This document shows positions 1-64,000 of a stretch of 64,000 bases of DNA, piece after piece. The position numbers and the translations under genes were made by a program. The notes beneath the pieces are model-generated. The model saw only the letters and a program-made list of their open reading frames with translations. It did no database searches and had not been told where the DNA came from. This DNA is from Alphaproteobacteria bacterium (GTDB lineage Bacteria; Pseudomonadota; Alphaproteobacteria; JAUHZC01). Numbering within the stretch: position 1 is the stretch's first letter; each line of letters begins with the position of its first letter. The stretch lies in assembly GCA_030425805.1 (NCBI GenBank), contig JAUHZC010000003.1:701-64700 (forward strand), in the 5' to 3' direction.

Positions 1-171
1 ATAAGTCCCCGCCTCTCTTACAAGATCAATTTCTCGAAAAATTTTCAAAACTTGAAAAATGGGAACAAACCCTAATTGTATCTTCCCTACAACGTGTGGC
101 TGATATGATGAAGGCGACAAAATTTGATGCCTCACCCATCCTTGGAGTTGGGGCTATTGCGCCTGAGACTC

Positions 172-1128
172 TTAAGAAAGATTCTTAATATTTTTTGGCC
201 GATGATGTAGCTTCAGAGAAGCACGTCGATTGCAAAAATCCCGATAACTCAACGGAAGCATGACAAGATATCCCACAGTTGTAAGCATGAGGCTTGTCCA
301 TGGAGCTGCTGCAAAAGCTGTACACCCTAACCCAACCCCCATCAAGAGGGGGAGGCGTAAATGAGGAGGGACTTTTACAGACTTTAGAGAGTATGTTGGA
401 AGCCGGCTAATCATAAGCCCACCAGACAAAACAAGGAACGCTCCATGGATATATGCAGAAAGTTTAAAATCAAAAGCAAACCCAACAACTGTTGGAAACA
501 GGGCAAGCACTGCTCCTAAGGGAGCTGGCACACCAATGAAAAAATTATCAGGGAGCTTCATTTTTCGTGTATGCAGCTGGCTATTGAAACGCGCAAGGCG
601 TAAAGCCTGACAAAAGATAAAAAAGAGACAGAGCATCCAGCCAGCCGTCTCAAAGGATTGGAAATAGGCCACATAGACTACAATCGCAGGTGTCACACCA
701 AAACATGCAAAATCTGAAAGAGAGTCTAGCTGAGCGCCAAATTCGCTTGAAGCATTTAGAAGTCGAGCAAGACGCCCATCCACACCATCGAGGAGAGCCG
801 CAATTAAAATACACAAAACAGCAAAATTAATTTCCCCAATATAGGCAAAGCGGAAAGCAGAAAATCCTGCTGCCAGGGCCCCAAGAGTCACAATATTCGG
901 AAGCATCTTAGATAAAGGCATATCTATTGTTTTAACCCGTGCTTTTGCCCGCTCTACCTTTTGAGCTGTTTTAGTGCGAACGTGCGTGCGAGCTTTGCGA
1001 ACACTTTGAAGAGCCTTTTTACGAAACGCTTCCCGGGCCGCCCGAAACTTTCCTTGAGGCTGCACTTTTTTACGCTCCAGAGGGCGCCGGATGGGCGTGC
1101 GCCGCCCTTGTCTGAGTCGGGGAAGCAT
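172..1128 (-). CDS. pssA: CDP-diacylglycerol--serine O-phosphatidyltransferase (phosphatidylserine synthase, CDP-alcohol phosphatidyltransferase family)
   Basis: Membrane protein with a CDP-OH phosphotransferase signature (DGxxAR...G...D...D: 'ALLDGVDGRLARLL...GAQLDSLSD'). Sits immediately downstream of psd with its start abutting the psd stop, as in the alphaproteobacterial psd-pssA operon. The ~70-aa basic N-terminal extension may be over-called. An internal ATG at 921 (MPLSKMLPNIV) is an alternative start. Confidence 0.75.
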   Translation of the reverse strand: MLPRLRQGRRTPIRRPLERKKVQPQGKFRAAREAFRKKALQSVRKARTHVRTKTAQKVERAKARVKTIDMPLSKMLPNIVTLGALAAGFSAFRFAYIGEINFAVLCILIAALLDGVDGRLARLLNASSEFGAQLDSLSDFACFGVTPAIVVYVAYFQSFETAGWMLCLFFIFCQALRLARFNSQLHTRKMKLPDNFFIGVPAPLGAVLALFPTVVGFAFDFKLSAYIHGAFLVLSGGLMISRLPTYSLKSVKVPPHLRLPLLMGVGLGCTAFAAAPWTSLMLTTVGYLVMLPLSYRDFCNRRASLKLHHRPKNIKNLS

Positions 1129-1839
1129 TTAGATTCTTTTACCTTCTAAGGCTTTTTGGTCTGAATCAAGAACATTCGCCAAAACTGTTTCTCCACCAAT
1201 GGTTCTTTGGCCTAGAGCAACGTGGGGGGCTATACCCTTAGGAAGATACACATCAACACGGCTACCAAAGCGGATCAAACCATAGGTTTGTCCACGCTCA
1301 ACAACCTGCCCTTCCTGGACATCACACCGAATGCGGCGTGCTAAAAGACCTGCAATCTGAACACAGGGCAATTGGATTTTTGTTTTCTTATCCTCAATCA
1401 ACATAACCAACCGCTCGTTCTCTTCTGAAGCGTTATCTTCATCAGCAGTTAGAAAACGGCCTGGCGTATGAACCTTTGCTGTTGCCTCTCCATCCATAGG
1501 AATGCGGTTAATATGAACATCAAAAATATCCATAAAAATGGACACTTTTGTCCAGTCCTTTCCAGAAAGACCAAGCTCATGAGGAGCTGAAATTTTATCC
1601 TGAATTTGACACACAACCCCATCTGCAGGCGCAACAACAACTCCAGGTGTCTGAGGAATGACCCGAGAAGGGTTGCGGAAAAAACAAAAGATCCAAATCG
1701 TGACAGCCAAGCCAATCAAGCCAAAAACTGTCCAAATTGACCAAAGCAAAAGGGTTAGAAGCAAAGAAATAAGCCCATAGATATACCCCTCAGGGTGAAT
1801 CGAAAATTGTGTAAGCTGACGAAAGTTCACGGGTCCCAT
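1129..1839 (-). CDS. psd: phosphatidylserine decarboxylase proenzyme
   Basis: N-terminal TM segment, then a Psd fold ('GVVVAPADGVV...FMDIFDVHINRIPMDG') and a C-terminal 'RFGSRVDVYLP' self-cleavage (G-S) motif. Confidence 0.9.
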   Translation of the reverse strand: MGPVNFRQLTQFSIHPEGYIYGLISLLLTLLLWSIWTVFGLIGLAVTIWIFCFFRNPSRVIPQTPGVVVAPADGVVCQIQDKISAPHELGLSGKDWTKVSIFMDIFDVHINRIPMDGEATAKVHTPGRFLTADEDNASEENERLVMLIEDKKTKIQLPCVQIAGLLARRIRCDVQEGQVVERGQTYGLIRFGSRVDVYLPKGIAPHVALGQRTIGGETVLANVLDSDQKALEGKRI

Positions 1840-1906
1840 CCTTTATCTTTCCTGTGTAGAGGATACTCCTTGATGCTAGTCTCTGGCAAGTGATCTTGTA
1901 AATTTT

Positions 1907-3049
1907 CTATTTCACAGGAATCAGTGCAATTCTATTTTTCTCAACGCCAACCGCCATATTTCCCTCAAGAAGTGCGAGTGCCTTTTGGCCAAAAACCTCA
2001 AAGCGCCAACCTTCCTGGAGTTGGTTTGGAAGCGCGTGATTGCGAACAATATCCTCAAGAACACTCGCACTACACAAGAGCATTGGGCTAATACCTTGAT
2101 CCTGCGCAAGAAGCTTTTGTGCAAGTTTTAGAAGCTCAAGTTGGCTTGCTTGCAAGCGCGTCAGAGGTTTTTTTTCCTGCAAAACATCTTCCCACTCAAA
2201 GCTTTGGTCTTTTTCAAGCTTTAATGCTTTTTCCACAAAAGATTTTATCGGAGGGCGACGTCGCGCTGCGCGCATTCCCATAACTTGCTTTGTAGATTGC
2301 GGGGAGGCAGCAGCCCACTCTAGTAAAGCCTCATCAGAGCAAATACTCTTTCGTGGCGCATCCTGAGCCTGTGCTACATTTTCCCGCAAGGCAACCAAGG
2401 TTCCCAGTTTATCCAAATATGATTTGGAACGAACCTTTGGTTTAAGGCGCAATGTCAAAAATTCTGTAGAAGGGTTGTATAGCTCTGGATTTAGAAGGCT
2501 TCTCATTTCCTCCTCAACCCAAGTTGTTCGGCCCTGATGCTCTAGTTCCTGTAGCATCTTTTCATAGACTTGAATGAGGTATGTTACATCATCTGCGGCA
2601 TAGGCTTGCTGATCTGAACTGAGAGGTCGCTTGCGCCAATCTGTAATTTGAGCATGCTTTGAAAGGCGAACACCCAGCATTTGTTGGACAAGTGGCTGAT
2701 AGCCAACCGAATCCTGATATCCCAAAGCGAGAGCCCCAACTTGCGTATCAAAAAAAGGCATTGGGAGGACAGCACCCTTTGCATAAAAAATTTCTAGATC
2801 CTGCCGCGCAGCATGAAAAACCTTCACAATCCTAGGATTTCTTAGAAAATCCCACAAAGGTTCAAGAGAGAGGTTTGGGCTTAAGGGATCAACAAGCCAG
2901 TAGTGATCCTTGATTGCTAGTTGCACCAAACATAGTTCTGGCCAATAGGTTGTTTCCCGATGAAACTCTGTATCAATTGCAACAGCTGACGCTTGCTCAA
3001 TTTCGATAATTGCTTTTTTTAGATCAGAGGTTTGGGTAATGAAAGTCAT
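1907..3049 (-). CDS. rnd: ribonuclease D (DEDDy 3'-5' exonuclease + HRDC)
   Basis: N-terminal 'AIDTEFHRETTYWPELCLVQLA' exonuclease motif I; 'YAADDVTYL' motif III; ~380 aa with a C-terminal HRDC-like region. Confidence 0.85.
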   Translation of the reverse strand: MTFITQTSDLKKAIIEIEQASAVAIDTEFHRETTYWPELCLVQLAIKDHYWLVDPLSPNLSLEPLWDFLRNPRIVKVFHAARQDLEIFYAKGAVLPMPFFDTQVGALALGYQDSVGYQPLVQQMLGVRLSKHAQITDWRKRPLSSDQQAYAADDVTYLIQVYEKMLQELEHQGRTTWVEEEMRSLLNPELYNPSTEFLTLRLKPKVRSKSYLDKLGTLVALRENVAQAQDAPRKSICSDEALLEWAAASPQSTKQVMGMRAARRRPPIKSFVEKALKLEKDQSFEWEDVLQEKKPLTRLQASQLELLKLAQKLLAQDQGISPMLLCSASVLEDIVRNHALPNQLQEGWRFEVFGQKALALLEGNMAVGVEKNRIALIPVK

Positions 3050-3058
3050 GCGAAAAAT

Positions 3059-4141
3059 TTAGCCCTGAAACGCTGTCTGAATATCAACAATGAACCCAGC
3101 CGAAAGCTTCTCTTTTAACCTCTCATAAGCTGTAGAGTACTTTGAAGACACACTCGTTAATCTGACAAGTTCTCCAGTCTTATGATCTAAAACCCAGGGA
3201 TCAACGGCTCGAAATTTTGGGCGTTCAACTGTAGGCCCCCATTCTTTACGATGTGCAGCACGTGTCACAACAACATCTGAAGCTTGTTTCAGTGCTCTTA
3301 TAACCTGTTGGATTTCTGGGTCCTTTGAAGAAACTAATTTTGCCTTTACAACCAAATCATTGCTTTTAAACATTTCGTCTTCCGAAATGAGATCAATTTC
3401 AAGCGCTCTCAAAAGAGCTTTTGCTAAAAGTCGATTCTGGGCAAGATTTATGGGGTGTCCAAAAATCTCCTCTGTTAGACGTAAGAGGAGCATTGAGAAA
3501 TTCTCGGCAGCTTTAATTTTTTTAAAAAACCATCGCCCTTCAACATGAGCCAAATTATCAACAATAAACTTAATATCCTGACTCGGCATTTTGTAGAATC
3601 GCTTTCCACTTGTCAGAATATACTCAATTCGATCTGCACATACATCAGGATAGGATTGCTCTAAAATTTCATAAGCAGGATTATCTGTATCCGCAATAGA
3701 AGGAGAAAGGTTATGCTTTTTTATGATTTTTAAAAGTCCTGCGTCTTCAAGCACCATCATGTGCTTCTCGTCCTGATACGCTTTTTCCCCATGAGGGTTT
3801 TTTTGATATACATAATCTCCTGTATGGCAAAAAACTGTGTGAGACACATCGTGCAAGAGGGCTGCAACTTGCTCCTCCTGAGACCCTCCGACAAGCCTTA
3901 CAAGGTGGTATACGCCTAAAGAGTGGTAAAATTTATCATAGGCAGGCAATTTCCCAAAATGGTGGGAAGGGCCTGAGGCATCAATTTTCTTTAATCTCTG
4001 AAATCGAGGATGATGTACGAGCTCAAGGACCAGAGGGTCTGTAACCTCAAGTACCCCAAAAATTGTTTTGAAAGTCTCAGCTCGGCCAGAAACACTGAAA
4101 ATCAGAATAAAAAGGAACGAGCGAAGTAAAAAAGGCATCAT
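3059..4141 (-). CDS. HD-domain metal-dependent phosphohydrolase with N-terminal signal peptide
   Basis: 'VYHLVRLVGGSQEEQVAALLHDVSHTVFCH' H..HD..H motif. The hydrophobic N-terminus (MMPFLLRSFLFILIFSVSGRA) suggests export. Confidence 0.6.
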   Translation of the reverse strand: MMPFLLRSFLFILIFSVSGRAETFKTIFGVLEVTDPLVLELVHHPRFQRLKKIDASGPSHHFGKLPAYDKFYHSLGVYHLVRLVGGSQEEQVAALLHDVSHTVFCHTGDYVYQKNPHGEKAYQDEKHMMVLEDAGLLKIIKKHNLSPSIADTDNPAYEILEQSYPDVCADRIEYILTSGKRFYKMPSQDIKFIVDNLAHVEGRWFFKKIKAAENFSMLLLRLTEEIFGHPINLAQNRLLAKALLRALEIDLISEDEMFKSNDLVVKAKLVSSKDPEIQQVIRALKQASDVVVTRAAHRKEWGPTVERPKFRAVDPWVLDHKTGELVRLTSVSSKYSTAYERLKEKLSAGFIVDIQTAFQG

Positions 4142-4163
4142 GACTCAAAGGTTATAGAGATTT

Positions 4164-5321
4164 CTAAACCTTTTCAAGCGCAATGGCGAGGGACTCCCCA
4201 CCTCCAATACAAATCGCAGCAACGCCCCGCTTTGCACCGTGAGTGGACATGGCATTCAAAAGTGTCACCACAATGCGGGCGCCACTTGCCCCAATAGGAT
4301 GTCCTAAAACACAAGACCCACCCAAGACATTTACTTTCTCGTGGGGAATTTTGTAAGATTGCATAGCACTTAGAGGCACCATGGCAAAAGCCTCATTGAT
4401 TTCAAAAAGATCCACATCCTGAGGTGTCCAACCTGTTTGCTGAAAGAGTTTTTCCAAAGCTCCGATAGGAGCTGTTGTAAAATCCTCTGGCTTTTGGCTA
4501 TAGCTTGAAATTCCGACAATGTGAGCTAGAGGAGTTAAATTTAGCGCTTCTTTCCTCCCAAGGACAACAGCTGCAGCTCCATCATTTAAAGAGCTTGCAT
4601 TCCCTGCTGTCACCGTCCCATTCTCAACAAAAGCAGGCTTTAAGCGTGGAAGTTTTTCAACCAAGTCCGCAGGTGGAAGCTCGTCCGCAGAAAATGCTTT
4701 CTCTGCCCAAGAAACAGGGCTGATTTCATTATCAAAAATTTTCTTTTGCTGGGCTTGATGGGCACGCCGGGAGCTTTCTGCCGCAAAATGGTCTTGCTCT
4801 GATCGGGATAGCCCTAGTTCTGCAGCCTTCTTATCCGCAAGCTGTCCCATCGCTGTTCCCGGAAGAGATGCTTCTTCTAATCCATCTAAAAGAAGATGAT
4901 CTAAGGTCTTCCCATGACCGTATTTTGTTCCCCAGCGAGCTTGTGGTAACAGATAAGGTGCCCGAGACATATTTTCTATCCCTCCTGCAACACTTACGTC
5001 ATGTAAGCCAGCCTGGATCATAAGCGTCCCTATGCGAATTGCTTGCAATCCTGAGCCACAAACCTTATTCACCGTCATAGCCTCAGCACCTGTAGAAAGA
5101 CTGGCTTTGAGTGCAACTTGACGTGCAGGGGCCTGCCCAAGACCCGCAGAAAGAACACATCCCATATGTACAGCTTGAACCTTATCCGATGAAGTTTTTG
5201 CATGCTCAAGGGCTCCCTGAATTGCAAAGGCGCCTAAGTCTGGCGCAGGGATATCCCGGAACTGTCCCCCAAATTTTCCGATAGGGGTGCGTTTCGCCCC
5301 ATAAATGTACACTCCTGTCAT
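4164..5321 (-). CDS. acetyl-CoA C-acetyltransferase (thiolase II)
   Basis: Thiolase active-site regions '[11 protein letters not shown]' and C-terminal '[11 protein letters not shown]'. 385 aa. Confidence 0.9.
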
Positions 5322-6481
5322 GCGGACTCCTTAAATAATTCCCGGCCAATAAGCATGCGCCGAATTTCACTTGTCCCTGCACCAATTTCATAGAGCTTAG
5401 CATCACGTAACAATCGGCCTGCTGGATATTCATTGATATAACCATTTCCCCCAAGGATTTGTATGGCTTCCAAAGCAATCTGTGTTGCATGCTCCGATGC
5501 CATTAAAATAGCGCCTGCTGCATCTTTGCGATCAGCTTGTCCTCGATCACAAGCTTTTGCAACTTCATAAACATAGGCACGGGCTGAATTCAAAGCCACA
5601 TACATATCTGCAAGCTTTCCTTGTATCAGCTGAAATGTGCCAATGGGTTGGTCAAATTGTTGTCGTTCGTGGACATAAGGAACCACAAGATCCAAAGCTG
5701 CCTGCATCAATCCCAGAGGCCCTCCTGCTAAGACAACACGTTCATAATCAAGCCCCGACATTAGCACCTGAACACCTTTTCCCTCCTCTCCAAGGATGTT
5801 TTCTTGAGGAACAGGACAGTCTTTAAAAACCAATTCACAGGTTTCAGATCCACGCATACCCAATTTATCAAGTTTTTGAGCGACCTCAAAACCTGGGAAA
5901 TCTTTTTCGACAATAAAGGCTGTAATGCCTTTTGCCCCCGCATCAGAATCTGTTTTTGCATAAACCACAAAAGTATGAGCCTGCGGTCCATTTGTAATCC
6001 ACATTTTATGACCATTGAGAAAATATGTGCCATTTTCTTGGGATTGTGCTGTGAGTTTCATACTCACAACATCAGAGCCTGCCCCCACCTCTGACATCGC
6101 AAGAGCACCTATGTGCTCCCCGGCCAGCAACTTAGGGAGATATTTCTGTTTTTGTTCTGGCGTGCCATTTAGGGCAATTTGATTGACACATAAATTACTG
6201 TGTGCCCCGTAAGAAAGGCCAACACTCCCTGAGGCTCTTGAAATTTCTTCCATTGCCAAGACATGCTCAAGGTATCCAAGGCCTGCCCCGCCATCGGCTT
6301 CAGGAACGGTCATTCCTAAAATCCCAAGCTCCCCCATCTGCTTCCAAAGCTCTTGTGGAATCTCACCACACTCATCAATGGCTTCCACCTGAGGAGCAAT
6401 CACCGTGTGTGCAAAGCTGGCGACTCCTTGATGAATAGCTTTTGTATCTTCAGAAAAACTAAATGGCAGAGACTTATACAT
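5318..6481 (-). CDS. acyl-CoA dehydrogenase (isovaleryl-CoA dehydrogenase-like)
   Basis: ACAD signatures '[13 protein letters not shown]' and C-terminal '[20 protein letters not shown]'. Neighbours thiolase, enoyl-CoA hydratase and HMG-CoA lyase (leucine catabolism context). Confidence 0.85.
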
Positions 6482-6518
6482 AAGGACTCCTTTGAACTCT
6501 CCAAAGTGTAGAGCTTTC

Positions 6519-7694
6519 TTAAAGATCGGACAAGCTGCTTTCAGGATTCTTCAATAGTTCCGTACAAACCGTATTGAGGCACAAACGTCCTTTTGACGTC
6601 GCCCGGAGAACATCTTTTTTTCCCTCCAAAAAACCACCCTCAGTCAAAAAAGCCAAGTTTTCTTGATCAAGATAGGTTTCAAGATTAAAGCCAAGAATCT
6701 TGTGTATTTCTTGTAGATCTATACCTCGCTCCAAACGTAACCCCATCATTACAGCCTCCTCAGCCTGGGTCTCCTCAGATAATGGTTCAAGGTGGGTGTG
6801 TCCCTCACCTTTCATTGCTCGCTTCATCCAGATTTCAGGGGCCCGATGACGACGCAAAAGGTGCCGCTTCCCGTTTACATGAATACGACCATGAGCCCCT
6901 GGGCCAACAGCTCCCCATTCCTGAGATTTCCAATAAAGAAGATTATGTTGTGAAGCTTGCCCGGGCTTTGCATAGTTTGAAACTTCATAAGCATGATATC
7001 CATGCTCTTCCATGATTTGGCAAGTCTTCTCATAAAAATCTACACTCAAATCTTCTCCCGGAATTTCTAATCTTCCAAGAGCATGATCCCGTGCAAAGGG
7101 TGTATTCGGTTCAATTGTTAACTGATACAAGGATAGATGTCCTTGAGTCAAAGGAAGTGCGCGTTTAAGTTCTCTTTCCCAATCTGACAAAGCTTGATGT
7201 GATCGAGCATATATAAGGTCAAAAGTATAACGCTCAAAAATTTTTTCGGCTGTTTCTATAGCTTTAAGTCCCTCAGCAGCTGTATGGGGGCGCCCTAGAA
7301 ATTGCAAAGCCTCATCTTCCAAAGATTGAATTCCAAGAGACAGTCGATTAACTCCAGCTTCCTGGAACCCTCTAAATTTTTCGATCTCTACAGACTGGGG
7401 ATTTGCCTCTAGTGTAATTTCTATATGGGGATCAACATCATATAGCTCTTTTGCTTTTTCAATAAGTTGGGCAACAGTCTCAGGATGCATAAGGGAAGGT
7501 GTTCCCCCACCAAAGTAGATCGTCTTGAGTGTTCGAAAACCTGTCCATTCTTTCAATTGATCTAACTCTGCTAGAGCTGCCTGAAGATATGCTTCCTCAG
7601 GTAAAGAGGTTGTAACGTGGCTATTAAAATCACAGTACGGGCACTTACGCACACAGTAAGGCCAGTGAATGTAAAGACCAAAATCTTGAAGCAT
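6519..7694 (-). CDS. hemW: radical SAM heme chaperone HemW (coproporphyrinogen III oxidase-like)
   Basis: '[19 protein letters not shown]' CxxxCxxC radical-SAM motif typical of HemW/HemN-like proteins. Conserved rph-rdgB-hemW order. Confidence 0.85.
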
Positions 7695-8287
7695 TACGAA
7701 TTCAAGAGAGCTTGAAAAGCTGGATCTTTCTGCAAGCCAGTCAGAGCATATGCCCGATGATTAGTTTTAGCCCGCACATCAGACTCAATTTCAGCAAGGG
7801 TTTCTGTTTTTCCTTCTGGCACGAAAACAGGGCAGTATCCAAAACCTTTATCTCCTCGAGGGGGGAAACTCAAATGACCATGAAGCTCTCCCACTGCCTC
7901 AACAAGGATGTCACCTGCTGGATTTGCGATAGTCAGATGAGAAACAAAATAGGCCTTGGAAGAACGCCCCTCCAGTTCCCGCTCCAAAGCAGAAAAAGCT
8001 TCCTGGGGTGTCGGGAAAGAATAGAACCATCTGCCCGTTTTAATCGGATCCCAGGTAGGGAGATCTGGAATACACAACCCACTATCGTCAGCCAGGGTGA
8101 TTTCACCTGAAATTTTAGCATAGGCCTTTGCCTTCAGACGTGCATTTTCTTGAAAAGTCGTGCCCGTCTCCTCAACATCTTCTAAGTCATCAGGACAAAG
8201 AATCTCAAGACCAAGATTCCCGAAAATCTCTTGCAGATCTTTTTGTTTTCCAGGATTAGCCGTGCCGAGAAAGAGTTTCAAGCCCAT
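7694..8287 (-). CDS. rdgB: non-canonical purine NTP pyrophosphatase (dITP/XTP pyrophosphatase, Ham1/RdgB)
   Basis: 'KLFLGTANPGKQKDLQEIFG' N-terminus and the 'GDKGFGYCPVFVPEG' Ham1 motif. The start is placed at the internal ATG (MGLKLF) because the long ORF would overlap rph by ~170 nt. Confidence 0.8.
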   Translation of the reverse strand: MGLKLFLGTANPGKQKDLQEIFGNLGLEILCPDDLEDVEETGTTFQENARLKAKAYAKISGEITLADDSGLCIPDLPTWDPIKTGRWFYSFPTPQEAFSALERELEGRSSKAYFVSHLTIANPAGDILVEAVGELHGHLSFPPRGDKGFGYCPVFVPEGKTETLAEIESDVRAKTNHRAYALTGLQKDPAFQALLNS

Positions 8288-9029
8288 GTGCGTCTCCTTT
8301 GTCTCCATAAATCGCCTGAAGTTGTGCCTTTGCAATTTCACTGATTCCTTGCTGAGCCAAAGACAGCATCTCCTGGAATTGATCCTGTCCAAATGGCGTA
8401 TCTTCAGCCGTAGCTTGAATTTCAATAATTTTTCCGCCAGGCGTCATGATAAAGTTTGCATCTGCATGGGCTGTAGAATCTTCTGTATAGCACAAGTCAG
8501 AGACAGCCTGTCCCTCCACAATCCCACAAGATAAGGCTGCAACTTGGTCTAAGAGGGGAAGCGCCTTGATTTTCTTTTCATCTACAAGCTTTTGCATGGC
8601 TTGATGCAAAGCAACATAAGCTCCAGAAATACTGGCACAGCGTGTTCCCCCATCTGCCAAAATCACGTCACAATCAATTTTGATTTGACGCTCTCCAAGG
8701 CCTTTTAAATCTACAACGGCTCTTAAAGATCTACCGATAAGGCGCTGGATTTCTTGAGTTCTCCCTGATTGTTTTCCTCGTGCTGCTTCCCTGTCTACAC
8801 GATCGTGGGTACTGCAGGGGAGCATGCCGTATTCAGCAGTAACCCAGCCATGACCAGCGTCCCGTAAAAAAGGAGGCAGTTTTTCAATAATTGTTGCAGC
8901 ACAAAGAACCTGTGTCCCCCCCATTTGAATCAAACAAGATCCATCAGCATGAGGCAAAAGGCCAACTTGAAAAGAAAGAGGGCGAATCTGCGCGGGCTTA
9001 CGACCATCAGCACGAGAGGTTGTGGACAT
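8256..9029 (-). CDS. rph: ribonuclease PH
   Basis: 'DCDVILADGGTRCASISGAYVAL' RNase PH signature. ~250 aa. Confidence 0.9.
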   Translation of the reverse strand: MSTTSRADGRKPAQIRPLSFQVGLLPHADGSCLIQMGGTQVLCAATIIEKLPPFLRDAGHGWVTAEYGMLPCSTHDRVDREAARGKQSGRTQEIQRLIGRSLRAVVDLKGLGERQIKIDCDVILADGGTRCASISGAYVALHQAMQKLVDEKKIKALPLLDQVAALSCGIVEGQAVSDLCYTEDSTAHADANFIMTPGGKIIEIQATAEDTPFGQDQFQEMLSLAQQGISEIAKAQLQAIYGDKGDAHGLETLSRHG

Positions 9030-9121
9030 TAAATACTCCTGATAACTTGACCTTAGAGCCCAGAATTACTACATTTTAGAAAGGTATTAAAGCCTTTTAA
9101 TCAAGGTATTCGATAAGCACC

Positions 9122-10171
9122 ATGTTGAAAGAACTCAATGAACGCTCCCGGGTGATCTTTAATCACATTGTGGAGTCATATTGTGAAACAGGAGATCCTG
9201 TAGGATCTAAGACACTTTCCGAGAGATTGGAGGTAACCCTGTCTCCTGCCACCATTCGTAATGTGATGGCTGATTTGGAACACTTAGGCCTTCTTTGCTC
9301 TCCCCACACATCTGCAGGGCGTATGCCAACTGAAATGGGGCTCCGTTTCTTTGTCCACGCCCTTATGGAAAAAGGGACTCTCTACGAGAAAGACCAAGAA
9401 AATCTTCAGCAAATTGCACTCTCCCGTGGTCTAAGTTTTGATCAGGTTCTGGAAGATGCCTTAGATCAACTTAGCACTCTCTCCCAATGTGCAGGGCTTG
9501 TCTTCTCACCAAAATCTGAAGTGCCACTAAAACATGTTGAATTTGTACGTCTCAATCGCACACAGGTTTTAGTTGTTTTAGTTACCCAAGGGGGGTTAGT
9601 TGAAAATCGCCTGATTGATGTTTCTCCTACGCTCCCTGATAGCGCTTTGGAAGCTGCCAGTAATTATTTGACCAACACGCTTTCAGGTAAAACTCTCGCA
9701 GATGTGAAACATGTGATTGACCATGAAATCTCAGGCACACGCTCTTCCCTTGATACACTTGCAGCGAGTGTTGTAGACAACGGTCTGGGTGTCCTCACCG
9801 GCGTCCCCTCTCAAGGAGGGTCTCTCATTATCAAGGGACAATCTCACCTTGTCAGTGAATCTGCTGCTCGTGGAGATATTGATAAAATCCGCAGGCTTTT
9901 CCAAGCTCTGGAAGAACGTGAAACTATGATGGGCCTCGTTGATGCAGCTATCAAAGGAGATGGAATTCAAATTTTTATTGGTGCTGAAAATGAACTCTTT
10001 GACTTATCAGGAAGTTCCCTTATTATTTCCCCGTACAAAGACCAGGGAACAGGTGTTGTTGGGGCAATTGGAGTTATTGGCCCCAGCCATTTGAATTACG
10101 CAAAAGTTATTCCAATGGTCGACTACACCTCGAAACTGTTGTCTAAACTGATGGATGATGGAGACGAATAA
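9122..10171 (+). CDS. hrcA: heat-inducible transcription repressor HrcA
   Basis: N-terminal wHTH ('LNERSRVIFNHIVESYCETGDPVGSKTL') and the HrcA C-terminal domain. Directly followed by grpE (start/stop overlap ATGA). Confidence 0.9.
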   Translation: MLKELNERSRVIFNHIVESYCETGDPVGSKTLSERLEVTLSPATIRNVMADLEHLGLLCSPHTSAGRMPTEMGLRFFVHALMEKGTLYEKDQENLQQIALSRGLSFDQVLEDALDQLSTLSQCAGLVFSPKSEVPLKHVEFVRLNRTQVLVVLVTQGGLVENRLIDVSPTLPDSALEAASNYLTNTLSGKTLADVKHVIDHEISGTRSSLDTLAASVVDNGLGVLTGVPSQGGSLIIKGQSHLVSESAARGDIDKIRRLFQALEERETMMGLVDAAIKGDGIQIFIGAENELFDLSGSSLIISPYKDQGTGVVGAIGVIGPSHLNYAKVIPMVDYTSKLLSKLMDDGDE

Positions 10172-10731
10172 TGTGGATGGGCGAAAACGCTAAAACTGAT
10201 ACTGAAAACCAAGATGCAGAAGAATCTGTTGAAGCCACCCAAGAACAGGTAGATGAAGCTGGGGGACCTTCTGTAGAAGAAGAATTGGCCGATATGAAGG
10301 ACCAACTTCTGCGTACTTTGGCAGAGCTTGAAAACGTCCGCAAAAGAGCAGAACGAGAAAAAGAAGATGCGGCCAAATACGCAATTGCATCCTTCGCCCG
10401 TGATATTTTGACTGTTGGTGACAATCTCAATCGGGCTATTGAATCAGCTGAAAAAGCCAAGCAAGATCAAAAATCTGCTGAAGACCAAGTCACATACTTA
10501 GAAGAAGGGGTAACTATGACCCGTGCAGAGTTCCTTCGTCTTCTCAAACTTCATGGCATTGAAGAAATTTCCCCAAAGGGAGAAAAATTCAGTGCAGACT
10601 TCCACCAAGCTATGGTTGAGGTTGAAAGTGATCAAGAACCTGGCACTGTGGTTGAGTGCTTTCAAACTGGATTTAAAATTAAAGACCGCCTCCTCCGCCC
10701 TGCTATGGTTAGTGTTTCAAAGAAGGGTTAG
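10171..10731 (+). CDS. grpE: nucleotide exchange factor GrpE
   Basis: Acidic N-terminus, a coiled-coil region 'LLRTLAELENVRKRAEREKEDAAKYAI', and a C-terminal beta-domain typical of GrpE. Confidence 0.9.
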   Translation: MWMGENAKTDTENQDAEESVEATQEQVDEAGGPSVEEELADMKDQLLRTLAELENVRKRAEREKEDAAKYAIASFARDILTVGDNLNRAIESAEKAKQDQKSAEDQVTYLEEGVTMTRAEFLRLLKLHGIEEISPKGEKFSADFHQAMVEVESDQEPGTVVECFQTGFKIKDRLLRPAMVSVSKKG

Positions 10732-10765
10732 ACTTAGGAACTTTTTTCTTAATCCTAGTCTTTTC

Positions 10766-11320
10766 TCACAACTTCTGCCATTTTTCCCACATGCGCAGGA
10801 CTGAGCGCTCTGTTGTGGGAAGATTTTTTTCGCCCTTATGGAACCAAGCCAAAGCCTTAGATTCACTGTTTTGGACTAATTCTTCATCACTATTCACTTT
10901 AAGAATAAACCGTAGATCAAGATGTTTGTGTGCTGGGACCCTCTTGTATTCTGGAATCTCATGAATATCAATATCAAAAACCTTTTCACTGACAGGAATA
11001 ATCCCCTGTATCCCTGATTCTTCTTGTGCCTCTTTGATTGCCACAGCCAAACAATCTTGATCTCCATCACAATGTCCACCAGTCTGCATCCAACGATCAA
11101 GCTTACGGTGATGCATCAACAATGCTCGTTCTCCTGTTTTATCTAGTAACCACGCAGAGGCTGTAAAATGTCCTGTTAAGCAAGCCCGTTCAAAAGCATT
11201 GCTATGAGACTTGTAAAAATCTAGCATTTCTTCCTTAAAAGGGATTTCTTCGAGAGTTGGAGTATAAGCATTTAAAAGTTCTGGCAGTGTTTTCATCGAC
11301 ATCCTCCACATAATGCCCAA
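10766..11320 (-). CDS. NUDIX hydrolase
   Basis: Nudix-box-like 'GGHCDGDQDCLAVAIKEAQEESGI'. 184 aa. Confidence 0.6.
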   Translation of the reverse strand: MGIMWRMSMKTLPELLNAYTPTLEEIPFKEEMLDFYKSHSNAFERACLTGHFTASAWLLDKTGERALLMHHRKLDRWMQTGGHCDGDQDCLAVAIKEAQEESGIQGIIPVSEKVFDIDIHEIPEYKRVPAHKHLDLRFILKVNSDEELVQNSESKALAWFHKGEKNLPTTERSVLRMWEKWQKL

Positions 11321-11406
11321 GCTTAGAACGTTAATTTCATGGAGAAAAGGTCTCTATCTCCATTTCATTGACTTTGACAGAGAAAATAGTGTAAGAAATC
11401 CAGCAG

Positions 11407-11480
11407 GGCCCGATGGCAGAGTGGTGATGCAGAGGACTGCAAATCCTTGTACGTCGGTTCGATTCCGGCTCGGGCCTCCA
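11407..11480 (+). tRNA. tRNA-Cys (anticodon GCA)
   Basis: Cloverleaf read by eye: acceptor GGCCCGA/TCGGGCC, anticodon loop CT-GCA-AA, T-arm GGTTCGATTCC, 3' CCA encoded. Confidence 0.85.
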
Positions 11481-11533
11481 CTTTTAATAATTTTTTCACC
11501 TAAAACAATTTAAAATAATAAAAAACATTTTTT

Positions 11534-13351
11534 ATGAAGAAATTATACTTTTCCTTGTTCTTAATTCTTTCTCTTTCTGCAAGCAGCTATGGAGCTGCTG
11601 AGCCAGAGGCTACTCCTGGTGCTTCATCCTCGTCTGAAGCAGCCACAGCGCAGACACATGTTGATGCTCTACTTGCAGAATTGGACACTATGCGTGCAAA
11701 ATTTCATGGATGGGCTACTTCTCCAGCAGTCACAGCCAAGATGGGAGCCCTAACCCCATTTATGTTTCGTGGATGGGAAAGAGCCCGCAGAGATGTCCGT
11801 CGCTTGACTGTCCCTATGCGTGCCCATGCTGCTTCCCTCCCTCTGCACCAAAGGAAAGAAGGAGCGACTATTCGGGGCGCTCAATCCCCCATCCTTGCGG
11901 CTCGTTTCAAGGCCTTTGCAAGGATTGCACAAGCTCATATTGATGCTATTCGTACCAGAGGAGAAGAAATTTACAATCCTGGAAGGTTTGCAGGGGTTCT
12001 TGCAGAATTTGGAGGACGTGAAACACTTTCTGTTCATGAGATCATGACAGCAGTTTTGCGTATTACAACAGCTCTTTCTCCTGTAAGTCTGGAGAATGAA
12101 GCTATGGGTAAATTTACCCCTGAAGAAAAAAGTCTTCCGTGGTCAAAATATACAGGAGATCATTTGCACGGTTTTAAATCGAGTCGGCCTGCAGACTTTT
12201 CTTCACCGCAAGAACTTGCTAGTGAATTTCTTGATAAATTGGTAGGAAGTGCTCTGGATCCGATCCCTCTTCCCCTTCCTGGACAAGGCTTTCTTGGCAC
12301 TGGAACCCTAGGAATTCTTGTGACTTCTGGTGTAGGGGCCATTCCCCTTTCTTGCGAAGTCTGTAAGGTTCATGGTCTTGAAATGGCCTCAACAACAAGT
12401 GTTGAACATGATGCCTACCACTTGTTGGCCTCTTTTCTGACAAATCCAAGACCAGCTCTCCGTCAAGCAACCATTAGATACATTGCACAACACCACCCAG
12501 GAAAAGATGTTTTAGCGCTCCCTCCAGAAACCTTTGATGAAGCTGTCCTACATGTCCTAAGGAACTATGTAGAGTATGTAAGGTTTATGATAGGTGTTTT
12601 TAGGGCCGCATTAGAAAACGACGACCGTCCACAAGCTACCCGAGATTTAAATGCATTTTTCCTTATGGTTCACGAACTTGTTGGCGTGACTCCTCGCCTT
12701 GAAAACGAAGGTGGTAGTGTGGCAATGCTTGCAGAATACCTCACTGAGATCAGGGAAACAAATATTGAAAAAGAGACGCTTGGAAACCCAGATTCGCCTC
12801 TCCTAGCTGTGCTTGAAGATCGACTTGCAGCAGAGCCAGGTTTTGGAGCCTTTGAAACAGGGGGTGCTCGTTCAGATACGACAGATCTTTCCTTCTTAGA
12901 TGAGGCTGTTCAGGCACATTTGCGCCAGAAATATGGTGCTCCTGCAGGGGCTTATACGGGAACTCGTATTCAGAAAGTTTTTAACACAGGGTCAACCTGG
13001 CAAATTGAACTCGTTGTACCATACACAGGATCTGAGCCTGTAGCTGGAGTGCTTCATGTTGTTCTTGTCACAAGAAAATATCGAGAAGGGGATCGTCGTG
13101 ATGCCATAAAAACTCTACGCCTTTTTGGTCCTGAATATGCAGCCTTCGCAGGAAATCCCTATGGCCCTCTCTCTGAAGAGTTAAATGCTTTTGCTGATCG
13201 ACTGCTAGCACTTCATTTCCCTGGTGGCGGAGGAGGTGGAGGGGCAGCAGGGCAGCTAGCGGCAGCAGCGGGAAATGAGGACGAAGCCTTAGCGCCACAG
13301 GCTGGAGGTGGAGGAGGAGCAGCGGCAGCAAGCGCAGGTGGAACTCTTTAA
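11534..13351 (+). CDS. hypothetical exported protein with Gly/Ala-rich C-terminal tail
   Basis: Sec-type signal peptide (MKKLYFSLFLILSLSASSYGAAE). No recognisable domain. The C-terminal ~45 aa are almost purely G/A ('GGGGGGGAAGQLAAAAGNEDEALAPQAGGGGGAAAASAGGTL'). Lies between tRNA-Cys and tssF. Confidence 0.55.
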   Translation: MKKLYFSLFLILSLSASSYGAAEPEATPGASSSSEAATAQTHVDALLAELDTMRAKFHGWATSPAVTAKMGALTPFMFRGWERARRDVRRLTVPMRAHAASLPLHQRKEGATIRGAQSPILAARFKAFARIAQAHIDAIRTRGEEIYNPGRFAGVLAEFGGRETLSVHEIMTAVLRITTALSPVSLENEAMGKFTPEEKSLPWSKYTGDHLHGFKSSRPADFSSPQELASEFLDKLVGSALDPIPLPLPGQGFLGTGTLGILVTSGVGAIPLSCEVCKVHGLEMASTTSVEHDAYHLLASFLTNPRPALRQATIRYIAQHHPGKDVLALPPETFDEAVLHVLRNYVEYVRFMIGVFRAALENDDRPQATRDLNAFFLMVHELVGVTPRLENEGGSVAMLAEYLTEIRETNIEKETLGNPDSPLLAVLEDRLAAEPGFGAFETGGARSDTTDLSFLDEAVQAHLRQKYGAPAGAYTGTRIQKVFNTGSTWQIELVVPYTGSEPVAGVLHVVLVTRKYREGDRRDAIKTLRLFGPEYAAFAGNPYGPLSEELNAFADRLLALHFPGGGGGGGAAGQLAAAAGNEDEALAPQAGGGGGAAAASAGGTL

Positions 13352-13415
13352 TAAGACATCCCCTTCCCGGATAAGGAAAATCTTGGTAAGATGACCTGAC
13401 TTAGACAACATCAGG

Positions 13416-15239
13416 GTGGTTCGGGTGTCTTTAGCCCCATTGCTTTATTACTACCAACGAGAAATGAATTACCTCCGCAATGCGGGGCAGCGGTTTGCGC
13501 AACAATACCCAAAAATTGCCAAGCGCTTGGAGCTTGATCTTCAGGGATCTAGTGATCCCCATGTGGAGCGTCTCTTGGAAAGTTTTGCCTTTCTAACAGG
13601 AAAGATCCAACGGGATCTTGATGATCAATTCCCTCGTGTTGCTCAAAATCTCTTGAATGTTCTGTATCCCCACATGATGCAGTCCATGCCATCCACAACA
13701 ACACTTTGCTTCAAGCCAGATCCAGATCAAGCCCCTCCAAATGTTGGTATTGTCATTCCGCGCTATTATCCTATGTTTGCTGAGGTTGGGGAAGAGAATG
13801 AAGCATGTTGGTATCGCATTACACAAACGATTGAGCGTTACCCGTTAGAAGTGGAGAAAGTCCGTGTCTGTGGCCCGAGTGATCTTGGCTTGACTGGAAA
13901 GCGAGCTGTTTCTGAGCAGTGCCTTCATATTAAGTTTGAGGACATCTCTAGTATCCATATTTACAATCACATGCCAAAGAAAATTTGCATGCACTTGAGT
14001 GGAGATCCTCGGACAAAGCACTTGATTCTCCAGGCTCTTCTCTCCCAAGAGAATATTCAAATCCTTTGCGGAGACTTGAGTAAGGGCGAAGAAAATATGG
14101 AGGTTCTCCCCCGGGGAAGCCTGGTGCACCGTGGTTTTGAACAAGATGAATCCCTGCTCCTTCTTCCAGAAACTTATGGAGCTGGTCACCGCCTTTTAGA
14201 CGAGTTTTTCCACTATCCAGACAAATACATGTACCTTGATGTGGAAAATATTCCATATAACCTCTGTGAAGAGCAACTGGATCTTGTCTTTTCCCTACCC
14301 CGAGATTTTGAACTCAAAAACGGCCCACTCGATAAAGATACAATCATGTATGGTTGTGCCCCTGCCGTGAATCTCTTTCCTGTACTCACAGAGCCTGTTT
14401 CTCTCAAGCACACCCAAGTTGAGTATCGTCTTGTCGGAGATTATCGACGGGAAAACAGTGTTGAAATTCATTCCATCCACCGTGTGCTCGGCGCGAGTGA
14501 TGATCAGGATGAACCTTTTGAAATGGAACCCTATTTCAGCCTCCGCCACCAATCCTATAATAAAAATGGATCTTTTTGGCATGCGCGCCTCGTGCCCATG
14601 GAAATGAACAATGTTCAAGGAACGGATGTTCTGATTTCATTTGTCGATGCTGCTTTTAACCCCATCACCTCTCCCGTCGAAACAGTCTATGGGGAAGTCA
14701 TCTGCACAAATCGTGCAGCAACGCATATGATTGGTGCAAATACAACTTTTGCTAATGATGGGGATAGTGTCGAGGGTTACACTGTTACATGTATTGATAA
14801 ACCGACTTCTCAGGTTTACCCAGCCTTGGATGGACGAAATCAGTGGAAACTGATCTCATCACTTGCCCTAAGCCATCTCTCCCTCGCTGACCAAAAAGAT
14901 GGTCTAAAGCGCCTCCAGGAAACGCTCCTCCTCCATTGTCGCACGCCAGAGCAATACAGTATCGTTGATGGACTTGAGAAAATGACCATTAAAGATAGCG
15001 CCCACCGCTTTGGTAATGAGGCTTGGCGGGGCTTTGTACAAGGCATGGACATTGATATTCACATGGATGAGCAAAATTTTGCAGGCACAAGTTCTTTTCT
15101 GTTCTCTGAAATTTTGAGTTATTTCTTTGGTGAATATGCTGGTATGAACAGCTTCACCCGCCTGAATTATTATAACACCCAACAGAAAGGAGTGCGTCAC
15201 CGATGGCCAGCCCGCAGCGGAAATCGCGCCCTTCTATAG
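13416..15239 (+). CDS. tssF: type VI secretion system baseplate subunit TssF (ImpG/VasA family)
   Basis: The N-terminus 'LLYYYQREMNYLRNAGQRFAQQYPKIAKRLEL...DPHVERLLESFAFLTGKIQRDLDDQFPRVAQNLLNVLYPH' matches the highly conserved TssF N-terminal block (cf. 'LLxYYNxELxYLRExGxEFAxxxPKIAxRLxL...DPYVERLLEGFAFLTARVxLKLDxEFP'). 607 aa, which is typical TssF length. Confidence 0.8.
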   Translation: MVRVSLAPLLYYYQREMNYLRNAGQRFAQQYPKIAKRLELDLQGSSDPHVERLLESFAFLTGKIQRDLDDQFPRVAQNLLNVLYPHMMQSMPSTTTLCFKPDPDQAPPNVGIVIPRYYPMFAEVGEENEACWYRITQTIERYPLEVEKVRVCGPSDLGLTGKRAVSEQCLHIKFEDISSIHIYNHMPKKICMHLSGDPRTKHLILQALLSQENIQILCGDLSKGEENMEVLPRGSLVHRGFEQDESLLLLPETYGAGHRLLDEFFHYPDKYMYLDVENIPYNLCEEQLDLVFSLPRDFELKNGPLDKDTIMYGCAPAVNLFPVLTEPVSLKHTQVEYRLVGDYRRENSVEIHSIHRVLGASDDQDEPFEMEPYFSLRHQSYNKNGSFWHARLVPMEMNNVQGTDVLISFVDAAFNPITSPVETVYGEVICTNRAATHMIGANTTFANDGDSVEGYTVTCIDKPTSQVYPALDGRNQWKLISSLALSHLSLADQKDGLKRLQETLLLHCRTPEQYSIVDGLEKMTIKDSAHRFGNEAWRGFVQGMDIDIHMDEQNFAGTSSFLFSEILSYFFGEYAGMNSFTRLNYYNTQQKGVRHRWPARSGNRALL

Positions 15240-16240
15240 GGGAATATCTCTTTGAGGAGCCCTATAAGTTTGACTTTCACCAGGCTTTAAAAATCCTGGA
15301 TGCCCTTAATCCTAAGGGTGTTCCTGTTGGAGAAGGCGTCCTCCCTGAAAGGGAATCCGTGCAACTGAGATCTCGGGTTTTTTTGGGTAGCTCTCCGAGC
15401 CAGCTCCAACAACTCCTGCCAGGACATCGACTGGATCCTCCTAAACTTGAAGTGAATTTTATGGGAATAGCAGGAGAATCTGGCCCCCTACCTGCTGTCT
15501 ATGCTGAAATGCTTCTTGAGCGCAAAGCTAAAAAAGATCACGCAATGGACGATTTTCTCCAGATCTTTAACCATCGGCTTCTCTCAATGGTTGCAAGAAA
15601 TGGGCGTAAGCACTGGCCAGCTCTTCATAATGGGCGTATTGAAGACAATCCTTTTGCTGATACCTTGCTTTCTTTGTCAGGGATGTTTTTCCTCAAAGAT
15701 AGCCCTCTGAAAACTATTGAAAATCGGAGTTTCCTTCCCTACACAGGGATGCTTTGGGATCAACGATGTTCAGCACGTTCCCTCCAGGACATGATAAGAA
15801 ATTTCCTCCAAGTCCCCGCAGCCGTAAAATCTTTCATTGGCAAATGGCATCATATTCCAGGAAATGCCCAAACACGCATCCACTCTGTGTATGAAAAAGG
15901 ACAAAATCACCGCCTTGGAGAAACAGCTACACTAGGAGATCGATACTGGGATCAAGCCGCTGAAATTCTTGTAGAGCTTGACCTTGAGAAGTTTGAGCGA
16001 TGGGAAAGTCTCTTACCGGGCCAAATTGCTTGGTCGCGTGTGATGACACTGATTCGCTCAGCTGTTCCCTCCCAAATCCAGGTCCAAGTTAAGTTGACTC
16101 TCTCTCAGAAACAATTCAAACCCACCCGACTTGATCAGCAATCTCCCCTCGGCTGGGGAAGTTTTCTTGGCTCCCCAAAAAAAACAAAAGAAAGCTTCGG
16201 AATCAGTGGGGAGTTTTGTCAGAATCTAGAATTATACTAA
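15203..16240 (+). CDS. tssG: type VI secretion system baseplate subunit TssG (ImpH/VasB family)
   Basis: N-terminal 'EEPYKFDFHQALKILD' matches the TssG hallmark 'EPxRFxFFQAVRLLE'. 345 aa. Overlaps the tssF stop, the usual tssF-tssG coupling. Confidence 0.75.
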   Translation: MASPQRKSRPSIGEYLFEEPYKFDFHQALKILDALNPKGVPVGEGVLPERESVQLRSRVFLGSSPSQLQQLLPGHRLDPPKLEVNFMGIAGESGPLPAVYAEMLLERKAKKDHAMDDFLQIFNHRLLSMVARNGRKHWPALHNGRIEDNPFADTLLSLSGMFFLKDSPLKTIENRSFLPYTGMLWDQRCSARSLQDMIRNFLQVPAAVKSFIGKWHHIPGNAQTRIHSVYEKGQNHRLGETATLGDRYWDQAAEILVELDLEKFERWESLLPGQIAWSRVMTLIRSAVPSQIQVQVKLTLSQKQFKPTRLDQQSPLGWGSFLGSPKKTKESFGISGEFCQNLELY

Positions 16241-16279
16241 ATCCTTCCCTCCAGGATAGAGAACCATTATACTAAGCCT

Positions 16280-16930
16280 ATGTCTACAGTCGATCCCCTC
16301 GTTGAACTTCTCATTCTTGGCGCTATCGTTGCTGCTATTGGATATTTTTACTACAACCTCCTTGGATCCCGTTCTGCTGACGATCCTACGATTGATGAGA
16401 ATGTAGTACCAATTCACCCTGTCCACACGTCAAAAGGAAAAACAGTTGAACCCCAGCTTGAAGATATTAATGTTTCAGGAGATGGGATTTATGTTCTGGA
16501 AGACCACATGCCTGGCTTTAAAAGTCGGGATTTCTTGAGTGGTGCAGAAGCAGCATTCCGTATGATTGTTGAGGCCTTTGCAAAAGGGGACACAAAAACC
16601 CTTAGTACGCTTCTCGGTCCTGAACTTTTGAAGAGCTTTGGTGACTCCATTAAAGAGCGTGAAAAAGCGGGGCATACCCTGGAAGCAAAAGTTGTTCACG
16701 TCAACAAAGCACAAGTTGTGCAAGCCGAGATTAAAAAAGGATTTGCACAAGTTAAAGTTCGTTATGCCACGAGTCAGCTCAATAAACTTACCGATAAAAA
16801 AGGCAAAGTTCTCGAAGAAACTCCTCAAGATAGTTATGATTCAGTAGCAGATTTATGGACGTATCAAAAATCTCTGCGGGATACATCCCCCCACTGGATT
16901 CTTATTCAAACGGAACCCGTTGAGGAATAA
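16280..16930 (+). CDS. Tim44-like domain membrane protein
   Basis: An N-terminal TM helix, then a Tim44-like C-terminal domain. Conserved alphaproteobacterial position upstream of mltA-smr. Confidence 0.75.
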   Translation: MSTVDPLVELLILGAIVAAIGYFYYNLLGSRSADDPTIDENVVPIHPVHTSKGKTVEPQLEDINVSGDGIYVLEDHMPGFKSRDFLSGAEAAFRMIVEAFAKGDTKTLSTLLGPELLKSFGDSIKEREKAGHTLEAKVVHVNKAQVVQAEIKKGFAQVKVRYATSQLNKLTDKKGKVLEETPQDSYDSVADLWTYQKSLRDTSPHWILIQTEPVEE

Positions 16931-16956
16931 CAAAAACGTGAGAGGGAGCCTAAACG

Positions 16957-17817
16957 ATGCAATCCCTTGCAATCCAAAATTGCTTTAGCCACACGCACTC
17001 CGTTCGGAATACACCTCTCTTTTTTTCTGAAAATTTTGTAGAAAATTTAGAAGCAATGTATAAAAAATCTCCTGATCGCTTTTCAGAAGAACCCTCGTTG
17101 CATAGTCTTTTCGAAGTCTTAGAAAAAATTACTCTCCCCACAACTTTTCCAGGAAAACTCACAGGGTACTTTACCCCTTCAATCATCGCCCAGAGACACG
17201 CTGATGAAATTTTTTCCTGGCCTATATGGGGTGCTGTGCCTCAAACATACCATCACCATCCACGAGGATGGTTTTATGAAAACAAAGATCAGCTTTTAGA
17301 TTATGTGCTTTGTTGGGTAAGCTCTCCTGTTGAAGCTTGGCTATGTGATGTGCAAGGTTCTGCCCGAGTTATTCTAGAGGGGCAAGAACAGTGGGTTGGT
17401 CTTTGGGGGCGCAATACCCATCCATATACGAGTATCGGACAGCTCTTCCGAGAACAGGGATACAAAAACATCACAGCACCACAGCTGGTTGAGCTTCTTA
17501 AGGCAGAGGAAAATCCTTGCCAGATTTTAAGTCAAAACGAGAGTCAGATTTTTTTCCAGTGGTCAGAGTCCCCTTATACAGCCCTAGGAATAAAACCTTT
17601 TCCCTTTTCAACAATCGCTGTCGATCCTCAGTTTATTCAGTCCCCAGTTGCCCTTGTTTCCCTTGAAGGATTGCATTTCCTCGCAATCCCAAGTGATATC
17701 GGAAGCGCTATCAAAGGTCCTCATCGGGCAGACCTCTACTGCGGAATTGGTAATGAAGCCTTTAACATTGCAGGAGGATTAAACACCCCTCTTCATCTCC
17801 AAGAGGTATTTCTGTGA
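16957..17817 (+). CDS. mltA: MltA-family lytic murein transglycosylase (MltA/3D domain)
   Basis: The C-terminal 'DLYCGIGNEAFNIAGG' resembles the 3D-domain end of MltA. Conserved Tim44-mltA-smr neighbourhood. The ORF is shorter than a typical MltA, so the N-terminus is uncertain. Confidence 0.55.
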   Translation: MQSLAIQNCFSHTHSVRNTPLFFSENFVENLEAMYKKSPDRFSEEPSLHSLFEVLEKITLPTTFPGKLTGYFTPSIIAQRHADEIFSWPIWGAVPQTYHHHPRGWFYENKDQLLDYVLCWVSSPVEAWLCDVQGSARVILEGQEQWVGLWGRNTHPYTSIGQLFREQGYKNITAPQLVELLKAEENPCQILSQNESQIFFQWSESPYTALGIKPFPFSTIAVDPQFIQSPVALVSLEGLHFLAIPSDIGSAIKGPHRADLYCGIGNEAFNIAGGLNTPLHLQEVFL

Positions 17818-18311
17818 CAAAGAAACCAGCCGACTATGCTCTCTGGCAAGCCTATAAAAGGCGCGTCACGCCCCTGCGCCCTCAAATCGAAACCGAAGAA
17901 TCTCCACAAACCCTTCAAAAAAAGCTTTCATCTTCAACTGCTTTAAACCAGCCAACCCTCCCTCCTGCACGAAAAAAAACATTAGGTTTGCAAAAGCTTC
18001 AATATCCAAAACGTGTAAAAGCCCAAGCTACACTTGATCTCCATGGCATGACCCGGGAAGAAGCCTCTATTGCCCTCCTGCATTTCCTTCGAAAGTCCCA
18101 AGCGATGGATTTAAAGAATGTGCTTGTAATCACAGGAAAGTCAACGAAGAAACATCTTGTGGGAAAAGGGCATGAAACCTTGAGCGGAGCTCTCTTACAA
18201 TGGCTTCAACAACCAACTTTCAAGACCTTGGTTTCTGGATACACACAAGCACCCCGAAATCTTGGAGGAAGCGGTGCTTATTTATTACAACTCCGAAAAA
18301 CTAAGCCTTAG
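17814..18311 (+). CDS. Smr-domain protein
   Basis: C-terminal Smr domain 'LDLHGMTREEASIALLHFLRKSQAMDLKNVLVITGKS'. Confidence 0.75.
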   Translation: MTKKPADYALWQAYKRRVTPLRPQIETEESPQTLQKKLSSSTALNQPTLPPARKKTLGLQKLQYPKRVKAQATLDLHGMTREEASIALLHFLRKSQAMDLKNVLVITGKSTKKHLVGKGHETLSGALLQWLQQPTFKTLVSGYTQAPRNLGGSGAYLLQLRKTKP

Positions 18312-19203
18312 CATCCATTGCCTGGCAAAGTTTAGAGCGGCAGGGTTGATCAAGGAGCGTTGCCATTTCTTGAGCCGCTTCAAGCAGCTTCCCCAGCTGA
18401 ATTCCTGTCTCAAGCCCACTACTTTCAAAAGCGTAAATGATTTCTTCCAAGGCCACATTTCCCCCAGCTCCTGGAGCATAAGGACATCCCCCGAGACCTC
18501 CGGTTGATCCATCAAACGACCGAATCCCCAAAGCAAAAGCCCCCATTGTATTTGCAAGGCCTTGGCCATAGGTGTCATGAAAATGGCACCCAACCCGCAA
18601 TGGATCCATGCGTTGCAAACATTCTTGAATTACTGAGTTTGTCTGAGCCATCACACCTTGCCCTGTTGTTTCCCCCAACACAATTTCATCAACACCCATT
18701 TGATCAAAGGCTTCAAGAACTTCCATTACCTGCTGAGGGTTTACATCGCCTTCAAAAGGGCAATGGGTCATACAGGATACATAAGCTCGGATACGGCTCC
18801 CCCGCTCTTTCACGGGAGCCACCATAGCCCCATAAGTCTGAAGACTTTCATTCACACTCATCCCTATATTGGCCTTTGCAAAACTGTTTGTGCCTGCAGA
18901 AAAAAAGCAAACCGTATCCACCGTTAAATCCTTAAGACGCTCTAATCCTTTAGGGTTTGGAACCAAGACGTAGGTCTGCAATCCAGGGTATTGAGCTTTG
19001 TCCTGGAAAGCCTCAATAACTGCCTCCGTCGCCTGCATTTGAGGCACTGCTTTTGGGTTTACAAGACTTCCTATCTCGATATGCCTCACCCCTGCTGCAT
19101 AGAGCTTTTGAATATAGTGCACCCGATCCTGTGGACTGAGAATTTGGGATTCATTTTGAAGTCCATCTCGTGGAGAAACATCAACAAGTGTGAGGTTATG
19201 CAT
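18301..19203 (-). CDS. hydroxymethylglutaryl-CoA lyase
   Basis: 'LVDVSPRDGLQNE' HMGL N-terminal signature and 'CHFHDTYGQGLAN' metal-binding motif. The start is placed at the internal ATG (MHNLTLVDV) rather than the long-ORF ATG at 19278. Confidence 0.8.
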   Translation of the reverse strand: MHNLTLVDVSPRDGLQNESQILSPQDRVHYIQKLYAAGVRHIEIGSLVNPKAVPQMQATEAVIEAFQDKAQYPGLQTYVLVPNPKGLERLKDLTVDTVCFFSAGTNSFAKANIGMSVNESLQTYGAMVAPVKERGSRIRAYVSCMTHCPFEGDVNPQQVMEVLEAFDQMGVDEIVLGETTGQGVMAQTNSVIQECLQRMDPLRVGCHFHDTYGQGLANTMGAFALGIRSFDGSTGGLGGCPYAPGAGGNVALEEIIYAFESSGLETGIQLGKLLEAAQEMATLLDQPCRSKLCQAMDAKA

Positions 19204-19933
19204 CAGCTGAACCCTCCTCACTCCATAACGGAGAACGCTTTTCAAAAAACGCCTGAACCCCCTCTGTAGCTTCAACACCTGATAAAATCTCTGTCATCTT
19301 TTGTGTCCAATTCAATGTTTCCACATCTTTGAGAGATAAGCTTTTCAAGCGCTTCATTGCGTCTGGACCTCCTCTCAAGCAAGAAGCTAAGAGACTCTCA
19401 AAGGACACGTCTTCTTCCCGAAAATGTACTAAGCCGTAACCTTGAGCAGTTGCAGATGATATTGGACATTGAGAAAGACCCAAGGCCTTAAAGGCACTCA
19501 GTCCCATTCTTTTCACAAGGAAAGGACTAATCACACCAGGAACAAGCCCAAAGCGAGCTTCAGATAAACATAGAGTTGTTCCTTCTGCTGCCCAAACAAT
19601 ATCTGCTGAGCTGACCAGGCCAACACCCCCACCATAAATAGGGCCATGAATCTTCATAATAACCGGAATCGGAAGCTGAAGAAGTTTTGTTAAGACTTTT
19701 TCCAAGGTCTTAAGGAGAAGGGTTCCTTGGTCACTTGCCATCTCTTTGAGGTGACCTCCAGCACAAAAAGTAGGGCCCTCTCCCTGAAAAAGAAGCAAGC
19801 GCAAGTTATTGTCTTTCTCCGCTTTTTCAATCACTTCGTATATGGCCTGAACTGTTTTCAAGGATAAAACATTCCGATGTTTAGTATCTTGAAATGTGAC
19901 TGTAAGCACCCTGTTTTTTTGTGTGATATCCAT
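19196..19933 (-). CDS. enoyl-CoA hydratase/isomerase family protein (methylglutaconyl-CoA hydratase-like)
   Basis: Crotonase fold ('FCAGGHLKEM', 'IHGPIYGGGVGLVSSADIVWAAE'). Context with HMG-CoA lyase and isovaleryl-CoA dehydrogenase. Confidence 0.8.
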   Translation of the reverse strand: MDITQKNRVLTVTFQDTKHRNVLSLKTVQAIYEVIEKAEKDNNLRLLLFQGEGPTFCAGGHLKEMASDQGTLLLKTLEKVLTKLLQLPIPVIMKIHGPIYGGGVGLVSSADIVWAAEGTTLCLSEARFGLVPGVISPFLVKRMGLSAFKALGLSQCPISSATAQGYGLVHFREEDVSFESLLASCLRGGPDAMKRLKSLSLKDVETLNWTQKMTEILSGVEATEGVQAFFEKRSPLWSEEGSADA

Positions 19934-20056
19934 ATTCTTTCCAAAAAATATTTTTGTTCAAAAAGTAAAAAAATTTTCGAAATTAAGACAATTTTTAATG
20001 TTCTTTAATCTTTATCACCCCATTCTATACCTATTCAATGGAAACTTACAGGCAAT

Positions 20057-21484
20057 ATGGCAGAAGTCCTCACTCCAGATATTTGTGTCATTGGCGCAGG
20101 CTCTGGCGGCCTCAGCGTCGCTGTGGCTATGGTCCAGATGGGTGCCGAGGTGGTTCTTGTTGAAAAAGGGAAAATGGGTGGAGACTGTTTGAATACAGGT
20201 TGTGTTCCCTCCAAGTCTCTCCTTGCCAGCGCACACCAAGCACATGCTTTAAAATCCCTTACAGACTTTGGCTTTGAGAATATTTCTCAGGATGTAGATA
20301 TGAAGAAAATTCATGATCGCATTCATAGAGTTATTGGGAAAATTGCCCCTCACGACTCCCAAAAAAGGATGGAAAGTCTTGGTATTCAAATTATTCGAGC
20401 CAAAGGCCAATTCGTGGATACCCAAACACTGAAGGCTGGGCAAAAGTTTATCCGCGCAAAACGCTTTGTGCTCGCAACGGGATCTTCTCCAATTATCCCA
20501 CCGATTGATGGGCTCAAAGATGTGCCTTATTTCACCAATGAAACTATTTTTGATAACCAGGAGTTTTTGCCTCACCTCATTGTTATTGGAGGAGGTCCTA
20601 TTGGCCTTGAAATGGCTCAAGCCCATGCTCGGCTAGGATCAAATGTCACAATTGTTGCACGAAGTCAAATCCTGCCAAAAGACGATCCTGAGGCCGTTGA
20701 GATCATACGCCAATCTTTGATTGAAGAAGGCTTAGATGTTCGAGAGGCAACTCATGTTATTCAGGTGAAAAAAAATAGAAAACGCCTTGAAGTTGTTGTC
20801 GAGACCAATGGCGTTACAGAAACACTTGTTGGAAGCCATATTCTTGTTGCAACGGGCCGCAAGCCCAATGTTTCTGATCTGGATCTAGAAGCCGCAAGTA
20901 TCGATTACACCCCCCGAGGGGTAAAAACCAATAGCAAGCTCCAAACAACCAATAAACGGGTCTATGGTGTAGGAGACGTGATTGGATCCCCTTATTTCAC
21001 ACACCTTGCAAATTACCATGCAGGGGTTGTTATTCGAAATTTCCTATCTCCCATCAAAACAAGTGTTGATATGAAAGCCTTACCTTGGGTCACATACACT
21101 GATCCCGAAATTGCTCATGTGGGACTCAGCGAAAGTGATGCAAGAAAAGGACGCTACTCTCATCGTGTTTTGACATGGCCTTTTGAAGGAAATGACCGTG
21201 CGCAAGCAGAGGGAAAAACACAGGGACTTCTCAAAGCTATCGTAAGCCCACGTGGAAAAATCTTAGGGTGTACAATTGTTGGCCCACATGCAGGTGAACT
21301 TTTGCAACCTTGGTGTTTGGGGGTCCAAAAAGGTCTCAATATTAAAGATTTTGCTTCTATGATTGTCCCCTATCCGACTTTGTCAGAAATTACAAAAAGG
21401 GCGGCAGGAAGCTTCTATACTCCTAAGCTCTTTAGCAAAACAGCACGACTTTGGACACGTATCATGATGGCTTTAAAGAGGTAA
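20057..21484 (+). CDS. class I pyridine nucleotide-disulfide oxidoreductase (dihydrolipoyl dehydrogenase family)
   Basis: FAD-binding 'VIGAGSGGLSVA', redox-active disulfide 'GGDCLNTGCVPSK', NAD-binding 'VIGGGPIGLEMA', and a C-terminal dimerisation domain with His-Pro-Glu ('IVPYPTLSE'). Confidence 0.85.
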   Translation: MAEVLTPDICVIGAGSGGLSVAVAMVQMGAEVVLVEKGKMGGDCLNTGCVPSKSLLASAHQAHALKSLTDFGFENISQDVDMKKIHDRIHRVIGKIAPHDSQKRMESLGIQIIRAKGQFVDTQTLKAGQKFIRAKRFVLATGSSPIIPPIDGLKDVPYFTNETIFDNQEFLPHLIVIGGGPIGLEMAQAHARLGSNVTIVARSQILPKDDPEAVEIIRQSLIEEGLDVREATHVIQVKKNRKRLEVVVETNGVTETLVGSHILVATGRKPNVSDLDLEAASIDYTPRGVKTNSKLQTTNKRVYGVGDVIGSPYFTHLANYHAGVVIRNFLSPIKTSVDMKALPWVTYTDPEIAHVGLSESDARKGRYSHRVLTWPFEGNDRAQAEGKTQGLLKAIVSPRGKILGCTIVGPHAGELLQPWCLGVQKGLNIKDFASMIVPYPTLSEITKRAAGSFYTPKLFSKTARLWTRIMMALKR

Positions 21485-21490
21485 AGACTG

Positions 21491-22177
21491 ATGAAACTCC
21501 AGCGTTTCTTACCTCTTCTGATTCTCGTGATTGCAATGATTTTTGTTTTTGTCTTTGGTCTCGATGATTATCTCACATTTCAAAGCCTCAAAAATCACCG
21601 AGATTTTTTGAAGAGAGCCGTCCAAGAAGCCTTCTGGCCAACCCTTATCGTCTACGGCCTTACATACATTATCGCCATTGCGCTCTCTCTCCCAGGAGGA
21701 GCCATTCTGACAATCACGGGAGGGTTTCTCTTTGGTCAAATGATTGGAACTATCTCCGTCGTCATGTGTGCAACATTGGGTGCAACCCTGCTCTTTATCA
21801 TTGCCCGCTATAGCGCCCATGATTTGATGAAAGAAAAAGCAGGACCTTGGCTCCAAAAACTCTCAGCTGGTTTTCAGAAAAATGCCTTCTCCTACTTGCT
21901 GATGCTCCGACTTGTTCCGCTTTTCCCCTTCTTTGTTGTAAATCTGGTCCCTGCTCTTCTGAATGTCCGTCTCTATACCTTTGTAGCAGCAACAGCCGTT
22001 GGTATTATCCCAGGAACGTTTGTCTATATTTCTGTGGGCGTCGGGCTGAATAGTATCTTTGCAAGCGGTGATGAGCTGCAGTTTGGCTCCATCCTCACAC
22101 CAGAAATGCTTATAGCTCTCACAGGACTGGGACTTTTGTCTCTCATTCCTGTCATATATAAGCGCTTGAAAGGTTGA
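21491..22177 (+). CDS. TVP38/TMEM64 (DedA-like) family membrane protein
   Basis: Polytopic membrane protein with the DedA/TVP38 core ('LLMLRLVPLFPFFVVNLVPALLNV'). Common partner gene of the preceding oxidoreductase. Confidence 0.7.
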   Translation: MKLQRFLPLLILVIAMIFVFVFGLDDYLTFQSLKNHRDFLKRAVQEAFWPTLIVYGLTYIIAIALSLPGGAILTITGGFLFGQMIGTISVVMCATLGATLLFIIARYSAHDLMKEKAGPWLQKLSAGFQKNAFSYLLMLRLVPLFPFFVVNLVPALLNVRLYTFVAATAVGIIPGTFVYISVGVGLNSIFASGDELQFGSILTPEMLIALTGLGLLSLIPVIYKRLKG

Positions 22178-22229
22178 TCCAAATTCCAACCTGGACTAGA
22201 ATGAGGGAATATTTTTCAAGGACTTTCCC

Positions 22230-23165
22230 ATGGCACTCAATGCACTCCAGAAGCAAGAAGTTGATTCTCTTTCAGAGACATTTCCGACCCGGCGACCTGT
22301 GGTTGAAAGCCTGGAAGAGAAACTTTATACCCCTCAAAAAGTTCTTGATCACGGATTTGTCCGGATCATTGATTATATGGGAGATGATACAGCAATCGTT
22401 CAAGCAGCGCGCGTGTCCTATGGGAAGGGAACAAAACAAACCTCCCAAGACCGAGGGTTGATTCGCTATCTCATGCGGCATCGCCACTCCACACCTTTTG
22501 AAATGTGCGAAATTAAGTTCCACATCAAACTCCCTATTTTTATTGCCCGACAATGGATCCGCCACCGGACAGCAAATGTAAACGAGTACTCTGCACGGTA
22601 CTCCATTCTCTCTAAAGAATTTTATATGCCTGAACCAGCACAGCTTGGCACCCAATCTAAAAGCAACAACCAAGGTCGTGCAAATGTCCTCCAAGGAGCA
22701 GAGGCTGCACGCGTCTTTGAGCTTCTCAAAGAAGATGCAGAGCGTTGCTACAGCCACTATGAAGAAATGCTGAATGAAACGGCTGATGGAAATGTGATTG
22801 ATGAAAATCGCCAGGGTCTTGCACGGGAGCTTGCCCGCATGAACCTTACCATGAACATGTATACGGAGTGGTATTGGAAGATTGATCTTCATAATCTTTT
22901 CCATTTCCTATCCTTGCGGGCAGATTCTCATGCTCAGTATGAGATTCGGGCTTATGCAGATGTTATGCTGGAAATGGTTAAAGAGTGGGTTCCTTATGCC
23001 TACGAGGCCTTTGAAGAATATCGCCTTCACGGGGCTCATCTCTCCCGGACAGGAATTGAGATTGTCTCCCGTGCCTTGAAAGGTGAGAAAATCACACAGG
23101 AAAACAGTGGGTTAACACCCCGGGAGTGGCGTGAACTGGCTGCTTTACTCCCTCTAGAAAACTAA
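22230..23165 (+). CDS. thyX: FAD-dependent thymidylate synthase ThyX
   Basis: ThyX motif 'RHRHSTPFE' (RHRxxS) plus 'ARQWIRHRT'. ~300 aa, typical of Rickettsiales/Holosporales-type ThyX. Confidence 0.9.
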
Positions 23166-23234
23166 AGTAAAAAGAAGCATCACTTGAAATTGTCTTAGGA
23201 AAAGACTAAAACTAATATTAAGTTAAGGTGTTTA

Positions 23235-23693
23235 ATGGTGGATGAGTTAAATTACGACCTCATGGTACAAGAAGCGCTCCGCCGGATTGTGCGGGATGCC
23301 TTGACTGTTGTCCAAAATCATGGACTTGCAGACAATCATCATTTCTACATTACCTTCCGTACCAACCGAAGTGATGTGAGCCTCCCCCCCTACTTACGGG
23401 AAAAACACCCTGAAGATATTACTATTGTTCTTCAGCATCAATTTTATGACCTCGCTGTTTATGAGAACCACTTTGAGGTCACGCTTAGTTTTAATGACAA
23501 ACATGAGCGCTTGAAAGTTCCCTACGGAGCGATTACAAGCTTTATGGATCCTTCCGTAAAATTTGGTCTTCAGTTTGTGCCACAAGCTGAAAACTATGCT
23601 ATGGATCCAAAAAACCCCACCCCCGAAGGGGCAGGGCCTACGTCTAGTAAGGTCGTTGACCTGGCTGCGTTTCGCCAACGCCGGGGATCTTAA
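23235..23693 (+). CDS. sspB: ClpXP adaptor SspB-like protein
   Basis: Resembles alphaproteobacterial SspB ('YDLMVQEALRRIVRDAL...HHFYITFRT...'). Ends with a flexible tail preceding 'AAFRQRRGS', reminiscent of a ClpX-binding peptide. Confidence 0.65.
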   Translation: MVDELNYDLMVQEALRRIVRDALTVVQNHGLADNHHFYITFRTNRSDVSLPPYLREKHPEDITIVLQHQFYDLAVYENHFEVTLSFNDKHERLKVPYGAITSFMDPSVKFGLQFVPQAENYAMDPKNPTPEGAGPTSSKVVDLAAFRQRRGS

Positions 23694-24598
23694 CCGTCCG
23701 TTGGAGCAGCAGCAGCGGCAGCAGCGCCTAAGGTGCCCGAAGCATCAACGTCAATAGCTTCTGCGGCGGCAACTCCTTCATCGTCATCGTCTCCACCACC
23801 TTCTTCAACAGCCATAACTTCGGCAGCAGCTGCCACAAGAATTGTGAGTGCCGCTGAAGCCTTAGCTGTAGCTGCTTCAATATCCTCAGCTGTCCAACCA
23901 TCGTGAGGTGTTGGGTCAGCCAATGCACCCCCTAGATCATCTAGTTCATCTTTTAGAGCTGTAATTTTTCCGAATTTTACTTTTGCAACTTCTACAAGAG
24001 CTGTAAGAGTCTGCATGAGCTTCCCAAACTTTTCTAGCTTCCCTTCTGGGGGACCTGCAGCTTTTACTGTATTCACTATCTTCCCAACAGTATTAAGGAA
24101 AAGCTCCAAACTTGCACCATTTTTGCCACGTAAGTCCTCCAACTGTTCCATTACTGTCTCTGCAGTCTCCGCTGCTGATGTTGCTTTTTTTATGCCATCA
24201 TCAATACCGTCAAGAACTCCATTCAAGTCCCTCAATGCTGCCGCTTGTTCTTCTGTTAATAAACCAAGTTCCCCAAGCATTCTTTCTACAGATGTGACGA
24301 GCCCTCTCACTCTCACAAAGCCTCTTTGTGCTGCAGTCGCTGCATGACGTGCAGCCTCAACAGCAGAATCAAGATTATCCCAGACAACAACTGCAGCAGC
24401 CTGTGCCCCTCCACAGCACCTAGCAATCCACCCTAAACATCCTGTTGGGGCAGGTAGCTCCCTCGTAAGATGTTCCTCCTTCGGGATTTCCTTCATTGCC
24501 TCTCGAAGCGGAGCTGAGTCTGAAACATCTGCCCCATAACCAGGCATTGAATAAACGCTCCCAAGTAATAGACAAACAAAAGTTGAAACCTTTTTCAT
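23690..24598 (-). CDS. hypothetical exported alpha-helical protein with Cys-Cys motif and acidic Gly/Ala-rich tail
   Basis: Signal peptide (MKKVSTFVCLLLGSVYSMPGYGA), 'GCLGWIARCCGGAQAAAVVV', then long predicted helices. The C-terminus is 'EEGGGDDDDEGVAAAEAIDVDASGTLGAAAAAAAPTDG'. Confidence 0.5.
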   Translation of the reverse strand: MKKVSTFVCLLLGSVYSMPGYGADVSDSAPLREAMKEIPKEEHLTRELPAPTGCLGWIARCCGGAQAAAVVVWDNLDSAVEAARHAATAAQRGFVRVRGLVTSVERMLGELGLLTEEQAAALRDLNGVLDGIDDGIKKATSAAETAETVMEQLEDLRGKNGASLELFLNTVGKIVNTVKAAGPPEGKLEKFGKLMQTLTALVEVAKVKFGKITALKDELDDLGGALADPTPHDGWTAEDIEAATAKASAALTILVAAAAEVMAVEEGGGDDDDEGVAAAEAIDVDASGTLGAAAAAAAPTDG

Positions 24599-24645
24599 AA
24601 GATATGTCCTTCATTATTTTCAATTTTATCTGAGCGCAGAAATTA

Positions 24646-24661
24646 TTAACAAAACGTTAAC
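24646..24661. promoter_or_regulatory. CtrA-box-like motif TTAAC-N6-TTAAC (TTAA-N7-TTAAC) in a divergent promoter region
   Basis: 'TTAACAAAACGTTAAC' exactly fits the CtrA full-site consensus. It lies between the divergent starts of the exported protein 23690..24598 (-) and olsB (+). Confidence 0.3.
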
Positions 24662-24800
24662 GCCCCTGGACATTTGCTGAAAAAGCAAAAAAAGGTTTCT
24701 TTCTTGGCTCAAGAATGGTACAAAATGGGAAGTTTTAAATGCATTTAAGGATGCTGTTGGGTTTTGTACGTACTCTCGCAACTTCTAGTAAAAGCAAGTT

Positions 24801-25685
24801 TTGGGTGCCATTACTCAAGTTAAAAGGAAATATAAAGTGTCTTCTCTAGTGGCGTCTTCCCTTCATAAAGATACAATTTATCCTGACTTTTCCTCTCTTT
24901 CAGCAGGATCACTCAAAGTCAAATTGGCAGACACAGAAGAGGAGGTTCAGGCTTCCCAACGGCTCCGCTATACCGTTTTTTACGAAGAACTTGGTGCCAA
25001 AGGAAATCCCAAGATTCTCCATGAGAAAAGAGATTTTGATGAATATGATGACCTTTGTGATCATATTCTTGTTATTGATACAGAGAGTAACAACAAAGTT
25101 GTTGGGACTTATCGGGTGCTTCTTTCAGAAACAGCGCGTCGGGCTGGCGTCCCCATGTACACAGAGACTGAGTTCGATCTCTCAGGCCTCCATGGAGAAG
25201 ATAAAATCATCATGGAGACCAGCCGCAGCTGTGTTCTTGAGGCTTACCGCAACAAGATGATCGTCAATCTTCTATGGCAAGCTATTTCCCAGTATGCCAT
25301 TGCAAACGGAGTGACCTACCTTGTTGGTGTGCCAAGTTTCCACGGAACAGATCCAGAGGAATATGCGGAAGCTCTGGCTTATTTGTACGAGAATCACCAA
25401 GCCGATCCTGCTCTGAATCTCTGTGCCCGTAAAGATCTTGCAGGCACTTTAGAATCTGCTTCTTATCCAAAAAAGAAGTGCTCTCTCTCATCTGCCCGGG
25501 AAATTACAGCTGCCCTTCCTCCTTTAGTCAAAGGGTATATTCGACTGGGGGCAAAGGTAAGCCAAAACCTGGTTATTGACCGTCAGTTTAACACTGTTGA
25601 TGTTTGCATCATTGTAGATGCTCAAGACCAGCAAAACGACTATGTTTCTTACTATCACCGTAAAGCAGAAAAAAACGAGGGCTAG
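24801..25685 (+). CDS. olsB: ornithine-acyl-ACP N-acyltransferase OlsB-like (GNAT/hemolysin-like acyltransferase)
   Basis: ~290 aa OlsB-like protein ('LRYTVFYEELGAKG'), immediately followed (1-nt gap) by an OlsA-like PlsC acyltransferase. This is the canonical olsBA arrangement. Confidence 0.65.
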   Translation: MGAITQVKRKYKVSSLVASSLHKDTIYPDFSSLSAGSLKVKLADTEEEVQASQRLRYTVFYEELGAKGNPKILHEKRDFDEYDDLCDHILVIDTESNNKVVGTYRVLLSETARRAGVPMYTETEFDLSGLHGEDKIIMETSRSCVLEAYRNKMIVNLLWQAISQYAIANGVTYLVGVPSFHGTDPEEYAEALAYLYENHQADPALNLCARKDLAGTLESASYPKKKCSLSSAREITAALPPLVKGYIRLGAKVSQNLVIDRQFNTVDVCIIVDAQDQQNDYVSYYHRKAEKNEG

Positions 25686-26531
25686 ATGCGCCTTTATTTC
25701 AATATTTTTATGTTTTTTCTGCTTTCAATTTTGATGACAATTGTTCATTGTCCTCTTTTATTGATTCCGGTCTATAAACGTAAGTATTTTTGGTTTATTC
25801 CAAAACTCTGGCACCAAGCTATGTGTTGGTGCATGAATATTAAGATACAAATCCATGGCCTAAAACAGCCTAACAGCTTCTTTATGAATTCGCCTACGAT
25901 TTTTGTCTCAAACCATATCGGTGTTGGTGATATTGAAATTTTAGGGGGCAGTCTCCCGATTAATTTCGTTTCTAAAGCAGAAGTAAAGCACTGGCCTATC
26001 TTTGGTCTTCTGGCGATGTTCCAACGTACTCTTTTCATAGAACGGGAGAAATCTCAAGCTGCACTGCAACGGGATATGCTCGAGAAGCGCTTGAAAGCTG
26101 GAGGAGCGCCTCTCCTCTTTTTCCCTGAAGGAACGACATCAAATGGCGCAGAAGTTCTTCCCTTTAAGTCCCCCTTATTCGAAGTCACAAAGAATTTTGA
26201 GGCCTCGATGGGAGAGCCTGTCCGCATTATCCCTCTGACCCTTTTTTACTCTCACTTTGATGGGGAGCTCCTTGATTCCCAAGAAAAGCGGGATCGCATT
26301 GCCTATTATGGGGATCTTCCCCTCCCTCCCCACCTTAAAGCACTCATGAGTGGTAAGGGCATTACGGTTCACCTACATATTCACCCTCCTCTTTCTTCCC
26401 AGGGAAAAAACCGCAAACAGCTTGCCCAAGAGACAGAACTTGCAATTCGTACAAGTTTTCGCAAGCTCCAAGCGCGCTTCAAAACCCTTCCTCAGGAAGA
26501 AGCTGAGGAAGAAATCGCTAAAGCCTCTTAG
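25686..26531 (+). CDS. olsA: lyso-ornithine lipid O-acyltransferase OlsA-like (PlsC family)
   Basis: Acyltransferase motifs 'NHIGVGD' (HxxxxD) and 'FFPEGTTSNG'. Adjacent to olsB. Confidence 0.65.
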   Translation: MRLYFNIFMFFLLSILMTIVHCPLLLIPVYKRKYFWFIPKLWHQAMCWCMNIKIQIHGLKQPNSFFMNSPTIFVSNHIGVGDIEILGGSLPINFVSKAEVKHWPIFGLLAMFQRTLFIEREKSQAALQRDMLEKRLKAGGAPLLFFPEGTTSNGAEVLPFKSPLFEVTKNFEASMGEPVRIIPLTLFYSHFDGELLDSQEKRDRIAYYGDLPLPPHLKALMSGKGITVHLHIHPPLSSQGKNRKQLAQETELAIRTSFRKLQARFKTLPQEEAEEEIAKAS

Positions 26532-26925
26532 TTATTTGCTCACAAACACTTGTGAATAACTTTTCTAATTTTTTAGCCAATTTAAAAATCTATTTGTTTA
26601 TAAGGTATTACTGAATCCTTAACGAGAAACCCTTACTAAATAAAGGTTTATCCTTAAAGTGTTGATTTTGCTTGTTTTTTTGGAATCAATACTTTTTTTC
26701 ATCATAAAACAAAAAAAAATTCTATTAACGTCTTGACATAGAGTATGCCTTGTTTTCCACAAAACCCTGTGGATAACTTTGGGGATAAATCTTGGGATAA
26801 AACCATTCATTTTTTAACCCTCTCTTTTTAAAGGATTTATCAAATCCCAAATCGAAGGGATTAAATCTATTAATGAAAAAAACCTTTTCTTTCTGCAAGG
26901 TTTTTGATATCAATGGGTTCAGTGT

Positions 26926-27001
26926 TCCCCGGTAGCTCAGTTGGTAGAGCAAGTGGCTGTTAACCACTGGGTCGGCGGTTCGAGTCCGTCCCGGGGAGCC
27001 A
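26926..27001 (+). tRNA. tRNA-Asn (anticodon GTT)
   Basis: Cloverleaf read by eye: acceptor TCCCCGG/CCGGGGA, D-arm TAGCTCAGTTGGTAGAGC, anticodon loop CT-GTT-AA, T-arm GGTTCGAGTCC, CCA encoded. Confidence 0.85.
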
Positions 27002-27018
27002 TTAAGATTATTATTCCC

Positions 27019-27942
27019 ATGTATACAGTTGCTGCTCTTTATAAATTCTTTCCCTTCCCTGATTATCAAGAGGCCCAAGAGTCTCTAAAAGCCCTCTGTG
27101 ATACTCACGGTATCAAGGGAACACTTCTCCTTGCGACGGAGGGAATCAATGGGACTGTCGCTGGGACCGAAGAAGCTATTGATGCCCTTAAGGCTTACCT
27201 TGAACAAAAAGGCTATTTTGAAGGAATGTCCTTTAAACTTTCCACAGCTGAAGACATGCCCTTTTATCGAATGAAAGTTCGGTTAAAAAAAGAGATTGTG
27301 ACCTTGGGTCAACCTTTAGCTGACCCCCTCAAAGCTGTTGGACGCTATGTTGAAGCCGATGAATGGAATGAGTTGATCGCTGATCCGGACACGGTTGTCG
27401 TTGACACGCGTAATGACTATGAGGTCAAGTTGGGTACCTTTAAGGGTGCTTCAAACCCCAAAACCCAAACTTTTCGAGAATTCCCAGAATACGTTGAGAA
27501 AGAGCTTGGGGATAAGAAAAAAAAGCGGGTTGCCATGTTCTGTACAGGTGGCATTCGGTGTGAAAAATCGACGGCTTATCTTCTTGAACAAGGATTTGAA
27601 GAAGTGTACCACCTCAAAGATGGCATTTTGAAATATTTAGAGACTGTCCCTCCCCATCAATCTTTGTGGGAAGGTGAGTGTTTTGTTTTTGACCAGCGTG
27701 TCACAGTTGGCCATGGTCTGGAGGAAGGCACCGCGAAGCTATGTTATGCCTGCCAAGCTCCTGTTTCAGATGAAGAGCAAAAAGATACACGTTACGTACC
27801 TGGCGTGTCCTGCCCTTCCTGTCACGGAAAGAGGAGTGATTCCCAAGTTTCCCGCGCTACAGAGCGACAAAAACAACAAGAGCTTGCCAGAAAGCGCGGA
27901 GACTCTCATATTGGCCAAAAATTGAGCCGCCATTCTCACTAG
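27019..27942 (+). CDS. trhO: rhodanese-domain tRNA uridine(34) hydroxylase TrhO (YceA/UPF0176)
   Basis: '[16 protein letters not shown]...[16 protein letters not shown]' N-terminus typical of TrhO. Central rhodanese with 'CTGGIRCEK' active-site Cys; C-terminal Cys-rich region. The start is moved downstream of tRNA-Asn, which the long ORF overlapped. Confidence 0.8.
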
Positions 27943-27945
27943 GCT

Positions 27946-29082
27946 TTACCTTACAGCCCCTCTCAAAAAGGGCTCAGCCCTCACAGATCCCCTTTTAAGA
28001 TAAAGTTGGAAATGCTTACGCTCTGCCTGTGGATCCTGAACAACGATGTGGTCTGGAACAGGGTCAGCATGACAGCGGCAATGATGTTTCTCTCCAGGCA
28101 GGAAATCAGGAGGATTTTCTCTTGAATAGACTTTTCCCTCTCTTTCCAGATGTTCCATCCGCACTTTTTTGTCCATCTTCGTACGCCAGATAAAGTACGC
28201 CTTATTCTTTCCCCACTGATAAGCCTCTTTACCTTGGGATTGAGGGGAGATTCTGGTCTTACCAATCTCTGCCTGCTGGATCCCATAAGAAAGGGCATGT
28301 GTTGGTTTTGTATAAGTCGGGCATTGATAGGAAGCAAGGAGTGCAGCCTCAGCATCCCGGCGATTCTGAAGGCTAGGATCTCGCTTTACATTCGATCGTT
28401 CCTTCACCTCCCTCACCGCACCCTGAAGATAGGAAGTCTTACCCGTTTTGACATAGTTCCGGATAAGTTGGCAGAAAGTTGTTTTTCCATTGGCTAACTC
28501 AGGATGATTAAAATAAAGACTCAAGATTGTCATTTTTTCATTAGCCCGGAGTCTTTTCCAATCAGGACCATAGATATTGCAGACTTCCTGATACCGGGTT
28601 TGGATAGAATCTTTATAAGCCAAGGTGACCTGTTCATCGGTTAGGTTTTTCTCACCATAGTAGACCTTCTTCATCAGACCAGGCTCTTTGAAAAGCTGGT
28701 CATAATAAAGTTGGGTCTTTTCTTCGTTGATGTTTAACCCGATACCGACCGTGCAAATTGGTAATTGTTTATATTTTGCAAAACAAATTTCCTCTAATTG
28801 GTCACGCCTTTCTTGGCCCAAAGCATAGAATTTTTTGGAGGAGATATACTGTGTTTTCTTATCAGGATCTGGAATACCATCCAAATAGGCTTCATTGCGA
28901 CAACCTTCAACGGTGGTGATAAAAAACTTAAGCCGATCGAAAAAAATATCATCCTCTAAATCATGAACACTCTGAGCAGAATAGTTATGTATTGAATCCC
29001 GCAGTATTTCTGAAATCCGGGTTTTTTGACGGTCCCCCAAGAAACTTCCCCTTGTGTTTTTTATAAAGGTAAATTTTCTCAA
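27946..29082 (-). CDS. fusion protein: N-terminal GH24 phage-type lysozyme domain + C-terminal phage MuF/SPP1-gp7-like domain
   Basis: The N-terminus carries the lysozyme catalytic block 'TVEGCRNEAYLDGIPDP...ICTVGIGLNI' (E-G...Y.D..G..T.G.G). The C-terminus carries a MuF-type 'KVRMEHLEREGKVY...PGEKHHCRCHADPV' (R..H..L.G...P..HPNCRC) motif. No signal peptide. Confidence 0.5.
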   Translation of the reverse strand: MRKFTFIKNTRGSFLGDRQKTRISEILRDSIHNYSAQSVHDLEDDIFFDRLKFFITTVEGCRNEAYLDGIPDPDKKTQYISSKKFYALGQERRDQLEEICFAKYKQLPICTVGIGLNINEEKTQLYYDQLFKEPGLMKKVYYGEKNLTDEQVTLAYKDSIQTRYQEVCNIYGPDWKRLRANEKMTILSLYFNHPELANGKTTFCQLIRNYVKTGKTSYLQGAVREVKERSNVKRDPSLQNRRDAEAALLASYQCPTYTKPTHALSYGIQQAEIGKTRISPQSQGKEAYQWGKNKAYFIWRTKMDKKVRMEHLEREGKVYSRENPPDFLPGEKHHCRCHADPVPDHIVVQDPQAERKHFQLYLKRGSVRAEPFLRGAVR

Positions 29083-29144
29083 AGTGTTTTGTCAAAGGAG
29101 ATAAGCACTTTTTCGTGATGAAATTACACCAATTTTACACACCC

Positions 29145-30014
29145 CTATTTATATTCAAAGGCACCAAAGGGAATGTGGTATAAACCCCGCATAGCAAAAT
29201 CCTCGGCTTTTTCTTTCGGGTAATTCCTTTTCAACCAATATGATGTTAATACTGCTTTTGCTTTTTCATAGCGCGGCAAAATACGACGATAGATTTTCTT
29301 GTTATAAGCACTTTTCTTTCCCCAACTTTCATAGGGGCGTAGAGATTTATCGGGTACTGGTGGAAGGCCCCATGGTGCAACATGCGTGAGGACAAAATTG
29401 CGGCTGTAAGTTTTGATAAAATAGTAATACATTGTTCCGTCTTTATCAGGATTAGGAAAATTTTTCCCATATGCCTGTTTTGAAACTTCCAGATATTCAT
29501 CCAGTTCACGATAGGGGTAAGGGATATCCTTGTCGTAATCGTCAGGGATAATAATGCCCACGATACCAATATCACGCGTACATCCAAATCTAGGTCTCGT
29601 TGCCTCAACAAGCCCCGGAAATTTTTCTAAATCTTCTGGTGAAAGTGCAAAATGTCGATGATAGCCGCCATATGCGATGGTTGTCACAAGGCTTTTATCC
29701 GTACCATCATAAGCCATAGGGTCCCCAAACTCATATATGCTGAGTCCTCTCTCTACAGGAACAGAATTGTGAATTTTCTGCTGCAATCGTAAAATTTCAC
29801 CAAATTCATCCTGTGTTTTGGCGGGTTTACTATGAAGATCAAGTATTCTCCGTAAAATTTCCTGCACTTCCTCAATAGAGAGGGTAACTTCATTTGATAA
29901 AGAATTTTTTCCTCTTTCCTGATTGCACTCCCCTCGAACAGAGGAACTACACAAGAGTAGCAGCACTGCAAAAGTGAGCAAAAATAAACTTTTTGGAGAT
30001 AAGAATTTTTTCAT
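29145..30014 (-). CDS. hypothetical exported protein
   Basis: Signal peptide from the internal ATG (MKKFLSPKSLFLLTFAVLLLLCSSSVRG). No recognisable domain. Trp/Tyr-rich. Confidence 0.45.
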   Translation of the reverse strand: MKKFLSPKSLFLLTFAVLLLLCSSSVRGECNQERGKNSLSNEVTLSIEEVQEILRRILDLHSKPAKTQDEFGEILRLQQKIHNSVPVERGLSIYEFGDPMAYDGTDKSLVTTIAYGGYHRHFALSPEDLEKFPGLVEATRPRFGCTRDIGIVGIIIPDDYDKDIPYPYRELDEYLEVSKQAYGKNFPNPDKDGTMYYYFIKTYSRNFVLTHVAPWGLPPVPDKSLRPYESWGKKSAYNKKIYRRILPRYEKAKAVLTSYWLKRNYPKEKAEDFAMRGLYHIPFGAFEYK

Positions 30015-30054
30015 AATATATCTTTCTAAGTATAAAATCATAATTGATATCAGG

Positions 30055-30507
30055 TTATTCCTCTCCCAATCTCCCAAACTTCAGCAGGATGGCATTAGCC
30101 CGGAAATGTACATCTCGCTCATTATAACCAAGTTCAATGGCTTTTTTGTAATCTTTGAGGGCGCCTTCCAGATTTCCTAGGTCCTCTTTACTTACCCCGC
30201 GATGGTAGTACACTTCTCCCAAGTAGGGCTGGCGATTGTATTTTATTGCCAAAGTAAGGGCCTCCATTGCATCTTGGTAGCGCCCAAAAAAATCAAGGGT
30301 CACGCCTCTTTGAAAATGAGCTTCTGCATTTTCAGGTCTATATTTCAAAATATCTTCACTCAGAGCTAAGGCTTCCTCTAGCTTTGCTGTTGCCCGGAGG
30401 TCAAAAATTTGGAAGCGAATTTTTCTATTTGACCAATCTTCATATTTGGCATGTCCTTCATAGGCTATCAGGCTTAAGAAGGTTAAAAGTGTCAGTGCGG
30501 TTTTCAT
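30055..30507 (-). CDS. exported tetratricopeptide (TPR) repeat protein
   Basis: Signal peptide (MKTALTLLTFLSLIAYEGHA), followed by three or four TPR-like units ('AEAHFQRGVTLDFFGRYQDAMEALTLAIKYN', 'YYHRGVSKEDLGNLEGALKDYKKAIEL'). Confidence 0.6.
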   Translation of the reverse strand: MKTALTLLTFLSLIAYEGHAKYEDWSNRKIRFQIFDLRATAKLEEALALSEDILKYRPENAEAHFQRGVTLDFFGRYQDAMEALTLAIKYNRQPYLGEVYYHRGVSKEDLGNLEGALKDYKKAIELGYNERDVHFRANAILLKFGRLGEE

Positions 30508-30760
30508 AAGTTGCCTCCCCGTTTTTCGAGCATACTTACGCTCTTAAAAAGAGAGAATCAAGCGTTTAAATCCGCGAGGGGGCCTTATGGTTCACATGAT
30601 TTTCCGGAAATCTTTATCACTCCATAATTTAGCATTTTTAAAAAAATTGAAAGCCTGCAATGAGCCATGACCCCAGATCAAGTTCAGGGGGAAAAATCTG
30701 ATAAAGATCATTACGCAGGCTCTGGACCAGAGTCCGAATCACTGCATTGAATGCTTGTAA

Positions 30761-32083
30761 TTATAAAATAAACTTAGAAAGATCAGTCTGCTCTGAAAGA
30801 TGGCCCACCTTCTCTTGAACATAGGCTTCATCAATGGAGACCTTCTCTCCTCCACGATCTGTTGCGGTGAAGCTGATTTCTTCAAGAAGACGCTCCATCA
30901 CCGTTTGCAAACGACGAGCACCGATATTCTCAATATTACGATTAATTTCTACAGCCAATCGTGCCAAGGCCTTAATGGCCCCTTTGGTAAAGGTGAGTGT
31001 GATGTCTTCGGTCTCAAGAAGGGCTGTGTATTGCTTGATCAAGCTAGCCTCAGGTTCTGTGAGGATATGAACAAAATCCTCTTCCGTCAGGGCTTTGAGC
31101 TCCACACGAATGGGGAGACGCCCTTGGAGTTCAGGCAAAAGATCAGCTGGTTTTGCAAGGTGAAAAGCTCCAGAAGCAATAAAGAGGATGTGGTCTGTTT
31201 TCACCATGCCGTACTTGGTGGAAACAACAGTACCCTCAACCAAGGGTAAAAGGTCTCGCTGCACACCCTCCCGGCTAACATCTCCACCCCGGGCATTCAT
31301 ATGACTGCTATGGCAAATCTTATCAATCTCATCTAAAAAGACGATTCCATTTTGCTCCACATCCAGCAGAGCTTCTTTGACAATCTGGTCCTGGTCAATC
31401 AGCTTTTCACTTTCTTCTGTGATCAAGAGTTCCCGAGCTTCAACGACGGTCATTTTCTTGGTCTTCATTGATTTTCCGAAAGCTTTCCCCATCAGATCAC
31501 CCAGGTTCAGCATTCCCATCTGTGCTCCTGGCATTCCTGGAATATCCACAGTTGGCATAGAGGAAGAAGGAACATCCTCAACCTGAATATCAATAGATGT
31601 TTCATCCAGCTCACCCTTGCGGAACTTCAAACGAAATTTCTGACGGGTTTCCGCGCTAGCTTCTTTCCCAACAATAACATCCAGAATACGTTCTTCAGCT
31701 GCGTCCTCTGCTTTGACACGGACTTCCTTACGCCGAATTTCTTTATTTTGCGTGATAGCAACCTCAACCAAATCTCGCACGATTTGTTCTACATCACGCC
31801 CCACGTATCCAACTTCAGTAAACTTTGTTGCCTCGACTTTGACAAAAGGAGCCTGTGCAAGCTTTGCCAAACGCCGAGAAATCTCCGTCTTTCCTACCCC
31901 CGTTGGACCGATCATCAGAATATTTTTTGGCAAAATTTCTTCCCGAAGGTCTGGTTCCACCTGCATGCGACGCCAGCGGTTACGCAAAGCAATAGCAACT
32001 GCTTTTTTGGCCTCACCTTGGCCAATAATATAGCGATCTAATTCAGAGACAATCTCTCGTGGTGTAAATTCTGTAACACGCAT
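30761..32083 (-). CDS. hslU: ATP-dependent protease ATPase subunit HslU
   Basis: Walker A '[21 protein letters not shown]'; I-domain; C-terminal HslU signature. Immediately downstream of hslV. Confidence 0.9.
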
Positions 32084-32094
32084 ACTTCAAATCC

Positions 32095-32646
32095 TTATTT
32101 CGTAGAGAGCGTTTCAAAAACAAAATTATTATTGGTGTAGACACAAATGCCTGCTGCCACATTCATAGAGCGTTCTGCAATCTCACGGGCAGATAAGTCC
32201 ATATCCTGGAGAGCCCGGGCAGCTGAAAGAGCATAGGCTCCCCCACTTCCAATACCAATTAGACCATCTTCTGGCTCAAGAACATCCCCGTTCCCTGTCA
32301 AAATTAGGGATGTCTCACGATTTGCTACAGCCATCATGGCTTCAAGTCTACGGAGGTATTTATCTGTTCGCCAGTCCTTAGCCAATTCAACACAGGCCCG
32401 GGTCAATTGCGTGGGATACTGCTCAAGCTTTGCCTCAAGGCGCTCAAATAAGGTAAATGCATCAGCCGTTGCTCCTGCAAATCCAGCAATGACAGACCCA
32501 TCTCCAAGAGGGCGAACCTTCTTGGCATTTGACTTAATCATCTGATCTCCAAGAGTAACCTGGCCATCTCCACCGATCACGACTTGGTCTCCTTTGCGAA
32601 CAGACAAAATTGTAGTTCCGCGCCAACTCTCCACTGTATCCCCCAT
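32095..32646 (-). CDS. hslV: ATP-dependent protease subunit HslV
   Basis: '[21 protein letters not shown]' N-terminal Thr protease signature. Confidence 0.9.
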
Positions 32647-32693
32647 GATAAATCCTCTAGTATGGTCTTATTTTATTGAAAGGCTGAAGTCAA

Positions 32694-33047
32694 ATGTATG
32701 ATACCACAAATGTCTTTTGGAAAATTCTCGAAGGAGACATTCCTTGCACCCCAATCTACGAAACAGATCATATTTTTGTCTTTCCAGACATTGCACCCAA
32801 ACGAAAGATCCATCTTCTCTGCATCCCCAAAGGGAAATACACTGATTTCTCTGACTTCACTAAGAATGCCACAAAAGACGAGATCCAAGGATTTTGGAAA
32901 GGTGTTCAGGACGTTATTCGCTCTCACAACCTTGAAGACCAGGGATATCGTATTATTTCAAATATGGGATCTCAAGGAGGGCAGGAAGTGCCTCATTTTC
33001 ACATTCATATTCTTGCAGGAGAACCTGTGGGGCCTTTGGTAGCCTAA
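32694..33047 (+). CDS. HIT-family (histidine triad) hydrolase
   Basis: 'QEVPHFHIHILAG' HxHxHxx motif. Confidence 0.8.
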   Translation: MYDTTNVFWKILEGDIPCTPIYETDHIFVFPDIAPKRKIHLLCIPKGKYTDFSDFTKNATKDEIQGFWKGVQDVIRSHNLEDQGYRIISNMGSQGGQEVPHFHIHILAGEPVGPLVA

Positions 33048-34432
33048 GTGCTTGCTGATGCCCCTGCTGAAGCATCCGTTTCCGAGCAAAAATCTGCAAT
33101 TGTTTCTTTGATCCAGGTGTTGACTTCTGGTCGACCGAGATAGCTTGCATAAGTTTCACGATGATACACATTGCTGCCGTGCTCAGGCCTTATAATTGAA
33201 GGACCCATAGAGTAGCGCACATAGCATAAGATGCCAGCTAATTTCCCTCCAATAAACAGAGGAGACCCAGAACATCCTGAAAAAGGGCTTCCTGTGATAC
33301 GCAATTCATCTGAACGATCAGTTGTATGGATATAGTCTAGATCCTCAGCCTCATTTGCATTTACAAGGACCTCTGTACCATCTGAAATTGCTTTATAATG
33401 AGGGGAAACCTGATGAAGAAAAACTTGTAGACTGGACGTACTGTCTCTGAACAGCTCTTGAACTTTTCCCCCAACATAAGAGAGATATTTACCAATACCC
33501 GCAGGTCTTTCTTCTGAATCCACAACCTCAGCAACGGAGCATTCTTCACTCCACCCCGCAACACAAATTAAGGCTAAATCAATGGGAATATGTGAAACTT
33601 CCCAGGCATGTACATGAGAAGGACAATCTGAGTCAAAAAGGGCTACTTTTGAAACTGGGTACCCTTCCCTTCCTTGGTAAAGGGAGAAAGAAGATTCACG
33701 GCCTTGGATTGCCTTCGCTACATGTGCACAGGTTAAAAATACTCCTGGTGCGATCAGTGTTGCAATACCCCGGCTACTCCCCTTCATAACTCCAATGTAA
33801 AAGATTTTTGAACGATCAGGATCTGTACTCCCCGCAATCAAGGACCGGACCCTTGCATGTTCTGTAGGAAAGTAAATTCCCGAAATACTCCGTCGTATTG
33901 TTAGCAATAGATCTGTTTCTGTCCCTCCAGAAGCCCCTTCAGCCTCCATGAGCTCTTCAAGTTTCTCTCTTAAAGCCACATCTTTAGCTTCACCATATGA
34001 GGCCTCCTCAAAAAAATCTGTAGAGCCTGTCTCTCTTGTTACTAACCCTTCTGACACTAATTCTGCTATGGCTGCTTCAGAAAGATTCTCCCCTGTTGCA
34101 ACGTCAACAAAATCAGCAGCCTGATAATATTCAGCAGCTAGAGCATATTGTTTTTGAGCTTGTGCAGAACGACCCAGATAATATAAAGCTTCTGAACGGA
34201 TCTCAACACGCGCAGAGAGTAGTTTTCTTAAACAAAACTCTCCTGCTTTATAAGCACCTTTTTCAATAAGGCATTTCCCATGATTAAGTTGGTTTGGAAG
34301 CCGTATTAATTCTTCAGCAATTTCTTTTGTGCTCCCTAAAAAAACAGGGTTAGAGCGATACGAAACCTCCAGTGCTTGAGCACCCCATACCAATACAGGC
34401 AAAAAAGCCCACAAAAAACACCACCGTGCCAT
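33044..34432 (-). CDS. exported trypsin-like (S1) serine peptidase with N-terminal TPR/Sel1-like region
   Basis: Signal peptide; the N-terminal half is helical repeat ('ALYYLGRSAQAQKQYALAAEYYQAA'); C-terminal 'GVFLTCAHVA' (His) ... 'GCSGSPLFIGG' (Ser) catalytic motifs. Confidence 0.6.
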   Translation of the reverse strand: MARWCFLWAFLPVLVWGAQALEVSYRSNPVFLGSTKEIAEELIRLPNQLNHGKCLIEKGAYKAGEFCLRKLLSARVEIRSEALYYLGRSAQAQKQYALAAEYYQAADFVDVATGENLSEAAIAELVSEGLVTRETGSTDFFEEASYGEAKDVALREKLEELMEAEGASGGTETDLLLTIRRSISGIYFPTEHARVRSLIAGSTDPDRSKIFYIGVMKGSSRGIATLIAPGVFLTCAHVAKAIQGRESSFSLYQGREGYPVSKVALFDSDCPSHVHAWEVSHIPIDLALICVAGWSEECSVAEVVDSEERPAGIGKYLSYVGGKVQELFRDSTSSLQVFLHQVSPHYKAISDGTEVLVNANEAEDLDYIHTTDRSDELRITGSPFSGCSGSPLFIGGKLAGILCYVRYSMGPSIIRPEHGSNVYHRETYASYLGRPEVNTWIKETIADFCSETDASAGASAST

Positions 34433-34500
34433 AGAAAATCTTTTTAATTTCTATACTTAGTGTCTCCATCAAGGCTTTAAAAAAAGTTAATATGAGGGAA

Positions 34501-36009
34501 TTACCCCGCCTGTCTATAGGATAGAGCCTCTGCCACATGAGATTTTAAGACCTTTGTTTCACTCCCCAGATCTGCAATGGTTTGACTTACCTTCAAAACC
34601 CGATGAAACGCCCGTGCAGAGAGCCGCAGCTTTTCAGCAGCTTTCAGAGCTAAATCTTCAGCCTCTTTATCGAGGCTGATGAAGACTTCAATGTGCTTTG
34701 CCTGCATTTGAGCATTGGTACGCAGAGCTTTATCGCTGACAGCCTGAAATCTTGTCTTTTGCTTTTCTCGAGCCTGAGTCACCCGTTTCAAAACATCTTT
34801 ACTAGGCTCTGCAGGCCTCAGGCGTCTAAGCTCCTGAGGACTTAGGGCCTCGACTGTAAATCGGAGATCAATCCGATCCAGAAGAGGACCCGAGAGACGA
34901 TTTTGATAATCCTGCACACAATGAGGTATTCTCTTACAACTACGCTCGGAATCTCCTGCATACCCACACCGACAAGGATTCATCGCACTAATGAGCTGAA
35001 AAGAGGCAGGGTAATCATATCGAGCATTTGCCCGAGAAATTGACACATTCCCTGTTTCCAATGGTTGACGCAAAGCCTCGAGGGTATGGCGAGAAAACTC
35101 CGGCAGCTCATCCAAAAACAAAACACCCCGATGAGCAAGAGAAATATCCCCAGGCCGGGCGCGACTCCCCCCACCAACTAAGGCAGGAAGAGAAGCCGAG
35201 TGATGGGGAGAGCGAAAAGGACGCTGTCGGATTAACTGTCCTTTTTTAAGATGCCCCGCAATACTATGTACCATCGTAACTTCTAGGGCTTCTTCCGGAG
35301 ACAGTGATGGAAGAATGCTTGGCATGCGGGCAGCCAGCATAGACTTTCCTGCACCTGGAGGACCTACCATCAACACATTATGCCCCCCTGCAGCAGCAAC
35401 CTCCAAGGCTCGTTTAGCTGATTCTTGCCCCTTTACATCTTTCAGATCTAAAACTTCTGTGGAGTGATCCTGCATTTTGGGCTTTGGAGGGGTTAAAACC
35501 TGGCGCCCTTTGTAGTGATTAACAAGCTGAAGCAAATGTTCTGGAGCAATCAAGTCAACTCCCTTCGCCCAGGCTGCCTCTGATCCTGAAGCATGTGGGC
35601 AAATTAAAGAACAGTTTCGACTCAAAGCCTCCACCGCTGCAGGTAAAGCCCCAGATATAGGAGCTAAACGCCCATCCAGCCCGAGCTCTCCAAGAGCTAT
35701 AACGTCTTCAAAACGATTTTTTTTCAGGACCCCCATGCTTTCTAAAAGGCCTATGGCTATAGGGAGATCATAATGATTTCCCTCCTTTTGGAGGTCTGCC
35801 GGTGAGAGATTAACGGTGATCCGTTTTGCAGGCAATGATAACCCCATCGCTAAAAGAGCTGAGCGCACCCTCTCTCTTGACTCCCCGATTGCCTTATCAG
35901 GTAAGCCCACAATAGTGAAAGCCGGAATCCCATCTGCAATTTGGACCTGAACTGTAACTAGACGCACGTCCAGTCCCTGAAATGCAACTGTTTGGACCTG
36001 TGAAACCAT
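34501..36009 (-). CDS. YifB/ComM family Mg-chelatase-like AAA+ ATPase
   Basis: N-terminal Lon-like domain; Walker A 'LMVGPPGAGKSMLA'; C-terminal ChlI/YifB domain. ~500 aa. Confidence 0.85.
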   Translation of the reverse strand: MVSQVQTVAFQGLDVRLVTVQVQIADGIPAFTIVGLPDKAIGESRERVRSALLAMGLSLPAKRITVNLSPADLQKEGNHYDLPIAIGLLESMGVLKKNRFEDVIALGELGLDGRLAPISGALPAAVEALSRNCSLICPHASGSEAAWAKGVDLIAPEHLLQLVNHYKGRQVLTPPKPKMQDHSTEVLDLKDVKGQESAKRALEVAAAGGHNVLMVGPPGAGKSMLAARMPSILPSLSPEEALEVTMVHSIAGHLKKGQLIRQRPFRSPHHSASLPALVGGGSRARPGDISLAHRGVLFLDELPEFSRHTLEALRQPLETGNVSISRANARYDYPASFQLISAMNPCRCGYAGDSERSCKRIPHCVQDYQNRLSGPLLDRIDLRFTVEALSPQELRRLRPAEPSKDVLKRVTQAREKQKTRFQAVSDKALRTNAQMQAKHIEVFISLDKEAEDLALKAAEKLRLSARAFHRVLKVSQTIADLGSETKVLKSHVAEALSYRQAG

Positions 36010-36078
36010 AGCCCCCCCCTTTATAAATTGATTAAAACTGTCCCTTTGCTATGATGATGTCAAGATTGCGAATACATA

Positions 36079-36684
36079 ATGTTTTCTTTTTTACACACTG
36101 TCCTTCTTATTTTGATTACTTGGATGGCTGGCTTTTGGGGCTTTGCTTGGCATGTGAATCATCTTTCTCCTCCTTCTCCAATCCCTAAGGCCCAGGGAAT
36201 TGCTGTTTTCACGGGAGGAAGTGATCGTATGCGAGAAGGACTCAAGCTCTTAAGCCAAGGCTACGGCGAAGTGCTTTTAATTTCTGGTGTGAATGTTCGC
36301 GTCAAAAGAGGAGATATCGGTTTTCTTCAAAAGCACAAAAACCAAGTTTTTCGGCCTAATATCACCCTCGGCCACGAGGCTTATGATACGACTGGAAATG
36401 CCGAAGAAGCAGCCCAATGGGCTCAAGAACTGAATATCTCCAAAATTATTCTCGTCACATCTTCTTACCATATGCCCCGCTCTCTTGCGGAAGTGCATGC
36501 TCTTCTTCCCCATGCTAAAATTATTCCCTACCCCGTTGTTCCTCCCCGTTGGCGAAGAATGCCTTGGTGGCAATCCCCAAATGGTCCATGGTATATGATG
36601 TCTGAATACAATAAATTTTTGTTTGTCAAAGTACGTCAGATGATATCCTCTATCTTCACAATCATTATGAAAGGTATCGCATGA
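36079..36684 (+). CDS. DUF218 (YdcF/SanA/ElyC family) protein
   Basis: TM N-terminus followed by the DUF218 core 'GIAVFTGGSDRMREGLKLLSQGYGEVLLISGVN'. Confidence 0.6.
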   Translation: MFSFLHTVLLILITWMAGFWGFAWHVNHLSPPSPIPKAQGIAVFTGGSDRMREGLKLLSQGYGEVLLISGVNVRVKRGDIGFLQKHKNQVFRPNITLGHEAYDTTGNAEEAAQWAQELNISKIILVTSSYHMPRSLAEVHALLPHAKIIPYPVVPPRWRRMPWWQSPNGPWYMMSEYNKFLFVKVRQMISSIFTIIMKGIA

Positions 36685-38216
36685 GATCCTTGCTCTTCCA
36701 GCTTGCTTTCTACCCTTATCTTTTTGGGGCCTTGGCTTTTGTCATGCCCTTCTACCTCACTTCAACGGAGAGAGTGCACTACTTTCGTTCTCAGATTTTG
36801 GCAAAAGGGATTTTGTGGCTTCTCAGGGTCATTCAGAATATTCATCTTAAGGTCAAAAACATTGAAAATATTCCACAAGGTCCTTGTGTGATAGCCGCCC
36901 GCCATGAATCTGTTTTTGATACAGTTGTTCTGCCTTTCCTCTTTCCCGAAGGTGCCATGGTTTACAAAAAAGAACTGGAAAACATCCCTTTATTTGGTTT
37001 ATTACTCCGAAAATCCAAGATGATTGCTGTAGATCGCCAAGCAGGCTCTGCAGCTCTCAAAGATCTGCTCGCCAAGGGACAAGCCCTTAAGGAGCAGGGA
37101 CGTCCCATTATTATTTTTCCAGAAGGCACACGTGTCTCTCCTGGTGAAAAACAAAATCTCCAACCGGGAGCAGCAGCTCTTGCAAAACACCTCAATCTCC
37201 CCCTGGTTCCGGTTGGAACAAACTCAGGAACACACTGGCCACGCCGCACCTTTTATAAGTTTCCAGGAACAATTTTCCTCAACTTTGGGAAACCTCTTTT
37301 GCCAAAGGGAACTATTAAAGCCATTAATCAAACTTTAGCTGAAAAAATTCATGATCTCAGCTTTGGGCTGCCAACCCAAGACCTCCCTTCCCAAAAGAGA
37401 AAATCCCCCTTTGCGACTCTGGTAGCAGCTGTTTTTGGACTTTTTCTTCTCTTGCGCTTAGGGGAAAGTGCCATTCTCTTTTATGCTGCTCAGGAATTTC
37501 GAGATCACATTTCCGATAAACCTAAAGCCGTTTATACGCAAAAATCGAAAATCAAAGTGGATTATGTCCGGCTAAAACCTTTCTTCCTTTTTGAAACTGT
37601 AAAATTTCCTCTCCCCAAAGACCGTGGTGAATCCTCTATTAAGAAAATCCGTTTGAAAGTTGATTGGCTCAAGATGGGGATTTCTTTGAAGTTTGAAGAG
37701 TATGAAACAAAAATCAAAAACGCAAAAATTGAAGCTGATGCTGTAACCGGACACATCTTTTTTCTTTCCAGATGTGCTGATCTGTCTGCACCAAAGCTCT
37801 TTCTTACCGTTCAAGATCAGAAAAAGATTTCCTTTAAAAACCCGACTCTTTCAGTCAAAAAACCATGCTATACCCTCCGCTTTGATAAAATTGAGCATTC
37901 TTACCCAAAACTCCCTGCTGTGTTTGATACAGGGGCTGTAGAGCTCACACTTGAAGAAGAAGGACTTGAACTTGAAATTCTCAAGCTGATGACGACAGTT
38001 GCCCACCTTGTAAAAGTTAATGTACAAGGCCATGCATCCTTTAAACACCCCGATGATCTTGTTCTCAGCGCAACGCTTACAGCGGAACCTGGGCATGAAG
38101 GATTTTTAAATTTAGCAAACCAACTCCTCCCCTTGGATAAAGTCATCCAAGACGATCCAAAAACTGGACGTCCTCAGATTGCCCTCAATTTCCAAGGCAA
38201 AATCCACCATGAGTAG
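36681..38216 (+). CDS. 1-acyl-sn-glycerol-3-phosphate acyltransferase (PlsC) domain fused to a ~280-aa C-terminal TM + unknown domain
   Basis: 'ARHESVFDTVVL' (HxxxxD) and 'IIFPEGTR' PlsC motifs in the first ~230 aa. Then a hydrophobic helix ('FATLVAAVFGLFLLLRLG') and an uncharacterised, predicted beta-rich domain. Confidence 0.6.
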   Translation: MRSLLFQLAFYPYLFGALAFVMPFYLTSTERVHYFRSQILAKGILWLLRVIQNIHLKVKNIENIPQGPCVIAARHESVFDTVVLPFLFPEGAMVYKKELENIPLFGLLLRKSKMIAVDRQAGSAALKDLLAKGQALKEQGRPIIIFPEGTRVSPGEKQNLQPGAAALAKHLNLPLVPVGTNSGTHWPRRTFYKFPGTIFLNFGKPLLPKGTIKAINQTLAEKIHDLSFGLPTQDLPSQKRKSPFATLVAAVFGLFLLLRLGESAILFYAAQEFRDHISDKPKAVYTQKSKIKVDYVRLKPFFLFETVKFPLPKDRGESSIKKIRLKVDWLKMGISLKFEEYETKIKNAKIEADAVTGHIFFLSRCADLSAPKLFLTVQDQKKISFKNPTLSVKKPCYTLRFDKIEHSYPKLPAVFDTGAVELTLEEEGLELEILKLMTTVAHLVKVNVQGHASFKHPDDLVLSATLTAEPGHEGFLNLANQLLPLDKVIQDDPKTGRPQIALNFQGKIHHE

Positions 38217-39144
38217 CCAAAAACTCATTGTTGGCCTTAAAACATGGCAAGACTTTGATCATCTTGAAGGCCAAAAATTCTTGGAGCTTGTTAAAGCTGG
38301 AGCTTTTGGCGGGGTCATTCTATTTGCAGACAACTGTCACTCTCCCTCTCAAGTTAAAAGCTTAACGGGTATCCTAAAAGAAGCTGCTGGAGATCGCCCT
38401 TTCTGGATCAGCATTGATGAAGAAGGAGGACTTGTTACCCGACTGAATGAGTCATTTGACCTAAGGATTCCAACAGCAAAAGATCTTGGAGCCTTCCAAA
38501 ATCCTAAAACCTACACGGGGTTCACAACTCAGGCCCAAATTCTGCAAGACCTTGGGATCAATCTTAACTTTTCCCCTGTTGTTGATCTTGCGCTAGGGTC
38601 CCCTGTTGTTGAGAAAAAAGGACGTTCTTTCGGCGCAAATCCCGATCATATTATCGGTTGGGCACAGTCTTTTCTCAAACAATCACTTGAGAAAGGGGTT
38701 ATGGGGTGTCTCAAGCATTTTCCTGGTCATGGAGCCTTAAGCGTCGATACCCATGATTGTGTCGCCTATGCAGATGATCTGGAGATCCAAGCCCTTAAGC
38801 CGTTTCAAAAACTTCACAAGGCCTTTCCCCAGGTCCCTATTATGTTGGCTCATGTTGTGATCCAAAAGTTTGATGACCAAGTTTCTTGCCTATCCCCAAA
38901 ATGGCGTGCTGTAATTCATCAAGCCCTTTCACCAAAAGCCTGTGTCATTACCGATGATCTGAGTATGGGTGCCCTTCAAAATGTCCCTGACCCTAAAAAA
39001 CGCCTCAAATTAGCCCTTCAGGGACCTGCAGATTTTCTCATCTTCTCTCAAAATCCGAAAGCAAGTTTATCTCATAAATTCAAGATGTTAACCTATGAAG
39101 AAATGATTGAGATCTGTGACTTGACTGACACAAGACCAGTATAA
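38209..39144 (+). CDS. nagZ: beta-N-acetylhexosaminidase NagZ (GH3)
   Basis: 'CLKHFPGHGALSVDTHD' GH3 motif. ~310 aa, matching the size of bacterial NagZ. Confidence 0.8.
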   Translation: MSSQKLIVGLKTWQDFDHLEGQKFLELVKAGAFGGVILFADNCHSPSQVKSLTGILKEAAGDRPFWISIDEEGGLVTRLNESFDLRIPTAKDLGAFQNPKTYTGFTTQAQILQDLGINLNFSPVVDLALGSPVVEKKGRSFGANPDHIIGWAQSFLKQSLEKGVMGCLKHFPGHGALSVDTHDCVAYADDLEIQALKPFQKLHKAFPQVPIMLAHVVIQKFDDQVSCLSPKWRAVIHQALSPKACVITDDLSMGALQNVPDPKKRLKLALQGPADFLIFSQNPKASLSHKFKMLTYEEMIEICDLTDTRPV

Positions 39145-39221
39145 AAATGTAAAAAAAGAATTAAAACTTGATTTACAGAAAATTAAGACCTATATATCCA
39201 TCGGAAAATAAATATACACAG

Positions 39222-40079
39222 ATGGCAACTTTGAATTTAAAAAATACAATGAAATGTCTTTTTGTAACAGGGTGTTTCCTTGCGCTTGGTGCCTTTACAC
39301 CGAGTGGAAAAGTTTCTGAGACTTTAGACCTTTCTCCTCCAAGCTGTAAGCCTTTGATGATCAAGCCTCTTCGTTTTACAAAAGTTGAGGAACTTCAAAA
39401 GTGCTTCCAAGATGCAGGATATGATTCTGTTGAGAATTTAAAATCTGTCCCAGCGCTTGTTGTGCATCACTTGCCTCATAATATCACGAAGAAGATGCCA
39501 ACTGTGCAGCGCAAAAAAGCCTTTATTCAGGCTGTCCTTCCACTGATTCTGCATGCAAATCATGCTGTACGCCAGGAAAGGACTTATATCAAGCATTTGC
39601 AAAAGAAAGAATCCTTGTCTCCCAAAGATCAGGCTTGGCTGACGAAGATCGAGAAAAAATATAATGTGAAAAGTGGAGATTTTAAAGAACTCCTCAGCCG
39701 TGTTGATGAAGTTCCTGTATCTATGGCCCTCGCACAAGCTGCTATCGAGACAGGTTGGGGGACATCCTATGCCGTCCGTAAGAAAAACAACTTGTTTGGC
39801 GTCACACCTCCTTCTGGCGTTGCACGTTATAAGCATTTGGAAGAAAGCACGCACGCATACCTGCGAAATCTCAACACACACCGGGCTTACAAAGATATGC
39901 GTATCATGCGCTCTGCCATGCGCAAGGCTAACAAACCTCTGTGTGCACATGGCCTTATGGGCAAGTTGATTCACTACTGTGAATATAAGGGATGGTACGT
40001 GAAGTATGTTCGCAACATGATTGCTAAGAACAATCTCCGCCGCTTTGATAAAGTGGCCTACGCACCAGCTCTCGCTTAG
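39222..40079 (+). CDS. exported glucosaminidase-domain protein (FlgJ/Bax-like mannosyl-glycoprotein endo-beta-N-acetylglucosaminidase)
   Basis: Signal peptide from the internal start (MATLNLKNTMKCLFVTGCFLALGAF). 'ALAQAAIETGWGTSYAVRKKNNLFGV' glucosaminidase signature. Confidence 0.65.
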   Translation: MATLNLKNTMKCLFVTGCFLALGAFTPSGKVSETLDLSPPSCKPLMIKPLRFTKVEELQKCFQDAGYDSVENLKSVPALVVHHLPHNITKKMPTVQRKKAFIQAVLPLILHANHAVRQERTYIKHLQKKESLSPKDQAWLTKIEKKYNVKSGDFKELLSRVDEVPVSMALAQAAIETGWGTSYAVRKKNNLFGVTPPSGVARYKHLEESTHAYLRNLNTHRAYKDMRIMRSAMRKANKPLCAHGLMGKLIHYCEYKGWYVKYVRNMIAKNNLRRFDKVAYAPALA

Positions 40080-40082
40080 AGC

Positions 40083-40823
40083 TTAGTCTGTAAAAGTCGA
40101 TTTGACATTGACCCTGAAACGAACTTGGAAGTTTTTATTAAAGTCGTTCTGGGATGAGACCTGATTTGCACCCCTCGTATGAGTAGCAAAAGCCATATGA
40201 CGCTCTTTTGGAAAAGCGTCAGTGGCTTTGAGTTGTTCAAAAGTTGATGAGAATTTATGAAGGTGCAGCGAACCAAGATTGTACTCCTTTGCAACAATTC
40301 CGGACTTTTGAAGTGTTTTTTGTATTGCACCCTCTAAAAGCTCTTCTTCTATGGAGTGCAGATCCTCAAAAATTGATTTTGCTGGCAAGAAAGTCACACC
40401 TACATGTTTTGAAGGGCTAATATTCATTGAGCGCATGCCTTCATAGAGCTCTTTAACTTTTTTTGTTGAAACTTCAATTTCTTGGGTCACATAAAAAACC
40501 TTTTGAAGATCATTTCCCTGATGATGCGGATAAATCACTGTTTTGTGAACAGGTTCTAGCGTTATTTCCTGGCTAGGGATTTTTGCTTTTTCAAGATGAG
40601 CCAAAAGATCCTCACGTGTTTGCTTCATAGCTGTCTCAATATTCTCTAGATCTTCCCCTTTGTGATTTAATAAAATTTGCATCACAACTCGGTCTGGTAC
40701 CATAAGCTTATCAGCGGAACCTGTGATTTTGATTTTTTTAGGGGCATCGCTTCCTAAAAGTCCATAGCAATTGCTGTAAACTATACTTAGAAGGAAAAGA
40801 AACCAGATAGATTTTTTTTGCAT
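40083..40823 (-). CDS. exported SIMPL-domain (DUF541) protein
   Basis: Signal peptide. 'KIKITGSADKLMVPDRVVMQILL' resembles the SIMPL N-terminal block. Confidence 0.45.
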   Translation of the reverse strand: MQKKSIWFLFLLSIVYSNCYGLLGSDAPKKIKITGSADKLMVPDRVVMQILLNHKGEDLENIETAMKQTREDLLAHLEKAKIPSQEITLEPVHKTVIYPHHQGNDLQKVFYVTQEIEVSTKKVKELYEGMRSMNISPSKHVGVTFLPAKSIFEDLHSIEEELLEGAIQKTLQKSGIVAKEYNLGSLHLHKFSSTFEQLKATDAFPKERHMAFATHTRGANQVSSQNDFNKNFQVRFRVNVKSTFTD

Positions 40824-40930
40824 AACGAAAGCCTCACATGTGTATCTAAGGTTATCATCACTTTCACTCAGTCGCTAGACTCTGGTTCATTATTTTAATA
40901 CTCTTAAAAAAGTAAGATGAGAAATCTCCC

Positions 40931-41536
40931 ATGATTGATAGTTACATCCGCCCCTACATTGATCCGCCTCTGAAAATTTTAGCACGGACTTTTGTAAAGT
41001 TTGGCTTGAAGCCCATTCACCTCACGCTTGCAGGAGGTGTTTTTGGTTTTTTCTGTGGCATGATGGTGCTTTTAAACCAGCCAACTTGGGCTTTCAGCTT
41101 CCTTATGCTGAATCGCCTTTGTGATGGACTAGATGGAGCCATTGCCCGTGAAACGAGGCTCTCAGATTTTGGGGGTTATCTGGATATCACTGTTGATTTC
41201 CTTGTCTATAGCTTCATTGTCCTTTGTCTTGGACTGTTAAACACAAAAGCAAACGGTGCCATTGCTGCCTTTGTCATTTTTACCATGATGGGGGCTGGCA
41301 CAACTTTTCTTGCTCACAGTATCCTAGCCGCAAAAAAAGGGCATACCTCCAGCCACCAAGGAGAAAAATCAATTTATTACTTGTCAGGAATTTGTGAAGG
41401 CTTTGAAACAACACTCTTCCTTAGCTTGATTTGTCTCTTCCCAGGACAGTTTCTTATCCTTGGACTTCTCTTTGGATCTCTATGTCTCCTGACAGTTATG
41501 GGACGAATTTGGCAGACAGCAAAGGATTATAGTTGA
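40931..41536 (+). CDS. CDP-alcohol phosphatidyltransferase family protein
   Basis: 'RLCDGLDGAIARE' DGxxAR motif and multiple TM helices. 201 aa. The substrate (choline, glycerol-phosphate, inositol) is not assignable. Confidence 0.6.
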   Translation: MIDSYIRPYIDPPLKILARTFVKFGLKPIHLTLAGGVFGFFCGMMVLLNQPTWAFSFLMLNRLCDGLDGAIARETRLSDFGGYLDITVDFLVYSFIVLCLGLLNTKANGAIAAFVIFTMMGAGTTFLAHSILAAKKGHTSSHQGEKSIYYLSGICEGFETTLFLSLICLFPGQFLILGLLFGSLCLLTVMGRIWQTAKDYS

Positions 41537-41593
41537 AGCAGCGTTAAATCTTCTGTAAGTTAATTCCTTGAGTTTACTTGTTAGGAGATAATC

Positions 41594-42133
41594 ATAGATC
41601 GTTCTCGTCGCCCAAATCCACGCCAAGCTGGTCCTCGTATCAACCGGGACATTCGTGTTGATAAGATTCGCCTCATCGGTCCCGATGGAGAGATGATAGG
41701 CGTTGTATCCCTGGACCAAGGGCTTGAGCTTGCTCAACAGCATCGTCTTGACCTTGTAGAAGTTTCTCCAAATGCAGATCCTCCTGTATGTAAGGTCCTT
41801 GATTACGGGAAGTTCAAGTATGAAACCCAAAAAAAGCAATCGGCTGCCAAGAAAAAGCAGAAGACCATTGAAGTGAAAGAAGTTCAACTTCGTCCTGCCA
41901 TCGAAGAAAATGATTATCAGGTTAAGAAAAATCGTGCCTACAAATTTCTTGAAAGCGGGAATAAAGTCAAAGTGACTCTCCGATTTCGGGGTCGTGAAAT
42001 GGCTCACCAAGAAATTGGAATGGAGCTCATGAATCGCCTCAAAGGGGATTTGGAAGAAGTCTCAAAAGTCGACCACGAGCCCTCCCGAGAAGGGCGTCAA
42101 ATGATTATGGTGCTTAGCCCTGCTAAACCTTAG
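41594..42133 (+). CDS. infC: translation initiation factor IF-3 (probable non-AUG start)
   Basis: C-terminal '[21 protein letters not shown]' IF-3 signature. The first in-frame ATG (41693) would truncate the conserved N-domain ('[21 protein letters not shown]'). An in-frame ATA/ATC 5-8 nt after an AGGAGA Shine-Dalgarno at 41583-41588 fits the known autoregulatory non-AUG start of infC. Confidence 0.8.
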
Positions 42134-42134
42134 T

Positions 42135-44825
42135 TTAGCGATGCTTTTCAAAAACCATTACGATTTCTGTTCCCTGGTCAGGTTGAGACCGGACTCTCAT
42201 TTCCCCCTGAGAGAGATCAATGATTTCTTTACAGTATGAGAGTCCAATTCCCATCCCTGAGGATTTTGTTGTAAACATTGGGTCAAATATATTCTCAAGA
42301 ACGTCTGGCTGCATCCCAGGACCATTGTCCTGTATTGCGACAACAACCTTATCCTCATCAACTTCAATTTCGATCTCAATTCGAAGCTGAGAGCCCCTGC
42401 GTCCTTGCCCACAAAAAGCCTCATAAGCGTTTTTGAACAGGTTATGCATGACCTGAATCATAGCTGATTTATGGGTAGAAATCAGAGCATCTTGTATCAG
42501 GCCCTTTAGGATAAAGATCTCCCCCTTTTCTTCAGGCGGGAGAGGATAAATATCGATAGCCTCTCGAAGAATATCCCCGATATTTTCTTTGTGAACAAAA
42601 AGTTCTTTGTTTGTTCCCTTCAACTGCCTGATTGAGAGCTGTTGAATCTGGGAAATGCGTGTCACTGTATTTCCAATTTCCTCGATATTTTTCTGCAACC
42701 CTTCAACATCTTCCTTGCTGCCCTTAATTTCAACCTTCTTTGCAATATTTTTAAGAGAAAATACACGCATTCCTAGGGTTGATAGAGGCGTAGAAAGCTC
42801 ATGAGAAATATAATTTGCTTGGTATTTTTCAAGCTGTTTTGCTGAAAACTCATCCCCCTCTTTTTTTCGAGAGAAGACCATTCCCATGAGGGATGAAAAA
42901 ATAATACTGAAAACAAAAAGTAAAATATCATTAGATGCGAAATCGAAACAGCTTCCTCCGCATAAAAGAATATACAAACCAAAGGCAAGTAGGCTCCCAC
43001 CTGCAAAAAGAATCATAAAAACACGCCAAGAGACGAGGAGAGCCATGAGAAAAAGCCCCAAAGTTAAATTTGTGAGCCCGAATGTATCTAGGTTTCCTAG
43101 AAGACCCTGCACCATCAAAGTGAAAGGAAGCGTTATCATGACAGTGAAATGCCAATAGGCTGTGAAATACCGCAAAAGACTCTTTGGCCAATATCCTTTT
43201 AGCAAGAGGAGAACACAGAGAAAGCCAGAAAATAGCTTGAGAAAAATCATCTCACCAGAAACCAGAGTTGATTTTTGGATCCACATGAAATTCGGCGCAA
43301 TGTAGACACACAGCACAAAAACGGAAAAGCCTGTAGCTGGAAGCCATTCTAACCTAGCTGGATTGAGAATTTCAGAAAAAGAAGGCTTCTTTTTGCTCGA
43401 CTCTCTTTGGATTCTTATGATTTTTTTCTGTGATTCAGGTGCAAACCTAGATTTTGGCTCGAAAAAAAAAAATCGCGTGAAGAAAACTACTGCGTTTCCT
43501 AGCATTCCAACAATAAAACCTGGAACATATGTTAAATCCACAAGATTCAAAACATCCCAAATGATAAAAGAAACAATCCCCCCGAGTACTGCATAAAGAA
43601 AGGTTTTCTCTGAAACTTTGATTCCAAAAATTGCAGCATAAAGCGGAACAACAGCAACTGGACTCCAAAAGCTCATGAAATAGACCATGATACTCAGGAT
43701 ATCCTTGAAAATGAGCGCAATAGCCATAGCAAAAAGAGCTGCAGAAGGAGTAAAAATCCAAATCCAGTTCCGCATACGCTTTTCATCTGATCTTGTTTTT
43801 TCTTTTAATCCAAGAACATCCCCCAAGAAAGTGGAAGTACTTAAGTTCAGAGCAGAGTCTGCAGATGACATAATAACAGCCATGAGGCCTGAGGCCGCAA
43901 TCCCCTTTACACCTATAGGCAAAAACTCTGAAATAAGATGAGGAAAGGCGAGCTTGGAATCAATATTTGGAAAAATAATATAGGCTGCAATCCCAATTAA
44001 CCCAATAAAGAAAAAGAAAGGAAACTCCAGAATTGCCGTCAAAATCATTGATTTAGACATTTGCTTAGGTCCCCGTGAAATGAAAAACCTGTGCAAAATT
44101 AGAGGGTTTAAAATCGGTAAGAATTGAGCAAAGAAATACGTTAGAAGAAGCCCTGTATCTGCTTTTGTATGTACAAAAGAATAGTGCGTTTCAGGGATTT
44201 GAGAAAAGAATTTTTGATATCCCCCAAAGTAGTCTAGCAAAAACATGCAAACTGAAGGAACGCTCACAACGATGAAGCAAAATTGCAAAACGTCCGTGAA
44301 CACAACAGCACGAACCCCCCCAAACATTGTATAAAAAAGAACGATTCCCACACTGAAAAGAACACCGAGATTAAAGGGAATATTTAAAAAATATTGAAAA
44401 ACAAATCCCATTGCTGAAACTTGTAATGCAAATGTTCCAAGGGTCTTAATAAGCGCACTTAATCCAATAATTTTCTTAGCATACTGACCATAAGCCTTTG
44501 CCCCCATATCCCCAGGAGTCATACATCCATGGAATCTTCCCATCTTGGGAATGACAACAACACCGAGAAATAAATCAGCAAATGCCTGCAGTGCTACAAG
44601 AATAAGGATAGGGTAACCGTACTCAAAAACACGGGTAGAAAGCCCTAGACTTGATCCGCCCCCCAACCAAGTAGCTGCCGTTGTACAAACAAGGACGGGA
44701 AGTGAAAAATTGCGATCTGCGACAGAGAAATCTTTTAAGGACTCAACTTTCTTGCCTCTTACAATAGCTACCCACAAGGTGCCGAGAAGAAATAATCCGA
44801 TAATACCTAAGTCAATATTGTGCAT
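42135..44825 (-). CDS. hybrid sensor: sodium:solute symporter (SSF) domain fused to histidine kinase (HisKA + HATPase_c)
   Basis: ~12-13 TM helices of SSF type in the N-terminal ~600 aa. H-box 'ISHELSTPLSTL'; N/G boxes 'HNLFKNAYEAF', 'QDNGPGM', 'GMGIGLSYC'. Confidence 0.8.
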   Translation of the reverse strand: MHNIDLGIIGLFLLGTLWVAIVRGKKVESLKDFSVADRNFSLPVLVCTTAATWLGGGSSLGLSTRVFEYGYPILILVALQAFADLFLGVVVIPKMGRFHGCMTPGDMGAKAYGQYAKKIIGLSALIKTLGTFALQVSAMGFVFQYFLNIPFNLGVLFSVGIVLFYTMFGGVRAVVFTDVLQFCFIVVSVPSVCMFLLDYFGGYQKFFSQIPETHYSFVHTKADTGLLLTYFFAQFLPILNPLILHRFFISRGPKQMSKSMILTAILEFPFFFFIGLIGIAAYIIFPNIDSKLAFPHLISEFLPIGVKGIAASGLMAVIMSSADSALNLSTSTFLGDVLGLKEKTRSDEKRMRNWIWIFTPSAALFAMAIALIFKDILSIMVYFMSFWSPVAVVPLYAAIFGIKVSEKTFLYAVLGGIVSFIIWDVLNLVDLTYVPGFIVGMLGNAVVFFTRFFFFEPKSRFAPESQKKIIRIQRESSKKKPSFSEILNPARLEWLPATGFSVFVLCVYIAPNFMWIQKSTLVSGEMIFLKLFSGFLCVLLLLKGYWPKSLLRYFTAYWHFTVMITLPFTLMVQGLLGNLDTFGLTNLTLGLFLMALLVSWRVFMILFAGGSLLAFGLYILLCGGSCFDFASNDILLFVFSIIFSSLMGMVFSRKKEGDEFSAKQLEKYQANYISHELSTPLSTLGMRVFSLKNIAKKVEIKGSKEDVEGLQKNIEEIGNTVTRISQIQQLSIRQLKGTNKELFVHKENIGDILREAIDIYPLPPEEKGEIFILKGLIQDALISTHKSAMIQVMHNLFKNAYEAFCGQGRRGSQLRIEIEIEVDEDKVVVAIQDNGPGMQPDVLENIFDPMFTTKSSGMGIGLSYCKEIIDLSQGEMRVRSQPDQGTEIVMVFEKHR

Positions 44826-45021
44826 GGTCTACTTTTGGTTACTCATAAATTCTACGCTCAATTTTTCTAAGAGACCACCTTTTTAAAATTTCACGGGATC
44901 CCTATATCTTAATTACTACATTTTTTTTATTTTTTTAAAGAGAGATTAGCATTTTTAGATCTAGGCAAAAAACTATGATATAAGAAAAAATTAGAAAAAA
45001 AATTCTGGGAGTGAAAAATAC

Positions 45022-47592
45022 ATGTCATATATCGACCTTTCAATTGTGGCTCTTTATTTGATAGGGACATTTATTGTTGGCCTATACTATGGAAAAAGAG
45101 AAGGCAAGTCATTACAACAGTTTGCGACAGGGAATAAAGACTTCTCCGTTCCCCTCATTGCAATCACTATCTTTGCAACCCTAACGGGTGGAAATAACGT
45201 TCTTGGAAATTCTGAGAAAGGATTTCGATACGGCATCATCTTTTATCTGATTGTCTTTGGAGATCCCGTCTACCGGTTGATTATGGCAAAATATTTTGCA
45301 CCACGATTTAGTCGTTTTCGTGACTGTATCTCTGCAGGTGACATCTTAGATAAAAGCTTCGGAAGGTTGGGGCGATGCATTGCTGGGGTTGCTGCTTTCA
45401 TGAAGTGCTCAGGAAGTGTAGCAGCTCAAATTGCAGGGCTCAGCATTGTACTTCAATACATGTCAGGAATTGATTACTTTACAGGTCTTGTGATCGTCAC
45501 ATTCCTCACAATTGCCTACTCTGCTTTTGGGGGAATCACCTCTGTTGTCTTCACAGACGTCATTCAGTTTGTAGCTTTGATTATTGCTGTTCCGCTTGTC
45601 TCAGCTCTCGCTGTTCATAAAGCGGGAGGCGCAAACGTTGTTTTTGAAACAACATTCATCACAAAGCCAGATTTCTCTTTTGAAGATGGAAGTTTTATTT
45701 TCACAATCTTCATGATCTACTGCATTCCAGAACTAAACCCTGTTTTGCTACACCGTCTTCTCATCTCCAGGAATCTTCGTTTCCTCTCTGCTTCTCTCCG
45801 GGCAGCAGCAGCCTTAGCGGTTCCTTTTGGCCTCGTTATGGCTTTGTTAGTAGGATCAGCATATATTCTTGATCCCACCATTGAGCCTAAGAGTGTTTAT
45901 CCGTACCTGATTGATACAATTCTGCCTGTAGGCTTGAAAGGAATTGCTATTGCAGGACTATTTGCAATTCTAATGTCAACAATTGACTCCTTTTTAAACA
46001 CAGCCTCTGTTGCCTTTGCCCAGGATATCTTGGAAGGATTTTTTCCCAAAAAGTTTAATGATCAAACCAAGAAGAAATATGCGCAGTCTACAACTGTAAT
46101 CATTGGTGCGATTGGTTTTTACATAGCAACTCAGTACAACAGCATTGTTTCAATTTTTCTTTTCTCAATGGAATTGTGGGTTCCACTTATGGTTGCTCCT
46201 CTCTATAGCGTAATCTTCAGATATAATGCGACTCAAAAAGATCTAATTTTTTCCTGTCTTGGGGGTGTTGTTGCACTTTACTCTGTAAAATTCAGCCCTC
46301 TTGGAAAAATCCCAGGATTAACTGTTTTTGCTGCATACTTAGGTAGCTTTTTAATGATGTTCAGGAGGGCACTGACATTTAAAAACCTAAAGGAGCTGCT
46401 GACACGACCTGCACGCCCAAGATCAATTGCTCTTGCAGAGAAAAAACGATACATCGTTCCCCAAAATATAGATGCCTTCTGCATTTTGATTGTTTTCTTC
46501 TATGCATTTTCTCCCTTCCTAGGAATCTACGAAAATAAAAATCTACTTTGGCTAGGAATGCATGTCTTGGGAGTTTCTTCTGCTCTTGCTCTCTTCTTTG
46601 GCCGACGTAATAACTTCAGCTTTAAACCTCTTATTCAGCCTTTTGTTATTATGACAGGAGCTCTCATACCTTTCTTAATGGTCCATGTTAGTGGAAAATT
46701 GGAAACACTCTTCTTTATCATGCCAATCTTCCTCTATTTTTCCTCCATGATTGCCTTTAGTAAGTTTTTTCAAGGAATTGCTTTTAGTTTCACGCTTTCT
46801 AAGTTTGTAACTTATTACTATATCGGTCTTCCTGGACTTGGGGCTTTTTATGAAGTTGCTTTTCTCTCAACTGTTCTCATAAGTGGATTTTTTATCTCTC
46901 GTTTAACATTCCACAACCCAAGAGAACGTTATCAAGGTGCTGCTATTGCTATTTCAGAAATTGCCCATGAAGTCAGAACACCCCTCCAATCAATTGCTGT
47001 TGATTTTGGAATGTTAATTGAAGAACTTGGTATTGGTAAAAAAGAGTCTCCAAATCCACTCATTGGAAAAATATATCACAAGCTTAATACCGTATTCTCT
47101 TCTCTGGAACTTATTCTTCAAACCTTCCGAAAAGACGATAAAAATGATCAATATGAAATTATTAATCTGAGTAATCTTTTGCAAAATATCATTGAACAGT
47201 ACTCATTTCCCAAAGATGTCCACGTTACAATTGATGCTCAGTGCCAGAATCTTCACGTCAAAGGTGATGAAGCCGCGCTCCGTGGAGTCTTTTTAAACCT
47301 TATCAAAAATAGTGTTGAGGCTCAGTATGGGCAGGATAAAAAAGAGGTTAATCTCACTTTGAAACAATCTGCAAACTATGCAACAATCTTTGTTGAAGAT
47401 CGAGGTCCTGGTGTAGATCTCAAAGACTCAGAAGTCATTTTTGAGCCTTTCTACACCACAAAGAAATCTGGCACGGGGGTTGGTTTGAGCTACTGCTTAA
47501 AAATTATTCAAAATCAATCAGGTTCTATGTTCTATGAACCACGTCCTGGAGGAGGCGCTCGATTTGTCGTCCAGTTACCTGTGGGGTCATAA
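45022..47592 (+). CDS. hybrid sensor: sodium:solute symporter (SSF) domain fused to histidine kinase
   Basis: SSF-type polytopic N-terminus. H-box 'ISEIAHEVRTPLQSI'; 'LNLIKNSVEA', 'EDRGPGVD', 'GTGVGLSYC'. Divergent from the first SSF-HK across an AT-rich 196-bp region. Confidence 0.8.
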   Translation: MSYIDLSIVALYLIGTFIVGLYYGKREGKSLQQFATGNKDFSVPLIAITIFATLTGGNNVLGNSEKGFRYGIIFYLIVFGDPVYRLIMAKYFAPRFSRFRDCISAGDILDKSFGRLGRCIAGVAAFMKCSGSVAAQIAGLSIVLQYMSGIDYFTGLVIVTFLTIAYSAFGGITSVVFTDVIQFVALIIAVPLVSALAVHKAGGANVVFETTFITKPDFSFEDGSFIFTIFMIYCIPELNPVLLHRLLISRNLRFLSASLRAAAALAVPFGLVMALLVGSAYILDPTIEPKSVYPYLIDTILPVGLKGIAIAGLFAILMSTIDSFLNTASVAFAQDILEGFFPKKFNDQTKKKYAQSTTVIIGAIGFYIATQYNSIVSIFLFSMELWVPLMVAPLYSVIFRYNATQKDLIFSCLGGVVALYSVKFSPLGKIPGLTVFAAYLGSFLMMFRRALTFKNLKELLTRPARPRSIALAEKKRYIVPQNIDAFCILIVFFYAFSPFLGIYENKNLLWLGMHVLGVSSALALFFGRRNNFSFKPLIQPFVIMTGALIPFLMVHVSGKLETLFFIMPIFLYFSSMIAFSKFFQGIAFSFTLSKFVTYYYIGLPGLGAFYEVAFLSTVLISGFFISRLTFHNPRERYQGAAIAISEIAHEVRTPLQSIAVDFGMLIEELGIGKKESPNPLIGKIYHKLNTVFSSLELILQTFRKDDKNDQYEIINLSNLLQNIIEQYSFPKDVHVTIDAQCQNLHVKGDEAALRGVFLNLIKNSVEAQYGQDKKEVNLTLKQSANYATIFVEDRGPGVDLKDSEVIFEPFYTTKKSGTGVGLSYCLKIIQNQSGSMFYEPRPGGGARFVVQLPVGS

Positions 47593-48440
47593 TGATTATT
47601 GTTCCAAGTTTTGTTGTTGCCATAGATGATGATGTTCATTTTCTAGATAGTTTAAAAAATCTCATTAAAGCCTCTGGTTTTGAAGCAGAGACTTTTCACT
47701 CCCCTCATAGAGCATCTGACTTTGTTCTTGAAAGTGAGAAAACGCTTCAGGATATGGGGTTTTATGAAACATCACCCTATACAGACGATGGCTTTGAAAA
47801 TTTAGTAGAAAAGCTTTTAGACCAAAAGCCCCCGATCATAAGCGTTCTTAGTATTGATCATAACATGATTAATATTACGGGGCTTGAGTGGCTAGAGTTA
47901 CACCCTTTCCACGCCCAGAAAATGCTTGTTTCTGGGGTACTTGGGGATACAGGAGCAGTTGAAGCTTTTAATAGAAAAAAAGTGAACTTCTTTCTACAAA
48001 AAGGGTCTGCAGACTTTGTCTCAAGGTTCAAACAGGGTATGAGAGAGCTCAACTTTGATTTTTTCGCCCAGTTTACCAGCAAAAACTATAGAGAGGATGT
48101 GATCCAATCTCTTAAGAATCTCTATATGGAAAATCAGTTTGATTTTCTTTTACCTCGCTCAACAGCCCCGATTTTTGAAATTACAGCTGATAATCGAAAG
48201 GGAATTCTTCATGTTTTTGATAAAGATGAAAAACTCATACAGCTTCAATACGCAAAAGAGTCTGGTGCAGCAAAAGATGTTTTGGCACTTTTAGAGAAGA
48301 AGGATATGGCATTTTGTCATGGAATCCCTACTAATTCTCAAAAAGCATCCCCAAAATCTTGGACAGCAGAGGATATTGTTCAACTCACGAATGTTCCCAA
48401 AACGGAGACTTTTGTTCATATATCTTATGAACCAACCTAA
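47592..48440 (+). CDS. atypical receiver (REC)-like domain protein with unknown C-terminal domain
   Basis: Translationally coupled to the kinase (ATGA). The N-terminus has REC-like landmarks: acidic pair 'AIDDD', putative phospho-Asp 'VLSIDHNMINITG', and 'FFLQKG' Lys. The alpha2-beta3 insert is unusually long. The C-terminal ~140 aa are unassigned. Confidence 0.45.
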   Translation: MIIVPSFVVAIDDDVHFLDSLKNLIKASGFEAETFHSPHRASDFVLESEKTLQDMGFYETSPYTDDGFENLVEKLLDQKPPIISVLSIDHNMINITGLEWLELHPFHAQKMLVSGVLGDTGAVEAFNRKKVNFFLQKGSADFVSRFKQGMRELNFDFFAQFTSKNYREDVIQSLKNLYMENQFDFLLPRSTAPIFEITADNRKGILHVFDKDEKLIQLQYAKESGAAKDVLALLEKKDMAFCHGIPTNSQKASPKSWTAEDIVQLTNVPKTETFVHISYEPT

Positions 48441-48542
48441 TTTTTAACAAATTTAAAATTACCCCTGGTAAATTTTGATTCAGGGTCCTATCTCTCAGAA
48501 ATAAGTATTAAAATTTGTTTTGCTACAGAAGAATCTGTAGAA

Positions 48543-49025
48543 TTGCAATCAGGGGAGGAAAACGAAAGCCGTATGGATATTACTCAAAATGTCATTAAAA
48601 GAACAAAGCTATATTTGAAAGAAAACCGTCTTTCAATTCCTGAGATGGAGCTTCGGGCAGGTCTTCGCGAGGGAACCCTTCGTAATCTTCTGTATGGGCG
48701 TGTCAAGAACCCCACTATTGGAACACTCTATAAAATGTCACGAGCTATGGATACTTCCATAGAAACACTTATCTCTGATCCTGAAAAAAGTCTTTATCAA
48801 AAAGAAATTGATTTGCTCATTAAAATTGCACACAAGGTCTTTCCGCCCATGAAGACTGAAAATGCAGAGAAAGATGATATTTTGAAGATGATTTGTGACA
48901 TTTACGACTATAGTGAGCGCACACCAAATAAGGAACTTGATGATAATTTCTTTCAATTTTCATTAGATAGATACTATCGAGAAAAAGAAAGCCCTGGTCA
49001 GCCTCAACCTAAAGACTTCAAGTAG
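48543..49025 (+). CDS. XRE-like helix-turn-helix protein
   Basis: 'MELRAGLREGTLRNLLYGRVKNPTIGTLYKMSRAMDTSIETLI' HTH_XRE-like. Paralogous to 50074..50523. Confidence 0.5.
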   Translation: MQSGEENESRMDITQNVIKRTKLYLKENRLSIPEMELRAGLREGTLRNLLYGRVKNPTIGTLYKMSRAMDTSIETLISDPEKSLYQKEIDLLIKIAHKVFPPMKTENAEKDDILKMICDIYDYSERTPNKELDDNFFQFSLDRYYREKESPGQPQPKDFK

Positions 49026-49960
49026 TCATCAAAAGAAGAAAGCTCTAGTCCTAAGAAGCCTAACTCTTTTTCATTGAGCCGGCTGTAGTAGAAAGTGCTA
49101 TCACAATTTCCCCTGACTTTGTGTAGAGGGGGTAGCTTTATGTCCCAAAAGGAAAAAGCTGGTGCAAGTTTGCGTTGCTTTATTTTCTCAACATCGGCAG
49201 TAGAAGCTCCTTTTTGAGCCATATCTTCAGCCATAAGATCAAAATCACTACCTTCATAGATGAGAAGAGCTGAAGTTTTTCCTTTTTGATCAATGAAAAA
49301 CCTGGATCCACGTGTACAGAGCGTACAATATTCAATCATGGGAGATGAAAAAAACCCTTGTTCCATTTCATCTTGAAATAAGGCTTGGTAAGGCCTGCTC
49401 TCTATAATTTTCCTATTTAACTTTCCCATGTAACGCCGGTATAAAGCCTTAAAAAAAAGTTCTGTTTGAAGGGGAATAAGGCTCAAAACCCTCTCCATAG
49501 CATCCCTTGACCCCTTTCCAACAAAACAATCTATCGTGCCTTCATTGAGGTGCTCAATGGCATCTTGATAGCTCTGGGTCCCTGTCAGCATGACTTTACG
49601 TAATGGCTTTTCCAAAGGGAGTTCTTTAAAAAGAGTCAACCCATCCATGACTGGCATTCTTAAATCAGCAATTAAAATCGATGTCATTGCATACCGATTT
49701 TTTTGAGCTAGGATTTTTAAAAAAGTTTTTTGCTCAAGAACATAAGCGTTATGGCCTGTCCACTCTTTCCAAACCCACTCGGCAGGGCAGGGTTCTTTTT
49801 TAAGATAAGATAAAAAGTTGTATGGATCCGTAAAAGCCTTTGCTCGCAAACCTTCTTCCTGAAGTGCGCTCTCAAAGGAATCACAAAACTCAGGGCTATC
49901 ATCAACAGCCCCGATAAATGTTGGATGATAAAGGAGAAGGTCGTTATTTCTCATATTCAT
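49004..49960 (-). CDS. atypical receiver (REC)-like domain protein with unknown C-terminal domain (paralogue of 47592..48440)
   Basis: 'GAVDD', 'ILIADLRMPVMDGLTLFKEL' (phospho-Asp region), 'VMLTGT', 'CFVGKGS'. Shares the long insert and an unassigned C-terminal domain with its paralogue. Confidence 0.5.
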   Translation of the reverse strand: MNMRNNDLLLYHPTFIGAVDDSPEFCDSFESALQEEGLRAKAFTDPYNFLSYLKKEPCPAEWVWKEWTGHNAYVLEQKTFLKILAQKNRYAMTSILIADLRMPVMDGLTLFKELPLEKPLRKVMLTGTQSYQDAIEHLNEGTIDCFVGKGSRDAMERVLSLIPLQTELFFKALYRRYMGKLNRKIIESRPYQALFQDEMEQGFFSSPMIEYCTLCTRGSRFFIDQKGKTSALLIYEGSDFDLMAEDMAQKGASTADVEKIKQRKLAPAFSFWDIKLPPLHKVRGNCDSTFYYSRLNEKELGFLGLELSSFDDYLKSLG

Positions 49961-50073
49961 CTCTTTATTTTATAATTATAACTTGAATACTTGAAAATTT
50001 TATTAAAATTTCCTTGGTGAGAAAATTTAAGCTAAGAATATATACAATTTAAATCACTGAGAAGATAAAAACT

Positions 50074-50523
50074 TTAGGCATCTTTGCTTCCCGCTCCCTT
50101 ATGAGACATGAGAAATTTTTCTTTTAAATATGCAATAAAAGCCGCATCTAGTTGATGATTTTTCCCATATACAAGGGCTTCCCACAACAGATTTGAAAAA
50201 TCACGGTAGCTTCCTCCATTTTCTAAAACAAAGGGAAGGAGGTATTTGCTTGCAATATTGATGTTACGAAACTCTAGAGATTTATACTGATCATGATCTT
50301 CTAAAAGGTCATTTATCGTAAGATCCAGAGCCTCTGACACCCTTACAAGCACATGCAAAGAGGGATTTTTGGTGTTGCCATTGAGAATATTTTTCAAAGT
50401 CTGGGGTTTGAGTCCGAGGCTTCTCTCAAACTCAGTCAAAGTATACTTATTTTCAGCCAAGTGGCGAGAAACCTTTGTTTTGAAGTTATCTATATGGCTC
50501 ATTCCAACCTCGCTAGATTTCAT
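50074..50523 (-). CDS. XRE-like helix-turn-helix protein (paralogue of 48543..49025)
   Basis: 'LTEFERSLGLKPQTLKNILNGNTKNPSLHVLVRVSEALDLTINDLL' HTH_XRE-like. Confidence 0.5.
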   Translation of the reverse strand: MKSSEVGMSHIDNFKTKVSRHLAENKYTLTEFERSLGLKPQTLKNILNGNTKNPSLHVLVRVSEALDLTINDLLEDHDQYKSLEFRNINIASKYLLPFVLENGGSYRDFSNLLWEALVYGKNHQLDAAFIAYLKEKFLMSHKGAGSKDA

Positions 50524-50643
50524 TATAACCTTTTTTTTTAAAAAAAATAAAAAAAAACTTGAAAACGATTAGAATATAACCATATAACACCTAATAAAAT
50601 TATATTTTTTTAATTCAATGTATAGTTAGGTATAGGTTTAACA

Positions 50644-51279
50644 ATGAGGCTTAAGTTTAATATAGAAAAGGAATTTATAGTTCAATTCCAAAAATATTCG
50701 ACTTTGGAGGTTGTCTATAAAGGTGAGCAGGGTACTGGAAGGTGCGTTATCACTCTCCCAGGCAGCGAAAGGATCTGCGATGCTTGCTCACACTCTCTTC
50801 TTAAAACGGTTGGAGAAATAAGCGAAATCACCTTCGAAAGCACTGCTCTTCAAAATTTTGAAGAAAAGCATAAAATCTACTTTGAGGCTCTCAGTCTCGG
50901 AGATATGGATGTTTTGCATGAAAATCCAGAGATTCTTGATAATTATGCAAGTCTACAACTTGATTGCTGGAAATCTTTTCTGTCTTCTCTTTATAAATTT
51001 ATCGAGAATTATTGGCCCAATCAGAAAAAAAGAGGCTGGGTCATTACATCTTCTGAGATGGATATCCTCTTTTTAAAGAATGCTTCCCCTCTTCTGTGTG
51101 GAGATCAATTCACTTATATTGATAAAAAGAAGAAAGAGGTTTTTGTCTCTGTCGTCGTAAATACGCAAAAAACAGATCCAAAAGTCGTTAACATTTCTTA
51201 TCCAACGCTGGAAGAGCGTCAGAAATTTGTTCCAAATTCCAAGGTCATTATGCCGAATGGGGCTATAAAGCCCCTTTAA
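50644..51279 (+). CDS. hypothetical protein
   Basis: 211-aa ORF with no recognisable domain, flanked by AT-rich intergenic DNA. Coding status supported only by its length. Confidence 0.35.
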   Translation: MRLKFNIEKEFIVQFQKYSTLEVVYKGEQGTGRCVITLPGSERICDACSHSLLKTVGEISEITFESTALQNFEEKHKIYFEALSLGDMDVLHENPEILDNYASLQLDCWKSFLSSLYKFIENYWPNQKKRGWVITSSEMDILFLKNASPLLCGDQFTYIDKKKKEVFVSVVVNTQKTDPKVVNISYPTLEERQKFVPNSKVIMPNGAIKPL

Positions 51280-52163
51280 AGAACTTTTTCTGTTCCGTCA
51301 TTCACAATAGAAAGGAAACGGTCTAATTCTTCAAAAGAATTAAACTGAATTTCGATCTTCCCCCCTTTACCCTCTGATTTTAGGCCAACCGGGAGATTGA
51401 GTTGCTCAGAAAGCGTTTGAGCAATTTGCCCTAACTCTCCCTGAGGAAGTTCATCAGATCGTGATGAAGTCTGCGCTCTTGTCTTTGATTTTTGCTTTTC
51501 AGGATTTTGGCAAAGGGCTTCTGTTTGCCGCACATTCAATCCCTGACGAATCACAGTCTTTGCTGCTTCTTCAGGATGAGGATGTCCAAGAAGGGCCCGG
51601 GCATGCCCCGCAGAGAGTTTTCCCTCTCTCACAAAGATTTTCAAAGCTTCTGGCAAATTCTGAAGACGAAGAAGGTTTGCGATATGGCTACGGCTTTTCC
51701 CAAGAATTTTTGAAAGTGTTTCTTGGGTATAAGAAAACTCTTCCATCAATCGCTGATACCCCAAAGATTCTTCCATAGGATCAAGATCTTCACGCTGGAT
51801 ATTTTCCAACAAAGCCATCTCAAGGCTTTGTTTGTCATCTAAATCTTTGATAACGATTGGAACTGTTTCAAGCTGTGCGAGCTTTGAAGCCCGCCATCGA
51901 CGCTCCCCAGCTATAATTTCATATCGATCCCCAAGTTCTCGCACGACTATGGGCTGAATAACCCCATTTTCTTTGATAGAATCTGCAAGCTCTTGCAAAG
52001 CTGTTGGAGCTATGGTTTTTCGTGGCTGATATTTTCCAGGAATCAACCGATCGAGGCTTACCTCTTTCAATTGGTCTTTTTCCTGGGGAAGATCAGGTCC
52101 CAAAAGGGCTGAAATTCCTTGTCCCAAGGGTTTTTTCTTAAGCGACCTGACTGTGGTGACCAT
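51276..52163 (-). CDS. parB: chromosome partitioning protein ParB
   Basis: 'IAGERRWRAS' ParB box and an HTH region. Downstream of parA. Confidence 0.9.
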   Translation of the reverse strand: MVTTVRSLKKKPLGQGISALLGPDLPQEKDQLKEVSLDRLIPGKYQPRKTIAPTALQELADSIKENGVIQPIVVRELGDRYEIIAGERRWRASKLAQLETVPIVIKDLDDKQSLEMALLENIQREDLDPMEESLGYQRLMEEFSYTQETLSKILGKSRSHIANLLRLQNLPEALKIFVREGKLSAGHARALLGHPHPEEAAKTVIRQGLNVRQTEALCQNPEKQKSKTRAQTSSRSDELPQGELGQIAQTLSEQLNLPVGLKSEGKGGKIEIQFNSFEELDRFLSIVNDGTEKVL

Positions 52164-52917
52164 GTGACATACCTCTTATTTTGTGAAGAATCTCTTTCGC
52201 CAGGCGAATATAAGCCATGGATCCATGGGATTTTACATCATAAACCATCACGGGCAAACCATGGGAAGGAGCTTCTGAAACCCTTGTACTCCGAGGGATT
52301 TTTGAGTCAAAAAGATGCTCTGGAAAATAGGAACGAACTTCTTCTTCAACATGCTGTGCAAGGGCATTGCGGCTATCATACATGGTGAGAATGATCCCCA
52401 GAATCTCAAGATCTGGGTTATAGTTGTTGTGAATCCGCCGGAAAGTTCGCAGAAGCTGCGTCATTCCCTCTAGAGCAAAAAACTCAGCTTGGAGAGGAAT
52501 TAAAATATATTGGGAGGCAATGAGAGCATTAATTGTCAAAAATCCAAGTGAAGGAGGACAATCAAAAATCACAAAGTCAAAATCATGCCCATTTAAAATC
52601 TTTTTCAAGACATACAACCCCTCATCTACGTGAGGAAGCTCCACTTCAGAAGCTGAGAGATCCTGGGTTGAGGGCAAAACATACAAATTCGGAACTGAAG
52701 TTGAAACAACAGATTCTGAGAGTGTTTGCTCTCCTGTGATGACCTGATAAACACCTCCTCGGCGTTCTGAGGCAGAAATACCAAGGCCTGTACTTGCATT
52801 TCCCTGGGGGTCTAAGTCAATCAACAAGACACGCTTATTGATCGCCGCCATTGCGGTCGCAAGATTAATTGCTGTTGTCGTCTTTCCAACGCCACCCTTT
52901 TGGTTGGCAATCGTCAT
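52138..52917 (-). CDS. parA: chromosome partitioning ATPase ParA
   Basis: Deviant Walker A 'ANQKGGVGKTTTAINLA'. The start is taken at the internal ATG (MTIANQKGG), which avoids an overlap with rsmG. Confidence 0.9.
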   Translation of the reverse strand: MTIANQKGGVGKTTTAINLATAMAAINKRVLLIDLDPQGNASTGLGISASERRGGVYQVITGEQTLSESVVSTSVPNLYVLPSTQDLSASEVELPHVDEGLYVLKKILNGHDFDFVIFDCPPSLGFLTINALIASQYILIPLQAEFFALEGMTQLLRTFRRIHNNYNPDLEILGIILTMYDSRNALAQHVEEEVRSYFPEHLFDSKIPRSTRVSEAPSHGLPVMVYDVKSHGSMAYIRLAKEILHKIRGMSHGHHSQVA

Positions 52918-52922
52918 TACTG

Positions 52923-53552
52923 TCACGTAGCTTGCTCCCCGGGTTTCAAATTCCACACCTTTATTATAGTCGTATGAAAAAGAGAAGAAAGAGAAGACTT
53001 CTCATAAGAAAAAGAAAATTTCTCTTGGGCTTGCTGAACCTCTTCATCCACGCGGCTTCCCTTGAGAAAAAAACCTGTCATGGTATCTTTCCACTGAGGC
53101 TTTAAAAAATCAAAAATTGTCTCCAGTGATGCAAACCCACGAGCTGTAAACTGGGCATTCTCTGGGTAGGACACTGTTTCAACACGCTGATTGATAACAT
53201 GAACATTGCAAAGGTTAAGGCTCCGAATCACCATTTCAAGGAAATCACATTTTTTCTGGGTTCTTTCCACGAGATAAACATTCTCAAGCCCCAAAATTCC
53301 TAGGATAAGCCCTGGAAATCCAGCACCTGAGCCTAAATCATAAGTGGGTCGTGTAGGATCTAACTCTGCAATCAATGGCACACAATTAAGAATATGGCGC
53401 TCCCACAGAGCATCAAGATCCTTCAAGGACACCAGATTATATACAGTTGCCCACTTTCTCAAAAGTTTTTCAAAAGCCTCCAGATCATCCAAGACATGGG
53501 ATGTGTCTCGGATGGCGTAGGATTTCAGAAGCTTTTCGTATTTCCTATCCAT
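52923..53552 (-). CDS. rsmG: 16S rRNA (guanine527-N7)-methyltransferase RsmG (GidB)
   Basis: SAM-binding '[15 protein letters not shown]'. Classic position upstream of parAB. Confidence 0.85.
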
Positions 53553-54804
53553 TCATGGAATCAAAGAAATCATCGTTTGATTTTGTGAACTTAATCTTAT
53601 CCAATAGGAATTCCATTCCATCAGCAGGACCCATAGGATCCAAAATCCGACGGAGGACCCACATCCGAGAAAGCCTCTCTTTTCCAACGAGAAGCTCATC
53701 CTTACGGGTTCCAGAGCGTGTAATATCAATGGCAGGGAAGATGCGCTTATCAGAAAGCTTACGGTCCAGAACAATTTCAGAGTTACCTGTTCCCTTGAAC
53801 TCTTCGAAAATCACCTCATCCATACGGGAACCTGTTTCGATCAAGGCTGTTCCGATGATGGTCAAAGACCCCCCCTCTTCCACATTTCGGGCTGCACCAA
53901 AAAGACGTTTTGGACGCTGAAGGGCATGGGCATCAACACCTCCTGTAAGAACCTTTCCAGAGGAAGGAACACAGGTGTTATAGGCACGGGCTAAACGGGT
54001 GATAGAATCAAGGAGGATGACAACATCCTTTTTATGCTCAACAAGACGCTTTGCCTTTTCAATCACCATTTCAGAAACCTGAACATGTCGGCTTGCAGGC
54101 TCATCAAAGGTTGAGGAAATGACTTCTCCCTTAACGGAGCGAATCATGTCTGTCACTTCTTCTGGACGTTCATCCACAAGTAAAATAATCAAATGGACTT
54201 CAGGGTGATTCTTCTCAATAGCCTTTGCGAGCTCCTGAAGCATCACTGTTTTTCCTGTCCGAGGCGGCGCTGTCAAAAGAGCCCGTTGACCTTTTCCAAG
54301 AGGAGCGACCATATCAATGACCCGTGTCACTGCATGAGGATTGTCTCCCTCAGGCTCAATCTCCAGCTTTAGCTGATCTTGTGCAAAAAGCGGTGTCAGG
54401 TTATCAAAATTCAAACGATGACGGCTTTTTTCAGGCTCTTCAAAGTTAATTCTTGTGACACTTGTGAGTGTAAAGTAGCGCTCTCCCTCTTTCGGAGCAC
54501 GCATCTCTCCCTCGACGGTATCTCCTGTGCGAAGGCTATACTTGCGCACAATTTTAGGAGAAACATAAATATCGTCCGCACCTGGAAGATAGTTTGCACC
54601 CGCAGAACGGAGAAAACCAAACTGATCTTGAAGAAGCTCAATCACTCCACCCCCATAAATGGGATCTCCGCGCTCAGCGTGGGTTTTTAAGATTTCCACA
54701 ATCATATCTTGCTTGCGCAAATTGGAGGATTCTTCAATATTAAGAGACTCGGCTAGAGCCAAGAGCTCCGTCGGGCTTTTCGCCTTAAGATCTTGTATGT
54801 TCAT
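53545..54804 (-). CDS. rho: transcription termination factor Rho
   Basis: N-terminal '[24 protein letters not shown]'; CSD RNA-binding region; Walker A '[12 protein letters not shown]'; 419 aa. Confidence 0.9.
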
Positions 54805-54923
54805 ATATGTCTATCGGAAAGTTAAAATGTATCAAGGACTGATGTGGTATGTTATACCCAGTTTTTCTTTTTTGACAAGAAAAATCTCAGCATCAAAAGT
54901 TCTGGAAGCCTTTCCCTTCACTA

Positions 54924-55487
54924 TTAATATCGATATTGAGGGCCTTGAGGCCTTATGCAACACATAAAGCACCCCAACCCGCAAGTGGCAAGACAAGCGC
55001 CGCAATTTCCAAAGACAAACTCCGTTGCTGTGTGGCCCGTAGTGAGGTGAAGTAAGGTCTCTACTCCTGGGTATATAAACCCGACCATTGCATTAATATC
55101 ACCTGGAGAGAAACCTTCCTCAAAGCTGCCAGATGCTGCCCTAATGGCCTGAACAATAACAAAAGCTGCAGTTAACGCCCCCATGGCTTTCCCATATCCC
55201 TCACAACATGAGGTCAGCCGTCTTGCGACTGCCTGCTCTGCAGGAGAAAGACCTCCTCCTCCTGGAGCAGGGTGTCCTGCTGGAGTGGGAACTCTTGCTG
55301 AAGAAGAGGAGGCCCTTCCAGGTGGCTGTTGTCCTCCAGTAGCAGGGGTTACGACACCAGCTAGATATCCTTCTGCATAAATTGGTGTCTGTTTTCCATC
55401 GCCCCCTGTTCCAGTAGCAGAAAAGGAATTTGTAACTCCTAAAACTATCATTAAAAAAAACATGTGTATTATCTTATGGAGGCTCAT
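54924..55487 (-). CDS. hypothetical exported Gly/Pro-rich, Cys-rich small protein
   Basis: Signal peptide (MSLHKIIHMFFLMIVLGVTNSFSA); low-complexity 'TGTGGDGK...PPGRASSSSARVPTPAGHPAPGGGG'; 'SCCEGYGKAMGALTAA'; C-terminal 'GNCGACLATCGLGCFMCCIR' Cys cluster. Confidence 0.45.
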   Translation of the reverse strand: MSLHKIIHMFFLMIVLGVTNSFSATGTGGDGKQTPIYAEGYLAGVVTPATGGQQPPGRASSSSARVPTPAGHPAPGGGGLSPAEQAVARRLTSCCEGYGKAMGALTAAFVIVQAIRAASGSFEEGFSPGDINAMVGFIYPGVETLLHLTTGHTATEFVFGNCGACLATCGLGCFMCCIRPQGPQYRY

Positions 55488-55634
55488 TTTTTCCCTGCGT
55501 TAAAACTTTTAATTAAAAACTGGCACACCTAAACATGAACTTCAATACCTGATAAGGTTTTGACAACACCAAAATGTGATTTCTGCTACATTGTGGTCCC
55601 GCTGTGAACACAAAGCTTGTGAGGATAGTTAAAA

Positions 55635-56102
55635 ATGATAAAAAACACCCCATACCCAAGAGTTGGAGTAGCTGTCTTGATTCTCAATGACCAAGGGCAG
55701 ATCCTTGTTGGGAAACGTAAAAATTCACATGGAGCCTCAAGTTGGGCCCCTCCCGGCGGTCACCTGGAATTTTCAGAAACTTTTGAAGCTTGCGCAGTGC
55801 GGGAAACCTTAGAAGAAACAGGATTGAAAATAGAAGATCCACTTTTTTTGGGCATTACAAATGATAAATTCCCAGAGGAAAACAAACACTTTGTCACCGT
55901 GTTTATGAAAGCAGAATTACAAAACAAGCAAGCACCTAAATGTATGGAACCCCATAAATGTGAGGGATGGCAATGGTTTACCCAAGATAAATTGCCAGAA
56001 ATTTTATTTACTCCTTTTAAAAAATTTATCCAAGGAAAAGTCTATACTTCCTCTCCATTTTTGTATTCCTTTGAAAGGCACCAAAAAACCTATTTCTTTT
56101 AA
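55635..56102 (+). CDS. NUDIX hydrolase
   Basis: Nudix box 'GGHLEFSETFEACAVRETLEETGL'. Confidence 0.7.
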   Translation: MIKNTPYPRVGVAVLILNDQGQILVGKRKNSHGASSWAPPGGHLEFSETFEACAVRETLEETGLKIEDPLFLGITNDKFPEENKHFVTVFMKAELQNKQAPKCMEPHKCEGWQWFTQDKLPEILFTPFKKFIQGKVYTSSPFLYSFERHQKTYFF

Positions 56103-56170
56103 TCAAAATATTTACGAATATTTTATAAACATATGTTTTAATATAAATCTAATTATAGAAGTATTTTTTA

Positions 56171-57751
56171 ATGTTACAGGGACTCTCAAAGTTTATTCTT
56201 TTTGTTTTCTTCTTTTTGGGAAGTGTAGATGCTGAAGCACTCTCTTCAGAAGCCGAGGCTGTTAAAACAACCCTTTCTGAAAAATTCTCAACATCAGGTC
56301 AAATCCGAAAATTCTACGAAAAACGATCCTTTAAGCCAGTTTGGTTTGTTGAAGAACGTCCTTCCGTCGCCCTTGAGAATGCTGTTAACACCCTGAAAAA
56401 AAGCCGTGAAGAAGGTTTAGAGCCTGAAGATTATGATACAGGAATCAAAGCTGCTGAAGACGAAGGAATGCCATGGTCAGAGAGAGAAATCCAGCTCTCG
56501 AAAAGTGTGGCAGACTACCTAAAAGACTTAACTCAGGGACATATGTCTGCAGATGAGGGAAAGAAGTGGCATAACTACGGTGGGGTCCTTGATAAAAGAG
56601 CCTCTCCCTCAGAAATTCTCCAAACGCAACTCCTGAGCGACCCCACAGGGGCTTGGCTCTTAACTTATACGGTTGATGACCATATCTACCAAAAATTTAA
56701 GGAGGAGCTTGCTTACCAACGCATCCTAGAGCGCCAAGAAGAATGGCCTCAAGAAAAAATAACAAAGATTCTGCGCAAAGGCACCAAGGATAGGGAAGTC
56801 ATCCTGCTTCGAAAACTCCTTAAGCTTCATGGTGTTATCGGTGAAGACCTCCCCATTGAAGCCACTCCAGACACCTATGACACCTACATCGTTGCAGCTG
56901 TGGGAACATTTCAGGAAAAAATGGGGATCAAAAGCGATGGATTTGTGGGAGAACGCACCCGCCAAATCCTAAATATGTCCCCTTCGGAACGAATTAATAA
57001 GCTTAAGATTTCTATGGAGCGGTGGCGGTGGCTTCCTGAAGATTTGGGGGATCAGTATGTGATGGTCAATATTCCCTGGTTTGAGCTTTTGATGGTGAAG
57101 AACGATGAAATTATGGATCGGATGCGGATTATTGTAGGTCGTGATGGTCGGGAAACCCCGGTTTTCTCAACACAAATCCGAGGGATCCGATATAACCCCT
57201 CTTGGACTGTGCCCCGTTCCATTGCAACACGGGACAAGCTTAAAATCCTCAAAAAAGACCCACACATTCTAGAAAATCGTCATTACCGTCTTTATTCAGC
57301 TTCAGGTGAGCCTTTAGCAATGGATCAGATCAACTGGGGACAGGTCACCCGGGCAACGTTTAATTATCGCCTTAAACAACTTCCTGGCGATCATAATGCC
57401 CTGGGACGGGTTCGCCTTTTGATGCATAACCCCTACTCTGTTTACCTTCACGGAACAGATGCTGGAAGCCAGAAGCTCTTTAGCTATGACGAGAGAGATC
57501 ATTCCTCAGGGTGCATTCGCGTTGAAGATCCGGTGAGACTTGCCACATTCTTACATGATGATCCAGGAAAATGGTCTCAACCTATTGTTGAGGAAGTGAT
57601 AGAAGTCAACAAAACACGAAATGTTAAACTCGAAAAAAGAGTCCAAGCGCATATTGTTTATTTTACAGCATGGCCTATAAACGGTGTTGTTCAATTCCGT
57701 CCAGACATTTATGAAATGGACAAGCGCCTCATGAAAGCCCTCAGGGGATAG
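56171..57751 (+). CDS. L,D-transpeptidase (YcbB/LdtD-like) with peptidoglycan-binding domain
   Basis: Signal peptide; PG_binding_1-like 'LLRKLLKLHGVIGED...AAVGTFQEKMGIKSDGFVGERT'; YkuD catalytic 'HGTDAGSQ...SSGCIRV'. Confidence 0.8.
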   Translation: MLQGLSKFILFVFFFLGSVDAEALSSEAEAVKTTLSEKFSTSGQIRKFYEKRSFKPVWFVEERPSVALENAVNTLKKSREEGLEPEDYDTGIKAAEDEGMPWSEREIQLSKSVADYLKDLTQGHMSADEGKKWHNYGGVLDKRASPSEILQTQLLSDPTGAWLLTYTVDDHIYQKFKEELAYQRILERQEEWPQEKITKILRKGTKDREVILLRKLLKLHGVIGEDLPIEATPDTYDTYIVAAVGTFQEKMGIKSDGFVGERTRQILNMSPSERINKLKISMERWRWLPEDLGDQYVMVNIPWFELLMVKNDEIMDRMRIIVGRDGRETPVFSTQIRGIRYNPSWTVPRSIATRDKLKILKKDPHILENRHYRLYSASGEPLAMDQINWGQVTRATFNYRLKQLPGDHNALGRVRLLMHNPYSVYLHGTDAGSQKLFSYDERDHSSGCIRVEDPVRLATFLHDDPGKWSQPIVEEVIEVNKTRNVKLEKRVQAHIVYFTAWPINGVVQFRPDIYEMDKRLMKALRG

Positions 57752-57872
57752 TGTTTCCTTTTTACAACGGCTGAAGAGCTCTATAGCTTTATTTCATAGC
57801 TTTTTGAAGGCTCCCTTGAGATTTAGGGGAGAGCTTTTTATATGTAGAAGATCGATCTAATGAGCTCCCCCT

Positions 57873-59060
57873 ATGTCAATGCGTACGCGATTTACAATCA
57901 TACTTTCCTTTGTCTTTGCAGCAGCCTGCATCGAGACGGATATCTATCTCCCCGCTTTCCCAGACATGATGGATTTCTTTGGCACAACAGAAGAAGTTAT
58001 TCAAAGCCTCCTCACCTGGAACTTCTTTGCTTTGTGTCTTTCAAGCGTGCTCTATGGGCCTGCTTCTGATGCTTATGGGCGAAAACCCTTTTTGATTGGA
58101 GCTTTATCTATTTTCTTAGTCGGTAGCCTTATTACTGTTTTCTCAGATGATTTTGGCTATGTCCTCCTCGGCCGGGTTTTCCAGGGCCTTGGAAGTGGGG
58201 GGTGTTTTACATTGGGTTCTGCCATGATTTTTGACAGTCTTAATGAAGAAGACTCGGCTATTGTCCTCAACAGACTTAACACACTTGTTCCCCTTGCTAT
58301 GGGTGGTGCACCTCTTGTCGGCGCCTACCTGAACCAAGCCTACGGTTTTCGTGCTAATTTTGAAGCGATTGCCATTACTGTTGCACTCAGCCTTGTTATT
58401 TGTGCTTTCGGTTTTGAAGAACCTCTCTCTGAAGAGAAGCGACGCCCTCTCAACAAGGATAACCTTAAGCATGACTTTAAAGCCCTGTTGACCTCTTTTC
58501 CATTTTGGCAGATCTGTTTATTCATTGGCCTTGTTTTTGCAGCCTTTATGAGCTTTCTTGCGGGAATTACTCTTCTGTTTATCTGTGAGTTTGGTGTTCC
58601 CAAAACACTCTATCCCTTTTATCAGGGGTCTCTTCTGCTAGCCTATGTCATCGCAAGCTTGACCTGCTCTCCCCTCATTGAACGTATTGGTATGACGAAA
58701 GTTCGGGATTTAGGAGCCATTCTCTCTTTCAGTGGGGCGATTTTTCTGTCTATCGCCATCATTTTCACCCCCAGAAACCCTGAGTTGTTAACGCTCAGCA
58801 TGATCCCCTTTACCTTTGGGATGATGTATTCCATGACGCCGTCTTTCGCGACCTTGATGAATTTATTTCCAGAGATCAAGGGTCTGAATGCAAGCCTTTT
58901 AACAAGCTTTCGCCTTCTCATCACAGCAGCCGTAGTGGATATCTCAAGCCGCCTCTATGATGGAACAATCTACCCCGTCGCGCTAACAGCGATTGCCGCT
59001 ATTTTGCTCGGAACCCTAGCCTATGCTGGGTTTGCCTTTGGGAAGGGTAAAGAAGTTTAA
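57873..59060 (+). CDS. MFS transporter (Bcr/CflA drug-resistance type)
   Basis: 12 predicted TM helices; 'GPASDAYGRKPFL' MFS motif A. Confidence 0.8.
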   Translation: MSMRTRFTIILSFVFAAACIETDIYLPAFPDMMDFFGTTEEVIQSLLTWNFFALCLSSVLYGPASDAYGRKPFLIGALSIFLVGSLITVFSDDFGYVLLGRVFQGLGSGGCFTLGSAMIFDSLNEEDSAIVLNRLNTLVPLAMGGAPLVGAYLNQAYGFRANFEAIAITVALSLVICAFGFEEPLSEEKRRPLNKDNLKHDFKALLTSFPFWQICLFIGLVFAAFMSFLAGITLLFICEFGVPKTLYPFYQGSLLLAYVIASLTCSPLIERIGMTKVRDLGAILSFSGAIFLSIAIIFTPRNPELLTLSMIPFTFGMMYSMTPSFATLMNLFPEIKGLNASLLTSFRLLITAAVVDISSRLYDGTIYPVALTAIAAILLGTLAYAGFAFGKGKEV

Positions 59061-59074
59061 GCAGGGGCTAACAC

Positions 59075-59980
59075 CTAAAAAAACTCTGTTTCTGGTTGGT
59101 CTGAGGGAAGAAGCCGTCGGATAGCCTTCTCGAGTTTTTTCAGAGCTTGAACCTCAAGCTGGCGCACCCGCTCCCGGGAAAGGTTTAATTCAGCCCCAAG
59201 AGTATCAAGAGTATCTGGCTTCTCTTTCATTTTCCGACGACGGACAATTGTTTGTTCACGGGGCTTTAAGCTTGTCAAAGCCTCTTCCAAAAGAGCTATT
59301 TTTTTAAAAGATCGGTCTTGTCGAATAACGACATCTTCTGGATTTTCTGCCCCATCAGGGATGAAATCCATAAGTTCACCGTCATCATCTTCATTAGACG
59401 TGCTGAGATTTAAGGAAATATCTCCCCCCATGAGACGTTGTTCCATCTCTTTCACAGACTTCTTACTGACAGAAAGAACCTTGGAGACATGTGCTGTTTG
59501 ATCTTCTGTCAAACTGGTTCCAATCTCTTCTGGAGCCATGTCTTTTTTCATCCGTCGCAAGGAGAAAAAAAGCTTCTTCTGATCACGATTTGTTCCCATT
59601 TTGACCATAGACCAATTACGGAGAATATAGTCTTTCATTTGAGCCTGAATCCACCACACAGCATATGTGGCAAACCGAACCTCTTTACTCTGGTCAAATC
59701 GGCGCAAGGCCTCCATCAACCCCAGACTTCCCTCAGAAACCAAGTCCTGCATAGGCAGGCCATACCCCCGATACCCAGACGCAATCTTAGCCACAAGGCG
59801 AAAGTGAGACTGAATTAGCTTATCTGCGGCTTTCATATCATTAGTCTCGTGCCACCTAGAAATAAGACTTTTTTCTTCCTCAGGTTCAAGCACGGGATAT
59901 CGATTGGCCCGCGTTATCATCTTGTGAAGCGGATCCCTATCCTCGACTGCATTATATTGCCCATGGGAGCTGTAGTACAT
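59075..59980 (-). CDS. rpoH: RNA polymerase sigma-32 factor RpoH
   Basis: Sigma-70 regions 2 and 4 plus the 'DQKKLFFSLRRMK' RpoH box. Confidence 0.9.
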   Translation of the reverse strand: MYYSSHGQYNAVEDRDPLHKMITRANRYPVLEPEEEKSLISRWHETNDMKAADKLIQSHFRLVAKIASGYRGYGLPMQDLVSEGSLGLMEALRRFDQSKEVRFATYAVWWIQAQMKDYILRNWSMVKMGTNRDQKKLFFSLRRMKKDMAPEEIGTSLTEDQTAHVSKVLSVSKKSVKEMEQRLMGGDISLNLSTSNEDDDGELMDFIPDGAENPEDVVIRQDRSFKKIALLEEALTSLKPREQTIVRRRKMKEKPDTLDTLGAELNLSRERVRQLEVQALKKLEKAIRRLLPSDQPETEFF

Positions 59981-60051
59981 GTAATCCCCTGCAAATCGCT
60001 ATTTTTATGTTATCAAAAAATGGTGATTAAAAGGTTTACACTAAAATTTTG

Positions 60052-61032
60052 TCAAACTCCAGAATAATCTTTCCTCAATAATGACAATACTTTTAAAAAG
60101 TTTTCTGGCAAATCTTGTGTGAAAGATAGCTCTTCTTCTGTTTCTGGGTGCAGAAAAGAGAGCTTATAAGCATGAAGAAAGTGTTGCCCCAGGGTTGAAG
60201 CCGTATCTGCAAGCTGTTTAGCCTTGGGGCCTTGATAGATACTTCCATACAAATCATCCCCGATAACGCCATGATTCATGTTTGCTAAATGCGCCCGAAT
60301 CTGGTGGGTCCGCCCTGTTTTCAACTGGCACTCTACAAGGCTTGCAAGAGCTCCAAAAGACTCTAGAACCTTGTAGTAAGTAATAGCCTCTTTCCCTCCA
60401 GACCTCAAAACCCGCATCCGATGGCGATCACGGGGGTGGCGGTCCATGGGGCGGTTAATAATTCCCACAGGAGGAGAGGGCACACCCCAGACAAGAGCCT
60501 TATAGCAACGGCTCAAGCTTCTTTCCTGAAACTGGTCTTTCAAATACCGGTAAGCCGTTAGGGTTTTCGCAACAACCATAAGCCCTGAAGTATTCCGGTC
60601 CAAGCGGTGAACAATCCCTGGCCTTGTTGGGTTTCCTTCATTCACACCGCTAATTTCTTCGCCACAATGGTAAAGAAGGCCGTTGACGAGCGTACCTGTA
60701 TAATGCCCCGGCGCAGGGTGCACAACGAGACCCACAGGCTTGTTCAAAACGAGAACGGACTCATCTTCATAAACAACATCTAAATCCATGGGCTCTGGCT
60801 CTAGAGTTCCAGAACCAAGGGGCTCCGAGAGATCTGTTAAGGAGAGAACATCCCCTTCTTTTGTCTTATACTTTGGGGATGTTTCCACCTCTGCGTTGAC
60901 CAAAACCAGCCCTTGGGAAATTTTCTTGACTAAGAGGGAACGAGAAAAATCGGGAAACCCGGCAACCAGGGCTTTGTCAAGGCGTAACCCCACAAGATCA
61001 TCCGTAATTACAAATTCTGTCACCGTTTCCAT
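60052..61032 (-). CDS. rluD: 23S rRNA pseudouridine synthase RluD (RluA family)
   Basis: S4 domain N-terminus; catalytic 'HRLDRNTSGLMVVAKT'. Confidence 0.85.
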   Translation of the reverse strand: METVTEFVITDDLVGLRLDKALVAGFPDFSRSLLVKKISQGLVLVNAEVETSPKYKTKEGDVLSLTDLSEPLGSGTLEPEPMDLDVVYEDESVLVLNKPVGLVVHPAPGHYTGTLVNGLLYHCGEEISGVNEGNPTRPGIVHRLDRNTSGLMVVAKTLTAYRYLKDQFQERSLSRCYKALVWGVPSPPVGIINRPMDRHPRDRHRMRVLRSGGKEAITYYKVLESFGALASLVECQLKTGRTHQIRAHLANMNHGVIGDDLYGSIYQGPKAKQLADTASTLGQHFLHAYKLSFLHPETEEELSFTQDLPENFLKVLSLLRKDYSGV

Positions 61033-61063
61033 CCGCGATAAATGACAGAATTTGAAGCTTTTG

Positions 61064-61519
61064 TCAAAAAGGCTTAAAAAAGACGAGCCCTACGATGAGG
61101 AGGAGGAGGATGGTTGGAATTTCGTTGATCCACCGAAAAAAGACTTCTGAGTGGGTGTTTTCCCCGGAAACGAAGGCTTTATGCGTTTTAGAGAGAAACC
61201 CCTGAAACCCAGCAAGACCGAAGGCAAGAGTAAACTTAAGATGAAACCACCCTTCCCGCCAGGGCTCCCCCCCAAGAGAAACCGTCAGCAGGATGCCGAA
61301 CAAGAACGTTGCCATCATGGCAGGATTCATGATGACCTTGAGAAGTTTTTTCTCCATGGTGAGGAAGGTCTCATACCCCTTTTCTCCAGGAGAAAAACGG
61401 GTGTGATACACGAATAGCCGCGGTAGATAGAAAAGCCCCGCCATCCAAGCGACAAAACTCACCACATGGAGCCCCTTGAGGGTGAGATATACCGTTTCAT
61501 TTGCTAACCAATCAGCCAC
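61064..61519 (-). CDS. hemJ: protoporphyrinogen IX oxidase HemJ (CopD-like, UPF0093)
   Basis: 'YLTLKGLHVVSFVAWMAGLFYLPRLFVYH' matches the HemJ N-terminal helix. Membrane protein in a heme cluster. The start is placed at a GTG (V44 of the long ORF) because the annotated ATG lies ~135 nt inside hemH. Confidence 0.55.
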   Translation of the reverse strand: MADWLANETVYLTLKGLHVVSFVAWMAGLFYLPRLFVYHTRFSPGEKGYETFLTMEKKLLKVIMNPAMMATFLFGILLTVSLGGEPWREGWFHLKFTLAFGLAGFQGFLSKTHKAFVSGENTHSEVFFRWINEIPTILLLLIVGLVFFKPF

Positions 61520-62516
61520 AGCAACACTCCTTGTATTTTGAGGGACAGACACGCTTAAAAGACTCGCTTGTTCTGACAAGATCCGCAAGTGTTTTGATAA
61601 AAGCAGGGTGAGCCCCCGAAACAGGAACCCGATGATACTCAGGGACACCTTTTTTCTCTGCTAGCTCTCGATACTCGACGTCCAGCTCCACAAGGGTCTC
61701 AGAATGGTCAGAAACGAACGCCAGAGGCACAACGACCAATCCCAGCCCCCCTTGTCCTGCTTTTTCGATCTCGGCGTCTGTATAGGGCTCTATCCACTTC
61801 TGAGGACCCACCCGACTTTGGTACGTCACAACCCAATCGAACCTTGGGTGCTTTTTTTCAACCTCCGCCGCAATGGCTGCTGCTGTCTGCTCAACCTGCC
61901 ATTGGTAGGGGTCTCCTTTGTTGATAATTGACTCTGGAAGCCCGTGAGCTGAGAACAAAACCCGCACCCTTCCTTTTGCTTGGTCTAGCGCCTTAATCAA
62001 CGGCTCAGCATAAGAAGCGATAAAGCCTGGTGCCGTTGGGTAACAGCAAGGAACCAGGAGCGGGACACCTCCAAGCCCCTCACCCTGGAGCGCTTCTTTC
62101 CACTCTTTCAGAGAAGACCCGGACGTTGTTGTCGAGAACTGTGGGTAGAGAGGGAGAGCCACGATCCGATCTGGCTGGTAGTCCCGCACCTCTTTTACAA
62201 CCTCTGCTGCCCGGGGGTGCCAGTACCGCATCACGATAAAGACTTTGTGCCCCTCCCCCAGCTCTTTCTCCAGGGCCCTCGCCTGAGCCTGGGTGTTCTC
62301 AAGAAGAGGGGAGCTCCCACCAAGCTGCTCATAGATCTCGGCAGCCTCTTTTTCGCGGCGTGATGAGATGAGCTTTGCAGCAAACCAGCGGAGAGGACGT
62401 GGTAAAGGAAAAATGGCGGGGTCAAAAAAAAGGTTGAACAAAAAGGGTTTCACGGAAGAAGGGTTATCAGGTCCCCCTAAGTTAAACAAAACAACCGCTG
62501 TTCTTGTCTTTGTCAT
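61512..62516 (-). CDS. hemH: ferrochelatase
   Basis: 'VVLFNLGGPD' N-terminus, 'PQFSTTTSGS', 'SAHGLPES'. 334 aa. Confidence 0.9.
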   Translation of the reverse strand: MTKTRTAVVLFNLGGPDNPSSVKPFLFNLFFDPAIFPLPRPLRWFAAKLISSRREKEAAEIYEQLGGSSPLLENTQAQARALEKELGEGHKVFIVMRYWHPRAAEVVKEVRDYQPDRIVALPLYPQFSTTTSGSSLKEWKEALQGEGLGGVPLLVPCCYPTAPGFIASYAEPLIKALDQAKGRVRVLFSAHGLPESIINKGDPYQWQVEQTAAAIAAEVEKKHPRFDWVVTYQSRVGPQKWIEPYTDAEIEKAGQGGLGLVVVPLAFVSDHSETLVELDVEYRELAEKKGVPEYHRVPVSGAHPAFIKTLADLVRTSESFKRVCPSKYKECCCG

Positions 62517-63535
62517 GATGCCTCCCGCACGTAAGAAATAAAGGCCTCAACATGTTTGGGGGGGGTGTTAGGCACAACGCCATGCCCTAGGTTCATGATG
62601 TGGGGGCGGCCCTTGAAGGCCTTTTTGTAGCGCTGAACCTCCTGGCGCAAAATCTCCCCCCCGACCACCAAGGCCTGAGGATCCACAGCCCCCTGAACAG
62701 GAACGCCCTTTCCTAGCCTCTGGTTCACGGCTTCTGGGTTCATTGTGTAGTCAAGGCCAACAGCATTCACACCTGTCTTCTTCACATAATCGACGAGATG
62801 CTCCCCCATTCCCCGAGGGAATCCAATGATCGGCACTCCTGGACAGGCTAAGCGTACCCGATCAACGATTTGCTTTGTTGGCCCAAACACAAAGGGCTCG
62901 AGTCCCCCATAAGGACAAGCCCCGCCCCAGGACTCAAAGATCTGAAGCACAGAAGCTCCTGCCTTGGCCTGAGCCACAAGGTGTGTTGACAGCGCATCTA
63001 CAAGCAGCTCCATCAAAGCCTCCATCTCCTGGGGACGGGAAAGGGCAAAGTGACGCACACCGTCATGAGCTTTGGATCCTCGGCCTTCAACCATATAGCA
63101 AGCCAGGGTCCAGGGCGCTCCACAAAACCCAATAAGATCTTTCTCAGCCCCGATTGCCAAACGCGCCAACTCTACGGCCTCATACACAGAGGCAAGAGCC
63201 TGGGGATCATACTTGAGCCGAGGGACCTGTAAGGGGCCAAGCTGGGGGCCCTCTCCCCGAACAAAGGAAACGTCTTGACCCATCGCGTGAGGAATCACGA
63301 GAATGTCTGAGAAAATGATGGCTGCGTCTAAGTCAAATCGCCTCATGGGTTGAAGTGTGATCTCCGTTGCAACCTTGGGGGTGTAGCATGCTTCTAAGAA
63401 GCTTGCTTGGGTTTGGCGAAGCTCCCTATACTCGGGAAGATACCTCCCAGCTTGGCGCATAAGCCAAACAGGGGGAGCCCCGTCTTTTTTACCGGCAAGG
63501 GTTTGACAAAGGTTACCCATTTCTTTTGATACCAT
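62513..63535 (-). CDS. hemE: uroporphyrinogen decarboxylase
   Basis: 'PPVWLMRQAGRYLPEY' N-terminal signature. 340 aa. Confidence 0.9.
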   Translation of the reverse strand: MVSKEMGNLCQTLAGKKDGAPPVWLMRQAGRYLPEYRELRQTQASFLEACYTPKVATEITLQPMRRFDLDAAIIFSDILVIPHAMGQDVSFVRGEGPQLGPLQVPRLKYDPQALASVYEAVELARLAIGAEKDLIGFCGAPWTLACYMVEGRGSKAHDGVRHFALSRPQEMEALMELLVDALSTHLVAQAKAGASVLQIFESWGGACPYGGLEPFVFGPTKQIVDRVRLACPGVPIIGFPRGMGEHLVDYVKKTGVNAVGLDYTMNPEAVNQRLGKGVPVQGAVDPQALVVGGEILRQEVQRYKKAFKGRPHIMNLGHGVVPNTPPKHVEAFISYVREAS

Positions 63536-63875
63536 TAATAATATATTAAAAAATTGTAATAGTAGTATGGCTGGGGATCATGGGGATTCAAGGAAAAAGA
63601 TATCCCCACCCCAAAAAAACAAAAACCCGTGGAAAAAGGGGAGAGATTCATGAGGCCTAGAAAGAGCCTTCTTTTCTCGAGGCGCTCTTTTGGGGGGAAC
63701 TCTGTGGATGAGCTGGGGGTAACTTTTTTGGCACTGAATCAAAGGGGTGTGGATAACTTGCGGATAAAAAACCAAGAGCGGGTGTGTATTTTTACACTTT
63801 TGGAGTGCACACAGAGATCTCCCCGGTTTTATCCACAGCCTTGACCCCCTTGCATCTCTCCATTACATCTATCAT
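63536..63875. other. putative chromosomal replication origin (oriC/Cori) between hemE and a dnaQ-like gene
   Basis: The 340-bp non-coding region contains DnaA boxes: perfect TGTGGATAA at 63748-63756, perfect TTATCCACA at 63829-63837, TGTGGATGA at 63703-63711 and a partial 'GGATAAA' at 63762-63768. A TTAA-N7-TTAA (CtrA-box-like) lies at 63535-63549. Adjacency to hemE is the conserved alphaproteobacterial Cori context, and parAB-rsmG lie ~10 kb away. Confidence 0.5.
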
Positions 63876-64000
63876 ATGAGAGAAATCGTTCTAGATACCG
63901 AAACCACAGGTCTTCGTTTTGACGAGGGACACCGCCTTGTTGAGATTGGGGCTGTGGAAATTGTGAATCTTGTCCCTACCGGGAAGACGTATCACGTTTA
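63876..64000 (+). CDS. dnaQ: DNA polymerase III epsilon-like 3'-5' exonuclease (5' fragment, runs off window)
   Basis: '[29 protein letters not shown]' Exo I motif of DnaQ-like exonucleases. Confidence 0.65.

Follow-up and report, generated by a model that had tools for sequence, protein, structure and literature searches.

The window analyzed here, a 64-kb stretch of DNA from an uncultured alphaproteobacterium, carries near its right end a 340-bp spacer (63536-63875; 43.5% G+C) whose flanking genes are transcribed divergently. The left boundary gene is hemE (uroporphyrinogen decarboxylase, 62513-63535, minus strand), which matched TIGR01464 with an E value of 2e-107 and 359 bits. The right boundary gene is dnaQ (DNA polymerase III epsilon, 63876-64000, plus strand); it is truncated by the end of the window, and its identity was taken from the first 41 codons, starting at 63876, which matched PRK05711 with an E value of 1.8e-15. 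A sequence-only reading of the window had earlier named hemE and a dnaQ-like gene as the flanks of a chromosomal origin, and both flanks were borne out by these matches. Origins linked to hemE are established in Caulobacter and predicted in Rickettsiales (PMC1914354, PMC6393856).

Downstream of hemE, on the same strand, lie hemH, hemJ, rluD, and rpoH, with hemE at the head of a hemE-hemH-hemJ run. Farther to the left, parB, parA, rsmG, and rho form a conserved origin-proximal cluster at 51276-54804 (minus strand), in agreement with the earlier placing of parAB, rsmG, and rho within about 12 kb. The spacer is thereby surrounded by the conserved alphaproteobacterial origin cluster, parB-parA-rsmG-rho...hemJ-hemH-hemE, followed by dnaQ on the other side. 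The order of the four-gene cluster is the same in Paracaedimonas acanthamoebae (loci L163 and L164), whose backbone runs parB-parA-gidB-rho-hemJ-hemH-hemE, spacer, coaE-dnaQ-secB.

In silico criteria for hemE-linked origins, which include hemE or COG1806 as the boundary, were taken from Ioannidis et al. (2007, PMC1914354), after Brassinga et al. The hemE adjacency that they name was found, as the start codon of hemE (CAT, 63533-63535) directly adjoins the spacer. The AT-richness that they name was not found, the G+C content being 0.435 for the whole spacer compared to 0.439 for the window; AT-richness is confined to the 40 bp next to hemE (G+C 0.225), and the 40-mer of lowest GC starts at 63536. 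For the IHF site that they also list, the consensus WATCAANNNNTTR yielded two one-mismatch matches and no exact match in the spacer. Predicted promoters and terminators in the spacer did not exceed chance level, three GANTC (CcrM) sites were counted in the 340 bp, close to expectation, and a plasmid similarity search with the spacer yielded no match.

DnaA boxes in two spacers

Eight DnaA boxes were detected in the hemE-dnaQ spacer when up to two mismatches were allowed: two perfect, two with one mismatch, and four with two mismatches; several boxes per spacer are a further published criterion (PMC1914354). Six of the eight read as TTATCCACA-type boxes on the hemE-sense strand and therefore point at the A/T end of the spacer. 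At the distal end of the array, 39 bp before dnaQ begins, a perfect box TTATCCACA (63829-63837, plus strand) is inverted relative to most of the others. The next boxes form a tandem pair directed toward hemE (63748-63767, minus strand), in which TTATCCGCA (63759-63767, one mismatch) is separated by 2 bp from a second perfect TTATCCACA (63748-63756, reading TGTGGATAA on the plus strand). Another tandem pair with a 2-bp gap and the same direction (63703-63722, minus strand) consists of TTACCCCCA (63714-63722, two mismatches) and TCATCCACA (63703-63711, one mismatch, reading TGTGGATGA on the plus strand); these two pairs repeat each other directly over 20 nt. Closer to hemE lie two weak boxes with two mismatches each, TTTTCCACG (63628-63636, minus strand, toward hemE) and ATATCCCCA (63600-63608, plus strand, opposite orientation). 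The third of the three same-direction tandem pairs is gapless and weak (63572-63589, minus strand) and comprises GAATCCCCA (63581-63589, three mismatches) and TGATCCCCA (63572-63580, two mismatches). Direct reading and pattern search placed two perfect, oppositely oriented boxes at 63748 and 63829, exactly as had been claimed, and the one-mismatch box claimed at 63703 was likewise recovered. The motif GGATAAA, described earlier as a partial box, is present and proved to be part of the complete one-mismatch box at 63759-63767.

Boxes with up to one mismatch numbered four in the 340 bp compared to 0.09 expected from the background rate, which was taken from the window outside its two box-rich spacers (Poisson P 2.7e-6, or about 5e-4 after correction for 188 windows). 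Perfect boxes occurred three times in the 64-kb window compared to 0.67 expected, and two of these three are the boxes of the hemE-dnaQ spacer, 73 bp apart.

The second box-rich spacer, absent from the earlier reading, extends from olsA to tRNA-Asn (26532-26925; 394 bp, 28% G+C). It contains four boxes with up to one mismatch and seven with up to two, including three same-direction boxes 12 bp apart that are faced by one opposite box, and its box cluster is as significant as that of the hemE spacer. It also contains an exact IHF consensus and a 40-mer with 12.5% G+C, and a 12-mer, TGTGGATAACTT, is common to both arrays, which lie 37 kb apart. An Rfam scan of this spacer identified tRNAs only, and its plasmid similarity was limited to the tRNA gene. 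The trhO neighborhoods of two sampled loci showed no synteny with the arrangement, trhO itself being too conserved to pick relatives. The published criteria also ask that no other spacer longer than 300 bp carry comparable sites (PMC1914354), and in the window 26532-26925 carries as many DnaA boxes, together with its exact IHF consensus. Box density at hemE was thus above background, as the sequence-only reading had expected, but it was not unique. Because the two spacers tie on motifs, motif counts alone cannot identify the origin, and other evidence must decide.

Comparative panel and GC skew

The comparative panel comprised 166 hemE loci obtained from genome, metagenome, and protein database searches; loci were assigned to Alphaproteobacteria by record titles and the pattern of hemE similarity, an assignment that is less secure for metagenome contigs. 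The best hemE matches in the protein database were 53-56% identical and lay on short contigs, and the hemE scan of species-representative genomes and metagenomes yielded no relative above about 49% identity. The 450 bp upstream of hemE contained two or more DnaA boxes in 24 of 37 alphaproteobacterial loci and in 5 of 119 other loci (Fisher 2e-14). The nearest relatives have a layout in common: forward boxes stand about 180-220 bp away from hemE, and a perfect box in inverted orientation lies at the far end, as observed in L162 and L163.

Among relatives with long flanks, 19 of 24 alphaproteobacterial loci had a negative GC skew that turned positive precisely where hemE starts, compared to 5 of 76 other loci, the controls including gamma- and betaproteobacterial loci (Fisher 1e-11). 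Within the window, plus-strand skew was negative in 30 of 32 bins of 2 kb, with a mean of -0.064. Taken in hemE orientation, the hemE-side skew of the window (0.064) has the sign and size found on the hemE side of alphaproteobacterial loci. Coding-strand bias was considered as the cause of the skew and rejected, since skew at third codon positions was negative irrespective of the coding strand (-0.13 for plus-strand and -0.16 for minus-strand genes, on either side of 26.7 kb). The skew is therefore replication-linked, and it locates the origin at the window's right end or farther to the right. Replication forks traverse the whole window from right to left. Of the skew switch or cumulative minimum that the published criteria place at the origin, the window, which ends 125 bp past the spacer, covers the hemE side, and the polarity there is the expected one.

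The hemE-proximal module and the CtrA-type site

The 55 bp that directly precede hemE have, on its sense strand, the sequence GAATCCCCA-TGATCCCCA-GCC-ATA CTA CTA TTA CAA-TTTTTTAATATATTATTA. The gapless box pair is followed by a GC spacer (63569-63571, GCC on the hemE-sense strand), for which GGCC, GCAC, and GCCC are the validated equivalents. Beyond it, a DnaA-trio-like run on the plus strand (63554-63568) reads 3'-TAT GAT GAT AAT GTT-5' leading away from the boxes and contains a 10-mer, CTACTATTAC, that is also present in the Bacillus subtilis and Staphylococcus aureus unwinding modules. A pure A/T tract of 18 bp, TAATAATATATTAAAAAA (63536-63553), then abuts the hemE start codon. The tract corresponds in position to the AT-rich element beyond the trios of B. 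subtilis and, by analogy, is likely the first-melting part of a DNA unwinding element.

The experimentally validated modules, taken from the supplement of PMC8287927 and converted to top strands, are TTATCCACA-AATCCACA-GGCC-CTACTATTACTTCTACTA-TTTTTTATA for B. subtilis, TTATCCACC-AATCCACA-GCAC-CTACTACTATTACTA for S. aureus, and TTTTCCACA-TTTTCCACA-GCCC-CTACTACTACTG for Synechococcus elongatus. The hemE-proximal module aligned with all three in order, orientation, and spacing. The search rules for a basal unwinding system were those of Pelliciari et al. (2021) and are permissive, 63 boxes in the window passing them. For the required box with up to two mismatches at 0-16 bp from the trios, the search returned TGATCCCCA at 63572-63580 (minus strand) with a 3-bp spacer; for the optional second adjacent box with up to four mismatches, it returned GAATCCCCA, which has three mismatches and lies 12 bp from the first trio; and for the rule of at least three consecutive 3'-NAN-5' trios, ideally GAT, it returned 3'-TAT GAT GAT AAT-5' at 63557-63568 (plus strand). 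A strict pattern, in which a box with up to two mismatches and a spacer of up to 16 bp are followed by an uninterrupted run of three [C/T]TA trios, matched twice in total over the two strands of the 64 kb (128 kb) compared to 0.1 expected.

The second match to the strict pattern falls within the coding sequence of tssF. Perfect trios were dropped as a conserved trait, the three-trio strict pattern being present in just 1 of the 37 alphaproteobacterial loci, and conservation was for this reason argued from alignment and a profile model instead.

The module is kept in four relatives (L165, L091, L092, and L163) as a core ATCCCCATGA...CACA, a GC spacer, a CTAC-rich run, and an A/T tract. A model built from these four, with the window left out, gave a sole significant match in the window, at 63534-63590 on the minus strand (23.6 bits, E 3.6e-6); the next best match in the window reached 10.5 bits, and the score at 26532-26925 was 7.4 bits (E 0.46). 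When the profile model was applied to loci beyond this close group, the module was not detected. The data indicate that the hemE-proximal 55 bp, with box pair, GC spacer, trios, and A/T tract, is a conserved candidate unwinding module. None of the modules tested experimentally in the source papers on basal unwinding is alphaproteobacterial (PMC6669920, PMC8287927, PMC10721633); the alphaproteobacterial box-trio modules of the published survey, including within the Wolbachia hemE spacer, are bulk predictions and mostly weaker, with three or four trios.

A single copy of the CtrA-type consensus TTAA-N7-TTAA, TTAATAATATATTAA, lies in the A/T tract (63535-63549) and overlaps the hemE start codon by one base. 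The motif occurs once in the spacer compared to 0.02 expected from the spacer's own composition, and twice in the window compared to 2.2 expected. No further copy was found in the spacer with one mismatch allowed. An equivalent site is present in Paracaedimonas locus L163, 24 bp from the hemE start, and in none of the four other closest relatives. Upstream of hemE in the alphaproteobacterial panel, 16 copies were counted compared to 2.3 expected, mostly in AT-rich, Rickettsiales-like loci. The gene ctrA was not found among the approximately 50 of 63 open reading frames of the window that were annotated. The earlier reading had the site exactly right, but with one copy in the spacer and a counterpart in one of the five closest relatives, its interpretation as a CtrA site is weaker than was stated; control by CtrA at 63535-63549 is plausible.

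Proposed origin assignment and comparison with known systems

The hemE-dnaQ spacer is very probably the chromosomal replication origin of this uncultured alphaproteobacterium, and of the hemE-linked type. The earlier claim to this effect gained support from what could be observed directly, namely the motifs and their enrichment, the gene neighborhood, the polarity of the skew, the boxes and skew switch of relatives, and the conservation of the candidate unwinding module.

An improbable alternative is that the boxes serve DnaA-dependent control of divergent hemE and dnaQ promoters, with the conserved element as a promoter or leader and the origin beyond the right end of the window. DnaA doubles as a transcription factor and its boxes are found in promoters (PMC5742627), the perfect box at 63829 lies just 39 bp from the dnaQ start, the conserved element occupies the position expected of a hemE promoter or leader, and the skew of the window itself is compatible with any origin from 63.5 kb rightward. 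The skew of relatives, however, switches at the equivalent spacer, and eight boxes in oriented tandem pairs far exceed what is known of DnaA-regulated promoters. In addition, key parts of the conserved element equal validated unwinding modules base for base, and the hemE promoter of Caulobacter lies within the origin (PMC6393856), so both roles are compatible.

It is more improbable still that the real origin is 26532-26925 and the hemE spacer a secondary DnaA-binding site. Although 26532-26925 equals or beats the hemE spacer on motif count and AT content, the skew keeps its sign there, whether binned at 1 kb or calculated from third codon positions, its flanking genes are co-directional rather than divergent, and neither hemE nor the origin-cluster genes are adjacent. 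The arrangement beside trhO was not kept in the two other loci sampled, and the box and trio module is lacking, with zero matches to the strict pattern and a nonsignificant model score. Chance concentration of motifs in an ordinary spacer is effectively refuted: short degenerate motifs are common and the whole window holds 25 boxes with up to one mismatch compared to 14.6 expected, but the corrected P value, the closeness of the two perfect boxes, the conservation of the module, and the box enrichment at hemE in 24 of the 37 alphaproteobacterial loci all stand against it.

With the hemE array as the firing origin, 26532-26925 might be a datA- or DARS-like locus for DnaA titration or recharging, or a dormant second origin, a combined picture that we regard as speculative and rather unlikely. 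We know of no DnaA-regulatory DNA locus of the datA/DARS kind in Alphaproteobacteria, a class in which control has been ascribed to HdaA, proteolysis, and CtrA.

For the hemE-dnaQ spacer as origin, we infer from the arrangement of motifs where DnaA binds, where the DNA unwinds, and how CtrA might act. The strong boxes at 63748, 63829, and 63703, in the middle of the spacer and near dnaQ, would take up DnaA first. The weaker partner 2 bp from each strong box that points at hemE would let DnaA spread cooperatively over the three tandem pairs toward hemE, the last of which (63572-63589) would be the platform of the "basal unwinding system." From this platform, a DnaA-ATP oligomer would cross the 3-bp GC spacer onto the GAT-type trios of the plus strand (63554-63568) and melt the A/T tract (63536-63553), probably together with the first bases of hemE, which would lead to helicase loading; leftward forks would then copy the entire window. 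CtrA, if encoded, would block melting when bound at its site in the A/T tract and would silence the origin as it does in Caulobacter. Since the module lies too close to the hemE start for a promoter of its own to fit in between, hemE transcription would have to start inside the origin and would cross the unwinding element. Replication in Caulobacter depends on a hemE promoter (PMC6393856).

If correct, the assignment fixes the origin and the direction of replication for a poorly sampled lineage, the nearest hemE relatives being those 53-56% identical, and it could help to orient the genome, to estimate growth rates from metagenomic coverage, and to check assemblies by their skew. A Firmicute-style module of box, spacer, trios, and A/T sequence appears at the hemE end in several related lineages and is overlapped here by a CtrA-type site, a layout that offers a testable picture of the melting site in such origins and of a possible block by CtrA. 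The location is the usual one for an alphaproteobacterial origin, and nothing in it is at odds with current models.

Like Escherichia coli oriC (PMC5742627), the spacer has a same-direction box array pointing at the putative unwinding element, strong and weak boxes paired with 2-bp gaps, and a box of opposite orientation at the far end. Unlike oriC, it lacks 13-mer repeats and GATC clusters, the stretch from the unwinding element to the first box contains no clear IHF site, and the flanking genes differ.

The resemblance to the basal unwinding system of B. subtilis (DnaA-boxes 6/7; PMC6669920, PMC8287927, PMC10721633) extends to the order and orientation of the elements, an adjacent box pair facing the trios, a GC spacer of 3-4 bp, GAT and AAT trios on the same strand, an A/T tract directly beyond, and the modal spacing of 12 bp between the upstream box and the first trio. 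In contrast to B. subtilis, the platform boxes are weak (two and three mismatches, with CCCCA for CCACA), and the predicted module abuts the coding gene hemE rather than lying in a dnaA-dnaN spacer. The pure A/T sequence is short, with 18 bp up to the coding sequence. Four trios with the conserved central base were found here, whereas Firmicutes have six to nine.

With the hemE-linked origins of Caulobacter crescentus (Cori) and of Rickettsia, Wolbachia, Ehrlichia, and Anaplasma, the spacer has in common the hemE boundary, a length of 300-400 bp, several DnaA boxes, and, on the side of hemE, an AT-rich element with TTAA-N7-TTAA. Nearby genes include parAB, gidB/rsmG, and rho, and hemE transcription has to cross the origin. 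No exact IHF consensus was present here and the spacer was not AT-richer overall, unlike in these known origins. The spacer further departs from them in four respects. The other boundary gene is dnaQ and not duf299/COG1806 or COG1253, with coaE in between in Paracaedimonas; two perfect E. coli-type 9-mers are present, while the boxes of Caulobacter are all weak or moderate; one CtrA-type site is found compared to five CtrA sites in Caulobacter (PMC1914354, PMC6393856); and the run of trios is unusually clean.

A conserved element upstream of hemE and the hemE start

A non-coding element lies directly upstream of hemE at 63534-63590 and is kept across several distantly related lineages (hemE identity 42-49%), with counterparts upstream of hemE at ~9900-9975 of locus L165 and in loci L091, L092 and L163, the last from Paracaedimonas. 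The element consists of a core, ATCCCCATGA..CACA, a GC spacer, a CTAC-rich run with a 3-nt period, and an A/T tract. At the equivalent place upstream of hemE, Sphingomonad-like loci carried another periodic run, CATCATCTTTCATCATCC, and Rickettsiales-like loci carried ..CACAGCCCTAATAAAA...

The annotated hemE start codon (63533-63535) borders the pure A/T tract without a gap, and no Shine-Dalgarno sequence was found before it; a second in-frame ATG is located five codons downstream (63518-63520). There are two readings: hemE translation does without a standard leader, or it truly begins at the downstream ATG, which would lengthen the A/T-rich element by 15 bp.

Gene order around the candidate origin

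In the window, Tim44/TimA-MltA-Smr (16280-18311) and hslU-hslV-HIT (30761-33047) were both located on the hemE side of the candidate origin, the hemE-dnaQ spacer, with a gap of about 12 kb between Smr and hslU that contains a second DnaA-box cluster. In Paracaedimonas, by contrast, both groups (L163 3084-7847) were found on the other side of the origin, where they immediately follow coaE-dnaQ-secB and keep the relative strand orientation that they have in the window. These differences suggest that genes were rearranged across the origin or close to it. The Tim44-family gene is adjoined by the type VI secretion baseplate genes tssF and tssG (13416-16240), which are preceded by an ORF of 605 residues (11534-13351) without a family match.

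Elsewhere in the window, two paralogous genes are transcribed divergently, 42135-44825(-) and 45022-47592(+); their products fuse a sodium/solute-symporter domain to a sensor histidine kinase. The pair lies at about 42-52 kb, where G+C drops to 0.38-0.41, and several ORFs after it had no family match.

The second DnaA-box cluster

The second cluster occupies the 394-bp spacer between olsA and tRNA-Asn (26532-26925; 28% G+C). Three boxes at 26768 (perfect), 26780 and 26792 share one direction in steps of 12 bp and are faced by a plus-strand box at 26753; additional boxes lie at 26551, 26595 and 26648. The spacer also contains an exact match to the IHF consensus, a 23-nt direct repeat (26541-63 / 26758-80), and the 12-mer TGTGGATAACTT, common to this cluster and the candidate origin. 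Neither a skew switch nor an unwinding module, as predicted next to hemE, was found at 26532-26925, and the cluster showed no plasmid similarity. Its arrangement next to trhO was not kept in the two other loci sampled.

Just downstream of tRNA-Asn and trhO, the product of ORF 27946-29082(-) weakly matches a phage Mu F / SPP1 gp7-like head-morphogenesis domain, scoring right at the Pfam threshold; this ORF may be the remnant of a mobile element close to the second cluster.

The box orientation pattern of the cluster is reminiscent of the E. coli DARS core, and its combination of boxes, IHF site and tRNA neighbourhood is reminiscent of datA.
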